Assembly: GCA_964593675.1 (NCBI GenBank)
Contig: CAZQIE010000006.1
Span: 2,449 to 66,448, forward strand
DNA length: 64,000 nucleotides
Reading direction: 5' to 3'
Source: an uncultured Opitutales bacterium
Lineage (GTDB): Bacteria; Verrucomicrobiota; Verrucomicrobiia; Opitutales; CAZQIE01
A model generated the notes under the pieces. It saw only the letters and a program-made list of their open reading frames with translations, searched no databases and had not been told where the DNA came from. Shown here piece after piece: positions 1 through 64,000 of this stretch; within the stretch, counting starts at the first letter, position 1; each line of letters opens with the position of its first letter. Both the position numbers and the translations under genes were made by a program.

Positions 1-535
1 TCGTCATGCCTTGCAGCGCCTCTGGCAACTGGAGGCCAAGCGGCAGGCGGTCCGGGTGCCGGAAATGCTGGATCAGCCCCGACACGACTGCGGCGAGGCC
101 CACGACCTGCAAGCCCGCCATAAACACGACTTGCTGGGCGCGCCCCCTGACGTTGTGTACGACAACCCACAGCACAATAAAAGCGAGCAGCGCGGCCAGG
201 AGCTCCCGTTTCGCCAGCCAGGCGGCTTGGCTGAAGAAGAACGTGCCGATCCCCAGAAGCAGCAGCGCTGGCACGAAAAGCAAGGGCAGCCGGCTCACAC
301 GTCGCGCACTGTCCGGGGCCACCAGCAGCCAGAGCCCGTGCAGCAGCACAAGCACCGCGCCCAGATGCAGCCCGGTCTCCAGGCCTTCCGGACGCATCCC
401 GCCCAGCGCGAACGTGATTTTCGCTATCAACGTGAGCACTGTTCCGGTTACGGCCCAGTCCACCAGATTCGCCGGCGAAAAATCCAGCGACTGGTCGAAT
501 TTGCTCAGAAACGATCTGATCTTGCTATCTGGCAT
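1..535 (-). CDS. polytopic membrane protein, N-terminal part (gene runs off the left edge)
   Basis: It is absent from the ORF track because no stop codon lies in the window. The reverse-strand ATG (CAT at 533-535) opens a stop-free frame to base 1: MPDSKIRSFLSKFDQSLDFSPANLVDWAVTGTVLTLIAKITFALGG...LHGLWLLVAPDS...LLFVPALLLLGIGTFFF. The frame has several hydrophobic helices. The + strand ORFs 6..578 and 11..547 are Arg/Pro/Ser-rich shadow frames. Confidence 0.45.
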   Translation of the reverse strand, partial: MPDSKIRSFLSKFDQSLDFSPANLVDWAVTGTVLTLIAKITFALGGMRPEGLETGLHLGAVLVLLHGLWLLVAPDSARRVSRLPLLFVPALLLLGIGTFFFSQAAWLAKRELLAALLAFIVLWVVVHNVRGRAQQVVFMAGLQVVGLAAVVSGLIQHFRHPDRLPLGLQLPEALQGMT

Positions 536-645
536 CTATTGTGCTGACTGGTGCTCGCTCGTTAGCCAAGGGGGTTGAACCTGTTGTTCGACGGGCTGTT
601 CATACGGAAAAGTCTTAAACAATCGAATCGAAAAATACGAAACCC

Positions 646-2055
646 ATGACTCCGAAAGAAGTATTGGCTCTGGCCAAGGCAAAGGACGTCAAGATCGTGG
701 ACTTCAAGTTCTGCGACATTCATGGGACCTGGCAGCACTTTGCCGTCCCCACGAACGAGCTGACTGAGGAGGTCTTCCAGGAAGGCCTCGGCTTCGACGG
801 CTCCTCGATCCGTGGCTGGAAGGGCATTGAGTCCTCGGACATGCTCGTCATCCCGGATGCCTCCACGGCCTTCATCGACCCGTTCAGCCAGTATGCCACG
901 CTGAGCCTCATCTGTGACGTTGAGGACCCGAAGACCCGCGAGCCCTACGACCGGTCGCCCCGCGGTATCGCCCGCAAGGCTGAAGCTTACCTCAAGACCA
1001 CCGGCATCGCCGACACGGCGTTCTTCGGCCCTGAGGCGGAGTTCTTCATCTTCGACGACGTCCGCTACTCCACCAGCTCCAACCAGAGCTACTACTTCGT
1101 GGACAGCAACGAGGCCGTCTGGAACACCGGCAAGGAAGAGTTCCCGAACCTCGGCTACAAGATCCGCCACAAGGAAGGCTACCTGCCCGTTCCCCCGGCT
1201 GACCAGCTCGTCACCATCCGTAATGAGATGATCCTTACGATGATGCAGCTCGGTATCGCCATTGAGCGCGAGCACCACGAAGTCGCCACGGCCGGCCAGG
1301 CTGAGATCGACCTGCGCTTCGACACGCTGCTCAAGATGGGCGACAAGATGTGCTTGTATAAGTACATCGTGAAGAATGTTGCCTTCAAGCACGGCAAGAC
1401 CGTGACGTTCATGCCCAAGCCGCTCTTCGGCGACAATGGCTCCGGCATGCACACGCACTTCTCGCTCTGGAAGGGCGGCAAGCCGACGTTCTACGGCAAC
1501 GGCTACGCCAACCTCTCCGACGACGCGATCTACGCCATCGGCGGTATGCTGCACCACGCGCCCGCTCTGTGCGCGATCTGCAACCCGACGAACAACTCCT
1601 ACAAGCGTCTCGTCCCGGGCTACGAAGCCCCCGTTACGCTCGCCTACTCGGCCTCCAACCGCTCGGCCATCTGCCGCATCCCGGCCTACAGCCCGAGCCC
1701 GAAGGCCAAGCGCGTGGAGTTCCGCTGTCCGGACCCCGCGGGCAACCCGTACCTGGTTTGCGCCGCGCTCATGATGGCCGCCCTCGACGGTATCCAGAAC
1801 AAGATCCATCCGGGCGAACCTATGGACAAGAACCTCTACGATCTCCCGCCCGAGGAAGCCGCGAACCTCAAGTTCGTGCCGGACTCGCTCAAGGGCTCGC
1901 TCGAGGCTCTCGCCAAGGACCACGAGTTCCTGCTCAAGGGCAACGTCTTCACGAAGGACTTCATCGAGAACTTCATCGCGATGAAGACCGCCGAGTACGA
2001 CGCCGTCCGCCTGCGCCCGCACCCGTACGAGTACTTCATGTACTTCGACGTCTAA
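646..2055 (+). CDS. glnA: glutamine synthetase, type I
   Basis: The 469-aa protein looks like GS-I along its whole length (KIVDFKFCDIHG, FDGSSIRGW, NGSGMHTHFSLW, NSYKRLVPGYEAP). A hairpin plus T-tract terminator follows. Confidence 0.97.
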   Translation: MTPKEVLALAKAKDVKIVDFKFCDIHGTWQHFAVPTNELTEEVFQEGLGFDGSSIRGWKGIESSDMLVIPDASTAFIDPFSQYATLSLICDVEDPKTREPYDRSPRGIARKAEAYLKTTGIADTAFFGPEAEFFIFDDVRYSTSSNQSYYFVDSNEAVWNTGKEEFPNLGYKIRHKEGYLPVPPADQLVTIRNEMILTMMQLGIAIEREHHEVATAGQAEIDLRFDTLLKMGDKMCLYKYIVKNVAFKHGKTVTFMPKPLFGDNGSGMHTHFSLWKGGKPTFYGNGYANLSDDAIYAIGGMLHHAPALCAICNPTNNSYKRLVPGYEAPVTLAYSASNRSAICRIPAYSPSPKAKRVEFRCPDPAGNPYLVCAALMMAALDGIQNKIHPGEPMDKNLYDLPPEEAANLKFVPDSLKGSLEALAKDHEFLLKGNVFTKDFIENFIAMKTAEYDAVRLRPHPYEYFMYFDV

Positions 2056-2091
2056 ACCGGACGCACGAAGCCAAAAGCTTCCCTACAAAAA

Positions 2092-2128
2092 GCCGGCAGC
2101 CCGTTCGCGGGTTGCCGGTTTTTTTTGG
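2092..2128 (+). terminator. intrinsic terminator of glnA
   Basis: GCCGGCAGCCCG-TTCG-CGGGTTGCCGG stem-loop followed by TTTTTTTT. Confidence 0.85.
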
Positions 2129-2138
2129 CCCCGGAATG

Positions 2139-2264
2139 GAGCACTTCAGTTCCAACTTGCCGCACGCGTCACCTCCCTCCCGTACCCGTGCCGACGCGAG
2201 GATGGGGAGGCGCCCACGCTCGCCGCACAGTCGGCTTAAGCGACAACTTAAGGTAGAAGTGCTC
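2139..2264 (+). repeat. copy A of a dispersed ~125-nt repeat with terminal inverted repeats
   Basis: The 5' end GAGCACTTC pairs with the 3' end GAAGTGCTC(TAG). The core GCCGACGCGAGGATGGGGAGGCGCCCACGCTCGCCGCA...CTTAAGCGACAACTTAAGG recurs at 54337..54458 (inverted) and 53604..53731. Confidence 0.75.
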
Positions 2265-2480
2265 TAGGCGCTCACGCGCGGGCCGGTTTGTTTTTTGGGA
2301 ATATTTTGCGGAACCCGGCGCTCTTACACCCTGTTCGCGCACCGCTTTCCAAAATTTGCCGGGCAGGACTGCCCCGCCTGACTGCGAGCTGGAAAGCCAC
2401 GCGCGATCTGCCATAAAAACGGGCGCCGCCGGACTTGCCCCTTTTGGCAACGCACACCCTCCGGCACGCCCACACGCCTT

Positions 2481-3470
2481 ATGCCCTCCAACCTCGCCGA
2501 GCTGAACGAAACCGTGAAGAACGCCGCGGCCTGGACCAGCCTCCTTCGCCAGGAAATTGGCCGCGTGATCGTTGGCCAGCAATATCTGGTGGACCGCCTC
2601 ATCGTCGGCCTGCTGGCCAACGGCCATGTCCTGCTCGAAGGCGTGCCCGGCCTCGCCAAGACGCTTTCCGTCAAAACGCTCGCCGGCGCGATCCAGGCCC
2701 AGTTCCAGCGCATCCAGTTTACGCCCGACCTCCTGCCGGCGGACATTGTCGGCACCCTCATCTACAACCCGAAGGACGGCACGTTCCTGACAAAGAAGGG
2801 GCCGGTGTTCGCAAACATCGTGCTCGCGGACGAGATCAACCGCGCCCCCGCGAAGGTCCAAAGCGCCCTGCTCGAAGCCATGCAGGAGCGGCAGGTCACG
2901 CTGGGTGACGAAACGCATAAACTGCCGGAGCCGTTCCTCGTGCTGGCGACGGAAAACCCGATCGACCAGGAAGGCACCTACCCGCTGCCCGAGGCCCAGG
3001 TTGACCGCTTCATGTTCAAGCTCGTCGTCAGTTACCCGAGCCGACAGGAGGAGCGGAAAATTCTCGACGCCATGGCTTCCACCGCGCCCAACACCGATGT
3101 GCGGCCGGTCATCAGCCCGCGCGACATCCTGGAGGCCCGCCGTGTCGTCGACTCCATCTACGTGGACGACAAGATCAAGGACTACATCGTGGACGTCGTC
3201 CTGGCCACGCGCCAACCCAGCCGCTACAACGTTAAGCTCGATCACGCCGTGCAGTTCGGCGCCTCACCCCGCGCGACCATCGCGCTCATGCTGGCCGCAA
3301 AAGCCTGGGCCTTCCTCAATGGACGGGGCTTCGTGACGCCGCAGGACGTGAAGACCATCGGGCTCGACGTGCTCCGCCACCGCGTGATCATCACGTACGA
3401 GGCAGAAGCCGAAAACCTGACGAGCGAGGATGTCGTCAAGCGCGTGTTCGACACGCTCCCCGTGCCGTAG
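2481..3470 (+). CDS. moxR: MoxR-family AAA+ ATPase
   Basis: 329 aa with Walker A LLEGVPGLAKT and Walker B VLADEINRA. It is the first gene of a Bat-type operon. Confidence 0.95.
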   Translation: MPSNLAELNETVKNAAAWTSLLRQEIGRVIVGQQYLVDRLIVGLLANGHVLLEGVPGLAKTLSVKTLAGAIQAQFQRIQFTPDLLPADIVGTLIYNPKDGTFLTKKGPVFANIVLADEINRAPAKVQSALLEAMQERQVTLGDETHKLPEPFLVLATENPIDQEGTYPLPEAQVDRFMFKLVVSYPSRQEERKILDAMASTAPNTDVRPVISPRDILEARRVVDSIYVDDKIKDYIVDVVLATRQPSRYNVKLDHAVQFGASPRATIALMLAAKAWAFLNGRGFVTPQDVKTIGLDVLRHRVIITYEAEAENLTSEDVVKRVFDTLPVP

Positions 3471-3522
3471 TGAGATTCCGGATACACGGAACTAGTTTCA
3501 CCCATTCCTATCGCTTCCGCCC

Positions 3523-4455
3523 ATGGACCAGTCTGAGCTTACGCGCCAGATCCTGAAGAAAGTCCGGCAGGTCGAAATCCGCACAAACCGGCTGGCGGCG
3601 GAAGCTTTGTCCGGGTCCTACCACAGCGTGTTCAAGGGGCAGGGGCTGCATTTTGAGGAAGTCCGCGAATACGCACCGGGCGATGACGTCCGCAGCATTG
3701 ATTGGAATGTCACGGCAAAGATGGACCGGCCGTTTGTGAAGAAATTCCGCGAGGAACGCGAACTCACGCTCATGCTCGTTGTTGACGTCAGCGGCTCCGG
3801 CGCGTTCGGCTCGGCAGACCAGAGCAAGCGGGAACTCGCCGCCGAGCTGGCAAGCGTCCTGGCCTTTTCCGCGACGCGCAACAACGACAAGGTCGGCCTG
3901 TGCCTGTTTACCGACCGCGTGGAGCAGTTCATGCCGCCGCGCAAAGGGCGCAGTCACGTGCTTCGCGTGATCCGCGAAGTCCTGTTCCACGAGCCCCAAG
4001 GTGTGGGCACAAATATCTCCGCCGCGCTGGACCACGTGAACCGCATTCTCAAGCGCCGAGCCGTCGTGTTCCTGCTATCCGATTTCCTCCAGGTCCTCGA
4101 CGGCAAGCTGCCGGTCCCCGGCACGCCAGCCGGCCAGGCGCTATTCCAGGCGCTCGCGCTGACGAACCGGCGTCACGACCTCATAACAGCCGTGTTGTCT
4201 GATCCGCGTGAACTCGAGCTCCCGGAGGTCGGGCTCCTCACGCTTGAGGACGCGGAAACGGGCCAGGTCGTGGAAGTCGACACCTCGACCCCGTCCGTGC
4301 GCAGGCGCTATGCGGAGCAGAACAAGCGCCGACAGGCGGAACTGCGGCGCGGCTTGCGGCAGGCTGGCGTCGACGTGCTCGAGCTTTCCACCGACGCCCC
4401 CTACGTCCTGCCACTCCGCCAATTTTTCGAAAACCGGGCGAAACGTTTCCGATGA
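3523..4455 (+). CDS. DUF58 (vWA-like) protein
   Basis: 310 aa. The motif REYAPGDDVRSIDW is typical of the DUF58 partners of MoxR. The stop overlaps the next start (ATGA). Confidence 0.9.
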   Translation: MDQSELTRQILKKVRQVEIRTNRLAAEALSGSYHSVFKGQGLHFEEVREYAPGDDVRSIDWNVTAKMDRPFVKKFREERELTLMLVVDVSGSGAFGSADQSKRELAAELASVLAFSATRNNDKVGLCLFTDRVEQFMPPRKGRSHVLRVIREVLFHEPQGVGTNISAALDHVNRILKRRAVVFLLSDFLQVLDGKLPVPGTPAGQALFQALALTNRRHDLITAVLSDPRELELPEVGLLTLEDAETGQVVEVDTSTPSVRRRYAEQNKRRQAELRRGLRQAGVDVLELSTDAPYVLPLRQFFENRAKRFR

Positions 4456-5129
4456 CCCGCCGCCGCTCCAGTCTTCGTGTCGCTCTCCTTTGGCTGGCGC
4501 TCGTTCTTCCAGCCGCGGGCCAGCTCATCATCCCTCAAGGGCCCCCGCCAGCGGGCGGACCTGCGGTCGCGCCAGCCGCCGCCCAACCGGTGCCGACGCA
4601 ACAGGAACCGGAAGACGACATCCGCGACATACGCGAGCCCATCCCGCGCACGTTCTGGGAACGCCATGGCCTGGCCGTTTCCGTCGGCTCGGTTGTCGCG
4701 CTTGCGCTTGCAGGGCTGCTTGCGCGGCGGCTCCTGCGCCGTAAGCCCGTCTCCCCGCCGAGCCCCTACGAAATCGCCCGTCGCGAGCTTGAGGCCGCCA
4801 AGGTACTTTGCACGCAGGGCGCTGACGAGGCTCTTGCCCGGGCGTTGTCGGATGCGGTCAGGCGGTATTTGGAAAATGGATACCAGTTGCCCGCGCCCGA
4901 GCGCACGACTGAGGAGTTTTTGGAAGCCCTCGCGCGTGAGTCCCGTTTGCCGAGCGACGCCGCCCGCCTCTTGGGCGAGTTTCTCGCAGCCTGCGACCTC
5001 GCCAAGTTCGCACGCCATGCGTTCCACGACGCCGAACGTGGCGAGCTTTACGCGCGTGCCGTCCGCTTCGTCGATGAGGCCGAGCGGGCCCGCCAGCCCG
5101 TTCACGACGGGAAAGGAGGGGCCTCATGA
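4452..5129 (+). CDS. DUF4381-like membrane protein of the Bat operon
   Basis: 225 aa with a signal/TM segment, a Pro-rich spacer, a second TM and a helical C-terminus. It is ATGA-coupled on both sides and sits in the position usually held by DUF4381 in Bat operons. Confidence 0.7.
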   Translation: MTRRRSSLRVALLWLALVLPAAGQLIIPQGPPPAGGPAVAPAAAQPVPTQQEPEDDIRDIREPIPRTFWERHGLAVSVGSVVALALAGLLARRLLRRKPVSPPSPYEIARRELEAAKVLCTQGADEALARALSDAVRRYLENGYQLPAPERTTEEFLEALARESRLPSDAARLLGEFLAACDLAKFARHAFHDAERGELYARAVRFVDEAERARQPVHDGKGGAS

Positions 5130-6169
5130 ACCTGCTCGGCGGCTTCGAATTCGCGTTTCCACAGGCGCTCTGGCTGCTCCTGCTCCTGCCTGTCCTTGCG
5201 GTGCTCCGCGGGCGCCAGGGACGCCTTGCGGCCGTGCGGTTTTCCAGCACCGCGGTCGCGCGGGAAGTCAGCGGGGTTTCGCGCTCAAGGGCGGGACATT
5301 TCCTGTTCGCATTACGCCTGTTCGCGCTGGCGCTTCTCATTGTCGGACTGGCTCGCCCGCGCCTTGGCCAGGGGCAATCCGATGTCGAGTCGAGTGGCAT
5401 AGATATCGTGCTCGCGGTCGATGTCTCCGGGTCCATGGCCGCGCTGGACTTTTCGGATAACCGCCCACTCACGCGCATCGACGCACTCAAAGTGGTTCTC
5501 GAGGACTTTATACGGAAGCGCAAAAGCGACCGCCTCGGCCTCGTAACTTTCGCCACGCAACCGTACCTCGTGAGCCCGCTCACGCTGAACCACGACTGGC
5601 TCCTCCAGAACCTGCGGCGCATTGACATCGGCCTCATCGACGGTAGCCGCACGGCCATCGGGTCGGCGCTCGGAGTCGCCGTGAACCGGCTGCGCGACCT
5701 CAAGGACGCGAAGAGCCGGGTCGTGGTCCTGCTGACTGATGGCGAGAACAACGCGGGCCGGATAAGCCCCGTGGCTGCGGCGGAAGCGGCGGCAGCCTAT
5801 GGCGTGAGGGTGTACGCGATCGCCGCGGGCAAGTCGGGCCGCGTGATGGTCGCGCAGACGGACCGTGCCGGGCGTGTCCTACGGGATTCGCGTGGTCAGC
5901 CGGTACAGGGTGGCTACGCGGAAACCGGCATTGATGAAAAGACGTTGCAGGAAGTGGCGCGTCTCACCAACGGCCGCTTCTTCCGGGCCGAGGACGCAGG
6001 TTCCCTCGCACGGATTTACGACGAGATCGACAGGCTGGAGCGCACAGAAGTTAAACTCCGCCACTACACGAATTACACGGAACTTTTCTGGGTGCCCGCA
6101 GTCCTCGCACTCACTCTGCTCGGGCTTGAGCAACTGCTGGCCAACACGCGGTACAGGAGGCTGCCATGA
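5126..6169 (+). CDS. batA: BatA-like vWA-domain membrane protein
   Basis: 347 aa with an N-terminal TM (FEFAFPQALWLLLLLP), a vWA MIDAS motif (VDVSGSM) and a C-terminal TM. Confidence 0.9.
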   Translation: MNLLGGFEFAFPQALWLLLLLPVLAVLRGRQGRLAAVRFSSTAVAREVSGVSRSRAGHFLFALRLFALALLIVGLARPRLGQGQSDVESSGIDIVLAVDVSGSMAALDFSDNRPLTRIDALKVVLEDFIRKRKSDRLGLVTFATQPYLVSPLTLNHDWLLQNLRRIDIGLIDGSRTAIGSALGVAVNRLRDLKDAKSRVVVLLTDGENNAGRISPVAAAEAAAAYGVRVYAIAAGKSGRVMVAQTDRAGRVLRDSRGQPVQGGYAETGIDEKTLQEVARLTNGRFFRAEDAGSLARIYDEIDRLERTEVKLRHYTNYTELFWVPAVLALTLLGLEQLLANTRYRRLP

Positions 6170-8283
6170 CCTTCGAGTATCCCATACTGCTCTATCTTTC
6201 CCCAGTCGTCGCCGTGCTGCTCGCGCTGTTTTTTCGCTGGAGTTCGCGGACGCGCGCGCGGCTGCTGGAGCGGTTTGCGGCGTCGCGGCTGCTCCCGGGG
6301 CTGCTGGCCTCCCATAGCCCTGCGATGCGTGCCGTAAAGCACGGTTGCGTGGTGACGGCTGTGCTCCTGATCGTTCTCGCTTTGGCGCGGCCGCAAGTCG
6401 GCTACGAGTGGCGCGAGGTCACCACACGGGGTGTGGATGTCGTGTTTGCCGTGGATGCGTCTCGAAGCATGTTAGCCGAGGACGTCCGTCCGAACCGCCT
6501 CGAGCGTGTGCGCCTGGCGGTGTTCGACCTCCTCCCGCGGCTGAAGGGTGACCGTATCGGGCTCGTCGCCTTTGCGGGAACCTCGTTCCTGCAATGCCCG
6601 CTCACGCTAGACTACGACGCGTTCCGGCAATCACTCGAGGCCGTGGACACCCAGGTCATACCGCAAGGCGGAACAAACATTGGCGCGGCCATCCGTGAGG
6701 CTGTCGAGGCGCTCGGGCCGGGGCAGAATCACAAGGCTGTCGTGCTGCTTACGGATGGCGAGGATCTCGAAGAATCGGCCGTCGAGGCCGCTCGTGAAGC
6801 GGCAAAGGCAGGCGTGGCAGTCTTCACGGTCGGTGTGGGCACCCCGGACGGTGAGCTCATACCCGTGCGGAACGAACGCGGGCAGATTGAGTATGTGCGC
6901 GATGTCGCAGGCCAGATTGTTAAGAGCCGTCTTGACGAGGCCACGCTTCGACGGGTGGCCGAGGCCGCCGGCGGTTTCTATGTTGGCCTTGGCGCCCGGG
7001 GTGAGGGGCTTCAGCAGGCCTATCAGGCTGGCGTCGAGGCTTTGCCTAAGGAGGAGAGCGGGTCCCGCCTTCAGCGCCAGCCCCTGGAACGTTTCCAGTG
7101 GCCCCTGGCTGTGGCGATTGGCCTCCTTGCGCTGGAATCTTTGCTCGGGACGCGCCGGTGGGAGTCACGTCCGCGCCTGGGGCGGTGGTTTGCCCGCGCG
7201 GCCTTGGTGGCGGCCGCGCTAGGCCTCGCTGCGACGGTAGCCCGCGCGGCGGCGCCGGAGGAGGCTCTTCTGTTGTATCAGGAAGGCAAATACGAGGAGG
7301 CCGGTTCGGCTTTTTCAGGCCAGGCAAAGGCCAACCCGAAGGACGCCCGTTTCCCCTACAACGCCGGGGCCAGCCTCTATAGGGCAGGCGACTATAAAGG
7401 CGCCGCCGAGGCCTTTAGCCAGGCTTTGTCGTCCGCAGACTTGTCTTTGCAGCAGAAGGCGTTCTACAACCTCGGCAACGCGCTTTACCGGCAGGGTGTG
7501 GAAGCAAAAAAGGCATCGCCCAAGGAGGCGCTTACGCAGTGGGAAGCGGCACTGAAGTCCTACGACAACGCCCTGGATCTGAAGCGCGACGACGTGGACT
7601 CCAAATATAACCGCGACCTCGTTCAGCGCCGGATTGAAGCGCTCAAGCGTGAGCTGGAGCGGCAGGAAAAGGCCCAAGACGGGCAGGGCGGTGAAAACAA
7701 GGACAAGCAGGACTCGAAGAACGAGGAATCCAAAAATTCGGGAAAGGACTCCCAGAAAGACCAGCAGAAGGGCGGGGGACAGGACGAGGCCCAGAAGGAT
7801 TCGCAGCAAGGGGACAAAGGGAAATCCGGCAATTCGGCGGCGCAGAAGGACAACCAGCCCGGGCAGGGTGAGCCTCAGGAATCCCCGGAAAAATCGGGAG
7901 CACAATCTGGAAAAGACGAAAAGAAACCGGAGGGCGCAGATGAGAACAAGAGTCCCGACAGTCAGTCTGATAAAGACAAACAGGCGCAGAAAGGGCGGGA
8001 GCCTCAGGCCTCTGATAAGCAACAGCCCGCCGCCGGGGCCGACCGGAAAGAGGAGTCCGGGAAGGACGGACAAAAAGGCAAGGGAGATGCCGAGGCTGCC
8101 GCGAAGGCCGCTCAGGAAGCGGGTTCGGAGGCGGATGGCGGGCGTACGGCCGTGGGCGTGATGACCCGGCAGGAAGCTCGACAAATCCTGGAAAGCCTGC
8201 GATCCATGGAACGCAAACTTCCTGTCGTTGCGCCCCGTGTCCTGCCGAGGGCAGAAGGCGACGAAACTCGAAAGGACTGGTGA
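6166..8283 (+). CDS. batB: BatB/BatC-like fusion: vWA domain, TPR repeats and a long charged low-complexity tail
   Basis: 705 aa. It has an N-terminal TM, a vWA domain (VDASRSM), a central TM, TPR-like repeats (YNAGASLYRAGDYKGAAEAF, YNLGNALYRQG) and about 170 aa of K/D/E/Q/G/S-rich sequence. Confidence 0.85.
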   Translation: MTFEYPILLYLSPVVAVLLALFFRWSSRTRARLLERFAASRLLPGLLASHSPAMRAVKHGCVVTAVLLIVLALARPQVGYEWREVTTRGVDVVFAVDASRSMLAEDVRPNRLERVRLAVFDLLPRLKGDRIGLVAFAGTSFLQCPLTLDYDAFRQSLEAVDTQVIPQGGTNIGAAIREAVEALGPGQNHKAVVLLTDGEDLEESAVEAAREAAKAGVAVFTVGVGTPDGELIPVRNERGQIEYVRDVAGQIVKSRLDEATLRRVAEAAGGFYVGLGARGEGLQQAYQAGVEALPKEESGSRLQRQPLERFQWPLAVAIGLLALESLLGTRRWESRPRLGRWFARAALVAAALGLAATVARAAAPEEALLLYQEGKYEEAGSAFSGQAKANPKDARFPYNAGASLYRAGDYKGAAEAFSQALSSADLSLQQKAFYNLGNALYRQGVEAKKASPKEALTQWEAALKSYDNALDLKRDDVDSKYNRDLVQRRIEALKRELERQEKAQDGQGGENKDKQDSKNEESKNSGKDSQKDQQKGGGQDEAQKDSQQGDKGKSGNSAAQKDNQPGQGEPQESPEKSGAQSGKDEKKPEGADENKSPDSQSDKDKQAQKGREPQASDKQQPAAGADRKEESGKDGQKGKGDAEAAAKAAQEAGSEADGGRTAVGVMTRQEARQILESLRSMERKLPVVAPRVLPRAEGDETRKDW

Positions 8284-10094
8284 TGAAGGCGCTGGCTTCC
8301 GCAATCACGATTTTGTGCGCCCTCGTGGTGATGATCCCGCAGGCGCTGGGCGATGCACTGGTTACAAGCCAGTTTGACCCACCGACGATAGCCGCCGGGC
8401 AAGCCTCACGCTACGTGGTGCAGGTCCGTGGGACCACCGGGTCGGTCGCTTTTTCGCCACCGGCAGCGCCGGGGCTCGTTTTCGAGGGCACGCAGCAGTC
8501 GCAGCGTACCTCGATCATCAACGGAAAGGTGCAACACGAGCTGACGCTGGTGTCGCGCGTGCGCGCCGCCCAGCCAGGAAAGTTCACGGTCCCCGGCCAC
8601 AGCCTGCGCGTGGGCGGCGAGATGCTCAACGTTCCGCCCGCGGTCCTGCAAGTTGTGCCGGCGGATCAGGCGCCGAAACAGCCTGAGGATCCGGCGCTGG
8701 CGGCGCTTTCCGGCAGTATGCCGCAGCTCACGCTCGCGCTTCAGCAGGAAAAGATTTACGTCGGGCAGACAGTGCCGGTCAGCGTCACGCTGGTTTTTCC
8801 GTCCTGGGTGGAAGGGCGCCTTGAGCGGCAAGCTCCGGAGCAGGTCGGCGACGCCTTTTCGATGGGAACGCTTTCGGATGAGCCTGTCCGCGACGCCGTA
8901 AACCTCGGAGGGCGGCAGTACCAGAAACTGACGTGGGCATCGCTTCTCACGCCGCTTAAGGCCGGGAAATACCCCTTGTCCTTCAAGCTGGGAGTTATCG
9001 TGCTCGTTCCCAGATCGGACGACTTCCCAGGGGGCAATTTCCCTGGCGGCTTTTTCGGGAACGTGTTCGCAGAACAGCGGCAGTTGCCGCTATCTACACC
9101 CGCGCGCGAGATTGAAGTCCTGCCGTTGCCGGAACAAGGAAAGCCCGCGACCTACTCGGGTGCCATCGGTCACTTCACCCTCTCAGCCCCCGCGCTTTCA
9201 GCGACGCGGCTTGAGGTCGGCGAGCCCGTGACCGTAACGCTCTCTGTGACCGGGCGCGGCAACTTTGACCTGATCGAGCCGCCTCCCGTGCCAGCAAACC
9301 CGCTCTGGAAAACGTACGCGCCCAAAGCGACCTTCAAAGCCGCCGACGCCCACGGCAACAGTGGCACGAAAACGTTCGAGTACGTGCTCGTGCCCATGAG
9401 CGAGCAGGCGGACGCAGTACCGGAAATCCGGTTCAGCTACTTCGACCCGGAGAAATCCCGCTATGAGACGCTGGTGGCCGCGCGCACGCCCGTGCGGGTG
9501 CTTGCCCCGACGGTGCCGGGTGGCGGGAGGCCCGCACCAAGCCACACAGCCGTCACACCGGTCCAACGCGACCCCGCGGCCGCGCCGGTGGAGCTGCTCC
9601 CGATCCGGCTGCAGCCGGGGCGTACGGTCGACCGGCTCGCCCCGGTCTTTACTAAGCCCCTGTTCTGGCTCGTACAGGCGGGCGCGTTGCTGGCCGTGGT
9701 TGCGCTCGCGTTCCTGGGCCGCTGGTGTACCCGCTGGCGAGACGACAAGGCGCTTCGCGGACGCAGGGAGGCCCAGCGCGTCCTGGCCGCGGCCATCTCT
9801 GGCGCGCGTGACGCCGCGGCACGCCACGACATTGAAGCGTTTTTCGGTGCGGCCCGACGTGCCATACAGGCGGCAGCCTGGCACGAGGACGGCGCTCCCA
9901 AAGAGGCTCTTGCCGGTGACGAACTTCTGGCGTGGCTGGAGCAGCGCGGCACCCCGGCGCCAGCTTTGGAAAGTGCCCGCGCGCTGCTCGCGGAAGCCGA
10001 TGCTGCCCAGTATGGCGGCGTTACCGTCGCGCAACCCCAAGACAGCCTGCGGCGGCTTGAGCTGCTCGTGGCATCGCTGAGGACACGTTCATGA
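8283..10094 (+). CDS. batD: BatD-like oxygen-tolerance family protein
   Basis: About 603 aa with a signal peptide, repeated beta-rich modules and a C-terminal TM followed by a helical region. The ATG at 8283 overlaps the batB stop (TGATG). The ORF track starts 3 nt earlier at a GTG. Confidence 0.8.
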   Translation: MKALASAITILCALVVMIPQALGDALVTSQFDPPTIAAGQASRYVVQVRGTTGSVAFSPPAAPGLVFEGTQQSQRTSIINGKVQHELTLVSRVRAAQPGKFTVPGHSLRVGGEMLNVPPAVLQVVPADQAPKQPEDPALAALSGSMPQLTLALQQEKIYVGQTVPVSVTLVFPSWVEGRLERQAPEQVGDAFSMGTLSDEPVRDAVNLGGRQYQKLTWASLLTPLKAGKYPLSFKLGVIVLVPRSDDFPGGNFPGGFFGNVFAEQRQLPLSTPAREIEVLPLPEQGKPATYSGAIGHFTLSAPALSATRLEVGEPVTVTLSVTGRGNFDLIEPPPVPANPLWKTYAPKATFKAADAHGNSGTKTFEYVLVPMSEQADAVPEIRFSYFDPEKSRYETLVAARTPVRVLAPTVPGGGRPAPSHTAVTPVQRDPAAAPVELLPIRLQPGRTVDRLAPVFTKPLFWLVQAGALLAVVALAFLGRWCTRWRDDKALRGRREAQRVLAAAISGARDAAARHDIEAFFGAARRAIQAAAWHEDGAPKEALAGDELLAWLEQRGTPAPALESARALLAEADAAQYGGVTVAQPQDSLRRLELLVASLRTRS

Positions 10095-10840
10095 AACTTT
10101 CCAACCTCACCCGCTTTTTCTGTGTCCTGGGCCTGCTCGTCCTCGGCATGGTGGACGCATGCGCTCAGGAGCCTGCGTTCCGGGACGCATTTACCCGCGG
10201 AAACGATGCGTATTCATCGGGCAAATACACGGAGGCCCTGGACGCCTACCGCGAAGCGCTGAAGCAACTCCAGAGTGCCGGCGTGCACCAGAACATCGCG
10301 TCCGCCTATCAGAAAGCAGGGGACGTTGGCAGGGCGGTCCTGCATTACGAGCGCGCACTCGCCCTCGAGCCCGCAAATGCGGACGCCCGTGCAAACCTGG
10401 TCGCCGTACGGAAGGCGGCCGGCCTCCCTGAAGAGAAAATCGGGGTGCTTGAGCGCCTAGCCTACATGATGCCGGCTGACGGCTGGGCCTGGTGCGCCGC
10501 CGTGGCCTTCTGGGGCGTCCTGGCTCCCGTTGTGCTGGCGCGGGCCTGGAAGCTGCGCGGTGCCTGGCCGACCTGCCTTGCCGCTTTTTGTGCCCTGGCG
10601 CTGGCCGTCTGCGTTCTTGGGCTTCTCGGCTGGCACATGGCAGGTGCCCGGGGGATCATCCTGAAGGACACCGCCTTGAAGGTTTCGCCAACCGAAAACA
10701 GCCCAGCCGTGGCACCGCTTGCCGCGGGCGAGTCCGCGAGCATCCAGGAGCACCATGAGGCTTACTTCCTCGTGCGCCTGCCAAACGGCCGTGAAGGTTG
10801 GCTGGAAGCCCGCGTGTTCGAGCCTGTATGGTCCCGCTGA
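10091..10840 (+). CDS. batE: BatE-like TPR plus SH3b-domain membrane protein
   Basis: 249 aa with a signal peptide, TPR repeats (YSSGKYTEALDAYREAL, AYQKAGDVGRAVLHYERALAL), TM segments and a C-terminal SH3b-like segment (YFLVRLPNGREGWLEARVFEPVW). Confidence 0.75.
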   Translation: MKLSNLTRFFCVLGLLVLGMVDACAQEPAFRDAFTRGNDAYSSGKYTEALDAYREALKQLQSAGVHQNIASAYQKAGDVGRAVLHYERALALEPANADARANLVAVRKAAGLPEEKIGVLERLAYMMPADGWAWCAAVAFWGVLAPVVLARAWKLRGAWPTCLAAFCALALAVCVLGLLGWHMAGARGIILKDTALKVSPTENSPAVAPLAAGESASIQEHHEAYFLVRLPNGREGWLEARVFEPVWSR

Positions 10841-10855
10841 GCTGCCTGTGCCGCA

Positions 10856-12388
10856 GTGTTGCGTTTTCCGCGCGGCGCAGCACCTTCATCGAGTATGGCC
10901 CCGAATGAAGCGTACCAGAAGCTTTTGACCTCGCTTGAGCGCGTCGCGCACCTGGAGGCGTGTTTGGGAATACTGAGCTGGGACGAGCAGGTAAACCTGC
11001 CGGCGGGCGCCGTCGAAAGCCGCGCCGCCCAGCTTTCCGCGCTTTCCGAGCTCACCCACCGCGAGGCTACACGACCGCAGATCGGCGAGTGCCTTGAGGT
11101 CCTTGAAGCGCATCTCGGGCAGCTGGATGATGACCAGCGCGTCGTGGTGCGGGAGGCCCGCCGTGAGTACGCCAAGGCCACGCTCTTGCCCGCTGAGTTT
11201 GTGGCCCACCGCACGGCCGCCCGTAGCCGCTCCTATTTTGCCTGGACGCAAGCACGCGAAGCCGACGACTTTGCCGCGTTCGCCCCGCATCTCGCCGAAC
11301 AGTTGAAGATCGCGAAAGAGGAGGCGGCGATCCTTGGCTTTGGCGAGCGCCCGTACGATTACCACATCGACGCCCACGACCCGGGCATGACTGCCGCGGA
11401 AATCGCGTCACTATTCGAGCGCCTGCGAGACGGCTTGCGCCCGCTTGTCGACACCATCCTCGGCAGCAGCCGCAGGCCCCCTGCCCTGCAAGGGCGTTTT
11501 GCCGTCGAGGCGCAAAAGGCGCTGGCGCGTGAAGTCACCGAACGCATGGGGTTCGACTACCAGCGTGGTCGCATGGACGTCTCCGTCCACCCCTTCTGCG
11601 GAGGCTCCGCGGATGACGTGCGCCTGACCACGCGCTACAACGAGGAAGACCCGTTTGAGGCGCTGTTCGGTGCCATGCACGAGGCTGGCCACGGCCTCTA
11701 TGAACAAGGACTGCCCAGTGCGCCGCGCGGGACGGGCCTCGCCGTTGCCGCCGGCATGGGCGTGCATGAGTCCCAGAGCCGGCTTTGGGAGAACCAGGTT
11801 GGGCGCAGCCGGTCCTTCTGGGAACATTGGGATCAGCCGATGCGTCGGCACTTTGGCTCGGCCTTCGATGGACTGGACCGCGATGACATCCACTGGGTCG
11901 TCAACGCCGTCAACGCCTCGCTCATCCGCACGGAGTCCGATGAGGTTACTTACAACCTCCATATCGTCCTGCGCTTCGAGCTCGAACAGGCGCTTTTCTC
12001 CGGAGCGGTTGACGTGGCTTCGCTGCCCGAGGCCTGGAATGAGGCCAGCGCGCGCATCCTCGGTTTCCGGCCACCCTCGAACAAGCTCGGGTGCCTTCAG
12101 GACGTGCATTGGTCCGGCGGCGCGTTTGGCTACTTCCCCAGCTATACGCTCGGAAACATGCTCGCCGCTCAACTTTGGGAAGCGGTCCGGTCGGACATCC
12201 CCGACCTCGATGCGCGTATCGCACGCGGTGACTATGCCGACCTCCTCGCCTGGTTGCGCCGCCGCGTTCACGCGGACGGTCGCCGCTATTACCTCCGCGA
12301 GCTTTCCCAGCGCGCAACCGGCAAGCCGCTCTCGCCGGACGCCCTCCTGGCCTACCTGCGGCATCGCTACCTGCCGCTTTACTCCTGA
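10856..12388 (+). CDS. M32 carboxypeptidase (Taq-type metallopeptidase)
   Basis: It carries the HEAGHGLYE zinc motif, HPFCGG and IRTESDEVTYNLHI. The true start may be the internal ATG at 10895 (MAPNEAYQKLL). Confidence 0.9.
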   Translation: MLRFPRGAAPSSSMAPNEAYQKLLTSLERVAHLEACLGILSWDEQVNLPAGAVESRAAQLSALSELTHREATRPQIGECLEVLEAHLGQLDDDQRVVVREARREYAKATLLPAEFVAHRTAARSRSYFAWTQAREADDFAAFAPHLAEQLKIAKEEAAILGFGERPYDYHIDAHDPGMTAAEIASLFERLRDGLRPLVDTILGSSRRPPALQGRFAVEAQKALAREVTERMGFDYQRGRMDVSVHPFCGGSADDVRLTTRYNEEDPFEALFGAMHEAGHGLYEQGLPSAPRGTGLAVAAGMGVHESQSRLWENQVGRSRSFWEHWDQPMRRHFGSAFDGLDRDDIHWVVNAVNASLIRTESDEVTYNLHIVLRFELEQALFSGAVDVASLPEAWNEASARILGFRPPSNKLGCLQDVHWSGGAFGYFPSYTLGNMLAAQLWEAVRSDIPDLDARIARGDYADLLAWLRRRVHADGRRYYLRELSQRATGKPLSPDALLAYLRHRYLPLYS

Positions 12389-12459
12389 TAAAAAACGGGA
12401 GCTCGTTCAAAGTGGGGCTTCCGCCCGTCCTCCGGGCACGATCGCGATACCCGTACACA

Positions 12460-12559
12460 AAAAGGCCAGGCACCCTACGGCACACGCAGATCCTGGTTAC
12501 CGTTGCTCCCTTCCGGGCCTGGCGGGGTTCACCGGTCCAGCGTTGCATAGGACCCGGCC
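12460..12559 (-). ncRNA. ffs: signal recognition particle RNA (small 4.5S type)
   Basis: The reverse strand reads GGCCGGGUCCUAUGCAACGCUGGACCGGUGAACCCCGCCAGGCCCGGAAGGGAGCAACGGUAACCAGGAUCUGCGUGUGCCGUAGGGUGCCUGGCC followed by UUUUU. It has the conserved domain IV (CCAGGCCCGGAAGGGAGCA with a GGAA tetraloop). The GCAACGCU and GCGUGUGCCG segments resemble E. coli 4.5S RNA, and the ends pair with each other. Confidence 0.88.
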
Positions 12560-12689
12560 AACACCAGCCTCCTACACGTTACGGACGCTTTCAACTCAAA
12601 AAGCCATAAATCGTGGAGCCCGGAAATGGCTCCCCTGTCCGGGCAGTGAAGACGCCCCACGATGCGGGTGGAACTCGCAAAGACCCGCT

Positions 12690-12890
12690 CTAACGACGGC
12701 CCGGGCGCTCGCGGTCTTGCCGCAGCGTCGGCTTCGACGGCGGTTGTCCGCCCGCATCGGCAAGCGAGACCCGTCCGGATGGGTCTACAAATACACGCCG
12801 CCATTTCCCGCCGATCTGCACGCGGTGGAAACCGGGCGGCAAGGGCGGCAGCTCCTCTTTTGGCGTATCTTCTTTGGGGACCTCAGGCAT
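12690..12890 (-). CDS. possible small protein (66 aa), uncertain
   Basis: The ATG lies 3 nt after the stop of the upstream membrane-protein gene, and AGAGG/GGAG purine stretches precede it. Third-position GC is lower than in neighbouring genes, and the ORF overlaps a weak repeat-like segment. Confidence 0.25.
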   Translation of the reverse strand: MPEVPKEDTPKEELPPLPPGFHRVQIGGKWRRVFVDPSGRVSLADAGGQPPSKPTLRQDRERPGRR

Positions 12891-12895
12891 GGCTC

Positions 12896-13639
12896 CTACC
12901 TCTTCGGCGCGGGCGGGGAATCGGCTTCCTGGCCGCGGGCCTTATCAGCTCGCGTCATGAACATCACCAGAAGCACGAACATACATAGGATGATATTACC
13001 CACGGGCAGTTGCAAGGGGCGGGGCAGACAATAAACGAAAGTCACTGCGGGCACCCAGACCATGTTGTTGGCCAGCAGCACGGGCAACACCCAGTCCCGG
13101 TACCACCGCGTTCCGAGCCGCTCTCGGGTAGCCTGGAGGTTGTAGCCGCAGTCTTTCCAAATGTAGATCACGGTCATTACCGGAACAGCCCAGATCGGGC
13201 AGTACACGAACTGGTCAAAGACCACCTTCGCGATGACCGTGCCCATTGCATTGGTGTCGCCGAACATCATCGCCTGGGCCCGATACAGCAGGTCGATCTC
13301 GAAGCCCTTGTACGCCCACATGACGAGGGCCAACGTCAGGTGTCGCCAGTGGCGCTCGGAATGCCCGTCGGCCGTCAGGCAGCGGATCGCCCAAGGCAGG
13401 AGTCCCGCAAAAAACGCGGTGGACACGATGGAGTAGCCATAGCCGTAGCGCGTCTTCAGGTCAGCCACGCGCTCCAGCGCGGCACGGGCGGCGTCCACGT
13501 TGTAGTAGGCGACAATGATCGCGAGTGCAAAGGACCAGAGCACGACCGCCGGCACCACATTTGCGCGCGCGGCGACAAGCCCCTGTCGCAGTGCGCCCAG
13601 GAACACCCGTGCGTTTGCGGAAGAGGCGGCCCTGCTCAT
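12896..13639 (-). CDS. integral membrane protein, possibly Mpv17/PMP22-like
   Basis: 247 aa with several TM helices. The C-terminal NNMVWVPAVTFVYCLPRPLQLPVGNIILCMF resembles the Mpv17/PMP22 signature. The start overlaps the surE stop by 4 nt. Confidence 0.6.
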   Translation of the reverse strand: MSRAASSANARVFLGALRQGLVAARANVVPAVVLWSFALAIIVAYYNVDAARAALERVADLKTRYGYGYSIVSTAFFAGLLPWAIRCLTADGHSERHWRHLTLALVMWAYKGFEIDLLYRAQAMMFGDTNAMGTVIAKVVFDQFVYCPIWAVPVMTVIYIWKDCGYNLQATRERLGTRWYRDWVLPVLLANNMVWVPAVTFVYCLPRPLQLPVGNIILCMFVLLVMFMTRADKARGQEADSPPAPKR

Positions 13640-14424
13640 GACCCCAGGCGACCCAGCGCCCCGTAATCCAAAACCGTATGGCTGATCTCCCCGCGTTCGA
13701 GGCAGGCGACATCACAGTTTTCGGGCAGCGCAGGAGGTGTCTCGGGGTTGAAAACAAACCCGTAAGACGTCGGCGCCTCCCGCTGGAACAGGGCTCCGGT
13801 CTGCACGATCGCAGGCTGCGTGCGCACGATCGGCGTCTCCGGTCGCGTGCATTCCGGGAAGTTCACGTTGTGGACGGTGAGGTTTGCAACGGGTGCCGGG
13901 TGCTCAAGCACCTTGCGCGTGATCGCGGCGGCGTGGTTCGCGGCATTCTGCAAAGACGTCTCGATGTCCTGCGGGCACGCATTGCCGTGGTTCTTCCGGA
14001 TCTCCTCAAAAAGGCCGTGCGGAAGCTGGAGAGAAAAGGCAAGGGCCCCGAGCCCCCATGCAGCGCCCTCAATGGCCCCGGCTATCGTGCCGGAACTCAG
14101 GATAATGGGCATGCTGGCGTTAAACCCGAGGTTTATCCCCGAAAGCACCGCGTGCGGGCGCTCGGTCAAAAGGTGTTGGAGCGCGATGTTCACACAGTCC
14201 GTCGGCGTGCCGTCCAGCGCCCATGCCGGACAACCCAGGTGCTCGTACTCAGCAACATGCACGCGGCGGTACCGGCTCACGGCCCTGCCGATCCAGCTTT
14301 GCTCGCCCATCGGGGCCGCGACGAAAACCTCCAGTTTCGCCCGCAGGCAGGCTTCCACCAGCGCGCGCAGGAAATAGCTGTCTATGCCGTCGTCGTTTGT
14401 GATCAGTACGCGCCATCGCTTCAT
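13636..14424 (-). CDS. surE: 5'/3'-nucleotidase SurE
   Basis: MKRWRVLITNDDGIDS is the canonical SurE N-terminus. I trimmed the track ORF (to 14589) to the ATG at 14424. Confidence 0.85.
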   Translation of the reverse strand: MKRWRVLITNDDGIDSYFLRALVEACLRAKLEVFVAAPMGEQSWIGRAVSRYRRVHVAEYEHLGCPAWALDGTPTDCVNIALQHLLTERPHAVLSGINLGFNASMPIILSSGTIAGAIEGAAWGLGALAFSLQLPHGLFEEIRKNHGNACPQDIETSLQNAANHAAAITRKVLEHPAPVANLTVHNVNFPECTRPETPIVRTQPAIVQTGALFQREAPTSYGFVFNPETPPALPENCDVACLERGEISHTVLDYGALGRLGS

Positions 14425-14669
14425 TTGCCGCAAAGATGAAGCCGCAGGGCTCCGGCGGGAAGCCGAAAAGGACGCTTTTCCAGCACGCGCACAGCCAGGC
14501 GGGCATGAGAGGGAGGCTTTGCAAGATGCAGGGCAGTAACCGGGCGTGTCGGTCGCGTGGTGGCAGGAAGGAACTTCGTTCCCGGGCATTTCCCGAGAGC
14601 CGCCCTGCGGCGCGTTGGGAACCTGGGGTCTGTGACGATTCTGGCGCGGCTTAGGCTAGGGGAGTGTGC

Positions 14670-16205
14670 ATGAAGCCGGTCCCGCATTCCACCAGCACTC
14701 ACGAATCCTCCTGGCTCTTGGAAGGGCCAAAACACCGCTATGAGCCTCTGTCCGGCTCACTCACTTGCGACGTCGTTATCGTCGGTGCCGGCATTACAGG
14801 CCTTACCGCGGGGCTCCTGCTCAAGCGCGAAGGCAAGCGCGTCGTCATTCTGGAGCGCGATCAGGTGGGCTCGGGAACCAGCGGTTATACGACCGCGCAC
14901 CTGACCACCATGCACGATTCCGATTACTCCGAACTCGAAGACAGCTTTGGAAGAGATGGCACACAGGCTGTCGCCCGTTCCATGGCCGACGCCATCGACC
15001 GGATCGAGGGATTCTGCCGGGAGCTCGCCATCCCGTGCGATTTTGCCCGCGTTGACGGCTACTACTACTCCGAAGACCGGTCGGGCCTGTCATATCTGGA
15101 TCGGGAGTTCACCGCCGCCATGGGGGCAGGGATAACCGTGCGCCGCGTGGACACCGTGCCCCTCCCGTTTCCGAATGTCGGGGGCTTCATTGTGCCCAAT
15201 CAGGCCCGCATCCACGCCACGAAGTACCTGCTCGGCCTGGCTTCCGCCTTCCACGGGGACGGATGCGCGATCTACGGCGATACTGCCGTCCGCGATTTCG
15301 AGGGCGGCAGCACCGCGTGCGTACGGGCCGATGTCGGGACCGTACGTGCCCGCAATATCATCCTGGCGACCCACACGCCCCTGGGCCGCAGCGTCCTTCA
15401 CGCCGCTCTGTCGCCGACCCGCTCCTACGTCGCCGCCTTCGAAGCGGAAGAGCCCCTGCATGACGCCCTTTTCTGGGACACCGCGGAGCCCTACCACTAT
15501 ATCCGCCGCCAGCCCCTGCCGGGCGGCCGCGAATACATCCTGGTCGGCGGCTTCGACCACAAGACGGGCGACGGCAACACCGAGCAATCGCGCCTGAATC
15601 TGGAGCGCTATGTGCGCGAGCGGTTTAAGGTCTCCCGCCTGATCTCTCAGTGGTCCGCCCAGTTCTATGTGCCCGCGGACGGCCTGCCGTATATTGGCGA
15701 AGTGCCCACCGGCGGGTGCGTTTACGTGGGGACCGGCTTCAACGGCGAAGGCATGACACTCGGCACCGTTTCGGGCATGGTCCTCGTCGACCTCATTCTG
15801 GATCGGGCAAATCCCTACGCGACCCTCTACCGCCCGACCCGCTTCAACGCCTCGACCGCCTGCAGTTTCGTCTCGGGCGGCGCTTCCATGGCCAAGCACG
15901 TCCTCATCGACCGCGTGATGAACCCGCCCAGCAAGGTCCTGCAGAACCTGCCGCGCGACACCGGCCTGGTCGTCAAAGACGGCATTACCCCCCTCGCCGT
16001 ATACCGCGACGAAGCCGACCAGATCCACGTCCGCAGCGCCGTCTGCCGGCACATGAAGTGCATTGTCCAGTGGAACGACTTCGAGAAAACCTGGGACTGC
16101 CCGTGCCACGGTGGCCGCTACTCCGCGACCGGCGAACACCTCGAAGGCCCACCCCTCCAGAACCTCACTCCCGGCGAGCTGAAGGACAAATCCGAGGCCG
16201 CCTAA
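14670..16205 (+). CDS. FAD-dependent oxidoreductase fused to a C-terminal Rieske [2Fe-2S] domain
   Basis: It has the Rossmann motif DVVIVGAGITGLTAG and the C-terminal Rieske ligand motifs CRHMKC and CPCHGG. The ATG at 14670 is preceded by GGGGAG, and the track begins at the GTG at 14664. Confidence 0.85.
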   Translation: MKPVPHSTSTHESSWLLEGPKHRYEPLSGSLTCDVVIVGAGITGLTAGLLLKREGKRVVILERDQVGSGTSGYTTAHLTTMHDSDYSELEDSFGRDGTQAVARSMADAIDRIEGFCRELAIPCDFARVDGYYYSEDRSGLSYLDREFTAAMGAGITVRRVDTVPLPFPNVGGFIVPNQARIHATKYLLGLASAFHGDGCAIYGDTAVRDFEGGSTACVRADVGTVRARNIILATHTPLGRSVLHAALSPTRSYVAAFEAEEPLHDALFWDTAEPYHYIRRQPLPGGREYILVGGFDHKTGDGNTEQSRLNLERYVRERFKVSRLISQWSAQFYVPADGLPYIGEVPTGGCVYVGTGFNGEGMTLGTVSGMVLVDLILDRANPYATLYRPTRFNASTACSFVSGGASMAKHVLIDRVMNPPSKVLQNLPRDTGLVVKDGITPLAVYRDEADQIHVRSAVCRHMKCIVQWNDFEKTWDCPCHGGRYSATGEHLEGPPLQNLTPGELKDKSEAA

Positions 16206-16289
16206 CCCCGGTTTTTACGCTCCCGAAATTCCGGAGTACAACGGTATCAAGGTTATACGGAATCCCGTCGAAAACCGAGCAATCCGGAG

Positions 16290-16317
16290 TTGAATTTTTT
16301 GTAAACGGCGCTATACT
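16290..16317 (+). promoter_or_regulatory. sigma70-like promoter (TTGAAT-16 nt-TATACT)
   Basis: The -35 is TTGAAT at 16290-16295 and the -10 is TATACT at 16312-16317. The predicted transcription start coincides with the ATG at 16324. Confidence 0.5.
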
Positions 16318-16323
16318 GAAGCC

Positions 16324-16476
16324 ATGAACCTCACCAAGAACATTTATGACAAAGGATCTTGGGGAGAAGAAGTGTTCCGGCGGCAAGTGGAGAGAGCCGA
16401 GCGCATCACGCGAGCCCGGATCATGAGGCAGGCTCAGAGAGTGGAAGACAAGCGCCCAAGGAAGGCGCACCCCTGA
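16324..16476 (+). CDS. possible leaderless small basic protein (50 aa), uncertain
   Basis: It falls below the ORF-track size cut-off. My translation is MNLTKNIYDKGSWGEEVFRRQVERAERITRARIMRQAQRVEDKRPRKAHP. Codon usage is atypical (AGA, AGG, GGA, TCT) and the local GC content is lower than in flanking genes. Confidence 0.3.
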   Translation: MNLTKNIYDKGSWGEEVFRRQVERAERITRARIMRQAQRVEDKRPRKAHP

Positions 16477-16507
16477 CCTCGGTCCCGAGCGCCTGCGGGT
16501 GTGTTCG

Positions 16508-16580
16508 GTAGGTTAGTGGCTAGAGTGTGAGTGAGAGGAACAGTAAGTAGGTAGTGTGAGAGTGAGTGAGAAGTGAGTAG
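16508..16580 (+). repeat. C-depleted G/T/A tract with degenerate GTGAG(T)GAG repeats
   Basis: The sequence is GGTAGGTTAGTGGCTAGAGTGTGAGTGAGAGGAACAGTAAGTAGGTAGTGTGAGAGTGAGTGAGAAGTGAGTAG, which has only two C residues in about 73 nt. It forms two imperfect direct units (GTAGGT..AGTG..GTGAGTGAGA). Confidence 0.6.
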
Positions 16581-16849
16581 ACCGGACAGAATGGACACCG
16601 CCGGATAAGTTGAGGTGAGATAGACCCCAAGGGCCGCCCACGAGAGGGTTTGAAAGACCCGCCGCCCGCCGGGAGCTCTCAGGAGCCCGACGGAACCCGA
16701 CCTCTCTCCTGGGCGGCCTCGCTTTTTGCGGCGCAAGCCGCCATGACCCCTGCGCGGCAGAGGTGCCCGCTGAGCTCCGCGTGGGAAAAGCAAAAGGGCG
16801 AGCCCCAAAACGGTGCCCGCCCTTTTTACGTACAGACCCTGTGTTCCGT

Positions 16850-18265
16850 TTACACGGTCACGGGCTCTTTTAGGGACACATCGCCCTTCTTTAGCGACGC
16901 CTTCACGAGGTTCATCCCGAATTCCCACAGCGGGCCCGGGAACTTGCAGCAGTCTTCCAGCACGTCGTCCAACCCCTTCACGAAACGCTCGATCTCGGCA
17001 TCGCCAATCACAAGCGGCGGAAGGATCTTCACGACATCCATGTTGTGCCCGGCCACCTGGGCCAGGATCCGGTGCTTCTGCAGGAGCGGTGTGACGATCA
17101 TCTGCGCGAAGAGACCCTTGTCCACCGCGTGCAGGGCCTTCCAGGCTACCTTGAGCTTCAACGACTTCGGCTCCTGGAACTCAATCGCGATCATGCAGCC
17201 GCGCCCGCGCACCTCCTTGATCAGGTCGTGCTTCTTCCCGAGTTCCCGAAGCGCCGCGATCAGCTGCTCGCCCTTGAGCGCACCGTTTTCCACGAGCTTT
17301 TCGTCGTCGAGGACGTGGAGCGTGGCCAACCCGCAGGCCATCGCCAGGTTGTTGCGCCCGAACGTGGACGAGTGCACCACGCAGCGGTCCATGCGCGAAA
17401 ACACCGCCTGGTAAATGCTGCGGCGCGTTACGATGGCCGCCGCAGGCACGTAGCCGCCGCTCAGCGTCTTGGCCAGCGTGATGATGTCCGGATCAAGGCC
17501 CCAATGCTGGAACCCGAAAAGCTTGCCCGTGCGGCCGAGGCCCGTCTGCACCTCGTCACAAATGAACAGGGCGCCATACTTGCGGCAAAGCTCCTGCGCC
17601 TTCGGGAAATAATCTTCACTCGGCACATTCACGCCCTTGCCCTGCACGGGCTCCGCGATGAACGCCGCCACGTCCCCGAGCTTCAGCTGGCGCTCCAGGT
17701 CCGCGAGGTCGTCATACTTAACGCGTTCCGCGCCGGGCATGAGCGGCCCAAAGCCTTCCTGGAAGTGCATGTTGCCCGTCACCGAGAGCGACCCATACGT
17801 CAGCCCGTGGTAGGACCCCGCGAGCGACAGGATGCGGCTCCGGCCCGTCGCGCACCGTGCAAACTTCAATGCGCCCTCAACCGCCTCGGCGCCCGAATTC
17901 GGGAAGAACACGGCGTCCAGGCTGGGGCCTGTGCGCTTTACGATCGCCTCGGCCAGCAGGCCGCTCAGCAGCGCGCAGTCCATCTGGACCATGTTCGGCA
18001 GGTCCATATCCAGGACGTCCCGGATCGTCTTTTTGATGACCGGGTGGTTGCGCCCAATATTGTAAACACCGTAGCCCGACAAAAAGTCCAGGTAATCGCG
18101 CCCCTCCTTGTCGTAGAGGTAGGCCCCCTGGGCGCGGGCGTAGACTTTATCGAAGCCGATCGTGCGCAGCACCTTGACGAGGGTGCGGTTCACGTAGCGC
18201 TCATGCAGGTCGTAGTTCTCCCCGAGGCGCGACGTCACGATCTCCTTAAGCTCGAAACTGGACAT
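16850..18265 (-). CDS. class III pyridoxal-phosphate aminotransferase
   Basis: 471 aa with YLDFLSGYGVYNIGRNHP, FFPNSGAEAVEGALKFAR, FICDEVQTGLGRTG and ITLAKTLSGG (the PLP lysine). Confidence 0.9.
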   Translation of the reverse strand: MSSFELKEIVTSRLGENYDLHERYVNRTLVKVLRTIGFDKVYARAQGAYLYDKEGRDYLDFLSGYGVYNIGRNHPVIKKTIRDVLDMDLPNMVQMDCALLSGLLAEAIVKRTGPSLDAVFFPNSGAEAVEGALKFARCATGRSRILSLAGSYHGLTYGSLSVTGNMHFQEGFGPLMPGAERVKYDDLADLERQLKLGDVAAFIAEPVQGKGVNVPSEDYFPKAQELCRKYGALFICDEVQTGLGRTGKLFGFQHWGLDPDIITLAKTLSGGYVPAAAIVTRRSIYQAVFSRMDRCVVHSSTFGRNNLAMACGLATLHVLDDEKLVENGALKGEQLIAALRELGKKHDLIKEVRGRGCMIAIEFQEPKSLKLKVAWKALHAVDKGLFAQMIVTPLLQKHRILAQVAGHNMDVVKILPPLVIGDAEIERFVKGLDDVLEDCCKFPGPLWEFGMNLVKASLKKGDVSLKEPVTV

Positions 18266-18438
18266 AGGCCGCGCATGCTAGCGAAACCACCGCCCCCGGC
18301 GCAAGGCTCTTCGCCCTCAGCTCCGCCCCGATCCGGCGTGCGGAGAACTCCGCCGTCGGCTCGTTTACGTCACGGCAAGGATCTCGTTTTCAGGCAACAG
18401 GTAGTGGGGCAATTTTACGGGAATGCTTGAAAATAGGT

Positions 18439-18459
18439 GAACATGTGTTCATCTTGTTC
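18439..18459 (+). promoter_or_regulatory. putative LexA (SOS) box, Verrucomicrobia type
   Basis: The sequence GAACA-TG-TGTTC-ATCT-TGTTC contains both a TGTTC-N4-TGTTC direct repeat (18446-18459) and an overlapping GAACA..TGTTC inverted pair. It ends 2 nt before the imuA ATG. Confidence 0.6.
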
Positions 18460-18461
18460 GA

Positions 18462-19229
18462 ATGCCCTTTTTCCCGGCTATAACGCCAGCGCAGGTTCCC
18501 AAGATGGGGCGCGAGCCGCTTTCGCCACAGGCGAAGCGGGAGGTCTGGGCGCGGCTGAAGGCGGGTGGGGTGGGGGGGGGGGTGGGGGCGGGGCGGGGGG
18601 GGGGGGGGGGGGGGGGGGCGCCGGGGCACGGCGGCGAACCGCTGTGGGGCACGGGCGTCCCGTCCGTGGATGAGGCGGGCGGGGGCGGGTTGCCGCGGGG
18701 CGCGCTTTCGGAGGTTGTGGCCGGCGGCCCGGGAGGGCGCGGCGGGCAATCGTTCCTCCTCCGGCTGCTGGAAGCTGCGGCGCGGGCGCTGGCGTATGCT
18801 GCGCTGGTGGACGGTGCCGAGACTTTTGACCCGCAGTCGGCCCCGGTGGGTCCGCTCAAACACCTGCTCTGGGTGCGGTGTGGCGGAAGCCCGACTCGTG
18901 CCCTGCAGGCGGCGGACTTGCTGCTGCGCGATGAAAATTTTGCGCTCGTGGCGGTGGACCTGCGCGGGTGCGCAGAGCGCGAACTCCGGCGCATCGCGGC
19001 GACGGCATGGCACCGGCTCCAGCGGGTCGCGGAGGAAAGCGGCTCGATCGGCGTGGTCTTTTCCACGCACGCGCAGGTGCCCAGCGCCGCCCTGCGCCTC
19101 GAACTCACATCACGACTGACCCTGAACCTGCTCGATGCGACCGGGGACGCGGTCACACACGCCTTGGGCGTCCACGTGCTGCGACGTCGCGGTAACTTTA
19201 GGGACGGGCAGGAGGCGCGCGCGGGATAA
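18462..19229 (+). CDS. imuA: ImuA-like (RecA-fold) component of the imuA-imuB-dnaE2 mutagenesis cassette
   Basis: 255 aa. The motif TGVPSVDEAGGGGLPRGALSEVV matches the ImuA signature (tG...lD..L.GGlprG.l.E.). The gene sits immediately upstream of imuB and dnaE2 and contains an in-frame poly-Gly stretch encoded by the G tract. Confidence 0.75.
   Translation: MPFFPAITPAQVPKMGREPLSPQAKREVWARLKAGGVGGGVGAGRGGGGGGGAPGHGGEPLWGTGVPSVDEAGGGGLPRGALSEVVAGGPGGRGGQSFLLRLLEAAARALAYAALVDGAETFDPQSAPVGPLKHLLWVRCGGSPTRALQAADLLLRDENFALVAVDLRGCAERELRRIAATAWHRLQRVAEESGSIGVVFSTHAQVPSAALRLELTSRLTLNLLDATGDAVTHALGVHVLRRRGNFRDGQEARAG
18563..18618 (+). repeat. near-pure G tract (G4,G11,G5,G4,G24) inside imuA
   Basis: My direct count gives an uninterrupted G24 run at 18595-18618 and a G11 run at 18572-18582. 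Only 5 non-G bases occur in 56 nt. Confidence 0.95.
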
Positions 19230-19377
19230 CGGGAGGGCCCCCGCGAGCGAAACCCCGCCGCAGAAGGCGGAAGCATGGGGGGCATACCCTTCTGCTCCGG
19301 TTGCGCCCTGTGGGCGCGGATAAGCCGGACAGATCCAAAGGGGAAGAACGCGCACTCGGAACGAACACCCATCGCCG

Positions 19378-20847
19378 ATGATGAAATTCGCCGCCATTTA
19401 TGCGCCGCACTTCCCGCTTCAGGCTGTGCTGAGGCTGGAGGCGGGGTTGCGGCAGGTGCCCGTGGCCTTGCTGGAAGAAGCCAGCCGCACGGCCCGGGTC
19501 ACCGCGCTTACGGACTCAGCCCGGGCCGCCGGGGTGCGGGAGGGCATGACGGCCGCGCAGGCGGCGGGGCGTTGTCCCGGTCTCGCCGCGCGCTTGCGCT
19601 CCGCCGAAGCCGAGGCCGCCGCGGCGCGCGTATTACTGGCGGGGGCGCTCACCGTGTCTCCCCGCGTGGAAGTCACCGCTCCGGGCGTGTGTACGGTCTC
19701 TCTCGCGGGCTTGCCCGAGGGTGCGCCGGAAAGGCTCACGAAGAAGGCGCTCGGCCGGCTCGCGGGCGTAGGGCTTTCAGTCCGCGCGGGGTTGGCAACC
19801 TCCGCCGGGCTCGCCCGCCAGGCTGCCCGGGTGGCCGCGCCGCTGCTTGTCGTCGCGGATGTCCCCGCCTTTCTTGCCGCACTCCCCATTGCTCGCATGG
19901 GCGCCTCGGCGGACCTTCTAGAAGTCCTGCATGCCTGGGGGCTGCACACCCTGGGGGCGCTCGCCGCGCTGCCCCGCGACGACGTTGCCCAGCGCCTTGG
20001 CGACGAAGCGCTGGCATTGTGGGACGACGCGCACGGGCAAGACCGCCGCCCTCTGACTCATGCGGCGCTCCCTGATGATTTTGAGGAGACGCTCGAACTG
20101 GAAGACCCGGTCGAGACGCTTGAGCCGCTCCTCTTCCTCCTGCGCCGGATGCTCGGGGCGCTCGTCCTGCGCCTGCAGGCCGCCTACCGCGTCGCTGCGG
20201 ACCTCAGCCTCACCCTGCGCCTCGACAGCGGCCCGCCCCACGAGCGCAGTTTCCGCCTGCCAGAGCCGACCGCGCAACCCGACCTCTTGCTCCGCGTGCT
20301 GCACGCGCATCTGGAGCAGGTCCGCACGGATGCGCCTGTCGTGGCGCTGCGCCTGCGCGTGGAGCCCGCACCCCTCCAGTTCCGCCAACAGGGCCTGTTC
20401 GAGACGGCGCTCAAAAATCCGGCGCGCCTGCAGGAAACGCTCGACCGGCTGACTGGCCTGGTTGGCTCGCAGAACGCCGGGTGTCCCCGGGCTCTGCCGA
20501 CGCGAAGGCCCGACGCGTTCACGTTGGAACCGTTGGCCGATGCCGCCGCTTCAGCCGCCCCCGAAGCCGGCCTTCCCCCGGGTCTGGCGCTGCGCCGCCT
20601 GCGCCCACCCGCGCCCGCACGGGTCCGCGCCGAAGCCGAGGCCCCGCCAACCCGCCTGGAAAGCGCCGTTGCGAGCGGCACCATTTGCGACACCCGCGGC
20701 CCCTGGCATGTCTCTGGGGACTGGTGGCTCCCGCCAGCCCAGTCCTGGAGCCGCACCGAGTGGGACGCCGCGCTTGAAGACGGCGTCCTTCTGCGCCTCG
20801 TGCATACGCCCAACGGGCAATGGTGGGTGGAGGGCTTTTATGACTGA
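19378..20847 (+). CDS. imuB: ImuB, Y-family polymerase-like protein
   Basis: 489 aa. The N-terminus MMKFAAIYAPHFPLQAVLRLE is typical of ImuB. The stop overlaps the dnaE2 start. Confidence 0.85.
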   Translation: MMKFAAIYAPHFPLQAVLRLEAGLRQVPVALLEEASRTARVTALTDSARAAGVREGMTAAQAAGRCPGLAARLRSAEAEAAAARVLLAGALTVSPRVEVTAPGVCTVSLAGLPEGAPERLTKKALGRLAGVGLSVRAGLATSAGLARQAARVAAPLLVVADVPAFLAALPIARMGASADLLEVLHAWGLHTLGALAALPRDDVAQRLGDEALALWDDAHGQDRRPLTHAALPDDFEETLELEDPVETLEPLLFLLRRMLGALVLRLQAAYRVAADLSLTLRLDSGPPHERSFRLPEPTAQPDLLLRVLHAHLEQVRTDAPVVALRLRVEPAPLQFRQQGLFETALKNPARLQETLDRLTGLVGSQNAGCPRALPTRRPDAFTLEPLADAAASAAPEAGLPPGLALRRLRPPAPARVRAEAEAPPTRLESAVASGTICDTRGPWHVSGDWWLPPAQSWSRTEWDAALEDGVLLRLVHTPNGQWWVEGFYD

Positions 20848-23800
20848 CGGCGCGTCTTACGTCGAACTGCACGCCCGGAGCGCCTTCAGCTTCCTGCGTG
20901 CAGGCTCCGGGCCGGAGGCGCTGGTGCGTGCCGCCGCACAGGCGGGGCTGCCCGCGCTGGCGCTCTGTGACCGCAATGGTGTGTATGGCACGGCACGCTT
21001 TCATTCGGCGGCAAAGGAGCAAGGCTTTCGGCCTATCGTCGGCGCGGAGCTCGCGATGGAGGACGGGAGCGCGCTTCCGGTGCTCGTGGAGACACCCGAG
21101 GGTTACCGGAACCTGTGCCGCCTGATGACGAACGCCCAGCTTCGCGCGGAAAAGGGGGCCGCCCGCGTCACGTGGGCTGAGCTTCCCGGATACACCGCCG
21201 GGCTCGTGGCGCTGACGGGCGACGAGGAAGGCCCGGTGCCCGCCGCACTCGAACGGGGAGGCCCTGCGGCTGCCGTGGATGTAGTTAAAACCCTGATACA
21301 CGCCTTCGGGAGCGAGCGTCTTTTCGTGGAGGTGCAGCGCCATCACGTCCGCGGGGAGGAACGGCGGGTGCGGGCGCTCGTGGCGCTCGCCCAGGCACAG
21401 GGGCTGCCGCTGATTGCCACAAACGGCGTGGCCTACGCGGTCCCGGAACACCGCGAGGTTTTGGACGCCTTCACCTGCCTGCGCCATAAAACCCACCTCG
21501 ACGCCGCAGGGCTCCTCCTCCAGCCAAACGCCGAACGCCATGTAAAGACACCGCAGGCCATGGCAGCCCTTTTTGCGGATCTACCCGAGGCTGTCTCGAA
21601 TACCGCACGCCTTGCTGATCGCCTCGCTTTCACGCTCGAAAACCTCGGCTACCAGTTTCCCGAATACCCGGTGCCGCCCGGTGAGACCCAGGATTCCTTC
21701 CTGCGCAAGATGACGTGGTTTGGCGCGGAGCAACGCTACGGCGCCATCACGCCCCCCGTTCGCGCCCAGCTTGAACACGAACTCGCCCTCATTGCCCGCC
21801 TCGGCTTCTCCGGCTACTTTCTCGTTGTTTGGGACATCGTGAACTTCTGCCGCGAGGCCGCTGTGATGGTGCAGGGACGCGGCAGCGCCGCAAACAGCGC
21901 CGTTTGCTACAGCCTCGGCATCACCGCGGTGGACCCGATCGGCAGCAAACTCCTCTTCGAACGTTTCCTCTCCGAAGGCCGCACGAGCTGGCCCGACATC
22001 GACCTCGACCTCCCCAGCGGCGACCGCCGCGAGCGCGTGATCCAGGAAATGTACCGGCGCTACGGGCCCCGCGGCGTCGCGATGACCGCGAACGTCATCA
22101 CCTACCGCGGGCGCAGTGCCATCCGCGACCTCGGCAAGGCCCTTAACCTGCCGCCTGAGCACCTTGACCGCTTTTCGCGCCTCTACGCCAGCGGGGACTT
22201 TCCGCACACGCTCGGGCTTGAGGAACAGCTTCACGCCGCAGGCCTTCCAACCTCCCACCCACGGGTTCCCGCGCTCATGCGCCTCTATGCCGCTGCCTAT
22301 GGGCTCCCGCGGCACCTCGGGCAGCACTCGGGCGGCATGATCCTCTGTCGCGGAAATCTGGATACGGTGGTGCCGCTCGAAAACGCCTCCATGCCCGGGC
22401 GCGTCGTCGCCCAGTGGGACAAGGACGACTGCGAGGACCTCGGTCTCGTAAAGGTCGACCTCCTCGGCCTCGGCATGATGGCCGTCATGCAGGACGCCCT
22501 TGAACTCACCCGCGTGCGGGGGCGTCCCGTGGACCTCGCCCATATCCCAAAGGACGACGCGGCCACGTTCTCCATGATGTGCGAAGCCGACACGATCGGC
22601 GTCTTCCAGATCGAGAGCCGTGCCCAGATGGCCACCCTCCCGCGCATGCAGCCCAGGAGCTTCTACGACGTCGTGGTCGAGGTCGCGATCATCCGGCCTG
22701 GCCCGATTCAGGGAAACCTCGTCCACCCCTATCTGGAGCGCCGCGCCGGGCGCGCACCCATTGATTACATCCTCCCCGAAATCCGCCCCATCCTCGAACG
22801 CACGCTGGGCGTCCCGCTCTTTCAGGAGCAGGTGCTGAAGATCGCCATGGTCGTCGCCGGCTTTTCCGGCGCAGAGGCCGAGGAACTGCGGCGGGCCCTC
22901 GGTTTCAAGCGCAACAACGACCGCATGGACCGCGTACTGCGCAAGCTGCGTGCGTCCATGGCCGCACGGGGCGTGCCGGGCGAGGCCGCGGCGAAAATCG
23001 AAGCCTCCATCCAGTCCTTCGCCCTTTACGGGTTCCCGGAAAGCCACGCCATCAGCTTTGCCCTCATCGCCTACGGCAGCGCCTGGATGAAGGTCCACCG
23101 CACGGCGGAGTTCTACGCCGGCCTCCTCAACAACCAGCCCATGGGCTTTTACTCGCGCGCCACGCTTGTGCAGGACGCCCGCCGCCACGGCCTGCGGATT
23201 CTCCCGCCCTGCATCGCGCTGTCCGACTGGCCCTGCACGGTGGTGGACGACCACACAGTCCGCCTCGGCCTCCTCTCCCTGCGCGGGCTGCGCCGCGAAA
23301 CCTGCGCGTCCATGCTGGCCGCGCGCGAGACACGCCCCTTCCGCTCTGTATCCGATTTTCTGAGACGCACGGCTTTTTCCCCCGAAGACCTCCGCACCCT
23401 CGCCGCAACCGGCACCCTCAACGCCCTTGCCGGCGACCGCCGCCGCGCCCTCTGGGCCGTCACCACACCCACGCGTGGGTTCGACCTCTTTCACGCCGCC
23501 GAGGATGTGGCTGACATGGCTTCCACCGAAGCACGGGAAGCTCCGCCCGATGATGCCGATCTTGCAGCCGGGCTCCGCGCGGCCGCCGAAGCCGCTGCTG
23601 GAGCCAACCGGAAGACCTCCCAGTGCGCCTGCCCGCTGCCCGACATGACGCCCGAGGAGCGCCTGCGCGCCGACTACGCGGGGCTTGGCCTCACCGTTGG
23701 CGCGCACCCCATGGCTCACCTCCGCGCCCAATTCCCCGGCATCCTCACCGCAAGCGCCCTCAAAGCCGCTTCACATGGGGCCTACGGCGTCATCGCGGGT

Positions 23801-24058
23801 GCTGTCATTTGTCGCCAACGCCCCGGCACGGCAAAAGGCTTTGTGTTTGTCTCCCTTGAAGACGAAACCGGCATAGCCAACGCCATTGTCTCGCCGCAAC
23901 TCTTCGAGCGCCAACGCCTCGTCATCACACAGGAAACCTTCCTCCGCATTTCCGGCCGCATCCAGAACATCGACGGCGTCCCCTGCCTCAAAGCAAACAC
24001 GGTCGAACCTCTTTTTGCAGACCCGCTCCCAGCCGCCACGTCTCACGACTTCCATTGA
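20840..24058 (+). CDS. dnaE2: error-prone DNA polymerase III alpha subunit DnaE2
   Basis: The PHP-domain start is MTDGASYVELHARSAFSFLRAGS, and the protein shows a polymerase core and an OB fold. I trimmed the track ORF start (20462) to the ATG at 20840, which lies in the same frame. Confidence 0.93.
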   Translation: MTDGASYVELHARSAFSFLRAGSGPEALVRAAAQAGLPALALCDRNGVYGTARFHSAAKEQGFRPIVGAELAMEDGSALPVLVETPEGYRNLCRLMTNAQLRAEKGAARVTWAELPGYTAGLVALTGDEEGPVPAALERGGPAAAVDVVKTLIHAFGSERLFVEVQRHHVRGEERRVRALVALAQAQGLPLIATNGVAYAVPEHREVLDAFTCLRHKTHLDAAGLLLQPNAERHVKTPQAMAALFADLPEAVSNTARLADRLAFTLENLGYQFPEYPVPPGETQDSFLRKMTWFGAEQRYGAITPPVRAQLEHELALIARLGFSGYFLVVWDIVNFCREAAVMVQGRGSAANSAVCYSLGITAVDPIGSKLLFERFLSEGRTSWPDIDLDLPSGDRRERVIQEMYRRYGPRGVAMTANVITYRGRSAIRDLGKALNLPPEHLDRFSRLYASGDFPHTLGLEEQLHAAGLPTSHPRVPALMRLYAAAYGLPRHLGQHSGGMILCRGNLDTVVPLENASMPGRVVAQWDKDDCEDLGLVKVDLLGLGMMAVMQDALELTRVRGRPVDLAHIPKDDAATFSMMCEADTIGVFQIESRAQMATLPRMQPRSFYDVVVEVAIIRPGPIQGNLVHPYLERRAGRAPIDYILPEIRPILERTLGVPLFQEQVLKIAMVVAGFSGAEAEELRRALGFKRNNDRMDRVLRKLRASMAARGVPGEAAAKIEASIQSFALYGFPESHAISFALIAYGSAWMKVHRTAEFYAGLLNNQPMGFYSRATLVQDARRHGLRILPPCIALSDWPCTVVDDHTVRLGLLSLRGLRRETCASMLAARETRPFRSVSDFLRRTAFSPEDLRTLAATGTLNALAGDRRRALWAVTTPTRGFDLFHAAEDVADMASTEAREAPPDDADLAAGLRAAAEAAAGANRKTSQCACPLPDMTPEERLRADYAGLGLTVGAHPMAHLRAQFPGILTASALKAASHGAYGVIAGAVICRQRPGTAKGFVFVSLEDETGIANAIVSPQLFERQRLVITQETFLRISGRIQNIDGVPCLKANTVEPLFADPLPAATSHDFH

Positions 24059-24091
24059 ACCAGCGGAACGCCCACGATTCCTGAAAAGCAG

Positions 24092-24174
24092 TGCCCGGGA
24101 TGGGGGTCGAACCCACACGGCCTTACGGCCAGCGGATTTTAAGTCCGCAGCGTCTGCCATTCCGCCACCCGGGC
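24092..24174 (-). tRNA. tRNA-Leu (anticodon TAA)
   Basis: The reverse strand reads GCCCGGGTGGCGGAATGGCAGACGCTGCGGACTTAAAATCCGCTGGCCGTAAGGCCGTGTGGGTTCGACCCCCATCCCGGGCA. It has a 7-bp acceptor stem, the anticodon loop CTTAAAA, a long variable arm and a T-loop. Confidence 0.9.
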
Positions 24175-24239
24175 GCAGGTGGCGAAAGGTAGGCGGGTGA
24201 CGGCCCTCCGGCAAGTATTTTGGGCACCACCGGTCTGCG

Positions 24240-24350
24240 GGTGCGTTCATGGGGCGCCCGAAAGCCTGTGCAAGCCGATGGGCCGTGCAGCCGAAAAAAA
24301 CGGCCCGCGCGGTGCGTGGTCGCCGCAGCGTCGCAAGCGACACTTTAACG
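24240..24350 (+). repeat. partial or rearranged copy (D) of the dispersed repeat
   Basis: CATGGGGCGCCC ... TCGCCGCAGCGTCGCAAGCGACACTTTAA matches the core and 3' arm of copies A and B. An internal hairpin GGGCCG..AAAAAAA..CGGCCC is inserted. The 3' end overlaps the stop codon of the LacI gene on the opposite strand. Confidence 0.5.
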
Positions 24351-25472
24351 CGAGAAATTGTCCTGGCTTCCGGCTTCTTTGGCTGGGGCTGCGGCGTCCG
24401 CGGCTGCTCGCACCGTCGAGCCCTCGCGCCAGCGGGATTTGATCAGGACCTGTTTGGGAACTTTGGGAGCGCCGCGCTCGTTGCGCTCGATGGCTGCTGC
24501 GGCGAGTTCGATGCCGGTGCGTCCGAGGTCGGCCTCCGCGGGCTCGATTCCCGCCCAATCCACTTCAAGCGGCCCGAGCGATGGATGCACGAGCCCGATT
24601 TCTTCGGGTATGCGTAGGCCCAGATTCTTTAGCCAGGAAAAGGGCTCGTAAAGGCAGGTCACGAGCACATCCGGACGCTGTTGCTGGATCCACGCCGCAA
24701 ACTCGCTCTGACCGGCGGGTTCGGGGTAGGTCACCAGCGTGGGGCGGTCGAGCCGTTCGGGGAACCGTTCAGATGCGGTCATGAAGGCGGCCCGAAAGGT
24801 GGTATCACTAGCGCGGTCATGCCATGGTGTGGTAAAAAATGCGGGGCGCCTATAGCCACGTGCGAGCAAGGCTTCCATCAGCCGGTGCATGTTCCCGAAG
24901 TCGTCATAGGCGGCCTGGGTGTACTCGTAACGCAGGTGCGGCAACTTTCCAAACAGGCTCGTATTGCGCAGGCCTTGCTGCCGCCTGAGAACGACGACCG
25001 CCCGCTCGCCCCAGTCCATCGCGGCCAGCACGCCCGTTATGGTTCCACCCAGCACGATGCCAAGGATGCCTCGGGCGTCCAGAATGCGGAGGGCTGCGGC
25101 CAGATTTGCTTCTGTCGGATTCTTCCTGAGAAAGGCGAGGTCTATGCGGTCAAGGCTGTAACCGAGTTGTTGAGCCCGCTCGCTTGAGCCCCTCCACAGC
25201 TCTTTTCCCTCGTCCAGGTGCCACTGTTCGGGCGAGTCCATATCGGTTATCCAACCGATGGTGCCGCGGAACGCGCTCCTTTTGCGGCTGCGGACGGCCG
25301 CTTGATACGCCGATATCAGCGGGTTGGCGACGTAGCCCATTTCCTTTGCGACCTTCTCGATCTTTGCGCGAGTCGCGGGCGCAACCCGTGGGTCGCCTTT
25401 CAGCGCGAGGTGCACGGTGTTGTGGCCGACGCCGGCCTTCGCCGCAATTTCTCTAAGGGTAGGCTGGGGCAT
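24345..25472 (-). CDS. LacI-family transcriptional regulator
   Basis: 375 aa with an N-terminal HTH (TLREIAAKAGVGHNTVHLALKG) followed by a periplasmic-binding-protein-like fold. Confidence 0.85.
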   Translation of the reverse strand: MPQPTLREIAAKAGVGHNTVHLALKGDPRVAPATRAKIEKVAKEMGYVANPLISAYQAAVRSRKRSAFRGTIGWITDMDSPEQWHLDEGKELWRGSSERAQQLGYSLDRIDLAFLRKNPTEANLAAALRILDARGILGIVLGGTITGVLAAMDWGERAVVVLRRQQGLRNTSLFGKLPHLRYEYTQAAYDDFGNMHRLMEALLARGYRRPAFFTTPWHDRASDTTFRAAFMTASERFPERLDRPTLVTYPEPAGQSEFAAWIQQQRPDVLVTCLYEPFSWLKNLGLRIPEEIGLVHPSLGPLEVDWAGIEPAEADLGRTGIELAAAAIERNERGAPKVPKQVLIKSRWREGSTVRAAADAAAPAKEAGSQDNFSR

Positions 25473-25529
25473 TTGAGCAGCATGCCGATCCTGTACGCAC
25501 CTGTCTACCTCCGCAAGACAACACCCATT

Positions 25530-25545
25530 ATAGGACCTGTCCTAT
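25530..25545. promoter_or_regulatory. 16-bp perfect palindrome, candidate operator
   Basis: ATAGGACCTGTCCTAT lies in the divergent spacer between the LacI gene and the PEP-CTERM gene. Confidence 0.4.
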
Positions 25546-25607
25546 GGTGGCTCGGTTGATGTTGGGCGTATCGGTGTCAGAATGATCGTGCACCCCAGAG
25601 AAAACCT

Positions 25608-26498
25608 ATGTTGACTCGCTATACTACACACCCGCGCAGGCTCACGGCGAAGCTGTCTGCTGTTACCCTTGCCGCAACCCTCGCAGCTGCCAGCAGCACC
25701 TACGCTGCCCTCTGCTTTGAGGAGACGTTCAATTACACGGGCGCTTTGCACGGTCAGGCCGGAACGGGCATCGGCGAAACCGGCAACTGGACCTCGAGCC
25801 GCACGACGTCCTCGCTCGTCGCTGGCACGTCGCCGTCCCTCACCTATGGAAGCCTGACCACGTCGAACAACCGTCTCGTTTCAGACTACGATGGCTTCGG
25901 AACGAACGACAACACCTACGTGACGTTGGATACTACGGCGGGCAAGGCGGGGGCTGTCCTCAATACGGACGCGACCTCGCAATGGATGAGCCTGATCGTC
26001 AAGACGCCGACCGCCTTCCAGGCCAGCCGAGGCTTTTCGCTTTATACCGACCGCGGTAGCACGTTTAAGTACTGGGGCTTCTCGATCAACGGGGACGGCA
26101 CGTGGAACACGTTTGTCAATGCTACCAGCAGCGCCGCGGGCAGCGCGTTGACCGCAAACACGACCTACCTGTTTCTGTTCAAGGTGACCCGCACCAACAA
26201 TTCCAGCTACACGATTGAAGGCTGGAATTACAGCGGCGGCACGATCCCCGGCTCAGATCCGACGAGCGGCCTTACTGCCACGGGCGCAGGCGGCTCGACG
26301 AACAATATCGTCAATCTGTTTTTGAGCGCCACGAACGCAGGTCAGGGTGCCATGAACCAATACGAAGTTGACGAACTCCGCATCGGCTCAACGTTGGCTG
26401 ACGTGACACCCGTTCCCGAGCCCTCCACCTTTGCCGCGATGGCCGGTGCCGCAGCCCTTGCCTTTGCAGCGGGCCGCCGCTTCCTGCGTCGCTCGTAA
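25608..26498 (+). CDS. PEP-CTERM sorting-domain secreted protein
   Basis: 296 aa with a signal peptide, a Thr/Ser/Gly/Asn-rich beta-type body and the C-terminal VPEPSTFAAMAGAAALAFAAGRRFLRRS (PEP motif, TM segment, basic tail). Confidence 0.8.
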   Translation: MLTRYTTHPRRLTAKLSAVTLAATLAAASSTYAALCFEETFNYTGALHGQAGTGIGETGNWTSSRTTSSLVAGTSPSLTYGSLTTSNNRLVSDYDGFGTNDNTYVTLDTTAGKAGAVLNTDATSQWMSLIVKTPTAFQASRGFSLYTDRGSTFKYWGFSINGDGTWNTFVNATSSAAGSALTANTTYLFLFKVTRTNNSSYTIEGWNYSGGTIPGSDPTSGLTATGAGGSTNNIVNLFLSATNAGQGAMNQYEVDELRIGSTLADVTPVPEPSTFAAMAGAAALAFAAGRRFLRRS

Positions 26499-26564
26499 TA
26501 GGGCAGGTGGGAACACCTCGACCCCGTGCAGCAAACGTGAGCGGCTCATGAGCTGCCGGTAAAA

Positions 26565-26600
26565 CAGACGCCCCGGACTTTTTGGAGTCCGGGGCGTCTG
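26565..26600. terminator. bidirectional intrinsic terminator
   Basis: CAGACGCCCCGGACT-TTTTGG-AGTCCGGGGCGTCTG is a 15-bp perfect stem flanked by AAAA and TCGTTT. It lies between convergent genes. Confidence 0.8.
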
Positions 26601-26635
26601 TCGTTTATGACCCGTTTGGAAAGAACTGCGCGCGC

Positions 26636-29600
26636 CTATGGCACCACTACGCGCAAGCGCAGGAAGCGCGGGCTACCACCAGACAGCGGCGTGTTGTCAC
26701 GCACAGACACCCGTGGCGTTCCATCTGTGTCGTTTGCGGGGGCTGGGCTGACGGTGCACGACGCCGCATCCACCGCCGTCCACGTCGTGCCGTCCGAGGA
26801 CTGTTCGATGACGTAGGAGACGTCAGTCCTGTCCGCCGGCTTACGGTACGTCAGCGTGAGGTAGGTGCTTCCGGACGAATGGGTCGTGCCCTGAGTGACC
26901 GCTGCGGCGCTGCCCACATTCTTCGGGTCGTGTCCCAGTGCGTATTCGAGGATATTTGAGAGCCCGTTGCCGTTCGGGTCCGCCGTGGGGCCAGCGGTCG
27001 CGTCCGAGGCTCCGTGGCCCCACTGGTATGCCTTCCAAAGCGCATACGTATCGGGAACCTTGAAGTTGGCCGTCAGGCTGACAGCGGAAGCCGGCATGGT
27101 AAGCGTTGCTGTCGGCGAGGCGGCGTCGCCCAGCGCCCCGGTATCGCCGGTCCAGGCATAGAAGACTTGGCCTGCCGGCGCAGTGCCTGCGGACAGGGTC
27201 ACGGCGTCGCCGACAGCGCAGGTGCCGCCACCGGTGCCACCCGAGACCGAGACGGTATAGAGGCGCCGCGCCGAGAGGGTCATGCGCATGGGCTCGCCCG
27301 CGTAGATCCGGCTCCACGTGCTACCGCTGTTGCTCGAGAAAACGTTGCGCGTGAGGAACCCGATGCCACTGCCCGTATTGTTGGTCGTATAGTCCCAGTC
27401 CACCGTGGCGGCCGTCGTGTTCTGAAGAACGAGCCAATAAACGGTGCTCGGGCTCAGCGTGATGTTCAGGCCCGCACCCCCGTTGTCGAAGACGGCGGCA
27501 GCGTAGTTGCTGGTAAGGCCGGCCGCGTCCGTCGTGCCATCGTAAACCGTCGCGACCACCTGGTCCGGCAGGTCAGAGCCACTGTTGTGGCTATAGATCA
27601 CCACCTTCATGTTCCCGGAAGCCAGCTTCTTTAGCATGAGCTTAACCGAGTGCAGCCGCAGCGTGCCCGCATCGGTCTGGAACTTCTGCGCAGCGTAACT
27701 GCCAGCCGCAATCGTAAAGGGAAAGCTCGTTCCATCACTGGTGTTCGAGACGTTGTCCCATACGGTTGTGATCGCACTCGTTCCCTGTAGGGTGAACGTG
27801 AACGGCGCCTCGTCTGAGTCATTATTCTCAACGCGGACAACCGCCGTGCGCGTGCCGACGGACTTGGGTTGGAAACGGACCGTAAAGGTCGTGCTACCAT
27901 TGGCCGCGACGGAGGCCGCCGGCTGAACGGTCACCGCGAAATCAGAAACATGGCTTCCCGTAAGGCTCACCCGCGGCGTTCCGCTCAGCAACAAGTCCGC
28001 CGCGCCGGTGTTGCTTATCGTAAAGGTGCGGTCTTGTGTGCCGACCCCGACCTCCTGGGTCCCGAAGTCCGTATGGTCCGTGGCTGAAGGCGATGCGTCG
28101 CCGCAGACAATCGTCGCGCCGTTTCCGCTCATGGCAATTTCCGGGAAGCCGGTGGTGGTCGAGACGCCCTTTATCGAGAAGGTGAACGGATTGTCATTTG
28201 TGGCGTTGCTGGAAATGCGCACCGTCGCCGTGCTCTGGCTATCGCCGCTGGCCGTGTACCGGATGGTGAAATTCACCGTTTCGCCGCTCCCAAGGCTTGT
28301 GCTCGCAGGCTGGCTGGTGACCGAAAACGCCGAAGCCTCGGCCCCTTCAACGACTACCGCCGGCGTGTTGCTCAACGTCAACGTCTGCCCACCGGTGTTC
28401 GTAATCGAGAATGTGCGATCTATCGTGTTCCCCGAATACGCCCAGTTGAAATCAGTGTGGTCCTCCAGTACCGGGGAGCTGTCTCCATTGCTGATCTGCT
28501 GGCTGTTGCCCTGCACGCGAATGCCGGGTTGGCGCGTCTTCCACGCCGGTTGGCTGCTCGCGTCTCCTTGTGCCACGACAACCGTCAAACCGGCCGTTGC
28601 CACGATGCTGTCCGCGAGCGTAACGCGTACGTGGACTCCCGACACGCCGGCTGTGGGCGTGAAAGTGTAGCTCGTCAGCGTGGCATCACCGCTGGCGACT
28701 TTCTGCGCCCCCACGTACCAGTCGATCTTCGTCGCTGCGGCCGTGCCGGCCGTCAAAGTGATCGTCTTAGCTTGGCCTGCTGTCGCTTCCACATAGTAAT
28801 TGGCCATCGACCCCCAGCGGTTGGCCGCGCAGACCGCCTGCCACGCCGCCGCAAGGTCTTCATCTTGCATCCAGGAAAAGTTGGGGTCGGTCCCGATCGC
28901 CGTGGCCGTCGCGTAAGTTGGCAGGTTGCCGAAAAGCGTGTTCCAGGTGCCGGATGTGCTGTCCGCGTTGTTCCCGAGATAAGAGGCCGAGGGCGTGATC
29001 GCGGCGAGAACGGGCGTCTTCCCGACTTCGCCTCCACCCTGCACCCGGGTCGTGATCATCCGGTCGAGGAAGAGCATCGCGAAACTGTGTGAGTCCCCAT
29101 ACTCCGTATGGGAAACTCCGCGGTCCGGAAAGATCATCCAAGGCTCGCCATAGCCGCGGTGCTCGCGGAAAACGCGGCGAACGGAGATGTTGCGCGAATC
29201 CGTGTCCAGCGTGCCGAAGCTGATGGCACAAGGCACCGATGTGGACAAGGCCGTGCCTTCGATATACTCAATGGACAGCCCTTTGTTGTGGCTCGCAGCG
29301 ATGGCTCTCGATGTGAAGTACTTTGCGGCGCGCAGCGAGAAGCCACTGCCGGCAGAGAAGCCATAGAAGGAAAGGGGGCAGGTTTTCAGTTCGTCACGTC
29401 CGGAGGCCGTCGCGAGCTCGTCGATACCGCTGCTCACCGCCTGCGGCGTGTACATCGGGTCGTTGTCCGTGCCTGAAACGTAGTCCGCGTCGGCATTCGG
29501 GTCGCCCGCCGTGAAGCGCAGGCCGATCAGCGCGAAACCCTGTTCACGGGCAAGCTTCTGCCAATACGTCCTTGTCTGGAACGACGATTTGGCGGTCGGA

Positions 29601-29818
29601 TCGTTGCTCGCCAGACCATGGCAGTAGACGATCGCGCCACGCACGGCCGGCGCGTCGTCGGGCACCCACATGCTCAGGTTGAGGGGGTAGGTCTCCCCGG
29701 GCTGGACTGTGTATTGTACGGACGCCTCGTACGTCGCGGCGTGGGCTGGAATCGCGCAGTTGCACCACGCCGCCAGAATGACCAGGGCAGCAAAGAACGC
29801 GTTTTGGCAGGACTTCAT
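26636..29818 (-). CDS. large secreted multidomain protein: N-terminal alpha/beta-hydrolase (esterase) plus repeated Ig-like/choice-of-anchor-D-like modules
   Basis: I trimmed the start to MKSCQNAFFAALVILAAWCNCAIPAHA (signal peptide). The hydrolase region has a GFSAG nucleophile elbow. Repeated modules end in NDNPFTFSIKG and NDSDEAPFTFTLQG. The C-terminus has DPNGNGLSNILEYALGHDP and a beta-sandwich ending in RFLRLRVVVP. Confidence 0.75.
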   Translation of the reverse strand: MKSCQNAFFAALVILAAWCNCAIPAHAATYEASVQYTVQPGETYPLNLSMWVPDDAPAVRGAIVYCHGLASNDPTAKSSFQTRTYWQKLAREQGFALIGLRFTAGDPNADADYVSGTDNDPMYTPQAVSSGIDELATASGRDELKTCPLSFYGFSAGSGFSLRAAKYFTSRAIAASHNKGLSIEYIEGTALSTSVPCAISFGTLDTDSRNISVRRVFREHRGYGEPWMIFPDRGVSHTEYGDSHSFAMLFLDRMITTRVQGGGEVGKTPVLAAITPSASYLGNNADSTSGTWNTLFGNLPTYATATAIGTDPNFSWMQDEDLAAAWQAVCAANRWGSMANYYVEATAGQAKTITLTAGTAAATKIDWYVGAQKVASGDATLTSYTFTPTAGVSGVHVRVTLADSIVATAGLTVVVAQGDASSQPAWKTRQPGIRVQGNSQQISNGDSSPVLEDHTDFNWAYSGNTIDRTFSITNTGGQTLTLSNTPAVVVEGAEASAFSVTSQPASTSLGSGETVNFTIRYTASGDSQSTATVRISSNATNDNPFTFSIKGVSTTTGFPEIAMSGNGATIVCGDASPSATDHTDFGTQEVGVGTQDRTFTISNTGAADLLLSGTPRVSLTGSHVSDFAVTVQPAASVAANGSTTFTVRFQPKSVGTRTAVVRVENNDSDEAPFTFTLQGTSAITTVWDNVSNTSDGTSFPFTIAAGSYAAQKFQTDAGTLRLHSVKLMLKKLASGNMKVVIYSHNSGSDLPDQVVATVYDGTTDAAGLTSNYAAAVFDNGGAGLNITLSPSTVYWLVLQNTTAATVDWDYTTNNTGSGIGFLTRNVFSSNSGSTWSRIYAGEPMRMTLSARRLYTVSVSGGTGGGTCAVGDAVTLSAGTAPAGQVFYAWTGDTGALGDAASPTATLTMPASAVSLTANFKVPDTYALWKAYQWGHGASDATAGPTADPNGNGLSNILEYALGHDPKNVGSAAAVTQGTTHSSGSTYLTLTYRKPADRTDVSYVIEQSSDGTTWTAVDAASCTVSPAPANDTDGTPRVSVRDNTPLSGGSPRFLRLRVVVP

Positions 29819-29949
29819 CGGGGGTAAACGGAGTGTCTGTCGAAATCGAAAGGCCTCGCTTTCGCGTGAGGGGGGCAGCCCAACGTTTTTGCATAGGCTT
29901 GCGAAAAAGCGGGCGGCCGACGACACTCAGCCCGGTAATCGGATTAGCA

Positions 29950-30981
29950 ATGCCCCACCTTTCTCAGGCCCAGGTTGCCGCCGCAGCCGGCGTTTGCCAG
30001 GCGACGGTCTCCCTCGCGCTGCGCGGACACCCCCGCATACCGGAAGAAACGCGCCGCCATGTCGTCGCGGTTGCAGCCGAACTCGGCTACAAACGTGACC
30101 CCCTTCTGAGCGCAATGGCCGCGCTCGTGCGCACGCGCAAGGCCTCCCCAGGCTCACGCATCGCCATGGTCGCCGGCATTCCCCTGAAAAACGTGCACGG
30201 TTCGCCTTTCACGCGGCGATACTTCAAGGCGATTAAAAGCCGCGCGATGCGCCTGGGATATGGCCTGGATGAGTTTTCGCTCGCGCGGCGAGGCATGACC
30301 CCCGCGGCTCTCGTGCGCATCCTGCAAAGCCGCGGCATTCGCGGCGTGGTCTTCAGCTTCTTCGACCCCGGCACGCGGATCGACATGGACCTTACGGGCT
30401 TCGCCTGTGCGTCCATGAGCTACAACGTGGTGGAACCCCGGCTCCACCATTCTGAGAACGATCACTTCCAGGTCATGCTCACGGCGCTCGACCGGCTGCG
30501 GGCCCTTGGCTACCGCCGGATCGGCGTGTTCATGGCGCGCTTTATCCGCGAGTTTGTGCAGGACAGATACCGCGCAGCCATCGCGGTCCGTAACGACCCG
30601 CCGGAGTTCTCTGTTTTCCTGAACGAGTTTGAGGAACCAGATCACGTCGTCGCGAAAAACTTCGATACCGTGGCGGCGTGGATGCGCAGTAACCGGCTCG
30701 ACGCGCTCCTGACGCTCTCACCCGCGTGGCTACCGGCCGTCCGCCGCGCCGGCTTCGTCGTGCCTGCGGACTTGGCATTCGCCAGCCTCGATATCCCCCC
30801 GGGCGTGACGCGGCTGGCTGGTATATGCCAAGGCTACGAGGCCGCTGCCGCAGCCGCCGTGGACCTTGTCGAGGAGCAGCTGCACCGCGGAGATCGCGGC
30901 ATTCCCGAGTTCCCAAAACTCATCACGCTCCCGGGCGTCTGGAAAGACGGCCAGACGTGCCCACCGCGGCTGCGCGCCTGA
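29950..30981 (+). CDS. LacI-family transcriptional regulator
   Basis: The HTH MPHLSQAQVAAAAGVCQATVSLALRG is present. I trimmed the start from the track ORF (29833). Confidence 0.85.
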   Translation: MPHLSQAQVAAAAGVCQATVSLALRGHPRIPEETRRHVVAVAAELGYKRDPLLSAMAALVRTRKASPGSRIAMVAGIPLKNVHGSPFTRRYFKAIKSRAMRLGYGLDEFSLARRGMTPAALVRILQSRGIRGVVFSFFDPGTRIDMDLTGFACASMSYNVVEPRLHHSENDHFQVMLTALDRLRALGYRRIGVFMARFIREFVQDRYRAAIAVRNDPPEFSVFLNEFEEPDHVVAKNFDTVAAWMRSNRLDALLTLSPAWLPAVRRAGFVVPADLAFASLDIPPGVTRLAGICQGYEAAAAAAVDLVEEQLHRGDRGIPEFPKLITLPGVWKDGQTCPPRLRA

Positions 30982-31031
30982 GTGAAGTCAGGCCGCGATC
31001 CCGCTCCGCCTCCCGCATCCTGAACGCAAAA

Positions 31032-31067
31032 AGCCCCCGGAAACGCTCGTGCGTCCGAGGGCCTTTT
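31032..31067. terminator. hairpin terminator shared by the LacI gene (+) and tRNA-Thr (-)
   Basis: AGCCCCCGGA...TCCGAGGGCC forms the stem, with CTTTT following on the + strand and TTTTT following on the - strand. Confidence 0.55.
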
Positions 31068-31072
31068 CAAAA

Positions 31073-31148
31073 TGGAGCCGGGGGTGGGACTCGAACCCAC
31101 GACCTACTGATTACAAATCAGTTGCTCTGCCAACTGAGCTAACCCGGC
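31073..31148 (-). tRNA. tRNA-Thr (anticodon TGT)
   Basis: The reverse strand reads GCCGGGTTAGCTCAGTTGGCAGAGCAACTGATTTGTAATCAGTAGGTCGTGGGTTCGAGTCCCACCCCCGGCTCCA. It has the anticodon loop TTTGTAA and an encoded CCA. There is one mismatch at the base of the acceptor stem. Confidence 0.85.
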
Positions 31149-31345
31149 GAAAAAAAGGCGTCGCGGGGGCTTTTCGGTCCCCGCCGTAAACGGCCATTTG
31201 TGGTGCCGATTTAGCGGGGCGTCAAGGTCATCCGCAGACATTTCGGACTACTCAGACTGTCCGTAAAAAACGGATACAGCCGGCTGGGCTCGCGTGTCGG
31301 GTGATATGACGAACGTGACCGGAGCTCCTGCCGCAACGGCGTGCG

Positions 31346-32584
31346 TCAGAGCGGGCGCCCGAGGATATGCGCGTACAGACGGAGGTGCCGCGCGACCATG
31401 AGGTCCTCGGAAAAGCGCTCCGCCACGTCAAGGCGGGCCTGCTTGCCAAGCTTCTGGCAGAGCGACGGCGAGTCCAAGGCCTCCTGAAATGCGGCTGCGA
31501 GATCCGGCCCCGCCATGCTCTCTGCAATCAGCCCGTTTTGGCCGGGCTGGATCTGCTCCAGAAGCCCGTCGGTGGGCGTCGTCACCACGCAGCACTCGGC
31601 GGCCATCGCCTCCAGACTGGCGCAGGGGAAATTTTCGCCCGGTGAGGCGTAGAGGAAAATGTCGGCCGCCTCATACAACTCCGCGAGCCGCTCACGGTCT
31701 GACACATAACCGCAATCGACGGCCTGGACCCCGGGAGGAAGCTGCTCAAGCGCCCAGCGCGAATGGCCGCCAGCCAGCATGAGCTGAAAGGTCTCCGGGT
31801 CCACAAGCCGGAGCGCCGGCAGGATCAGCTGAAACCCTTTTATCGGGTTCCTGAAATTGTGGTTCACCACGAGCACCGAGGTGCGACCTGGCTTGAGCCC
31901 GAACTTAGCCCGGAACTCTACGTCGTGCTTTCGGGCAAACCCATGCGCCTTTACCTGCACGCCGTTCGGTATGTAATGGACGGGCCAGCGACTGCCCACG
32001 GGGCTGTGACGCACGCGGTCGGCAAGATGGAGGGACGGCGCGACGATGTGCATCGGCGCGTCCCGCAGCACCCGCAACTTCAGCGCCAGTTGCTCCGCCG
32101 TGTTGTCATGGTGCGGAATGGGAAACTCGCCCACGCGCGGGCAACAGCCGCACGTCGTCAGGTAACGATCGCACTCGATCGGGTGATCGCACCCCCCCGT
32201 GATCCCCCAGAACCGGTGAAACGTCCACACGACGGGCTTCTTCCGCGCAAGCTCTGCCAGGGATTCCAGGCGCGCGTAAATTCCGTGGAAGTTATGAATG
32301 TGGACGAGGTCGGCGTCGCTGCGGCCCAAGGCGCGGAACGCGGCGTCCGTCCAGCGCCAGCGCGGGAAGCACCGCTGCACGACAGGTGCGAGGCGTGTGT
32401 GGGACAGGTAACTGAGGCTGCGCGGGTAGAGCGGCCGCAATCCCGGCTCGCACGGATACGTTTTGCCTTCCGCCACCCAAAGCGTGCTGTCGTGGTCCGC
32501 GGCGAGGCAGCGCCGATGAAGCTGCTGCACGACCGTCTCTGCGCCGCCAAGCTGGAATTGGTTATTTACAAAGGCAATGTGCAT
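31346..32584 (-). CDS. GT4-family glycosyltransferase
   Basis: 412 aa with a GT-B fold and the E-x7-E-like C-terminal region (ASPGENFPCASLEAMAAECCVVTT). Confidence 0.85.
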   Translation of the reverse strand: MHIAFVNNQFQLGGAETVVQQLHRRCLAADHDSTLWVAEGKTYPCEPGLRPLYPRSLSYLSHTRLAPVVQRCFPRWRWTDAAFRALGRSDADLVHIHNFHGIYARLESLAELARKKPVVWTFHRFWGITGGCDHPIECDRYLTTCGCCPRVGEFPIPHHDNTAEQLALKLRVLRDAPMHIVAPSLHLADRVRHSPVGSRWPVHYIPNGVQVKAHGFARKHDVEFRAKFGLKPGRTSVLVVNHNFRNPIKGFQLILPALRLVDPETFQLMLAGGHSRWALEQLPPGVQAVDCGYVSDRERLAELYEAADIFLYASPGENFPCASLEAMAAECCVVTTPTDGLLEQIQPGQNGLIAESMAGPDLAAAFQEALDSPSLCQKLGKQARLDVAERFSEDLMVARHLRLYAHILGRPL

Positions 32585-32590
32585 GGGCGT

Positions 32591-33409
32591 TCAGGCTCGC
32601 TGCAGGAGGAGCAGCCCCATGTGGCGTTCGGGAGGCTGGTTCGCGTTGTCCGGATGTTCCTCAGCCCAGGTCAAGCGAAAGCCGTCTTTCGCGGCGAGTG
32701 AAACCAGAGCCTCGGGCCGGCCCCCGCCGCCGTGCCAGCCATGCCACTCAAGAAGCAGTGCCGCCGCGTGCTGCCATACGGGCGTGTAGTGCAGAAGGAA
32801 GTCATGCTCGCCGCCCTCGATGTCGAGTTTAACCAGATCGTAAGGCGGCGGGAGTGCCCGCACGAGGGTCTCAGGCGCCAGACGTGGCACGGGGCGCCCC
32901 GGCTCGCCTTCGGTGGCGCGTCCTGACGTCATGTAGTCCCGCGCGGCGAAGGACGCCTTTTCGCCGGGTGCCGTGACAAGGCCGTATTCAAAACGCCAAT
33001 ACGGGCCGAGCGCGTTGAGTTCGATCAGGCGCTCCACGCTCGGTCGCACACGTGCGTCAGCATCGCCAAGCACCGCGTGCGTTGGCCCGCCAAGGCCTGC
33101 CTTGCGGCGGCGAAGCAGGACATCGAGCGAGAAGTGCCCGGCGTGACAGCCCAGGTCTATCCAGCGCGAGGGCAGGGGAAGCGCCGCGAGCGGGTGGTCG
33201 TATTCCCCGTCGACAAAGATGTGCTGGTATGAAAGCCAGTGGTCCGCGTGGCAAATGGGGCACACGAGCCCTTGGCCCAGCGGCACATTCACATGCAGGT
33301 CCCCGTAATGCCGCTGCCTCAGCAGCCCCGCGACGCCCCGCCGGAGCGGACCGCAGCCGAGAGGGAGCGCCAGCGCGGCGCGCAGAAGCTGTTTCAGGCC
33401 GGAGTTCAT
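32591..33409 (-). CDS. FkbM-family SAM-dependent methyltransferase
   Basis: 272 aa with IDLGCHAGHFSL (SAM motif I) and VKLDIEGGEHDFL (FkbM signature). The gene overlaps the wzt stop. Confidence 0.7.
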   Translation of the reverse strand: MNSGLKQLLRAALALPLGCGPLRRGVAGLLRQRHYGDLHVNVPLGQGLVCPICHADHWLSYQHIFVDGEYDHPLAALPLPSRWIDLGCHAGHFSLDVLLRRRKAGLGGPTHAVLGDADARVRPSVERLIELNALGPYWRFEYGLVTAPGEKASFAARDYMTSGRATEGEPGRPVPRLAPETLVRALPPPYDLVKLDIEGGEHDFLLHYTPVWQHAAALLLEWHGWHGGGGRPEALVSLAAKDGFRLTWAEEHPDNANQPPERHMGLLLLQRA

Positions 33410-34713
33410 GCGTGCGGGGGAGGGGTGTCCGCGGCGCCGAGCGCCTCGACGTGGTAATCCGGCTCAAGGACAATTGGGAAATCCGGGCTCAACGGCCGAT
33501 AGGCATGGGACTCCGCCGGCAGCACCGGGCAGGTCAACGCGTCGAGCACCATGTGGTGGTATGGAAACGCGGCGGGGGCACCCGTCGCGAGGTCCACCGT
33601 GACCTGCGGGATCGCCAGGTGCGGCATCATGTAGGTCAGCCGGATGAGGGAACGCCGCCCGCCGGGCAACAGCGTCTGTTCGAAGGCGGTCTGCGTGAAC
33701 ATCCAGAGCGGCCTCCGCAGGTGGTCGTAGAAGCTTGCCACCAGTTCAACGGGCGGGCCCGGCCGCGTCGCCACTTGCGCGACGAGGGAGAACCGGCTCC
33801 CAGGCCTCAATGACGGCGCCTCGCCCGGCGCGACATCACGGGGGTCCGGTTCAATCCAGGCCCGTTCCACACACGAAAGCCGGTCCGCCAAGGCGCCCTC
33901 TGTCCCTTCGTATATGCCAGGCCGGTGCGAGGCCAGGTAACGCGCGATGCCCTGAGCCGTGGGCTCGTGCGCCACGAGGCGTCCCTTCTCCATAACCGCC
34001 ACCTTTTTGCACAACGAGGCCACGGCCGACATGTTGTGGCTCACGAAAACGACCGTGCGGCCGTCGCCCGCGGTCACGTCTTTCATCTTCCCAAGGCACT
34101 TGCTCTGGAAGCGCATATCGCCCACAGCGAGCACCTCGTCCACGAGCAGGATCTCGGGCTCAAGGTGCGCAGCGACCGCGAACGCGAGCCGCACATACAT
34201 GCCGCTCGAATACCGTTTCACCGGCGTGTCCAGGAACGCATCGACCTCGGCGAAGGCGACGATCTCGTCAAACTTTCGTGCGATCTCGGCGCGCGTCATA
34301 CCGAGGATTGCGCCATTCAGATAAATATTCTCGCGGCCCGTAAGTTCGGGATGAAACCCCGTGCCGACCTCCAGCAGGCTTGAGACGCGGCCGCGCAGGC
34401 GAATGCGTCCGCGGGTGGGGTGCGTGATGCGCGACAGGATCTTTAGGAGCGTGCTCTTCCCCGCGCCATTCCCCCCGATCAGCCCGACTACCTCCCCGGG
34501 CTCCAGTTCCAGGTTCACGTCGCGCAGCGCCCAAAGCACGCTGGTGTCGTCATTCTCACTGAACCGGGTCAGCCCCCGCAGAGACTGCAGGTTTTTCCAT
34601 GGGGCCGTGACGGCCCTTGCAAGCGCGCCGGCAAACGTGCGGGAACGTTCCTCCTTTGCTCCGAGCCGGTAGGCTTTAGAAAGCTCTTCGATGCGTATGG
34701 AGTAACGGGCCAT
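33406..34713 (-). CDS. wzt: polysaccharide ABC exporter ATP-binding protein with extended C-terminal domain (Wzt/TagH-like)
   Basis: 435 aa with Walker A GGNGAGKST, the signature sequence YSSGM and Walker B ILLVDE. A non-ATPase C-terminal extension of about 190 aa follows. Confidence 0.9.
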   Translation of the reverse strand: MARYSIRIEELSKAYRLGAKEERSRTFAGALARAVTAPWKNLQSLRGLTRFSENDDTSVLWALRDVNLELEPGEVVGLIGGNGAGKSTLLKILSRITHPTRGRIRLRGRVSSLLEVGTGFHPELTGRENIYLNGAILGMTRAEIARKFDEIVAFAEVDAFLDTPVKRYSSGMYVRLAFAVAAHLEPEILLVDEVLAVGDMRFQSKCLGKMKDVTAGDGRTVVFVSHNMSAVASLCKKVAVMEKGRLVAHEPTAQGIARYLASHRPGIYEGTEGALADRLSCVERAWIEPDPRDVAPGEAPSLRPGSRFSLVAQVATRPGPPVELVASFYDHLRRPLWMFTQTAFEQTLLPGGRRSLIRLTYMMPHLAIPQVTVDLATGAPAAFPYHHMVLDALTCPVLPAESHAYRPLSPDFPIVLEPDYHVEALGAADTPPPHA

Positions 34714-34719
34714 GGGTGC

Positions 34720-35595
34720 TCAGGCGACGTCCGCAAAGGCGGCTTCGGCACGTTTGAAGTAGAAGGCGCCTCCCGCAAAAATCGCGGCTGCCGACGCTAC
34801 GCTCACCGCCAAAGTTGCGGGGCCGGTCCACGGTCCACCGAGCAGGCACGCGCAGAAAGCGTCGAGGATGCCGGCCATCGGGTTGAGCGCGTAGAGGAGC
34901 CGCCAGTGCTCGGGCACGAGCGCCATCGGATACACGACGGGCGACGCAAACATGAAGAGCTGGAGCGCGAAGTTCATCGCATACCGGACATCCCGGTAGT
35001 GCAGCGCCAGCGCGGAAAACCACAGCCCGAGCCCCGTTGCCGCGAGCAGGATCAGCACCGTGAGCACCGGCAAGGCAAGCCAGCGGACCGTAGGCGCGTA
35101 GCCCGCGAAACCGAGGACAACCAGCGTGAAGGCGAGCGCCAGCGCGAAGTCGATCACCTTGCCGAGCGCGGCCGAGAGCGGCAGAAAGAGGCGCGGGAAA
35201 TAGACCTTGGCCAGCAGCCCCGCATTTCCAACCAGCGATTGGGTGGCCTCCGCAAGCGCGTTCGAGAAAAACGTCCAGGGCACCACGACCGCCATGGAGA
35301 ACAGGCTGTAAGGCGCCTCTCCCGCGGAAACCCCCGCCATGCGGCCGAAAACCACTGAAAACACGAGGACCGAAAAGAGCGGCTGGAGCAGCGCCCAGCC
35401 CACGCCGAGCACGCTCTGCGCATACCGCACCTTTACGTCACGCCACACGAGAAAGCCCAGAAGGTCGCGGAAGTGCCACAGCTCTCCCAGGCCGAGCGCA
35501 CGCCAGCCCGTGCGAGCCTCAATCACCGTTTCCGGCAGCGGCACAGGCGCCTCCGGAAGGGACGGGTCTCGGGTTGCCGTGGACGTAGGGGTCAT
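34720..35595 (-). CDS. wzm: ABC-2 type polysaccharide exporter permease (Wzm-like)
   Basis: 291 aa with six predicted TM segments. It lies directly upstream of wzt. Confidence 0.9.
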   Translation of the reverse strand: MTPTSTATRDPSLPEAPVPLPETVIEARTGWRALGLGELWHFRDLLGFLVWRDVKVRYAQSVLGVGWALLQPLFSVLVFSVVFGRMAGVSAGEAPYSLFSMAVVVPWTFFSNALAEATQSLVGNAGLLAKVYFPRLFLPLSAALGKVIDFALALAFTLVVLGFAGYAPTVRWLALPVLTVLILLAATGLGLWFSALALHYRDVRYAMNFALQLFMFASPVVYPMALVPEHWRLLYALNPMAGILDAFCACLLGGPWTGPATLAVSVASAAAIFAGGAFYFKRAEAAFADVA

Positions 35596-35727
35596 GCGAG
35601 CAGGCCGTAATTACGGATGCGTCTTGAGAATTAAGAACAGCAGGCAGCCCCGTCCACCCGGAAGTTCGGTCTCCGCCTGGGCTTGCAGAGGGTCCCCTTC
35701 CTCGGCTAGTCTCTTATAAAAGGGATT

Positions 35728-36723
35728 ATGGCGATGTGGGGGAAGTTTACGGGGGATGGATCTGGTCGGCTCGTCCGCATGGCGCGCTCGCTCGGCGTGG
35801 GCCTTTTGGCCGCCGCCCTGATCGGCGCGAGCGCTTTCGCTGAAGATGACGACGAGGACGAAGCCAAGCCTGCTGGACCGGACATGAGCGCCCGCAGCGA
35901 ACGCTTTTCCAACGAAAAAAAGAGCCGCCTGAGCGGGCGCGATTTCACTTCGCCGAAGCTCCCGGAGAAATACGGCGAACGCATGGAGTTCAAGAACTAC
36001 AACTCCACCTTTACGTCGCTCGGCTCGCAGCGCGCCCCCATTGAAAACAGTGCGCGCGAGTGGGGGCCCACGCGCGAACGCACGATTTACCCAACCAAAA
36101 ACGTCGACCGCAAAGACAATGCCGCCACCGGCAAAATGTCGTCGATGGAGAAACTCGATTACCGGAAGCCGACGACCCGCGTGGCCAAATACCACAACGC
36201 CTATTCGTCGCTGTTCGACGTCGAATCCGTGCAGTCCCGCGACGTTTCCGACGACCTTTCACTTCAGGACGTCAACCGCTACCAGTTCCGCGGCAGCCAT
36301 TCTTCTGAACCCGGCTTGCCCGTTCAAGCCGCGGGCAAGGAATCCGAAACCAGGCGCCTGATGAACCCGGAGACTGATCGCGAGGGCAGCCCTTCGGGAA
36401 GCCGTCGGCTCAATTTGCCCGAGCGCACCTTGCGAAAACGGGAAACTGCTGGCGAAGACGTTCCCGTCGCAGGCGGCCGCTCTGCCGATCCGGCTCCTGC
36501 GCTCGCGCCTGGTTCCTCGGGGACTGTTGTGGAGTCCACGCCCGTCCAGGAGCGCACGACACCCATCATGCGCGGCGCAAACGTGCGCAAGGACATCATG
36601 CCCACACTCGGACGGCCCACGATCAGCGTGTCCTCGGAATATGGAACAACGCCGCGCGCGAGCGTTCCCGCGCAATCCGAACGCTCCTCCGGCCAAGGTA
36701 ACGGCAACCGCTCCGGCGAGTAG
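35728..36723 (+). CDS. hypothetical secreted protein, largely low-complexity
   Basis: 331 aa. A signal-like MARSLGVGLLAAALIGASAFA begins at an internal Met (35779). The protein contains K/N/Y/F-rich stretches, which are unusual for a shadow frame in GC-rich DNA. Confidence 0.55.
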   Translation: MAMWGKFTGDGSGRLVRMARSLGVGLLAAALIGASAFAEDDDEDEAKPAGPDMSARSERFSNEKKSRLSGRDFTSPKLPEKYGERMEFKNYNSTFTSLGSQRAPIENSAREWGPTRERTIYPTKNVDRKDNAATGKMSSMEKLDYRKPTTRVAKYHNAYSSLFDVESVQSRDVSDDLSLQDVNRYQFRGSHSSEPGLPVQAAGKESETRRLMNPETDREGSPSGSRRLNLPERTLRKRETAGEDVPVAGGRSADPAPALAPGSSGTVVESTPVQERTTPIMRGANVRKDIMPTLGRPTISVSSEYGTTPRASVPAQSERSSGQGNGNRSGE

Positions 36724-36774
36724 GAGGCCCGCAGGTCGGCAAGAAAGCGGGCGTTTCAGCGGCCCCGGGGGGCT

Positions 36775-37881
36775 CTACAGCTTGCGTAGTGCTTCCGCAA
36801 ATACGGCGTTCTGGGCCGCGTTGCGCATCCAGTGGTCCAGCAGCACAAGCGCCGTCATGGCCTCGACAATAGGAACGGCACGCGGCACCACGCAGGGGTC
36901 ATGGCGTCCCCGGCCCATCAGTTCCGTGTCGTGCCCGTGAATGTCCACGGTCTTTTGCTTCTGCAAGATCGTCGCTGTCGGCTTGAAAGCTACCCGGAAG
37001 AACAGATCCTCCCCGGAGCTGATGCCTCCCAGCACCCCTCCCGCCCGGTTCGTGACAGCCCGCACGCGGCCTTCCCGCATTTCGAAAAGGTCATTGTGCT
37101 CCGAGCCCGTCATCAGGCTGCCTGCAAAGCCGCTCCCGATCTCAAAGCCCTTCGTTGCGGGGATCGACAGCATGGCCTTCCCCAAGTCCGCTTCCAGACG
37201 ATCAAACACCGGGTCGCCCAGGCCGACAGGCACGTTTGAGACGCGGCAGGCTATGACACCCCCGACCGAATCGCCCCGTGAGCGCACGTCATGGATGCGC
37301 GCGATCATCGCTTCCGCCACCCTCGAGTCGGGACACCGCACGGGCGTCGCCTCCACCTGCTGCAACGTCGGCATCGCGTCACAGTCTGGCATGGAAATAT
37401 CGTGGATACGTTCCACCCAGGCCCGGATCTCCAGCCCACCAGCCGCCGCGAGCACTTTTCTCGCCACCGCCCCTCCCGCAACGCGCCCAATCGTCTCGCG
37501 CGCGGAAGAGCGGCCGCCGCCCTCGGGGTTCCTGCGGCCGTATTTGGACTGATAGGTGAAATCCGCGTGCGAAGGCCGGAATTTCTCGCGCATCTCCGCA
37601 TAGGCTTCCGGTCGGGCATCCGTGTTATCCACCACGACGCCAATCGGCGTGCCCAACGTCCGGCCCTCGTAAACGCCCGACAAAATGCGGGCGCGGTCCT
37701 CTTCCTTCCGCGGCGTGGATATCGAGCTCTGGCCCGGGCGGCGCCGGTCCAGTTCAACCTGAATGTCTGCTTCCGTCAGCGGCAGGTTGGGCGGGCAACC
37801 GTCAATAACGACGCCGATTCCGCCCCCGTGGCTTTCGCCAAACGTGGTGATGGAAAAGAGGGTTCCGAAAGTGTTGCCCAT
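36775..37881 (-). CDS. aroC: chorismate synthase
   Basis: The N-terminus [31 protein letters not shown] is canonical for AroC. I trimmed the start from the track ORF (38055). Confidence 0.95.
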
Positions 37882-38190
37882 AAAAAAGTGCCGGTGCGTT
37901 GGCGGGCGTGGCCCGCGTGTCCGGTCATGTTTTTTGCCTTTCGCACGGTACGCAAGCCAAACAGGCGCTCCCAGGGGCGTGCGGGGCGAGTGGGGGCCTG
38001 TCAGCAACGCCGCGCCTTTCAGGGCGCCGCCCGCCATGCCCGAACACGGGCGCACGGCGCTGGCGACGCGCCTTCAACACGCTTCCCACTGGAAATCTTC
38101 GGAGTCTTACCGCGCCTCCCGGAAACCCCGATGCCCGCGTGCAGGCTTGCGCGCCCGGAACATTCTGCGGAAAGTCTCCCGCACTCACCC

Positions 38191-38877
38191 ATGAAAGCCG
38201 CCGACCTCTTCACGCTCCCTCAAAGCCTGAGCCCGTTCGCCAAGCACTTCTCTCCGGATGCCCCGCCGTGGGCGTGGGTGGCGCAGATCAAGGCTGCGCT
38301 CGCATCGCTGGACTGGTCGCAGTACCCCGCGCCTGTGAACGTGCCGCCGGGCGTGCAGTTGGAAGGGCAGGTCTACATCCACCCGTCCGTGAAGCTGCCC
38401 GCCTATGCCACCATCCAAGGCCCGTGCTGGATCGGCGCGCATACGGAGATTCGCCCCGGCGCTTTCATCCGCGGGCAGGTGATCGCCGGCGAGCACTGCG
38501 TGCTTGGCAACGCGTGTGAGTTCAAGAACTCCCTGCTCATGGACCACGTGCAGACGCCGCACTACAACTACGTTGGCGACTCCGTCCTGGGCAACGGTGC
38601 GCACCTCGGCGCCGGCGTGATCTGTGCGAACCTCCGCCTCGACCAGAAGCCCGTCCCCGTGCAGACCCGCGAAGGGCGGCAGGAATCGGGCATGCGTAAA
38701 CTCGGTGCCATGCTTGGAGAGAAAGCTGAAGCCGGCTGCAACGCCGTCCTTCAGCCCGGCACGATCCTAGAGCCCCGGGCCGTGGTCATGTCCGGCGTCG
38801 CCTTCAGTGGCCTGTTGCAGGCCGCAACGATCGCCGCTTATGCCGCTCCCATCCGGCGCATCCGTCGTCCGGATTAG
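38191..38877 (+). CDS. left-handed beta-helix (hexapeptide-repeat) transferase-like protein
   Basis: 228 aa starting MKAADLFTLPQ. Hexapeptide repeats are visible (IGAHTEIRPGAFIRGQVIAGEHCVLGNACEFKNS..VGDSVLGNGAHLGAGVI). The rest of track ORF 37291..38877 is antisense to aroC. Confidence 0.7.
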   Translation: MKAADLFTLPQSLSPFAKHFSPDAPPWAWVAQIKAALASLDWSQYPAPVNVPPGVQLEGQVYIHPSVKLPAYATIQGPCWIGAHTEIRPGAFIRGQVIAGEHCVLGNACEFKNSLLMDHVQTPHYNYVGDSVLGNGAHLGAGVICANLRLDQKPVPVQTREGRQESGMRKLGAMLGEKAEAGCNAVLQPGTILEPRAVVMSGVAFSGLLQAATIAAYAAPIRRIRRPD

Positions 38878-38971
38878 GCACCATTTCGCCCGCGCCTCGA
38901 AGGTTCGGCACTGCTCGAAAAGACGGCTTGTTACCGGGTGCGTGTGCCTGTAGAACTGGGGCTGCCCTGGA

Positions 38972-40186
38972 ATGACCCTCACCATGCAGCCGCCCGAAAA
39001 AAACGGCTTGGCCGAAGTTCCCGGCCTCTATGGCCCCGTGACCGTGGCCGAGCGCGTACTCCAGCGCATCTGGCTCCGCGGCGATTTCCGGAGGGAAAAC
39101 CTCCGCACCTTGTCTGACCAGCCGCTTGCAGTGCTCAGTCCAGGCCGGTGGAACCTCCTCGATGGCCCCGACTTTTTTGGAGCCGAACTGGACATTGGCG
39201 GTCGGCGCGTCGTGGGTGACGTCGAAGTCCACTTCCGCCGTGCAGACTGGCATGCGCATGGGCATGAGCACGACCCCCGCTACGGCGGTGTCGTCCTTCA
39301 CCTCGTGCTTTTCCCACCCAAAGTGGGGGAGGCCGTGGCGAGGACGTTCGACGGGCGGCAGCCGGAGTTACTCGTGCTGTTGCCGCACCTGAACCGCGAC
39401 CTTGAGGAATACGCCGCCGAAGAAGCCCTGCTCGCGCTCGAAGGAAAGGACTGCGTTGGCCTGCTCGAAGGCTTCCTCCAAAAGCCCCTCGAACTCCGTC
39501 GTGCGACCCTACGCCAGAAAGCCGCCACACGCTGGCGGCAGAAACGCACGTACGCCCATAGCAGGCTCCAGGCTGCGGGCTCGTGGGCAGCCGCGTGTCA
39601 TCAGGCCTGCCTCGAAGGGCTTGGTCTTTCCCGCAACCGTGCCCCCATGGCCAATCTGGCGCTCGCCTGGCCAATCGAACGCCTGCGCACGGAGATGCCC
39701 GCAGTCGAACGGCTTTTCTGCGAGCAGGAAGGCCGCTGGCGCCTCTGCGGGCTACGCCCCGCAAACCAGCCGCGCCAACGCATCGCCCAGTACCTCAGGC
39801 TCGTGAATGCCAATCCCGAATGGCCCACCGCGCTGCTGGAGTGGGGCAGGGGACTCCCCACAGGTCCCCAGCAGCCTGATGGCGGCGCGTACCGCAAGAC
39901 CATAGGACTTCCCGCGCTGCGCGACACCCTTGCCTCCAGCATCCTCGGTGACGCGATCGGCGGCACACGGCTCGATACGTTAACCACGGACTTCTTCCTG
40001 CCCCTGCTCGCCGAGGCTTTGGACAAGGACTTGTCTGGCCTCTGGCACCACTGGTTTGAAGGTGACGCTCCCGGTGCCTACCGCTCTTTCCTCAAACACG
40101 CCCAGATGCTCGGGCCTCGCCACCCTGCCTGTAATGGCCTGACCCAGGCTGCCCTCCAGGTATTCCTTGAACAAGGGCAGGCATGA
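38972..40186 (+). CDS. DUF2851-family protein
   Basis: 404 aa. I recognise the N-terminal pattern LSPGRWNLLDGPDFFGAELDIGGRRVVGDVEVHFRRADWHAHGHEHDPRYGGVVLHLV as the DUF2851 signature. Confidence 0.65.
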   Translation: MTLTMQPPEKNGLAEVPGLYGPVTVAERVLQRIWLRGDFRRENLRTLSDQPLAVLSPGRWNLLDGPDFFGAELDIGGRRVVGDVEVHFRRADWHAHGHEHDPRYGGVVLHLVLFPPKVGEAVARTFDGRQPELLVLLPHLNRDLEEYAAEEALLALEGKDCVGLLEGFLQKPLELRRATLRQKAATRWRQKRTYAHSRLQAAGSWAAACHQACLEGLGLSRNRAPMANLALAWPIERLRTEMPAVERLFCEQEGRWRLCGLRPANQPRQRIAQYLRLVNANPEWPTALLEWGRGLPTGPQQPDGGAYRKTIGLPALRDTLASSILGDAIGGTRLDTLTTDFFLPLLAEALDKDLSGLWHHWFEGDAPGAYRSFLKHAQMLGPRHPACNGLTQAALQVFLEQGQA

Positions 40187-40291
40187 CAGGCCTCACCGAC
40201 CGCCAAAGTTTCCCGATCGTTTGACAACGCAAAGACCCCGATTCATGTACGCACCAAGCGGGCACGACGTCCGCCATTTCCCAAGGAAACC

Positions 40292-40648
40292 ATGAAAAAG
40301 CTCACCCTCCTTGCCCTCATGTGCGCGGCGCTCCTCGGTGTCGCCTGCAAGAAGAAGACCGAAGTCGACACGAAGCCTCTGCAACAGAGCTTCCAGTCCG
40401 CTCCGGCGCCTCAGCAGAGCGCGGCTGACAAAGTTGTGTCGGCCGTAAAGGCCGGCGACTACGCCGGGGCCACCGCGCAGCTCCAGCAGCTTGCGATGCA
40501 GGCGAACCTTACGCCCGACCAGCAGAAGGCCATCTCGGATACGCTCAAGCAGGTCGGCGATGCCCTCAAAGCCAAAGGCGAAGCCGCGGCCAAGGACGTT
40601 CAGCAGAGCGTGGACCAGCTCCAGAAGAGCCTCCCGGGCAGCAAGTAG
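40292..40648 (+). CDS. small lipoprotein
   Basis: 118 aa with the lipobox LLGVAC and a helical A/Q/K-rich body. Confidence 0.7.
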   Translation: MKKLTLLALMCAALLGVACKKKTEVDTKPLQQSFQSAPAPQQSAADKVVSAVKAGDYAGATAQLQQLAMQANLTPDQQKAISDTLKQVGDALKAKGEAAAKDVQQSVDQLQKSLPGSK

Positions 40649-40934
40649 AAGTCAGACCCGCTGGCGCTATTAGGACAGTGGCCCGAGCACCGTAAAAGTC
40701 GGGACACGCCCCAAAGGGCACGCCAGGTTGAGGCCCCTATTCCCCGCCCCTCAGGAGGGAGCCGGAAAAACCGGCTCCCTCGCGGGCGCAAAGGCGGGGG
40801 AAACGCGTGCGTTTTTCCTTCTGGGAGGAACGCCCCAAATGCCCCGCTTCCAGTCCGTGATGCCGTGGGAATTCGTTCCCGGGTCACGGATTTTCCATTT
40901 TACATCTGTGGCGAATCTGGAACAGTTTTTCCCC

Positions 40935-41564
40935 ATGTTTTCGCTACAGAAGCTTTTCGCAAAAAAAGACGTTTTCTACGATCTGCTCGACCAGAGCGCC
41001 GAGGAAGCGCATGCGAGCGTTCACCTGCTTCTTGAGATGCTCAAGCAGGCTAACGTCGCGGGGGCCATCGAGCAACTGAACGAGCACCGCCGGCGCGACA
41101 AGAAGATCAAGCAGCAGATCACCGAGGAGCTTTGCCGCACTTTCATCACGCCCATCGAGCGTGAAGACATCGAGTCCATCGCCGCCGCCCTCTGCAAGAT
41201 CCCGAAGGCGATGATCAAGTTCGCTGAGCACTACACCGCGACACCAAACCCCGTTTCCAGCGAATACTTCCTCAAGCAGGCCGCCCTGCTCGACTCCGCC
41301 ACCGAGACCGTTGTGGAAATGGTGCGGGAACTCCGCTCCCGCACGCACCCGGAGCGCGTCCGCTCGCTCAACGAGAAGCTCCACATGCTTGAGGGCGAGG
41401 CTGACAAGCTCATGTTTGCGCTCACCCGCGACCTGTACAGCGGCAAGCACGACGTAATTGAGGTCCTGGTTCTCAAAGACCTCAACGCCCTCCTCGAGAA
41501 GGCCATCGACCGCTGCCGCGATGCCGGCAACGTCATCCTTCAGGTCGTGCTCAAATACAGCTAG
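40935..41564 (+). CDS. DUF47/PhoU-like phosphate-transport accessory protein
   Basis: 209 aa starting MFSLQKLFAKKDVFYDLLDQSAEEAH. It is a helical-bundle protein immediately upstream of pit. I trimmed the start from the track ORF (40728). Confidence 0.85.
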   Translation: MFSLQKLFAKKDVFYDLLDQSAEEAHASVHLLLEMLKQANVAGAIEQLNEHRRRDKKIKQQITEELCRTFITPIEREDIESIAAALCKIPKAMIKFAEHYTATPNPVSSEYFLKQAALLDSATETVVEMVRELRSRTHPERVRSLNEKLHMLEGEADKLMFALTRDLYSGKHDVIEVLVLKDLNALLEKAIDRCRDAGNVILQVVLKYS

Positions 41565-41632
41565 CCGCGCCGCGCGGGCCACAGCCGCCCGCCAGCTCCC
41601 TTTCCTCTCCAGCGGTCGAACGTTCGCCCCCC

Positions 41633-42688
41633 ATGCTCTTCATCCTGCTCGTCATCCTGACGGCTCTCGTATTCGAGTTCATCAACGGGTTTCACGATAC
41701 CGCGAACTCGATCGCGACAGTCGTCTCGACAAAGGTGCTGTCGCCCCGGAAGGCCGTCGTGATGGCTGCCGTCTTCAACCTGCTCGGAGCGTTGGCGGGC
41801 ACCGCGGTTGCCTCAACGATCGGAAAGGGCCTGGTCGACACCTCGTTCGTCACGACCACCGTCATCCTGAACGGCCTGCTCGCGGGCATAGTCTGGAATC
41901 TCATCACCTGGTGGCTCGGCCTGCCCTCCAGCTCCAGTCATGCGCTCACCGGTGGCCTCTGCGGTGCCACGGTCGGCGCAGCGGGTAACTGGTCGGTCAT
42001 CATCTGGGAACGCTTCAACCCGGCCAAGAACATGCCCGAGGGCCTTCTCCCGAAGGTCGTCTACCCCATGTTCATCTCCCCGGTCTGCGGCCTCATCGCC
42101 GGGTTCATCGTGATGGGCATCCTCCTTTACATCCTGCGGAAGACCCGCCCGGTCGTCGTCAACCAGTGGTTCGGCCGCCTGCAACTCGGCAGCGCTTCGT
42201 GGATGGCCTTCAGCCACGGCATGAACGACGCGCAGAAGACGATGGGCATCATCACGCTCGCCCTTTTCACCGCCACGGTTTCGGGCTCCTTTGAAGGCAT
42301 GCCCGCCTGGTTGGACTTCCTTCGCGTGCCCGAGTTCAAGGGCGTGCCGCTCTGGGTGAAGATCGCCTGCGCCATCACCATGGGCGCGGGAACAGCCGCC
42401 GGCGGCTGGCGCATTATCCGCACACTCGGTCACCGCATGGTTAAGCTGCAGCCCGTCCACGGCTTTGCGGCGGAAACAGCCGCTGCGGCGATCATTCAGG
42501 TCGCCAGCCACTGGGGCATCCCGCTCTCCACCACCCACGTCATCTCCAGCTCCATCATGGGCGTCGGCGCGACCAAGCGCCTCAACGCCGTACGCTGGGG
42601 CGTGGTGGAGCGCATGTTATGGACCTGGGTGCTCACGATCCCCGCCACCGCCCTGCTCGGCTACCTCCTGCAGCGGATCTTCGGCTAG
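41633..42688 (+). CDS. pitA: inorganic phosphate transporter, PiT (PHO4) family
   Basis: 351 aa with the repeated GFHDTANSIATVVS and SHGMNDAQKTMG signatures. Confidence 0.92.
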   Translation: MLFILLVILTALVFEFINGFHDTANSIATVVSTKVLSPRKAVVMAAVFNLLGALAGTAVASTIGKGLVDTSFVTTTVILNGLLAGIVWNLITWWLGLPSSSSHALTGGLCGATVGAAGNWSVIIWERFNPAKNMPEGLLPKVVYPMFISPVCGLIAGFIVMGILLYILRKTRPVVVNQWFGRLQLGSASWMAFSHGMNDAQKTMGIITLALFTATVSGSFEGMPAWLDFLRVPEFKGVPLWVKIACAITMGAGTAAGGWRIIRTLGHRMVKLQPVHGFAAETAAAAIIQVASHWGIPLSTTHVISSSIMGVGATKRLNAVRWGVVERMLWTWVLTIPATALLGYLLQRIFG

Positions 42689-42843
42689 AGCACATTCAGT
42701 TCAAGTTTTCGCATCTGTTGGATACCCCTCCTTCCTCGACGCCGACCTAGCGCACTTCTACTTTAAGCTGTCGCACCGCCTTAAATCACTTTTCCGCCCT
42801 CGCCTCCGCCCTCCTGTGGCTGTAACCCATATGTCGATTGGCC
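42688..42843. repeat. composite copies (G/H) of the dispersed repeat filling a convergent spacer
   Basis: GAGCACATTCAGTTCAAGTT...CCCCTCCTTCCTCGACGCCGAC matches the 5' half of copy A. It is followed by CTAGCGCACTTCTACTTTAAGCTGTCGCACCGCC, which matches the reverse complement of the copy A/B 3' arm. Confidence 0.6.
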
Positions 42844-44019
42844 CTAGCGCGTCACGGTTTCCGCAGGCACCGCGTTTTCCGCAAGTGCCTTCACGGTACG
42901 CAGGATTTCCAGCGGATGGCCCTGGGGAAGCGCTTTCCGCATGGCTTCACGCTGGGCCTCCAGCGCGCCGGGACTTTCCATCCAGGCTTTCACAAGGCGC
43001 GGGAGTTGACCGGGACGCTTCATGACCGCACCCAGCCCATGTGCCCGGGAAAACTTCACGGTAATCCACTCTTGCGGCATAATCCCGCCCAGCCCGTTGA
43101 AAATGATGGGCGTGGTGCTCAGGATAGCCTCGCTCGTCGTGCCTGTCCCCGGTCGCGCGACGATCGCGGAAGCTGCGGCCATGACCTCGTTCATTCGGGT
43201 CGTGTAACCGAGCGGCCTCGCGGGCAATTTCGGGTGCGCCTTTGCCCAGGCGTCAACCGCTGCGTAGGCTGCGGCGTCTTTACCGCACAGGCAGACCACC
43301 TGCGGCATCACGCCGGCATCGTGGAGCTTCTGCAGCAGCGGGAGGTGGTTGTTGGCACCATTGGCCCCCGTGGCAAGAACAAGCGTGAACCTGTCAGGCT
43401 CCAGCCGCAGCTCCTCCACAAGAAAGCGCCGTCGCGCCTCGGGCGACACGGGCTCGTAGAAGTTCGGGTTCAGCAAAAAGCCGCCCACCCGCGCGCGCCC
43501 GGCGGGCACGCCAAACCGCCGCGCCGTTTCCGCGCATTCCTCTACCGCCCCGATGAACAGATCGCACGCCGGGTTCACCCAGTGATGGCTGAACCCATAA
43601 CCGCCGAACAGCTCCCCGCAATACGTCGCACACCTCACCGGCGCCGGTGCCAGCGCCTCCCGGGCAGCCTCGAAAAAACCGTGGTTCAGGTGATCATGCG
43701 TGCTCAAGATCACGTCCGGCTTGAGCTCGCGGACGCGTTCCATGAAGGCGGCCCTGCCCAGAATGCCCTTTGAACCGCAGAACGGCACCCACTCCAGCAC
43801 GTTGAAATACACATGATGGAGCGCCGGCCATACGCGCTGGATCCAGTTATAGATCCCCACGCCAAAGTCGTAAACCGGGTGGGTGTTCTCGAGCGCCTGG
43901 TGCAGCGTGACCTCCAACCCGAGCTCGCGCGCGGACGGGTGTTCGGCCCAAGCCTTGAACGAGCGGGCACGCATATCATGGCCGCCGCCGGTACTGGAGG
44001 TGAGGACGAGGACGCGCAT
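42844..44019 (-). CDS. MGDG-synthase-like (GT28) diacylglycerol glycosyltransferase
   Basis: 391 aa starting MRVLVLTSSTGGGHDMRA. The C-terminal region (RPGTGTTSEAI) looks like GT28. I trimmed the start from the track ORF (44094). Confidence 0.8.
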   Translation of the reverse strand: MRVLVLTSSTGGGHDMRARSFKAWAEHPSARELGLEVTLHQALENTHPVYDFGVGIYNWIQRVWPALHHVYFNVLEWVPFCGSKGILGRAAFMERVRELKPDVILSTHDHLNHGFFEAAREALAPAPVRCATYCGELFGGYGFSHHWVNPACDLFIGAVEECAETARRFGVPAGRARVGGFLLNPNFYEPVSPEARRRFLVEELRLEPDRFTLVLATGANGANNHLPLLQKLHDAGVMPQVVCLCGKDAAAYAAVDAWAKAHPKLPARPLGYTTRMNEVMAAASAIVARPGTGTTSEAILSTTPIIFNGLGGIMPQEWITVKFSRAHGLGAVMKRPGQLPRLVKAWMESPGALEAQREAMRKALPQGHPLEILRTVKALAENAVPAETVTR

Positions 44020-44121
44020 CGTGCCGGCGATATTTGCATGCGCCCGCAACCCCGCGCAAGAACCGATCACACGCACCCGCCCGGCACACCCCATTTCGGG
44101 TCCCTCCCTATGCTCCGGCGC

Positions 44122-45201
44122 CTACTTCTTGGGCCGCAGCGGCACCTTCCGGAACACCCAGGACCCCGGTCCGGCGGGCTCGATCAAGTCGAACCACTCG
44201 GCGTCGGGCTCCAGAGGCTCAAACTCCAGCACGAAGCACAGCAGATCGCCCGGATCCAGGATCGAGTAGCGCGGGGAAAGCTGAATGCCGTGCGCAGCCA
44301 CCAGCGCGTAACGGCGGCCCTTGTCATCCTCAAGATACGAAGCCTGGGGATCGCCGGCACCTGCGGACGAAACCCTCAGCCCTGCAAACCGGTAATCCAG
44401 CACGGACATGTAGGCCAGCGTGTTGCCGTTGGGCGCCGTGCCCAGCCCCATGAAGATCATGAAGCCCTCCATTCCGATCCGGCCCACGGGCCTGTCGATA
44501 TTCGTTGGCGAAAAGCCTTCCGCCATGACGGGCCGACTCCACCCGATCTTCTCGGGCGGCAGCTTCGCGTTCAGGGCAGCCGCCGCGTGCCCGAGCGATG
44601 CCGCCTTTTCAAAATACGTCTGCGCCAGCTCAAGATCCTGCTGCACGCCCCAGCCCTTGGCAAAAACCACGCCCGCCTTGTTCAGCGCACGCGCGTCACC
44701 CGTCGCTGCCGCCGCCATGATGCAGGCCGCAGCGCGCCGCAGATCCGGAGCCCCGAACTCCCCGCCAAAGTGCGCTTCAGCAAGCTTTAACAGCGCCTCC
44801 TTGTCTCCACCCATCGCCGCAGCCTCCGTCTCCTTCCAGTAGCTGCGGTCTACCGCCAGGCGGGCCAGCTCCAGGCTTTCCCCATACTCGCGAATTCCCG
44901 CACCGAGTCCGGCAGGAACGGCTACGCCCAAAACCGCACTGGGCAACGCCGTGTTTGTTGCAACGGTCGCCGCGACGGAAAGCCCCGTGCCAATGCCCCG
45001 GGTTGCCGCGTACGGCCTGAGCGCCGATTGCAGCGAAAGCCGCCGGTATTCCAGCGGTGTGATCTGCCCGGCCAGCGCCATCTGCGCCGCCTCGTCCAGA
45101 TCAGCCCGTGCAGCCGGCGCCCCGGCCAGGCTCGCTGCCGCTGCGAAAAGCAAAGCCCCCACGGCTTTCCACGATCTCTTACTCTTTCCAATCGCGCGCA
45201 T
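44122..45201 (-). CDS. secreted Sel1/TPR-repeat protein with C-terminal beta-rich domain
   Basis: The signal peptide is MRAIGKSKRSWKAVGALLFAAAASLAGAPAARA. Sel1-like repeats are present (GDARALNKAGVVFAKGWGVQQDLELAQTYFEKAASLGHAAA). I trimmed the start from the track ORF (45285). Confidence 0.6.
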   Translation of the reverse strand: MRAIGKSKRSWKAVGALLFAAAASLAGAPAARADLDEAAQMALAGQITPLEYRRLSLQSALRPYAATRGIGTGLSVAATVATNTALPSAVLGVAVPAGLGAGIREYGESLELARLAVDRSYWKETEAAAMGGDKEALLKLAEAHFGGEFGAPDLRRAAACIMAAAATGDARALNKAGVVFAKGWGVQQDLELAQTYFEKAASLGHAAAALNAKLPPEKIGWSRPVMAEGFSPTNIDRPVGRIGMEGFMIFMGLGTAPNGNTLAYMSVLDYRFAGLRVSSAGAGDPQASYLEDDKGRRYALVAAHGIQLSPRYSILDPGDLLCFVLEFEPLEPDAEWFDLIEPAGPGSWVFRKVPLRPKK

Positions 45202-45277
45202 ATCGCTCCTGCTGGAAAAAAGGGTGGCGTCCGCTTTACCCGGCGCGGCTTCCAGCCTCACGCCCTTGCCCCCGGGC

Positions 45278-47059
45278 CTACGCACCGTGCTGTTTCAGCA
45301 CGCTTTCCATCCGCTCATTATAGAAGCGGCGGAGTCTGTTATACGTGACCTTGGGCTCGGCCTCGCGCAGTGCCTCGCGCGCCAGCTCCTCGGCCTCTGA
45401 CATCTTGATATTGCGCAGGAAAAACTTCACTTCCGGCAGGATGCTTGCCGCCATGCTCAGTTCGTCCGCCCCAAGGCCCAACAGGAGCGGCACATACAGG
45501 GGATCGCCCGCCATCTCGCCGCAGACGCTCACCTTGATGTTCCTGGCCTTCGCCGTCTCCGTGATCGACCGGATCGTGCGGAGGATGGCCGGATGCGTCG
45601 GCTCGTACAAGTGAGCTATGCGGTCGTTCACGCGGTCCACCGCGAGCATGTACTGGATCAGGTCGTTCGTACCGATGCTGAAAAACTGGCAGTGCTCCGC
45701 CAGCAGATCCGCCGTCGCCGCGGCGCTCGGAATCTCGATCATGCTGCCGATCTCGACTGTCGGATCGAAGTCCTGCTGGCGCGCGCGCAACTCCTGCTTC
45801 GCCTCCTGAAGCACCTGATTCGCCTGGGTCAGCTCCTGGACGCCGCTGATCATGGGATACATGATCCGCACCTTGCCGAAGGCGCTTGCGCGGAGGATTG
45901 CCCGCAACTGGTCCTTGAAAAGCTCTTTGTGCTCGAGGCAGAAACGGATCGCCCGGAAACCCATGAACGGGTTCGCCTCGTTCTCCACGAAATACAGGCC
46001 GCTTACGCGCTTGTCGCCACCCAGGTCCAGCGTGCGGATAACCACGGGCCGCGGCTTCAGGCTCTCCACCACCTGCCGGTAAATCTGGAACTGCTCCTCT
46101 TCCGGCGGGAACTTGTCACCCTTGATGAACACCCCTTCCATGCGGAACAGACCCACGCCCTCGCCGCCGTTCTTCAGGACGCCCTCGATGTCCTCCGGCC
46201 CCGCAATGTTCGCCACCAGCTTGAACGGGCGCCCGTCAAGCGTCTGCGACGGCAAGGCCAGCACCCCTTCGAACACGCGTTGGATCGTCTGCCGCTTCTG
46301 CTGGATGCGGCCATAGCGGAAAAGCGTTTGTTCGGACGGGTTGATGATCACCAGCCCGTCATACCCGTCCACCAGCAGCGTCTCGTTGTTCTCGACCTTC
46401 TGCGTCACGTCATGCAGACCCACGACCGCGGGCACCTGCAGTGACCGCGCCATGATCACCGCATGACTCGTGCGGCTGCCCGCGTCCGTAACGATGGCAA
46501 GGACGGAACCCTTCTCAATGGACGCCGTATCCGAAGGTGCCAAGTCCTCCGACACCACCACCTTGGGGCCACCAATGCGGTTCAGGCTCGAACCGCTCTG
46601 GCCCATCAGCGTCTGAAGCAGGCGCTTCGTGACGTCACGGATGTCCGTCACGCGCTCCTTGATGTACTCGTCGTCGATGTTGCCGAAAGCCTCTATGTAA
46701 CGCTTCGCGACGGCGTGGAAGCAGTACTCGATGTTGAAGCCCGTTTCCTTCTGCTCCTCGATCGTTTCCTCGATCAGCGCACGGTCATCAAGCACCAGCA
46801 GGTGGGCGTCAAAGATCTGCGCCTCCGCTTCACCGAGCTTCGCGGCCACTTCCTGCCGCACCTTGCTGATCTGGCCACGCGTGTCCATCAGCGCAGCCTC
46901 GAACCGCTTGATCTCCGACGCGCGGTTCACTTCGTCCACTTGATAAAGCGGAATCTCCAGCTCCTTCTGCAGAAACACGAAACTCGGTCCATGCGCGACG
47001 CCCGGCGAGGCCGCTATGCCTTGCAGCACAACCTCCTTCTTAGGTGCTCCGTCGCTCAT
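45278..47059 (-). CDS. ptsI: phosphoenolpyruvate-protein phosphotransferase (PTS Enzyme I)
   Basis: 593 aa with the phospho-histidine region GSRTSHAVIMARSLQVPAVVG and a PEP-utilizing TIM barrel (FFSIGTNDLIQY). Confidence 0.95.
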   Translation of the reverse strand: MSDGAPKKEVVLQGIAASPGVAHGPSFVFLQKELEIPLYQVDEVNRASEIKRFEAALMDTRGQISKVRQEVAAKLGEAEAQIFDAHLLVLDDRALIEETIEEQKETGFNIEYCFHAVAKRYIEAFGNIDDEYIKERVTDIRDVTKRLLQTLMGQSGSSLNRIGGPKVVVSEDLAPSDTASIEKGSVLAIVTDAGSRTSHAVIMARSLQVPAVVGLHDVTQKVENNETLLVDGYDGLVIINPSEQTLFRYGRIQQKRQTIQRVFEGVLALPSQTLDGRPFKLVANIAGPEDIEGVLKNGGEGVGLFRMEGVFIKGDKFPPEEEQFQIYRQVVESLKPRPVVIRTLDLGGDKRVSGLYFVENEANPFMGFRAIRFCLEHKELFKDQLRAILRASAFGKVRIMYPMISGVQELTQANQVLQEAKQELRARQQDFDPTVEIGSMIEIPSAAATADLLAEHCQFFSIGTNDLIQYMLAVDRVNDRIAHLYEPTHPAILRTIRSITETAKARNIKVSVCGEMAGDPLYVPLLLGLGADELSMAASILPEVKFFLRNIKMSEAEELAREALREAEPKVTYNRLRRFYNERMESVLKQHGA

Positions 47060-47290
47060 TGTTTCGGACCGTTCTGCCTTGGAATTAGAATCTTAGGGAA
47101 TTGGAAGGCGCCGCGCTTCGCAAGCACGAAACGAGGTTACGGCAGAATTTAGTGCGATGGCCTGGTCCTGCCCTTCTCGATCGCGTAAGACAACGTGAAC
47201 CAAAAGAAGTTCCCCAAAACGTTTGGTTCCCTCAAACAGGAATGCACCGACCCTTCGGCGGCACCTGTTTCTAACGTAGGAGAGGCCAGG

Positions 47291-48175
47291 CTACAAGATC
47301 GCCGTCCGGATAATCAGGGCCGACGGTCCCCAGGCCTCCCGAACCGCCGCCTCGACCGCCTTTGCATCCGTGTCCCGGTTCGGCAGCGCGAAGCACGTGC
47401 TCCCGCTCCCGCTCATCATGCACCGGATGCCGAACTTCTCCCGAAGCAGGCTTAAAAGGGCTGGAAGGGCAAGATACTTTTCAAACACCGGTTTCTCGAT
47501 GTTGTTGACGAGCGGCAGGCTTTCCCAAGTGGGCGCTTTACGCCACGCCGCGAGCTCTGCTTCTGCCTGGTCCTGAGGAATATACCACCCGCCATGCTCG
47601 CGCATCCGGCCATAGGCCCAGGCCGTTGCCACCGGGAAATCCGGCTTCATCAGGATCACCGGGTTTCCACTCAGCGCCCCAGCTTCTTTTTCCGAAAGAA
47701 CCTCCACCTTTTCCCCGCGGCCCCGCATAATGACCGGGCGCCCGTACAGGAACAGCGGGCAGTCCGACCCGCACTCCGCCGCGCACGCCGCCAACACGTC
47801 CAGGGACAACGGCTCACCCAGCCAGTGATTCATCAGCCGCAGCGCAGCCGCCGCGTTTCCACTGCCACCCCCAAGGCCCGCCCCCGGAGGCACCATCTTT
47901 TCCAGCCGGAACCGGAAATACACCGCCGCCGCGTGCCGTTTGCGGAACGCGCTCGCCGCCTTCAGGACGAGGTTGCTTGGGTCGGTCGGCACCCCCGGAT
48001 ACGCGCACTCGAGCACATCCGCCGTCGCCCCCGGCAGCTCCTCGATCCACAACATATCCCCGAACGCAATGGGGGTGACCAGACTCGTCAGCTCATGGAA
48101 GCCATCCGGGCGACGCCCTGTGACCGTAAGCGTGAGGTTTACCTTGGCGGGAGAAAAGACGCAGGCCGTTCTCAT
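47291..48175 (-). CDS. ispE: 4-diphosphocytidyl-2-C-methyl-D-erythritol kinase
   Basis: It has SPAKVNLTLTVTGRRPDGFHEL and the GHMP kinase motif PPGAGLGGGSGNAAA. I trimmed the start from the track ORF (48325). Confidence 0.88.
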   Translation of the reverse strand: MRTACVFSPAKVNLTLTVTGRRPDGFHELTSLVTPIAFGDMLWIEELPGATADVLECAYPGVPTDPSNLVLKAASAFRKRHAAAVYFRFRLEKMVPPGAGLGGGSGNAAAALRLMNHWLGEPLSLDVLAACAAECGSDCPLFLYGRPVIMRGRGEKVEVLSEKEAGALSGNPVILMKPDFPVATAWAYGRMREHGGWYIPQDQAEAELAAWRKAPTWESLPLVNNIEKPVFEKYLALPALLSLLREKFGIRCMMSGSGSTCFALPNRDTDAKAVEAAVREAWGPSALIIRTAIL

Positions 48176-48366
48176 TGGGATGAAAAAAGTGAGGGATGGC
48201 TCCTGCGCGCCCCGGTCCGGCTGATCGTTGGGATCTGCGGGCTTTTGGGTTGTGCGCAGGGCCCGCGTAGCCTTGACTGGCGGGCGCCGGGACGCAACGG
48301 ATTTATCACACGCCTTCGCCCGCAAGCGGCCACCCGCCGCAAAACCCTTTATTCGAAACCACCCTC

Positions 48367-49071
48367 ATGTCCCAAGCCCGCTCCTGCGACCTCATCCTTG
48401 CCCTCGACGTTGAAACCCGGGAAGACGCCCTCGCCGCCCTCAAGCGTGTCGGTCCGAGCCTGCGTTGGGTAAAAGTTGGTCTCCAGCTCTTTGTGAAATA
48501 CGGCCCCAGCTTCGTCGATGAGGTGGCGGGCCTGGGCTACGACGTGTTCCTGGACCTCAAGCTCCACGACATCCCCAATACCGTCGCCTCTGCCATCAAG
48601 AGCCTCAAGGGGCGCCCCTGCAAGATGCTCACCCTCCACGCCTGCGGCGGGGAGGAAATGATGCGCTGGGCCGTCGACGCCGCAAAGCAGACCCTCCCGG
48701 ACCTGCGCCTCCTCGGCGTCACCGTCCTTACTTCCATGGACGCCCCGGCCCTCTCGGCGACGGGCGTCCCCGACGCCCCCGCCGCGCAAGTGTCCCGCCT
48801 CGCCAGGCTCGCCACCACCTCGGGCATCCCCGGCCTTGTCTGTTCCCCCCTCGAACTGCCCATCCTTCGCCGCGAACTGGGTGACCGGCCCGTCCTCGTC
48901 ACCCCCGGCGTCCGCCCGTCCGGCGCCGCGGCAGACGAGCAAAAGCGGGTCATGACCCCCGCCGAGGCCGCAAAGGCCGGCGCCGACTTTATCGTCGTCG
49001 GACGCCCCATCCTCCGCGCCCCGGACCCCAAGGTCGCCGTCGAGGCCATCCTCAAGGAACTCGGCCGTTAA
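48367..49071 (+). CDS. pyrF: orotidine 5'-phosphate decarboxylase
   Basis: 234 aa with LILALDV, FLDLKLHDIPNTV and a C-terminal IVVGRPI. Confidence 0.9.
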   Translation: MSQARSCDLILALDVETREDALAALKRVGPSLRWVKVGLQLFVKYGPSFVDEVAGLGYDVFLDLKLHDIPNTVASAIKSLKGRPCKMLTLHACGGEEMMRWAVDAAKQTLPDLRLLGVTVLTSMDAPALSATGVPDAPAAQVSRLARLATTSGIPGLVCSPLELPILRRELGDRPVLVTPGVRPSGAAADEQKRVMTPAEAAKAGADFIVVGRPILRAPDPKVAVEAILKELGR

Positions 49072-49095
49072 TCTCCTCTATATATAAGAACACGT

Positions 49096-49818
49096 ATGCC
49101 AGACGCCGCCATTCTTCTCGCCGCAGGCCGTGGCACCCGCATGCGCGGGACCGTCGAAGACAAAGTGCTTGCCCCCCTCGCCGGGCGTCCCGCCATCTTT
49201 TATTCGATCCGCGCCTTCGTCGAAAGCAAGGCCGTCACCCAGCTCGTGTTCGTCTGCCGGGATGAATCCCAGCACGCCCTGATCTGGGACTGTATCCGCC
49301 TCGCGGGCGCCGAAAACTTCGAGGTCCGCTTCACCCTCGGCGGTGCCGAACGGCAGGACTCGGTCCTCAACGGCCTCAACGCCCTCAGCGCACAGACCCG
49401 CTGCGTCTTCATCCACGACTGCGCACGCCCGTACCTTCAGGAAGAATCTGTCCGTCAACTGCTTGAAGCGGTACGCCTCGACGGCGCGGCCGTCCTTGCC
49501 CACCGTGTAACCGACACGATCAAGCAGCTTTCCGAGCCCGTCGAACCGCCCCGCCGTTGCCAGTTGCGCGACCTCAACCGCGCCACCCTCTGGGGCATGG
49601 AGACCCCCCAGGCGTTCGAGTGGGTGCTCATCCGCGAAGCCTACCTGCGCGTCAAACGCGAAGGCCTCCGCGTCACCGACGACGCCGCCGCGGCGGCCGT
49701 CTGCGGACACCCCGTTACGCTCGTCGAAAACACGCGCCCCAACCCCAAGCTCACCGTCCCCGACGACTTCGCGTACCTCGAGTTCCTCTTTTCGCGCGAA
49801 AATGCCGCCGCCCGCTGA
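49096..49818 (+). CDS. ispD: 2-C-methyl-D-erythritol 4-phosphate cytidylyltransferase
   Basis: 240 aa with the N-terminal LLAAGRGTRM motif and ETPQAF. Confidence 0.9.
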   Translation: MPDAAILLAAGRGTRMRGTVEDKVLAPLAGRPAIFYSIRAFVESKAVTQLVFVCRDESQHALIWDCIRLAGAENFEVRFTLGGAERQDSVLNGLNALSAQTRCVFIHDCARPYLQEESVRQLLEAVRLDGAAVLAHRVTDTIKQLSEPVEPPRRCQLRDLNRATLWGMETPQAFEWVLIREAYLRVKREGLRVTDDAAAAAVCGHPVTLVENTRPNPKLTVPDDFAYLEFLFSRENAAAR

Positions 49819-50410
49819 AACCGGTAAAAAGGGTGGGGGAGGGCGGCCCCGCCGCTGCTCCTCGAAACCCTACCGGGTTGCCCGGTCCGGCATTGAAGGG
49901 CGCGGGCTTTTTGCGACAGCCGACCTCCCCGCCGGCACCCTCCTCCTCGAATACCGCGGCGAGAAAATCACCAAGGCAGAATCTGCACGCCGGTCGGAAG
50001 CCGCCAAGGCCTCCGCCCGCCGCCGTGGCCGGCGTCCCCGCCTCTACCTCTTCGCCCTGAACGCCCGGTATGACCTCGACGGCGCCATCCCCGGTAACCC
50101 GGCAAAATACATAAACCATTCCTGCGAGGCGAATTGTGACGTCGTTCCCCGCCGCGGCCACCTCTGGGTCCAGGCCAGCCGGGACGTGCGCGCCGGGGAA
50201 GAACTTACCGTCGATTACGGGTACCCGCTATCCGAGTATTTCGAAAATCCGTGCGCCTGCGGCACCCCGGCCTGTCCCGGCTACATCGTTGCCGCACCCC
50301 TCCGCTGGAAGCTCCGCGCCCGACGTTCCGCTAGCCGCCTCGCGCCCTCGCGCCTCCATTACGGCACCCCGCCGACCCCCGAAAAACGCTCTTGCCACGA
50401 GGCGGAATAG
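49802..50410 (+). CDS. SET-domain protein (putative protein-lysine methyltransferase)
   Basis: 202 aa with GIEGRGLFAT, LLLEYRGEKI, the NH pseudoknot motif YINHSCEANC, EELTVDYGY and a post-SET CACGTPACPG. The start overlaps ispD by 17 nt. Confidence 0.8.
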   Translation: MPPPAETGKKGGGGRPRRCSSKPYRVARSGIEGRGLFATADLPAGTLLLEYRGEKITKAESARRSEAAKASARRRGRRPRLYLFALNARYDLDGAIPGNPAKYINHSCEANCDVVPRRGHLWVQASRDVRAGEELTVDYGYPLSEYFENPCACGTPACPGYIVAAPLRWKLRARRSASRLAPSRLHYGTPPTPEKRSCHEAE

Positions 50411-50596
50411 TCCCATTGTGCCCCCTTAGCGTGAGAAGGGCGCCGTTGTCGCGGCGTACCTTCCGCGGCCCGCTTTGGGGAAAAACCGGCGCATGGTGCG
50501 CTGCCCCAAGGCCGAACGGTGTCTCCGGCGGGGTGCTGGAGGCAAAGTCTTGAAGGTTCAAGGCTCCGGGTCGTGCGTTTCAAGAGAACAAAGACA

Positions 50597-50863
50597 ATGT
50601 CTGAAGTCGTTAATAAGCAAGAGGTTATTGGTAATTTCCGCACGCATGAGAAGGACACGGGTTCCTGTGAGGTGCAGATCGCGCTCCTGAGCGCCCGGAT
50701 CGCCCACCTGACGGATCACCTGCGTGACCACCGCAAGGACTTCCACTCGCGCCGCGGTCTGATCCTGATGACCTCCCGTCGCCGTAAGCTCTTGAATTAC
50801 CTGAAGAAGCACAACCTGGCGAAGTACAACGAGATTCTCCAGAAGCTCAGCCTGCGCAGGTAG
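50597..50863 (+). CDS. rpsO: 30S ribosomal protein S15
   Basis: 88 aa: MSEVVNKQEVIGNFRTHEKDTGSCEVQIALLSARIAHLTDHLRDHRKDFHSRRGL. I trimmed the start from the track ORF (50519). Confidence 0.95.
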   Translation: MSEVVNKQEVIGNFRTHEKDTGSCEVQIALLSARIAHLTDHLRDHRKDFHSRRGLILMTSRRRKLLNYLKKHNLAKYNEILQKLSLRR

Positions 50864-51174
50864 TTCGCCGCGCTGGCGCGCGCCCGCCGACGTTTTTCGC
50901 ACTTTCGCAAACTCCCACCCATGGCGGGTTGAGGCTTCCGACGCACGCGCAGCCCCAGATGCCCCCGGACACCGGGAATCGGGCTCCTTGCCGTGACGCT
51001 GTTCCAGACGGGAACGGCGTAAAGTGTACCAGAGAACCGTAAGCGGGTGCGCCCAGCGCGCCGCGCCGGCGGGTTGCCGCCTTTTGTCCGGCGGTGCACC
51101 CCCGGTTTCAGTCGCAGAGGAAGGATAAAAGAAGCCCCCTCGTTGGACTCCCCTTTAAAAGCACAGAAGAAGAC

Positions 51175-53499
51175 ATGAAACAGCAATACTCCGTAACGGT
51201 GGAAGATCTCGGCATCACCTTCTCCACCGGCTCGATCGCTCGCCAGGCAAACGGCGCGGTCACCATCACCCTCGGCGAAACCGAGGTTTTTGTCAGCGCG
51301 GTCGCGGCGAATGCCGTGAAGCCCGATCAGGACTTTTTCCCGCTCACGGTCGACTACCGCGAAAAGTTTTCCGCGGCTGGCCGTTTCCCGGGTGGCTACT
51401 TCAAGCGCGAAGGGCGTCCCACCGAGAAGGAAATCCTGACCTCCCGCCTTTGCGACCGCCCGCTGCGGCCGCTCTTCCCGAAGGGCTTCGTGAACGAAGT
51501 CCAGGTGCTCGGCCTCCTGCTGGCCACTGACCTGCAGAACGAGCCCGATATCCTCATGGTCAACGGCGCCTCCGCCGCGGTCATGATCTCCGACATCCCT
51601 TGGAATGGCCCGATCGGTGCCGTCCGTGTCGGCGAGATCAACGGCGAGTTCGTCATCAACCCGACCAACGAGCAGATCTTTGAGTCCCGCCTCGACCTCA
51701 TCTACGTCGGCAATGAGCGCGACATGATGATGATCGAAGGCAGCGCCGACCAGATGTCGGAAGAACGCTTCTGCGAAGCCCTCGACTTCGCCCACGCCGC
51801 GATCCAGAAGATCATCGCCGCCCAGAAGAAGCTCGCCGAAATGGCCGGCAAGGCCAAGCGCACGTTCAACCTCCTGAAGGTTGACCCGAAGGTCCTGGAA
51901 ATCTGCACCCGCGTGGTCGGCGAGCGCCTCAACAGCGCCGTCTTCCAGGAAAAGAAGCAGGACCGCGAAGCCGCCGTCGACGCCCTCAAGGACGAGGCCG
52001 CCGAAGTGGTGAAGAAGGAAGTCGGCGAAGCCGCCTACGACAAGAACCAGGTGCGCCTCGCGTTCGAAGAGCTCCAGGAAAAAGTCTACCGCGACAACAT
52101 CCTGCTCCACGGCAAGCGTGCCGACGGTCGCGGCCCGGCTGACCTGCGCAAGATCTCCTGCGAGACCGGCCTGCTCCCGCGCGTCCACGGTTCCGCCGTG
52201 TTCCAGCGTGGCGAAACCCAGGCCCTCGTCATCACGACCCTCGGTACCTCGAAGGACGTGCAGGAACTTGACGGCCTCACCGGCGGTGCCCGCTTCAAGT
52301 CCTTCACCCTCCACTATAACTTCCCGCCCTTCTCCGTCGGTGAGACCGGCCGCACGGGCTCCCCGGGCCGCCGCGAAATCGGCCACGGCGCCCTCGCCGA
52401 GCGTTCGCTCCTGCCCATCATCCCGCCCGAAGACGAGTTCCCGTACTCCGTCCGCATCGTGTCGGAGATCATGGAGTCCAACGGCTCGACCTCCATGGCT
52501 TCCGTCTGTGGCGGCTGCCTGAGCCTCATGGACGCCGGCGTGCCCATCCTCGCCCCTGTCGCGGGCATCTCCTGCGGTCTCGTCACCCAGGAAGACGCCT
52601 CCGGCAAGATCGAGAAGCACGTCATCCTGACCGACATCATCGGCTCGGAAGACCACTTCGGCGACATGGACTTCAAGATCTGCGGCACCCGCGAAGGCAT
52701 CACCGGGTTCCAGCTCGACCTGAAGATCCACGGCCTCCCGCTCGACATCGCCCGCAAGGCGGTCATGCAGAACAAGGAAGCCCGTAACCGCATCCTCGAC
52801 ATCATGGTGGCGTCCATGCCTGAGCCCCGCAAGGAGCTCCGCGAGCACGCCCCGCGCATCCACCAGATCATGATCGACCCGGAAAAGATCGGGGCGCTCA
52901 TCGGTCCGGGCGGCAAGAACATCAAGCGCATCACCGAGATCACCGGTGCGCAGATCGACATCGACGAAGACAACTCCGGCCGCGTGCTCATCTACGCGAA
53001 CACGAAGACCGCCCTCGAACGCGCTGTCTACGAAGTCGAACTCGTCACCTGCGACATCCAGCCCGGCAAGACCTACAAGGGCATCGTCCGCTCCATCAAG
53101 GAGTTCGGCGCCTTCGTGGAATGCCTGCCCGGCAAGGAAGGCCTCGTCCACATCTCCGAGCTCGCCGACTTCCGCGTCAACCGCACGGAAGACGTCTGCA
53201 AGCTCGGTGACGAGATCCTCGTCAAGTGCATCGGCATCGACGACAAGGGCCGCGTGCGCCTGAGCCGTCGCGCCGCCCTCTGCGAACAGCAGGGCATCCC
53301 CTACACCCCGTCCGAAAAGCCTGAAGACCGTGGTGACCGTGGCCGTGGCCGCGGGGGTGACCGCGGGGACCGTGGTGGTGACCGTGGCCGTGGGCGTGAC
53401 CGTGGCGACCGTGGCGATCGTGGCCGTGACCGTGGTGACCGCGGCGACCGTGGCGATCGCGGTGGTGACCGTGGCGACCGCGGCGGAGACCGCGAATAA
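51175..53499 (+). CDS. pnp: polyribonucleotide nucleotidyltransferase (PNPase) with C-terminal Asp-Arg-Gly repeat tail
   Basis: 774 aa starting [19 protein letters not shown]. It has two RNase PH domains, a KH domain and an S1 domain ([28 protein letters not shown]), followed by [33 protein letters not shown].... It is in the usual rpsO-pnp arrangement. Confidence 0.95.
53326..53493 (+). repeat. tandem 9-nt repeat (GACCGTGGY) encoding the PNPase DRG tail
   Basis: About 18 imperfect units of GACCGYGGN are visible directly in the sequence. Confidence 0.9.
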
Positions 53500-53535
53500 C
53501 GTTGGCCGGGCAAACGCGCCCGCTGCCAATCCAAA

Positions 53536-53570
53536 AGACCCGGAGCCCAAAAGCTCCGGGTCTTTTTTTT
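53536..53570 (+). terminator. intrinsic terminator of pnp
   Basis: AGACCCGGAGC-CCAAAA-GCTCCGGGTCT followed by TTTTTTTT. Confidence 0.88.
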
Positions 53571-53603
53571 GCCCAGGCCGTGTCACCGTTCGCGCAACAC
53601 GAA

Positions 53604-53731
53604 TGCACGGCCAGTTCCAGTCTAAGGTCCCCCAAAATCCGATACACCGAGCTGGCCCACCCCGAGGCGACGATGGGGCGTACACGCTCGCCGCAGCGCC
53701 GGCGCAAACGGCGTCTTCACGCGAAATGCTC
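53604..53731 (+). repeat. copy C of the dispersed repeat
   Basis: TGCACGGCCAGTTCCAGTCT ... GACGATGGGGCGTACACGCTCGCCGCAGC ... GAAATGCTC aligns with copies A and B (boxes CAGTTCCA, GATGGGG, CACGCTCGCCGCA and the 3' GAARTGCTC). Its length is similar to theirs. Confidence 0.6.
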
Positions 53732-53920
53732 GCCTGCCGGGATACCTGGCTTAGCGCCCGCTTTAGTCCCTCGGGTATGCGCCGATTTCCGCCCTCGAAG
53801 CTCCTGTCCCGTATTTTCCTGATTAACCCCGTAAACTTTCTTGAGTGTCTTGCGGTTTGCTCCAAACTAAACACCAGGTCGTCTCTCAAATCGCCTACTC
53901 GAGGATTTCCGCTCTTTTCC

Positions 53921-54334
53921 GTGAAGATTTCCCTGAAAGTTGAATATGCGTGCCGCGTGCTTGCCCAGCTTGGGCGCCGGTACGGGACGGGTCAGCTCGC
54001 GCACATCGACGAGTTGGCTGAGGCGGAGGAAGTGCCCGCGAATTACCTCGTGCAGATTCTCAACGAGCTGCGCAATGGCGGCCTGATCAACAGCCGACGT
54101 GGAAAACAGGGCGGCTATGCGCTCGCGTTCCGTCCGGCCGACATCACGCTCTACCAGATCATCCGCGTGGTGGATTCCGAGATCCTTGATGGCCGTTTGA
54201 GCGAGGCCGGGCAATCCGGTCCCCGTCTGGCCCGTGTCTGGGGCAACCTGTCAGCTAAGTTCGAGGCCTTTTTGAAGGCCACGACCCTTGAGCATCTGAT
54301 GGCCCGCGACGGTGCCGAGATGTACTACATCTAG
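53921..54334 (+). CDS. Rrf2-family transcriptional regulator
   Basis: 137 aa from a GTG start: (V)KISLKVEYACRVLAQLG...VPANYLVQILNELRNGGLINSRRGKQGGYAL. The upstream part of track ORF 53330..54334 is non-coding. Confidence 0.8.
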   Translation: MKISLKVEYACRVLAQLGRRYGTGQLAHIDELAEAEEVPANYLVQILNELRNGGLINSRRGKQGGYALAFRPADITLYQIIRVVDSEILDGRLSEAGQSGPRLARVWGNLSAKFEAFLKATTLEHLMARDGAEMYYI

Positions 54335-54336
54335 AG

Positions 54337-54458
54337 GGCTCCACTTTAAGTCGTCGCTTACGCCGTAGCTGCGGCGAGCGTGGACGCCCCCATCCTCGCG
54401 TCGGCCCGGGCGAAAGAACGACTCAAGTAGCAGCGACGTCTCTTAAGCATAAGTGCAC
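54337..54458 (-). repeat. copy B of the dispersed repeat (inverted orientation)
   Basis: The reverse complement reads GTGCACTTATGCTTAAG...GCCGACGCGAGGATGGGGGCGTCCACGCTCGCCGCAGCTACGGCGTAAGCGACGACTTAAAGTGGAGCC(CTCTAG). By eye it is 80-90 percent identical to copy A over the roughly 64-nt core. Confidence 0.75.
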
Positions 54459-54487
54459 TGACCCGTCAGCTTCCAGGCGCTGCAGGT

Positions 54488-55948
54488 CTACACCTTGCCC
54501 GACTTCCGCCAGCGATACAGGGTCGTCGGGTGAATGCCCAATTGGGCAGCAACCCAGGTAAGGTCATCGCCGTGTTCGGCCAGAAGACGACGGGCGAGCG
54601 AAAGGCGGTCTTTTCGCGAAGGTAAGGCTGTGGCCACGCTGGCGGGGTAGGGCGATGCGGCCTGGGGCGCGGGCGGAAAAGATCCTGCGGGCACCGTGAA
54701 AGGCGCGGTCTGCCCAAAATTCGGTGCGGGCGACGGGCCGGCAAAACCAGCCTCAGGCGGATAGGCCGTGAGCCCCGGATATGCCGGCGCAGCCGGACCT
54801 GTCGCGCGGGTCGCAACCGGCGCGGGAGGCTCCCACCAGGCCGCTCGCATGACCGGGCCGTCATAGTGGATGGCCAGACGTTCGATCGACTGCTTCAGCT
54901 CGCGGATATTGCCGTGCCACGCATAGCCTTGGAATTTCCGGATAAGCTCGGGCTCCAGGCTCTCGAAATTCTTCCCCACGCGCTCGCTCGCCCCTCGGAG
55001 GAATACCTGGGCGAGGTCCGGGATGTCTTCCACGCGGTGGCGCAGGGGCGGTGCGTTCAGGACGACTTCGGCCAGGCGGTAAAACAGGTCGAGGCGGAAC
55101 CGCCCGTCTTCCGCTTCCCTTCTTAAGTCGCGGTTCGTGGCCGAGACCACCCGCACGTCACACTGGTACTCCTTCGTGCTGCCGACGCGCCGCGCGCGCC
55201 GCGTCTCCAGGAACCGCAGGAGCTTGGGCTGCAGGGCGAGCGTCATCTCGCCGATTTCGTCCAGAAAAAGCGTGCCGCCCGCAGCTTCCTCAACAAGCCC
55301 GGGTTTCGGTTTGATTGCGCCTGTAAACGCGCCTTTTTCGGCGCCGAAAAGCTCGCTCTCGAGCAGGTCTTCGGGGATGGCCGCGCAGTTCACCGCCACG
55401 AACGCTTCCTTCCCAGACGCCGAGTGCAGCGCTTCGGCGATGCGCTCCTTGCCCGTGCCCGACTCGCCCATGATCAGGACCGTCGCGTCCGTGGGGCCCA
55501 GGCGCTGGATGGACTCGCGAAGGGCGGACATCACCGCCGAGCGCCCCACGAGCCGGCCCGGTTCGAGCTCACCGCGCCCACCGTACAATTGCCACCAGAG
55601 CGCCTGCGATTGCGCGGCTTTCGTGATCGCCTGCGCCCAGCGTTCGTCGGAGTCCGATGTGTCCACCACATCGTGGGCGCCGTCCCGCGCCGCGAGCATG
55701 ATGTGCTCGGACCGCAATTTTTCTCCCACCACGATGTAGAAGCGGCTTCCGCGAGCCAGTAACACGCGCGCCTCCGGCCAGCCAGGCGTGTTCAGGGACG
55801 CGAACGGCACCAGGTACACGAGATCCGTGGAGATCCGGTCCAGCCCGTCGATCTTTTCCGGCGGTTGCACCTGCACACGTGCACCGAGAAGCTGCAGGCG
55901 CTTGAGCACCGGCGGGTTCTTCTCTCGCGTGAGCAGGGCGACCTTCAC
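54488..55948 (-). CDS. sigma-54-dependent transcriptional activator (NtrC/Fis family)
   Basis: 486 aa with the AAA+ motifs GESGTGKE and GAFTGA (EKGAFTGA) and ESELFG. The C-terminal HTH is LTWVAAQLGIHPTTLYRWRK. The N-terminal receiver-like region has no obvious phospho-acceptor context. Confidence 0.9.
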   Translation of the reverse strand: MKVALLTREKNPPVLKRLQLLGARVQVQPPEKIDGLDRISTDLVYLVPFASLNTPGWPEARVLLARGSRFYIVVGEKLRSEHIMLAARDGAHDVVDTSDSDERWAQAITKAAQSQALWWQLYGGRGELEPGRLVGRSAVMSALRESIQRLGPTDATVLIMGESGTGKERIAEALHSASGKEAFVAVNCAAIPEDLLESELFGAEKGAFTGAIKPKPGLVEEAAGGTLFLDEIGEMTLALQPKLLRFLETRRARRVGSTKEYQCDVRVVSATNRDLRREAEDGRFRLDLFYRLAEVVLNAPPLRHRVEDIPDLAQVFLRGASERVGKNFESLEPELIRKFQGYAWHGNIRELKQSIERLAIHYDGPVMRAAWWEPPAPVATRATGPAAPAYPGLTAYPPEAGFAGPSPAPNFGQTAPFTVPAGSFPPAPQAASPYPASVATALPSRKDRLSLARRLLAEHGDDLTWVAAQLGIHPTTLYRWRKSGKV

Positions 55949-56044
55949 GCCTACACCCTAAGAAGGCTGCAGTTGCATTGCAACCGCGGAGGCGCTCGCC
56001 CTTCGTCATCTTGTGCCGAGCCGACCCCCTACGCGTCCCCCCGT

Positions 56045-57556
56045 TTAGGAGCCGGGGCGCATGGAGGGGAAGAGGATGGTGTCGCGGATGTTCGCGGCAC
56101 CCGTCAGCAGGATCACGAGACGGTCGATGCCGATGCCCATGCCACCGGCCGGCGGCATACCGTGCTCCAGTGCAGTCAGGAAGTCTTCGTCGATGTTCTG
56201 CTTTTCCTCGCCAGCCTGGGCCTCGAACATCTGGCGCTGCACGAACGGGTCGTTCTGCTCCGAGTAGGCCGGGGCGATTTCCTGGCCGTTGATGCAGAGC
56301 TCGAAGACGTCGATCGTCGAAGGGTCGTTCTGCGTGATCTTTGCGAGAGGGCAAAGCTCCTTCGGGATATGCGTCACGAAGGTTGGCTGGATCAGTGTGT
56401 GCTCCACCTTCTTCTCGAACACGTCGTTCGTGATCTCGAAATCTTCCAGCGACGGGTCCACTTGGATCCCCATCTTTTCGCAGGCCGCCAGCTTCTCCTC
56501 CCGGCTGCGCGAGAACCAGGCCGGGTCGCCCGTGGCCTCGAGAATCAGGTCCTTATACTTGGCTTCGCGCCAGGTGCCACCGAGCTCAATGACGATGCCG
56601 TCGGGCCGGGGGACCTGCGTGCGGCCGCCAAAGACCGTCTTGCACAGGTGCTGAACAAGGTCGTACACGAGCGTCATCATGCCGCGGTAGTCGGTGTACG
56701 CCTGATAAACCTCGAGCATCGTGAACTCGGGGTTGTGGCGCCGCGACAGGCCTTCGTTGCGGAAGACGCGGCCAAGCTCAAACACGCGGTCGAACCCGCC
56801 CACGAGCATGCGCTTGAGGTAGAGCTCAAGGGCGATGCGCAGGTAGAAATCGCAGTCGAGCGCGTTGAAATGGGTGATGAAGGGGCGGGCGGCCGCGCCA
56901 CCGGCGATCGCCTGAAGGCACGGGGTTTCAACTTCCGTGAACTCGCGGCTCCACAGGAAGCGGCGGATCTCCTCGATCACGCGGCTGCGCTGAACAAAGC
57001 GTTCGCGCGACTCCATGTTCACGATCAGGTCCAGATACCGCTGGCGGTAGATCTGGTCGCTGTCGGACAAGCCGTGCCACTTCTCGGGCAGCGCGCGCAG
57101 CGCCTTTGACACCAGCCGGAACGACGTCACCCGCAGGGTCGCTTCGCCCGTCTTTGTGCGGAACATCGTGCCTTCGGCCCCGATGATGTCGCCGAGGTCG
57201 AGCTTCTTGAACTCCGCATACGCCGCTTCGCCGACCACTTCCTTCTTGAAATACAACTGGAGGATGCCGTCGCGATCCAGGATCTTCACGAAGCTTGCCT
57301 TGCCCATGAGGCGGAAGAACAGGATGCGCCCTGCCACGGAAACCTTCGGGCCTTCCGGGGCGTTGTCACCTTCTAGCGCGCCGGGCGGCAGCGCCTTTTC
57401 CCACGCGTCATACCCCGAGACCGCCTGGCGGGACGTGTGCGTCTGGTCCCAGTTTGCGCGGAAGGGGTCGTTACCCGCGGCCCGCTGTTCCTGGAGCTTC
57501 TGGAGGCGGACGGCGTACAAATCGTTCGTATCAATGGGCTGTTGCGGCTCGCTCAT
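56045..57556 (-). CDS. lysS: lysine--tRNA ligase, class II
   Basis: 503 aa with an OB anticodon-binding domain and class II motifs ([24 protein letters not shown]). Confidence 0.95.
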
Positions 57557-57705
57557 GGCGCGACGGAAAAACCACGATCAAGGCACGCCCACCGATTGCT
57601 GGCAAACAAAAGTTCGGGCCCGCGTTTCGCGGGGGGACAAGGCACGCCGTGCGGGAGTTGCTTGCGCTTGCCGCAGGCGCCGTCCGGCCTTAAAACCCAC
57701 TGCGC

Positions 57706-58926
57706 ATGTTCCGCAAAAGATACCCCCTCGTCTGCGCCGTTTGGTTCTTTCTTTTTTGCGCCTTCCTGGAAACGGCAGCCCTTGCCGCTCCCTCCTCTGC
57801 CGGTGTGCTTGATGACCTCGCCATCTGGGACGGTTCCTTTGACAAGGGATGGAAGCGGGTGAGCATAGGCCCCAAGCGGGTGGTTTGGCAGATGCAGACG
57901 CCCCCCAAGGTCTTCGGCTTCAAACCCGTTAAAGTCCAGGCCGTGGTGGATGAAGGAAAAGTGCGCCAGCTTTACCTCCTCCTTTTCGAGGTTGCGGAAT
58001 TTTTCGGCGGCGCCCGCGTGGGCGACATGGAAGGCAACGTCAGCAATGCGACCAAGAACCAGTTGCGTGTCGCCTACAACTCCGTTGCTGACGGAATGAC
58101 GAAGCAGCTGGCTGACTGGACCGGAGCCAAAGGCGAAAAAGTCACCGTCGGGCGCAGTGGGCCACTCCAGGCGCCGGCGCTCGAATACACGAAGGACGGC
58201 CACGTGCTGCGCCTCACCTGCGTGCGGGAGCAGCTTGTCAGTTTGATCGTCTTGCGCGATGCCGACGCCGAAGGCCCCGAAAAGCCCACCCCCCAGCAGC
58301 TCCGCGATTCCGCGGTCAACAACGTGGAACGGCGCGCGAACGGCGACGTGATTGTAACGGGGATACCCATGGTCGATCAGGGCGAAAAGGGCTATTGCAT
58401 GATGGCCTCGCTGTCCATGGTCGCCCAATACTGGCAAAGCGAAATGGATATGGACTTCCTCGCCGCCAAGTCCGGCTACAAATACGGCGACACCCCGGTC
58501 GACCGGAAAGCGATTCCCATTTATCACGCAACGGGCCGGGAGGCCGGCCTCGACGTCACGTACACTGACGGCTTCAACTACGACCGCTTCAAGGAAGCCA
58601 TCGACCGCGGTCAGCCCGTCATCGCCTTCCGCTTCATTCGCGCCGCCCGCGACAAGCTCCACATGAAATACGCCGCCGAAGTCGCAAAGAATCCCGACGC
58701 CACCGCCCCCGACGGCTTTAGCGACCGCGACCAGTTCTCCACCCGCACGTTTCGCGACGGCGGCCATGCGAGCGTGATCAACGGCTACAATGACCAGCGG
58801 AAAGAAATCATCTTCACGGACAGTTGGGGCGAAGGCCATCGCAACAAGCGCATGAGCGTCGAGGAAATGCGCGGGTCGTGCATGAACACGTTTTACATCG
58901 GCCCCGAGGAATCGAAGGGCCGGTAG
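57706..58926 (+). CDS. secreted protein with C-terminal papain-fold (C39-like) cysteine peptidase domain
   Basis: 406 aa with a signal peptide. The candidate catalytic Cys is in EKGYCMMASLSMVAQYW and the candidate His is in GGHASVINGYN, followed by DSWG. Confidence 0.5.
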   Translation: MFRKRYPLVCAVWFFLFCAFLETAALAAPSSAGVLDDLAIWDGSFDKGWKRVSIGPKRVVWQMQTPPKVFGFKPVKVQAVVDEGKVRQLYLLLFEVAEFFGGARVGDMEGNVSNATKNQLRVAYNSVADGMTKQLADWTGAKGEKVTVGRSGPLQAPALEYTKDGHVLRLTCVREQLVSLIVLRDADAEGPEKPTPQQLRDSAVNNVERRANGDVIVTGIPMVDQGEKGYCMMASLSMVAQYWQSEMDMDFLAAKSGYKYGDTPVDRKAIPIYHATGREAGLDVTYTDGFNYDRFKEAIDRGQPVIAFRFIRAARDKLHMKYAAEVAKNPDATAPDGFSDRDQFSTRTFRDGGHASVINGYNDQRKEIIFTDSWGEGHRNKRMSVEEMRGSCMNTFYIGPEESKGR

Positions 58927-58998
58927 GGCGTCGTTTAACAGAAACATGCTTTCGGGTTGGCGGGTTTATTTCACGAAGTTAGCCTCGTGATCCTCGCC

Positions 58999-61173
58999 AT
59001 GTCTGACGTACCTCTCGCTCCCCAGAATCCCGAAGCGATCTTCTCGTGCGGCGACCTCGCCGTGCGCTATGCCGTGAACGCCGACGGGCGTGTCGAATTT
59101 TTGCTCCTGCCCGCAAAGCGGGTGGCCGATCGCGTGACACCGCGCGAATTCCTGTCAGGCGTGGAGATCGACAACTTGCCGATGCAATGGCGCAAGCAGG
59201 CCGCCTCGGCGCTCGACTCGCTCGTGCAGGTGCGCCTGCGCAGCGACGGGGGACCGAGCGCCTTCGCCGCAGGCCATACGATGCGCAACACGCCGTCCAC
59301 CCTGTCGCTCAAGCTCGACCGGCAGGAAGTGTCACGGTCCAAAGACGGGCTGACGGTGATGACGTACCTCACGAGCCCGATGGGCTTCGCATGCGCGCAC
59401 CGCATGGTCTGGAAGGCGAACCTCCCGGGCGTCAGCGTTGACACCACTTTCACCAACACCTCTGACAAGGCCCTGACGGTCGAGATGCTCTCCAGCTTTT
59501 CGCTCGGCGGCATCACGCCCTACGCGGTCGACGACGCCCCCAACCGGCTCGTCGTGCACCGCTTCCGCTCGTGCTGGAGCGCAGAGGGGCGCCACGAGGC
59601 GCTTCCGATCGAGGACCTGCACCTGGAGCGGTCGTGGATCGGCTATGGTGTGTTTTCCGAACGCTTCGGCCAGGTCGGCAGCCAGCCCGTCCGCAAATGG
59701 TTTCCATTTCTCGCCATCGAGGACAAGGAAGCCGGCATCCTCTGGGGCGCACACCTCGCCTGGGCCGGTTCCTGGCAGATGGAAATTTACCGCCGCGACG
59801 ACCATGTCGCCATTTCCGGCGGCCTCGCGGATCGCGAGTTTGGGCACTGGTGGAAGTCTTTCGAGCCCGGCGAATCGCTCACCACGCCAACCGCCTATCT
59901 GAGCGCCGTCGAGGGCGACATTGAAGACCTGTGCCACAGCCTCACGGCCATGCAAGTGCCTGCCGCCGAGGCCCTGCCTGAGCGTGAAAAGGCCCTTCCC
60001 ATCATTTTCAACGAGTGGTGCACCACCTGGGGAAACCCGACCCATGAGAGCGTCGTGGCCGTCGCAAAGCGCCTGCAAGGCACGCCGACGGGCTACCTCG
60101 TCATCGACGACGGCTGGGCTGAGCGGCCCGGCGACGGCATCCAGCAGAACGGCGACTGGCGCGTGAACATGAAGGCCTTCCCCGGTGGCCTCGGCGAAAC
60201 GGTGAAGGCCGTCCGGGAGGCGGGCCTTGTCCCCGGTATCTGGTTTGAGTTCGAGGTCTGCACGCCCGGTTCTAAGGCGTACGAAATGACGGACCTCCAC
60301 CTGCACCGCGATGGCGTTCCCCTCCTCATCGGGCCGCGCCATTTCTGGGATTTCCGCAACCCGAAGGCCATCGAGTACCTCACTGACCGCGTGATCCGGC
60401 TGCTCAAGGACAACGGCTTTGGGTATTTGAAAGTCGACTACAACGACACCATTGGCCTCGGTTGCGATGGCGCCGAATCCCTCGGAGAGGGCCTCCGCCA
60501 GCACATCGTCGCAGTCCAGCAATTTTTCCGGAAGATTCGTGCTGAGATTCCCGACATCGTCATCGAAAACTGCTCGTCCGGCGGCCACCGCCTGGAACCG
60601 TCAATGATGGGCATCACGGGCATGGGGTCGTTCTCCGACGCCCACGAGACGCAGGAAATCCCGATCGTTGCGGCGAACCTCCACAGGCTTATCCTCCCGC
60701 GTCAGAACCAGGTTTGGGCTGTCCTGCGCAACACCGACACGCAACAGCGCCTCACCTATTCGCTCGCGGCTACGTTCCTTGGGCGCATGTGCCTGTCCGG
60801 CGACCTCGCCACGCTTTCGCAGGAACAGTGGCGCACGATGGTGGACGCCCAGGAAACCTACGTGAAGGTGACGCACATCATCCGCAACGGGCGTTCCCGC
60901 CGCTTCGGTCAGCTTGGCAAGAGCTTCCGGCACCCCGAAGGTTGGCAGGCGTTGCGACGTGCGACGCTCGGCGAGCGTGAGGCGATGGTCGTTCTTCATA
61001 CCTTCGACAAGCCCCCCTCGAAGCCCATGGTCGTGCCGCTCCCCAAGCGCCGCCGCTGGGCGCTGGCTGGTGGCTTTGGTGCACCCGCCGGCTTGGAGAT
61101 CACGCCTAAAGGGCTCATTGTGCCGCCTCAGCCCGCTTTCACCGGCCTTGTCGTTCACCTGAAGGCTGAGTAA
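58999..61173 (+). CDS. GH36-family alpha-galactosidase-like glycoside hydrolase
   Basis: It has FNEWCTTWG, LVIDDGW, the nucleophile region GYLKVDYND and the acid/base region ENCSSGGHR. The ATG at 58999 is preferred over the TTG at 58957. Confidence 0.75.
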   Translation: MSDVPLAPQNPEAIFSCGDLAVRYAVNADGRVEFLLLPAKRVADRVTPREFLSGVEIDNLPMQWRKQAASALDSLVQVRLRSDGGPSAFAAGHTMRNTPSTLSLKLDRQEVSRSKDGLTVMTYLTSPMGFACAHRMVWKANLPGVSVDTTFTNTSDKALTVEMLSSFSLGGITPYAVDDAPNRLVVHRFRSCWSAEGRHEALPIEDLHLERSWIGYGVFSERFGQVGSQPVRKWFPFLAIEDKEAGILWGAHLAWAGSWQMEIYRRDDHVAISGGLADREFGHWWKSFEPGESLTTPTAYLSAVEGDIEDLCHSLTAMQVPAAEALPEREKALPIIFNEWCTTWGNPTHESVVAVAKRLQGTPTGYLVIDDGWAERPGDGIQQNGDWRVNMKAFPGGLGETVKAVREAGLVPGIWFEFEVCTPGSKAYEMTDLHLHRDGVPLLIGPRHFWDFRNPKAIEYLTDRVIRLLKDNGFGYLKVDYNDTIGLGCDGAESLGEGLRQHIVAVQQFFRKIRAEIPDIVIENCSSGGHRLEPSMMGITGMGSFSDAHETQEIPIVAANLHRLILPRQNQVWAVLRNTDTQQRLTYSLAATFLGRMCLSGDLATLSQEQWRTMVDAQETYVKVTHIIRNGRSRRFGQLGKSFRHPEGWQALRRATLGEREAMVVLHTFDKPPSKPMVVPLPKRRRWALAGGFGAPAGLEITPKGLIVPPQPAFTGLVVHLKAE

Positions 61174-61205
61174 GCGCCCGGTCTCCTTATTCCAGTGGCC
61201 GTCAT

Positions 61206-61238
61206 GCAGCCCGCATCCCATCTGGGATTGCGGGCTGC
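61206..61238. terminator. strong hairpin between convergent genes
   Basis: GCAGCCCGCATCCCA-TC-TGGGATTGCGGGCTGC forms a stem of about 15 bp with one bulge. There is no clear T tract. Confidence 0.45.
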
Positions 61239-61289
61239 CCCGTCTTTGGCCCGGCCGGTGGGCGTTGCTCCCGTGGCCTCCGTTGCGCG

Positions 61290-63977
61290 CTACTCCACCA
61301 GCGCCTTGAGGTCCGCAAGACTCACGCGCGCGTTCGCTGCTTCCGAAGCCTCGAACAGGTCCGACAAGAGCGTCGCCTTGCTGCGCTGGAGCCCGAGGAC
61401 CTTTTCCTCCACAGTGCCGGCCGCAATCAGCTTGTAGCTCGTAACCACGCGGGTCTGCCCAATGCGGTGGGCGCGGTCGGTCGCCTGCGCCTCGACGGCA
61501 GGGTTCCACCACGGGTCGAAGTGTACCACGGTGTCTGCGCCTGTAAGATTCAAGCCCGTGCCGCCCGCCTTCAGTGAAATCAGGAAGACAGGGACGGACG
61601 CGTCATTGTTGAAGCGGTCGCACACGGCCTGGCGGTCGCGCGTCTGGCCATCAAGGTAGCAGAACGGCAGACTCTGCGCCTCCAGATCCTCCTGGATCAG
61701 CTTGAGCACCGAAACGAATTGGGAAAACACGAGGATACGGTGGCCGCCGTCCAGCGCTTCTTCCAGGATTTCGCGGAAGGCCCGCAGCTTGGCGGAATCG
61801 TCGGCACCAGCCTTGGGCTCGAGCAGGCGCGGGTCTGCGCAGACCTGCCGCAGGCGCGTGAGCTGGTTCAGCGCCGCTAGCCGCAGGCGGCCGTCGCTTG
61901 CTCCGCCCATCTCCATCTCGAAGATGGCCTTACGCGTGGCCTCCTGAACGTCCCGGTAAATCGCGGCCTGCGTGCCTTCGAGCTCACAGAACACCGTCTG
62001 CTCGATTTTCTCGGGAAGCTCGGGCGCAACCACGGTTTTTGCGCGCCGCAGGATGTACGGGGCCGCGCGCCGCCGCACCTGCTCGTCCTGCCAGTCACGG
62101 TCCGGCTTCGTGCGTTCCGTCATGGGACGCGGCAGGTAACCCGGCATCAGGAAATCGAAGAGCGATCGCAGATCCTCGACGCTGTTCTCAATGGGCGTGC
62201 CCGTGAGCACCACGCGCCCACGTGCCCGCAGGCTCCGCAGCGCGCGCGCGTTCTGCGTCTGGCGGTTCTTCACGTGCTGCGCCTCGTCCGCAACCGCGCA
62301 AAGCCACGTCACCGACTGGAAAAGCTGGGCGTCCCGCGAAAGCGTGGCATAGGACGTCACCACGATGCCCGCGGCTTCCAGCGCGGCCTCGCTGTCCGCG
62401 CGGTTTTCGCGGTGGTGCACAAAAACCGGTATCTCGGGAGCAAAGCGTCGCGCCTCGCGCCGCCAGTTTTCCACCAGACTTGCGGGGCACACCACGAGCA
62501 GCGGGCCGGACTGCCCTGCGGATCGCAGGCACGAAAACAGGGCCAGCGCCTGAGCTGTTTTACCAAGGCCCATCTCGTCCGCGAGGATGCCGGCAAGCTC
62601 GTTCTGGAACAGGTGCCAGAGCCACGCGACACCAAGCTTCTGATAGCCGCGCAACACCGCGCGAAGCGGCTCAGGGAGCGGGGGCGTTGGCAGTCGTGAA
62701 ATGTCTTTGAGCGCCCCGCTCCGTGCCTTCCACTGTTCCGGCGGGATGAGCGGCACCCCCATTTCTTCAAGGATGGACTCGACGGGCGCAAGGTCGGCTG
62801 TCTTCAGGCGCCGTTGGTAGCTCGGCGAGGCCGGACGCATCCCGTCGGAACTGAGGGCGCGTTGCGCCGCCGCGAGTTTCTCCACCGTTGCTGGTGCGAT
62901 CAGGACGGCACCTTCCTGCGTCATGAGATACGGGGTGCCGCGGGCCAGGGCGTCGCGCACTTCGTCCTCGGCTGCGCCCGGCGCGTGCAGGCGCACGTCC
63001 ACCGCGAAACCGGCGGCATCGGCGGCGGCCTCACCTTTCAGCTCGGCGAACTTCAGTGAAGCCGTCCGTTGCGCGAAATTGTCCGTGAACTGCGCCCGGT
63101 ATGTGTTCCGGAGCGTCTCCCAATGCTTCGCGAGGAACGACAGCACGCGGTGCCTGTCGCGGAGCCACCATTTGCGGCTCGTAGGTTCAAGCTGGAATCC
63201 CTCTCCCTTTACGAGCCCGAGTGCCTTCTCATAGATCACGCTTTCCTTCGAAGGCAACTGGATGGACAGAAACTGCGTTGACCCGTCGACAATCATGCCT
63301 GACGGCGCGTTGGCGGACTCCCAGCGCCGCTTCTCCTCAACGGGAGCGGCGCCACGAGACGCATCCTGTGTCCGGGCAGCCGCCGCCGGGGCCGCCCCGG
63401 GAGCGGCTTGCGGGGCGGCTTTGGCCTCAAGCATCGCGTGGACCTGCGGTATGCGCCCATTCTCCCAGCGCAGCGGCGCGGATTCACCGGAGCCCACATG
63501 CACGACCGGAAGGTCCTCCACTGCCTTGAGCAGGCAGCGCAGCCGGTCACGGGTCAATTGCAGCATCCCGTGCAGTTTGCCGCCGCACCAGGACTCCACC
63601 CAGCCCGCCACGGCCTGGAAAGGGGGCGCCATGCGATACGCGCGGCCACGGTCAAGCTTCTCCGGGGCGACAACCTTTGTCTCCAGCAGCGCCTCCAGCT
63701 TCACCATGATCGCATCCTTGGGAGCTGTCTGGGCAAGGTTCGGCGCCAACACGATCCGGAAGGCCAACGGCAGCCCACGGCCTTCAGAGACGACCAGCGA
63801 CTTCATTTTCGGCGCCACAACCGCTTCGGCTTCGGGCTCCTTGGGGGCCGGTGCCTCCGCATTGCCTGGGGCAAGTCCAAGCGCCTCTGCCGTTGAAAGC
63901 GCTCCACGAGCGGGCGCGGCGACCTGTGAGGGGGGCGGCGGCGGGGTGGGGGGCGTTGCCGCCTTCCTGGGTGCCAC
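61290..63977 (-). CDS. SNF2-family DEAD/H helicase with a long N-terminal region of about 400 aa
   Basis: It has LADEMGLGKT (motif I), DEAQHVKN (motif II) and a helicase C domain (GGTGLNLTGADTVVHFDPWWNP, QATDRAHRIGQ). The listed start is a GTG. The frame stays open to base 64000, so the true N-terminus may lie outside the window. Confidence 0.88.
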   Translation of the reverse strand: MAPRKAATPPTPPPPPSQVAAPARGALSTAEALGLAPGNAEAPAPKEPEAEAVVAPKMKSLVVSEGRGLPLAFRIVLAPNLAQTAPKDAIMVKLEALLETKVVAPEKLDRGRAYRMAPPFQAVAGWVESWCGGKLHGMLQLTRDRLRCLLKAVEDLPVVHVGSGESAPLRWENGRIPQVHAMLEAKAAPQAAPGAAPAAAARTQDASRGAAPVEEKRRWESANAPSGMIVDGSTQFLSIQLPSKESVIYEKALGLVKGEGFQLEPTSRKWWLRDRHRVLSFLAKHWETLRNTYRAQFTDNFAQRTASLKFAELKGEAAADAAGFAVDVRLHAPGAAEDEVRDALARGTPYLMTQEGAVLIAPATVEKLAAAQRALSSDGMRPASPSYQRRLKTADLAPVESILEEMGVPLIPPEQWKARSGALKDISRLPTPPLPEPLRAVLRGYQKLGVAWLWHLFQNELAGILADEMGLGKTAQALALFSCLRSAGQSGPLLVVCPASLVENWRREARRFAPEIPVFVHHRENRADSEAALEAAGIVVTSYATLSRDAQLFQSVTWLCAVADEAQHVKNRQTQNARALRSLRARGRVVLTGTPIENSVEDLRSLFDFLMPGYLPRPMTERTKPDRDWQDEQVRRRAAPYILRRAKTVVAPELPEKIEQTVFCELEGTQAAIYRDVQEATRKAIFEMEMGGASDGRLRLAALNQLTRLRQVCADPRLLEPKAGADDSAKLRAFREILEEALDGGHRILVFSQFVSVLKLIQEDLEAQSLPFCYLDGQTRDRQAVCDRFNNDASVPVFLISLKAGGTGLNLTGADTVVHFDPWWNPAVEAQATDRAHRIGQTRVVTSYKLIAAGTVEEKVLGLQRSKATLLSDLFEASEAANARVSLADLKALVE

Positions 63978-64000
63978 GGTGGCACCCTTGCGCTCAAACT

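Follow-up and report, generated by a model that had tools for sequence, protein, structure and literature searches.

Bacterial MITEs are small elements that carry terminal repeats, end in TA and fold into a rod, a description that the family reported here matches in size, repeats and fold and, at four of its eight ends, in TA (PMC2229807). Among them is RUP, a 107-bp pneumococcal MITE for which IS630-Spn1 is the proposed mobiliser (PMC2229807). IS630-family elements insert at TA and duplicate it (PMC2170065); for IS630, a preference for TA within 5'-CTAG-3' is given there and in the title of its reference to Tenzen & Ohtsubo 1991. Palindromic repeats described from bacteria include the CGTC REPs, with stems of 8–9 bp that start with AT, loops of 4–5 nt and a CCA tail (PMC3733652).

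Could a repeat that recurs behind genes of an uncultured Opitutales bacterium belong with such elements? Here we analyse the copies of this repeat in a 64,000-nt stretch of its DNA, referred to as the window, and conclude that an old, lineage-specific MITE which targets the TA within CTAG and is moved in trans is the probable, though by no means certain, origin of the family.

Results

A repeat family at five loci

The window contains a non-coding repeat family of about 125 nt, represented by three full and three partial copies at five loci that span 52 kb, in both orientations (Table 1). Pairwise BLAST aligns copies A and B with 82% identity over 83 nt (E 9e-16), B and C with 80% over 64 nt (E 4e-10) and A and C with 72% over 74 nt (E 1e-6). 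These values are the independent measure of relatedness, since the nhmmer profile was built from A, B and C and their E-values in Table 1 are self-matches. A repeat scan likewise found the interior of A again, inverted at 54340–54391 (81% over 52 nt) and direct at 53677–53717. Partial copy E1 aligns locally with the 5' half of A, up to GCCGAC; the alignment scores 16, where 300 shuffles reached 13 at best. The arm of E2 differs from the 3' arm of A by one mismatch in the 26 specified positions of a 28-nt pattern.

The first-pass annotation of this DNA had reported the element at 2139–2264 with GAGCACTTC as its 5' end, GAAGTGCTC as its 3' end and TAG thereafter, which is exact. It had also placed an inverted copy of the interior at 54337..54458 and a diverged copy at 53604..53731; both were found, the former at 54334–54458. 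Of the two further parts that it listed, the one at 24240..24350 is a real copy with displaced coordinates (fragment D, 24318–24363), and the one at 42688..42843 is a real repeat that resolves into two partial copies, E1 and E2, at 42688–42844. Its estimate of 55 matches in 64 positions (86%) between A and B was slightly generous: by our count, 40 of 49 core positions match, as do 21 of 28 positions of the 3' arm.

Table 1. Copies of the repeat, their parts and the RNA genes of the window
Feature	Position	Strand	Detail	Neighbouring genes
Copy A, full, 126 nt	2139..2264	+	nhmmer E 2.9e-33	11 nt after glnA terminator; 216 nt upstream of MoxR/Bat operon
Copy A 5' arm GAGCACTTCAGTTCCAACTTGCCGC	2139..2163	+	TG, not TA, precedes
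Copy A core, GCCGAC to GTCGGC	2190..2235	+	hairpin GCGAG-GA-TGGG/CCCA-CG-CTCGC and invariant CACGCTCGCCGCA
Copy A 3' arm GCGACAACTTAAGGTAGAAGTGCTC	2240..2264	+	followed by TAG, giving CTAG at 2264–2267
Fragment D, 3' ~45 nt (3' part of core and 3' arm)	24318..24363	+	nhmmer E 0.0026 (24318–24353); arm model E 0.019	tRNA and LacI-family gene
Partial copy E1: A-type 5' arm, C-rich stretch, GCCGAC	42688..42747	+	CTAG 42685–42688 includes PHO4 stop	PHO4 transporter and convergent gene of unknown function (E1 and E2)
Partial copy E2, core deleted or degenerate	42750..42844	-	between CTAG 42747 and CTAG 42844	as for E1
Copy C, full, most diverged	53604..53731	+	nhmmer E 3e-30	33 nt after pnp terminator; 190 nt upstream of Rrf2
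Copy C core; 3' arm	53661..53703; 53708..53731	+	no CTAG at either end
Copy B, full, 125 nt	54334..54458	-	nhmmer E 2.8e-31	convergent Rrf2 (stop 54332–54334) and sigma-54 activator gene (stop 54488–54490)
Copy B 3' arm	54334..54357	-	adjoining CTAG 54331–54334 includes Rrf2 stop codon
Copy B core	54362..54405	-
Copy B tandem 5' arm-like segments	54409..54458	-	B5b 54409–54434 and B5a 54433–54458
SRP RNA and two tRNA genes	12461..12559, 24092..24174, 31076..31148	-	Rfam

Anatomy of the unit

The unit consists of an arm of about 25 nt, an interior of about 75 nt and an inverted arm of about 25 nt. Eight ends, namely both of A and of B and one each of C, D, E1 and E2, align to a single arm, GAGCACTTCTACnTTAAGnTGTCGC, which reads (CTA)GAGCAC-TTCTACnTTAAGnTGTCGC when written out with its junction; a model of the arm alone recovers these eight sites and no others in the window. 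The arms of A form a perfect 9-bp inverted repeat, located exactly where the similarity to E1 (at the 5' side) and to B and E2 (at the 3' side) ends. A scan for ungapped inverted repeats of at least 12 nt found none in A or B, so that the arms are imperfect, and no second arm is recognisable in E1 or E2. Terminal inverted repeats, a small size (125–128 nt, against an upper bound of 200–300 bp for the class) and a lack of coding content are properties that the family has in common with bacterial MITEs (PMC2229807).

Conservation is uneven along the unit. Pairwise identity among A, B and C amounts to 39–52% in the 5' arm, 29–54% in the variable stretch that follows, 76–85% in a 45-nt GC-rich hairpin core and 59–78% in the 3' arm, and the core is better conserved than the rest of the unit (Fisher p 4e-3 to 3e-7). 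The 5' half as a whole is thus only weakly common to the three copies (29–54%), and the robust repeat is the 3' portion of about 80 nt. Its core is an imperfect 10-bp inverted repeat, GCGAGGATGG..CCACGCTCGC, with invariant blocks, one of them of 13 nt (CACGCTCGCCGCA). The family is modular in make-up: its 5' halves are of three kinds, arms stand in tandem in B and at the E locus, and solo fragments occur; a CCTCCCTCC stretch occurs in A and the E copies and is absent from B and C. Within B, segment B5b pairs almost perfectly with the 3' arm to form a rod hairpin of about 100 nt. The full copies have a G+C content of 61–66%, that of the window being 64.3%.

No reading frame is conserved: six-frame translations contain stops, and core indels of 2–3 nt shift the frames between copies. 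A small protein gene was rejected on these grounds.

CTAG at the junctions

The tetranucleotide CTAG is scarce in the window: it occurs 20 times, about ten-fold below the 210 or so that base composition predicts, while a Markov model predicts 42. As a separate observation, 12 of the 20 fall in spacers or stop codons, which make up roughly 8% of the window, and the corresponding loci of relatives have a similarly low density (0.14–0.6 per kb). Arms adjoin four of the 20, those at 2264, 42685, 42747 and 54331, always in the same register; a fifth, at 42844, closes the E locus. Seen from the arms, CTA precedes four of the eight to create the junction CTAG, for which the window's trinucleotide frequencies give a chance of about 1e-7 to 8e-9; for the TA inside it, which flanks four of the eight ends, the chance is about 5e-6. 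No copy has TA at both sides, the flanks being TG/TA for A, CA/TA for B and neither for C.

Copy junctions account for three of the four C-TAG stop codons that the window has, namely those of PHO4, its convergent neighbour and Rrf2, the second of them, on the minus strand beside E2, being included in the CTAG at 42844. The PHO4 and Rrf2 proteins have complete Pfam domains, which indicates that neither was truncated by the adjacent insertion. The sequence of the E locus, C-TA-[G..C]-TA-[G..C]-TA-G, is what repeated insertion into a regenerated CTAG would produce. Removal of both inserts on paper would leave GGCTAGCGCG, in which the convergent genes would have had their stops in one shared palindromic CTAG. 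CTAG could also be part of the repeated unit and not its target site.

Genes beside the copies

The genes beside the copies are functionally unrelated across the five loci, and the copies are oriented either way relative to them. A and C directly follow strong intrinsic terminators, and B and the E copies fill convergent spacers; the Rrf2 and sigma-54 activator genes that converge on B are without a canonical terminator. A 5' leader or riboswitch was rejected because B and E sit between convergent genes. That every copy lies at the 3' end of genes, as had been noted before, holds at all five loci; as a bias it is not statistically demonstrable from one window, in which copies occupy none of 8 divergent and 5 of about 22 other spacers.

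Two further peculiarities were noted. Copies C (+) and B (-) form an inverted pair about 600 nt apart around the Rrf2 gene (53604–54458), an arrangement like that of a composite transposon. Three relatives have no Rrf2 gene directly after pnp, and the outer ends of the pair show no target duplication. At the D locus, the arm (24335–24363) provides the final six or so codons of the LacI-family gene at 24345–25472 (-) together with its TAA, which lies in the conserved TTAA(A)G motif of the arm.

Tests for a structured RNA

At gathering thresholds, Rfam matches in the whole window are the SRP RNA and the two tRNAs of Table 1 and nothing else. A scan of both element loci at E<=10 yielded matches solely to the adjoining terminators and none to the repeat, in agreement with the initial statement that no Rfam family was recognised. 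The core hairpin proposed at that stage, GCGAG-GA-TGGG/CCCA-CG-CTCGC, can indeed form in A and B. Competing or pseudoknotted helices, also proposed for A, rest on the CCTCCCTCC stretch, which B and C do not have. In the three-copy alignment, none of 18 pairs tested in the core hairpin and terminal stem has changed on both sides, and two core pairs are broken in copy C and left uncompensated, with the proviso that three sequences cannot prove structure absent. Folding z-scores in the sense direction are -2.8 for A, -1.2 for B and +0.05 for C; of the three, only A folds better than its shuffles, and the antisense strand does no better overall (A, -3.3). The flanks of the copies are unrelated to one another. 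Consensus scans of them found no shared promoter or terminator, a result of little weight as the same scans missed the obvious glnA and pnp terminators.

Search for further copies

Is the family found elsewhere? Among genome contigs, the exact pattern of the invariant core gave 30 matches, all in unrelated GC-rich taxa and none extending past the pattern, as expected of chance. A 22-base gapped pattern gave nine chance matches among metagenome contigs, one of them in a coding region. Viral contigs had no match to the core or arm pattern, and blastn against a plasmid collection gave none. Nothing at E<=10 was found in the protein database with the concatenated six-frame translation of A and B, used as a query for spurious ORFs over copies. 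Around glnA or pnp of six relatives, about 120 kb of non-redundant sequence (181 kb fetched) contained no copy; the closest relatives (GlnA 80–82%, PNPase 78–79%) show no synteny downstream of either gene.

Host and gene content of the window

The GlnA of the window has one database match of 100%, the next best being 82%, and the PNPase has a best match of 79%, from which the lineage appears to have been sampled once. The nearest proteins come in both cases from Opitutales/Puniceicoccaceae bacteria, in line with the Opitutae origin that had been guessed from the letters alone. Pfam scans of about 47 predicted window proteins found no transposase, integrase or Y1 domain, which bears out the earlier remark that the window has no transposase.

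Several observations on the genes stand apart from the repeat. The PNPase (51094–53499) has no identical or near-identical entry in the protein database, although the GlnA has one of 100%; either the source assembly is seemingly represented in part in the protein collection, or the gene was called differently. The enzyme ends in a DRG/RGD repeat tail of about 55 residues (53321–53496), encoded by repeats with 9/12-nt periodicity. The PNPases of relatives measure between about 710 and 909 aa, which suggests that the group typically has a C-terminal tail of low complexity that varies from one member to another. Downstream of copy A, 2481–10840 holds an operon of the aerotolerance 'Bat' type with MoxR, DUF58, VWA/BatA, VWA-TPR, BatD and TPR genes. 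A nearly pure G run of about 60 nt at 18560–18626 lies within an ORF without Pfam match (18462–19229), upstream of imuB-like (19378–20847) and dnaE2-like (20462–24058) genes. The run may be an artefact of sequencing or assembly, or else a tract prone to slippage in a mutagenesis cassette.

Discussion

What kind of element leaves copies directly behind unrelated genes? We favour a MITE. The arm common to eight ends, the CTAG and TA junctions in excess of chance, the lack of coding capacity and the dispersed, truncated and mosaic copies in both orientations support this reading. The unit, which starts with G and ends with C, would insert at the TA of a CTAG, and with the TA duplicated each junction would again be a CTAG. 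The transposase would be encoded elsewhere in the genome, act in trans and belong to the cut-and-paste type of IS630/Tc1-mariner; some elements of the IS5 group behave similarly towards their targets. With CTAG scarce and its survivors concentrated in spacers and C-TAG stops, copies would land right behind genes and leave the stops intact. The analysis shows the repeat family, its common arms, their association with CTAG, the missing coding capacity and the want of a match to known RNA families; transposition, the transposase family and any effect on transcripts we infer. The copies in the window are, to judge by their sequences, old, being 72–82% identical and in part truncated, tandem or mosaic.

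Against a MITE stand the lack of a transposase in the window or linked to the arms, the one-armed E1 and E2 and the lack of any copy with TA at both sides. The core (76–85%) also exceeds the arms (39–78%) in conservation, when a MITE constrained by its transposase normally has arms more conserved than its interior, and most described bacterial MITEs are AT-rich. The searches of genome, metagenome, viral and plasmid sequences and of the six relatives, which gave no copy outside the window, count on the same side.

High G+C, a core better conserved than the arms, the missing two-sided TA and the single arms of E1 and E2 keep alive a rival that we consider unlikely, namely a REP/BIME- or RIME-like mosaic whose palindromic modules were spread by an HUH/Y1 transposase (RAYT/TIRYT) or by recombination and not by a DDE transposase. 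The best-conserved part is an internal imperfect palindrome and not the termini, and the modular copies with tandem arms in B and at the E locus, three 5' halves and solo fragments would be in keeping. For Opitutus terrae, which belongs to the same class, a high enrichment in GTAG REPs is reported, and Y1-linked repeat families with terminal inverted repeats have been described (PMC3733652); in the window, the 3' arms of A, E2 and B contain GTAG or GTGG. However, neither GTAG nor CGTC is found as a tag at a fixed position next to the core: the aligned letters are GTAG in B, ACTG in A and GGCG in C, and CGTC is shifted. Stem and loop differ in their dimensions from those of CGTC REPs, the unit measures 125 nt and not 20–40 nt, no Y1 transposase is encoded in the window, and an inverted pair of arms flanked by TA or CTAG is typical of DDE elements. 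Paralogous small RNAs or cis-acting RNA elements, with the 45-nt hairpin core as their functional part, we hold to be decidedly improbable. A core conserved at 76–85% with 13 invariant nucleotides, the GCGAG-GA-UGGG/CCCA-CG-CUCGC hairpin of A and B, the better-than-shuffled folding of A on either strand (z -2.8 sense, -3.3 antisense) and CCUCC-rich, anti-Shine-Dalgarno-like stretches in A and the E copies would suit such RNAs. The C-rich stretch is nevertheless absent from B and C, which also fold like shuffles (z -1.2 and +0.05), and C breaks two core pairs; none of the 18 pairs is compensated, Rfam is silent at E<=10, the admittedly weak scans found no promoter- or terminator-like element common to the flanks, the orientation to neighbouring genes is mixed, and some copies are truncated or mosaic. 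The first-pass annotation had left open a MITE/REP-like element or a family of structured RNAs; arms, CTAG, dispersal and lack of coding content uphold its MITE-like half, and the want of an Rfam match and of compensation leaves the other unsupported.

Selection in spacers for a DNA site, the palindrome GCGAGGATGG..CCACGCTCGC being bound by a regulator or nucleoid protein, would account for an imperfect 10-bp inverted repeat with invariant blocks, conserved above its surroundings. It leaves the 125-nt unit, the terminal repeats and the CTAG junctions unexplained, the adjacent genes are functionally unrelated and, at two of the five loci, they converge on the copies, so that a promoter would not be expected there; we therefore rate it as very unlikely. 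Chance similarity or a single local duplication, to which the distance of just 600 nt between B and C might point, deserves practically no credence: it is refuted by the repeat scan, by BLAST E-values down to 9e-16 and by the E2 arm at 42.7 kb, which nearly equals that of A, and the copies occupy five loci, with A 51 kb away from B and C.

Two other classes of repeat were considered and set aside. An integron attC site has the architecture R''/L''...L'/R' with core sites RYYYAAC and GTTRRRY and lies behind gene cassettes near an integrase. On inspection the arms lack this core-site consensus, the neighbours are housekeeping genes and the window has no integrase. Repeats of a diversity-generating retroelement were rejected as the mismatches are not adenine-specific and a reverse transcriptase is lacking.

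Speculatively, and with low expectation, we consider that the core hairpin GCCGAC-GCGAGGATGG...CCACGCTCGC-CGCAG..CGGC may be kept by selection as a functional module riding on mobile arms and, separately, that the C/B pair may have mobilised Rrf2 as a MITE-flanked composite. Behind genes, such a core module might now serve the host as an element that ends transcripts in both directions or stabilises RNA, or as a binding site for a protein. The rod of about 100 nt formed by B could likewise act as a 3'-end barrier or stabiliser for two convergent genes.

With this family, a well-known kind of element gains one more example; it does not represent a novel kind of RNA, and general concepts are left unchanged. 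The family would add a MITE-type family to the Opitutales (Verrucomicrobiota), for whose repeats a literature search gave just short GTAG REPs. In a genome depleted of CTAG, a preference for CTAG/TA would steer insertions to the first bases past stop codons and keep the stops, so that the position of copies at the 3' end of genes becomes explicable without a function. Annotators should mask the units, which could otherwise be miscalled as sRNAs or small ORFs, and the repeats may break assemblies of this lineage.

Comparison with known elements

RUP shares with the Opitutales family a length of about 100–125 nt, the lack of coding content, an intergenic position, TA termini (at four of eight ends in the Opitutales family), stop codons in the arms and a contiguous terminal repeat of 9 bp (copy A), and mobilisation in trans by a TA-inserting IS630-family transposase is implied in both. 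The link of RUP to its insertion sequence is the similarity of its terminal repeats to IS630-Spn1, for which no counterpart is known in the Opitutales family. RUP copies are highly similar, implying recent activity, whereas those of the Opitutales are 72–82% identical and partly decayed, and RUP has no especially conserved internal core.

The Correia or NEMIS elements of Neisseria resemble the family in their length of 100–160 nt, terminal inverted repeats of about 24–26 bp, TA termini (again at four of eight ends) and conserved interior, in the long stem-loop of their transcript and in a location beside genes whose expression can be affected (PMC2229807, PMC2649163). Unlike the Opitutales family, in which neither was detected, Correia elements have an IHF site and promoter-creating ends; there is no sequence similarity, and the Opitutales family is GC-rich and tied to CTAG, not just to TA. 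The IS630 family (IS630, ISY100) and Tc1-mariner elements would share the duplication of TA and, for IS630, the preference for TA in 5'-CTAG-3', but they are autonomous elements of about 1.1 kb that encode a DDE transposase, and the window contains nothing alike.

ERIC/IRU (127 bp, enterobacteria) and BIME/RIME are similar in size, imperfect palindrome, intergenic position, modular or truncated variants and conserved centre, and their co-transcribed position downstream of genes is counted as a further likeness. They come from another phylum and have no sequence similarity to the family; the terminal repeats of ERIC are of 7 bp, and BIMEs are composed of 35-nt REPs with GTAG tags, which the Opitutales family does not have. 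The family most resembles RUP, Correia and other elements mobilised by IS630 (PMC2229807). What stands out most is its link to CTAG and stop codons, a possible reason for the position of copies right behind genes.

Follow-up and report, generated by a model that had tools for sequence, protein, structure and literature searches.

The first gene of an imuA-imuB-dnaE2 cassette carries an uninterrupted run of 24 G within its reading frame. This raises the question of whether the run is real and, if it is, whether it acts as a selected on/off switch on inducible mutagenesis or is an expansion that the protein tolerates. The tract was analyzed within its window, which is the whole 64-kb stretch of DNA under study, and in comparison with related genes and loci.

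Sequence of the tract and its gene

The tract (18563-18618) is 56 nt long and contains 51 G; the remaining bases are 3 T (18566, 18571 and 18583) and 2 C (18589 and 18594). Read in order it is G3 T G4 T G11 T G5 C G4 C G24, which gives an imperfect 5' part and a pure 3' run (Table 1). Sequence inspection and a scripted scan confirmed both the G24 and the surrounding 56-nt G-rich block that had been reported in the initial annotation. The next longest homopolymer in the window is the G11 at 18572-18582, which belongs to the same tract, followed by runs of 8 nt, so the earlier description of the G24 as the most extreme homopolymer in the window holds. Outside of the tract, all G runs in the window are 6 nt or shorter, and the richest other 56-nt stretch contains 34 G. 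The number of G24 runs expected from base composition is about 3e-8 for the 64-kb window at 64.3% G+C. The in-frame translation of the tract, AGGVGGGVGAGRGGGGGGGAPGHGG, was reproduced from the ORF at 18462-19229, where it forms residues 34-58 and is followed by EPLWGTGVPSVDEAGGGGLPRGALSEVV.

The plus strand is C-rich overall, with a GC skew of -0.05 in the window and -0.047 around the cassette; therefore, the G-tract opposes the local strand bias. This skew is no more than a hint that the cassette may lie on the lagging strand. No direct or inverted repeats flank the tract beyond its own self-similarity, and a mobile element or templated insertion was dropped as its origin for this reason. An Rfam scan returned no known RNA element at the imuA locus, so the tract was also not assigned to any such element.

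The best NCBIfam match of the ORF is ImuA_translesion (NF033429), with 36.1 bits and an E value of 6e-9, spanning residues 59-244 on model positions 13-181. The curated whole-protein cut-off of this model is 150 bits. Since the score is far below the cut-off, the protein is termed ImuA-like and not a member of the NF033429 equivalog, and it is placed by its sequence in a divergent verrucomicrobial clade. With this wording, the imuA identity proposed earlier is supported by the best NCBIfam match, the RecA-like fold (see below) and the presence of imuB and dnaE2 downstream. The ATGCCC start is common to this ORF and its closest relative (L001). Two minus-strand ORFs (18390-19070 and 18449-19372), which correspond to the poly-Pro reading, were rejected as real genes because it is the plus-strand ORF for which a RecA fold and clear homologues among ImuA proteins were found.

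The gene heads an imuA-imuB-dnaE2 cassette, which is the gene order of the ImuA/ImuA' class. The ATG of dnaE2 at 20840 overlaps the stop codon of imuB (ATGA, 20840-20847), suggesting translational coupling of these two genes. In contrast, imuA and imuB are separated by a gap of 148 nt (19230-19377). A scan of the plus strand near imuA for sigma-70 promoters and terminators gave nothing useful. The imuA-like gene shares the RecA-like core, the gene order and the imuB/dnaE2 overlap with ImuA/ImuA' of the ImuA-ImuB-DnaE2 (ImuABC) mutasome, along with a LexA-box-like palindrome upstream and an N-terminal helix before the core. It differs in its low score (36 bits against the 150-bit cut-off) and in a Gly-rich insertion that takes the place of the basic part of the helix.

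The LexA-box-like palindrome upstream of imuA, GTGAAC-N4-GTTCA, is the single exact match to this pattern in the 64-kb window. The pattern GTGAAC-N4-GTTCA(C/T) is found at the equivalent site 5' of imuA in L001 (Opitutaceae) and L037 (Puniceicoccaceae), and in L002 with one mismatch. This conserved palindrome fits putative control of imuA by LexA as part of the SOS response, and at the sequence level it is consistent with the initial assignment of imuA as an SOS gene. Another type of palindrome, TGTTC-N4-GAACA, occurs 5' of imuA in 15 other verrucomicrobial loci (e.g. L005, L013 and L022), which are mostly labelled Chthoniobacterales or uncultured Verrucomicrobiae. The loci with the GAAC-N4-GTTC type, namely the window, L001, L037 and (one mismatch) L002, are all Opitutaceae- or Puniceicoccaceae-like. 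These patterns suggest that there may be two LexA-box types inside one phylum.

In the surroundings of the cassette, Rfam places a tRNA gene on the minus strand (24092-24174), 34 nt 3' of the dnaE2 stop and opposite in orientation, as well as a second tRNA (31076-31148) and a bacterial small SRP RNA (12461-12559), both also on the minus strand. A DUF58 / BatA / VWA-domain gene cluster that resembles an aerotolerance operon is located upstream of the cassette (3496-8280), and the gene at 25608-26498 encodes a protein with a PEP-CTERM-like C-terminal tail; both are ordinary for a Verrucomicrobiota chromosome.

Table 1. Positions in the window of the poly-G tract, the features around it and the genes of the cassette
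Feature	Position	Strand	Remarks
LexA-box-like palindrome GTGAAC-N4-GTTCA	18437-18451	.	GTGAACATGTGTTCA; 10 nt 5' of the imuA start codon
imuA-like CDS	18462-19229	+	255 aa; NF033429 E 6e-9, RecA fold, homologues
N-terminal basic helix coding region	18522-18563	+	Residues 21-34, SPQAKREVWARLKA; AF2 helix 22-34; subgroup HMM residues 21-32
Imperfect G-rich 5' part of the tract	18563-18594	+	G3 T G4 T G11 T G5 C G4 C; translated as GGVGGGVGAG, then base 1 of CGG (Arg)
Predicted disordered linker	18567-18629	+	Residues 36-56; AF2 pLDDT < 50
Uninterrupted G24	18595-18618	+	Bases 2 and 3 of CGG (Arg), seven GGG (Gly) and base 1 of GCG (Ala)
RecA-like core	18642-19205	+	Residues 61-248; pLDDT mostly > 90; family HMM; Foldseek
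imuB, inactive Y-family polymerase homologue	19378-20847	+	Pfam IMS and IMS_C; homologues named ImuB by their sources
dnaE2, error-prone DNA polymerase	20840-24058	+	NF004225, 1183 bits (cut-off of 939 bits exceeded)

Protein architecture and reading frame

The AlphaFold2 (AF2) model of the ImuA-like protein was built from 27 sequences and has a mean pLDDT of 82. The match to the family HMM (216 bits) covers residues 61-249 and leaves the N-terminus unaligned. In a Foldseek search of the PDB, each of the top 50 matches is RecA, the best with an E value of 2.3e-11 and a probability of 1.0, which assigns a RecA fold to the core. When aligned with 26 homologues, the core retains all family-invariant residues. 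Every one of these homologues lacks the tract, which represents an inserted or replaced segment directly 5' of the conserved xTGxxxxDE..GGGLPRGAL motif.

MAFFT placed the N-terminus differently, and the placement was settled by a subgroup HMM with frame and shuffle controls. This HMM was made from the N-termini of the eight closest relatives and has the consensus ..KLAaFaRLRRQLDAR... It matches SPQAKREVWARL (residues 21-32) with 8.8 bits in the frame of the core, compared to -10.9 and -2.9 bits in the other frames, and none of 1000 shuffled sequences reached 8.8 bits (maximum 4.9). Since the match occurs only in the core frame, one reading frame spans the helix, the tract and the core, and the assembly represents the "ON" state. 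The alignment, the AF2 model and the subgroup HMM agree with the earlier placement of the tract between the ImuA N-terminus and the conserved core.

The subgroup HMM match stops at ARL, and the G-rich block begins where the relatives have the basic second half of the helix (RRQLDAR), so that the tract overwrites roughly 10 conserved helix residues in this region. An equivalent basic patch is reported to be functionally important in M. smegmatis ImuA (bioRxiv 10.64898/2026.08.14.744951). The lost basic residues suggest that the ImuA-like protein may be altered or impaired even when the tract is in frame.

The position of the RecA Walker-A lysine (GPESSGKT) is a Gly in the ImuA-like protein, within residues 88-97 (GGPGGRGGQS, 18723-18752). 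By alignment, this position is Gly or Ser in the verrucomicrobial homologues (e.g. SSGGQL and SAGSAS), and only the preceding G94 is invariant. In contrast to M. xanthus ImuA as it is characterized in PMC11002988, the ImuA-like clade may lack ATPase activity.

Origin of the tract and effects of a change in length

The longest Gly run in the ImuA-like protein is 7 residues, compared to 3 or fewer in 119 other listed ImuA homologues. At 75 genome loci the homopolymers in the imuA ORF are 8 nt or shorter (7 nt or shorter in the linker), and the longest homopolymer in 114 fetched related loci (736 kb) is 8 nt. Since none exceeds 8 nt elsewhere, the tract is unique to this genome among the listed homologues and loci. 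Its absence from the more distant orthologues (26 aligned and 119 listed homologues, 114 loci) neither confirms nor refutes variability in its length. Among the listed protein, genome-contig and metagenome-contig matches, identity to the nearest ImuA is about 53% and to the nearest ImuB 49%, and the named relatives belong to Opitutaceae (Opitutus, Synoicihabitans and Rariglobus). No close relative or second assembly was found among the matches listed in the ImuA and ImuB protein, genome-contig and metagenome searches. The metagenome-contig scan gave no full-length ImuA match above 40% identity, contig look-ups with the exact proteins of ImuA, ImuB and the adjacent aminotransferase were empty, and the exact ImuA protein has a single occurrence in the protein database search.

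Codon usage across the tract region is strongly biased. GGG makes up 14/17 of the Gly codons, compared to 22.8% in the long ORFs of the window, where GGC makes up 51% (P = 3e-7). This excess of GGG points to a homopolymer process at the DNA level instead of selection for glycine, and selection for a poly-Gly peptide was ruled out on this basis. The linkers of the closest relatives are G/C- or G/A-rich at this location, with a G fraction of 0.33-0.44. The L001 linker encodes ARGGRGAGPRAPG, which may be compared with GAGRG...GAPG in the ImuA-like protein of the window. The G-rich linkers of the relatives are a plausible seed or substrate for expansion. The combination of an imperfect 5' part and a pure 3' run resembles a microsatellite that would have aged at one end while remaining active at the other.

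A frameshift simulation was used to predict the effect of changes in tract length. Changes of 3 nt in either direction leave ImuA intact and affect only the length of the linker. With +1 or -2 nt, translation ends at about 70 aa, and with -1 or +2 nt the product is a 218-aa nonsense protein. All gains or losses of 1 or 2 nt abolish the core in silico, which bears out the earlier claim that a one-base change would uncouple the N-terminus from the RecA-like domain. The first canonical in-frame start 3' of the G24 is GTG at 18666 (residue 69). This codon is past the nearly invariant T64/G65 and inside the conserved motif; therefore, there is no obvious rescue start. A downstream start that would put the tract in the 5' UTR was rejected because of the position of this GTG and because the N-terminal helix matches the relatives only in frame 0.

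The best explanation, which is held with about even confidence, is that the tract is a genuine expansion generated by slippage in a tolerant disordered linker, leaving imuA hypermutable by frameshift but not shown to be a selected switch. Slipped-strand mispairing would expand simple sequence in the poorly conserved linker between the helix and the core. While in frame, the tract would be translated as a floppy Gly-rich linker, which may be tolerable at this position even though the basic second half of the helix is replaced. The tract would make imuA hypermutable, such that changes of 3 nt would shift only the linker length and other changes would uncouple the helix from the core and yield the 70-aa or 218-aa non-functional product. 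In studied organisms, SOS mutagenesis requires ImuA, ImuB and DnaE2 together. Since all three are required, inducible mutagenesis would be lost from cells with an out-of-frame tract. A G-quadruplex or R-loop formed by the G-rich coding strand and its mRNA would probably also reduce expression. Instability of the tract, heterogeneity of the population and an effect on phenotype would be expected to follow. The tract is regarded as a tolerated and possibly transient expansion, and as a candidate hypermutable site instead of a selected or demonstrated switch. A tract that is real but only tolerated would still be a homopolymer of unusual length for a coding sequence, and it would gauge how large a Gly-rich insertion can be absorbed by the helix-core linker of a RecA-like protein.

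The alternative that survives best is that the run, or most of its length, is an artefact of sequencing or assembly due to homopolymer miscalling, PCR stutter, G-rich read errors or a mis-join, and is in frame by chance. This is considered unlikely, but it carries real weight. Long G runs are known error-prone sites, and two-color Illumina chemistry reads a missing signal as G. The caution raised in the initial annotation about assembly and base-calling errors at long homopolymers stands. The sequence comes from a singleton draft or MAG contig in one assembly, and nothing comparable occurs in the 119 other listed homologues or the 114 related loci. The tract also replaces conserved helix residues, no sequencing platform readily gives an exact length for a run of this kind, and an in-frame length is a 1-in-3 event by chance. 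In addition, G24 is far longer than natural phase-variable tracts (PMC4085013), and in Campylobacter long tracts are biased towards deletion (PMC4085013), which makes it hard to explain how a G24 would persist over the long term.

However, the tract has unique homologous gene sequence in the same frame on both flanks, and it is internally structured instead of being an abrupt pure run. Poly-G that results from dark cycles sits at the 3' ends of reads, and a correct in-frame continuation would not be expected after it. There is no further anomalous homopolymer or broken long gene in the 64 kb, and comparable MAG contigs (736 kb) have no runs longer than 8 nt. Since the core invariants are kept and the long genes of the window are intact, the assembly is not generally prone to homopolymer errors. 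The same 736 kb indicates that genuine long runs are very rare in related genomes; evidently, real and artefactual runs of such length are both very rare here. If the run is an artefact, it serves as a warning that in-frame poly-G can sit unflagged in MAG genes.

Comparison with phase-variable loci and quadruplex elements

A second alternative is that the tract is a selected contingency locus, in which stochastic ON/OFF switching of imuA splits the population by inducible mutagenesis, with possible negative feedback. This is improbable. In its geometry the tract matches an intragenic phase-variable tract exactly. A slippable repeat (G24) lies within the CDS, and the assembly is in the ON frame. 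In silico, the number of repeats switches the functional product and frameshifts abolish the protein. The accounts of the mutasome in PMC10421592 and PMC11002988 describe ImuA as needed for its function. In mycobacteria, UV-induced -1 frameshifts in homo-oligonucleotide runs arise mainly through DnaE2 (PMC9346131), and because DnaE2 promotes homopolymer frameshifts, it may be speculated that an active mutasome could destabilize its own gene. However, the tract is absent from all relatives compared, which gives no indication that it has been maintained over the long term. A G24 would switch so often that the gene would approach a lottery with a 1/3 chance of being ON and would not hold a heritable state. 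Organisms that use contingency loci usually carry many, and no other SSR-bearing gene is present in the 64-kb window. None of the papers found in a full-text literature search describes a homopolymer switch in imuA.

Should the tract be real and length-polymorphic in the natural population, the mutasome itself would be phase-variable and would form a second-order contingency locus separating cells that are able to mutate under stress from those that are not, in which an active mutasome could preferentially switch itself off and mutagenesis would be self-limiting. This is given only an outside chance. A real and variable tract would turn inducible mutagenesis from a uniform SOS output into a stochastic trait that is heritable but reversible. 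It would represent a new mode of evolvability regulation and the first homopolymer switch reported for the imuA-imuB-dnaE2 cassette.

Known phase-variable systems resemble the imuA tract in position and mechanism. The hpuA/hmbR genes of Neisseria meningitidis and the poly-G genes of Campylobacter jejuni likewise contain a homopolymeric G run in the ORF near the 5' end, and slipped-strand mispairing is the expected mechanism at poly-G/poly-C phase-variable loci and in imuA. The known tracts are typically about 7-17 nt and have been modelled or assayed at G5-G13 (PMC4085013), whereas the imuA tract has a G24 in a 56-nt G-rich block and is about twice as long as the characterized phase-variable poly-G tracts. 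The known loci mostly have surface or restriction-modification functions, whereas imuA encodes an SOS mutagenesis factor. A genome also carries many of the known loci, and strains are polymorphic at them, whereas the imuA tract is found in one assembly and in no relative.

Genes of high-GC bacteria can also be silenced reversibly by homopolymer frameshifts, e.g. at the 7C run of glpK in M. tuberculosis and at "frameshift scars"; there, as would hold for imuA, a G/C homopolymer in the coding sequence toggles the gene. Translesion polymerases are implicated in the generation of these frameshifts (PMC9346131). These runs are short (3-9 nt) and documented by population sequencing, whereas the imuA run is 24 nt and documented in one assembly.

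The G-quadruplex (G4) potential suggested in the initial annotation is extreme in silico. The tract contains at least four G runs of at least 3 nt with short loops, and its G4Hunter score (25-nt window) peaks at 3.8, which is the maximum of the 64-kb window. With G4 folding enabled, ViennaRNA predicts three tandem quadruplexes in the minimum-free-energy structure, at -240 kcal/mol compared to -128 kcal/mol without it. That the tract is primarily a structural or regulatory G4 or R-loop element, throttling imuA and perhaps the operon independently of frameshifting, is nevertheless very improbable: these predictions, the position of the site in the operon's first gene, about 100-160 nt from the start of that gene, and the inhibition of translation by rG4s that PMC10801317 describes for M. 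tuberculosis are in its favor, but four short G runs would suffice without a G24, the tract is absent from all relatives compared, and so unstable a homopolymer would be a poor regulatory element. As a side effect, the tract is likely to dampen expression to some extent. A feedback loop in which G4-induced replication stalling acts on this SOS gene, as was also proposed, is pure speculation.

The second highest G4Hunter score in the window (2.76) is at 63925-63958, which is also its second most G-rich site (...GAGGGGGGCGGCGGCGGGGTGGGGGGCG...). This site is antisense to the 5' part of an ORF for a SNF2-family helicase on the minus strand (61293-63998), which runs off the end of the window.
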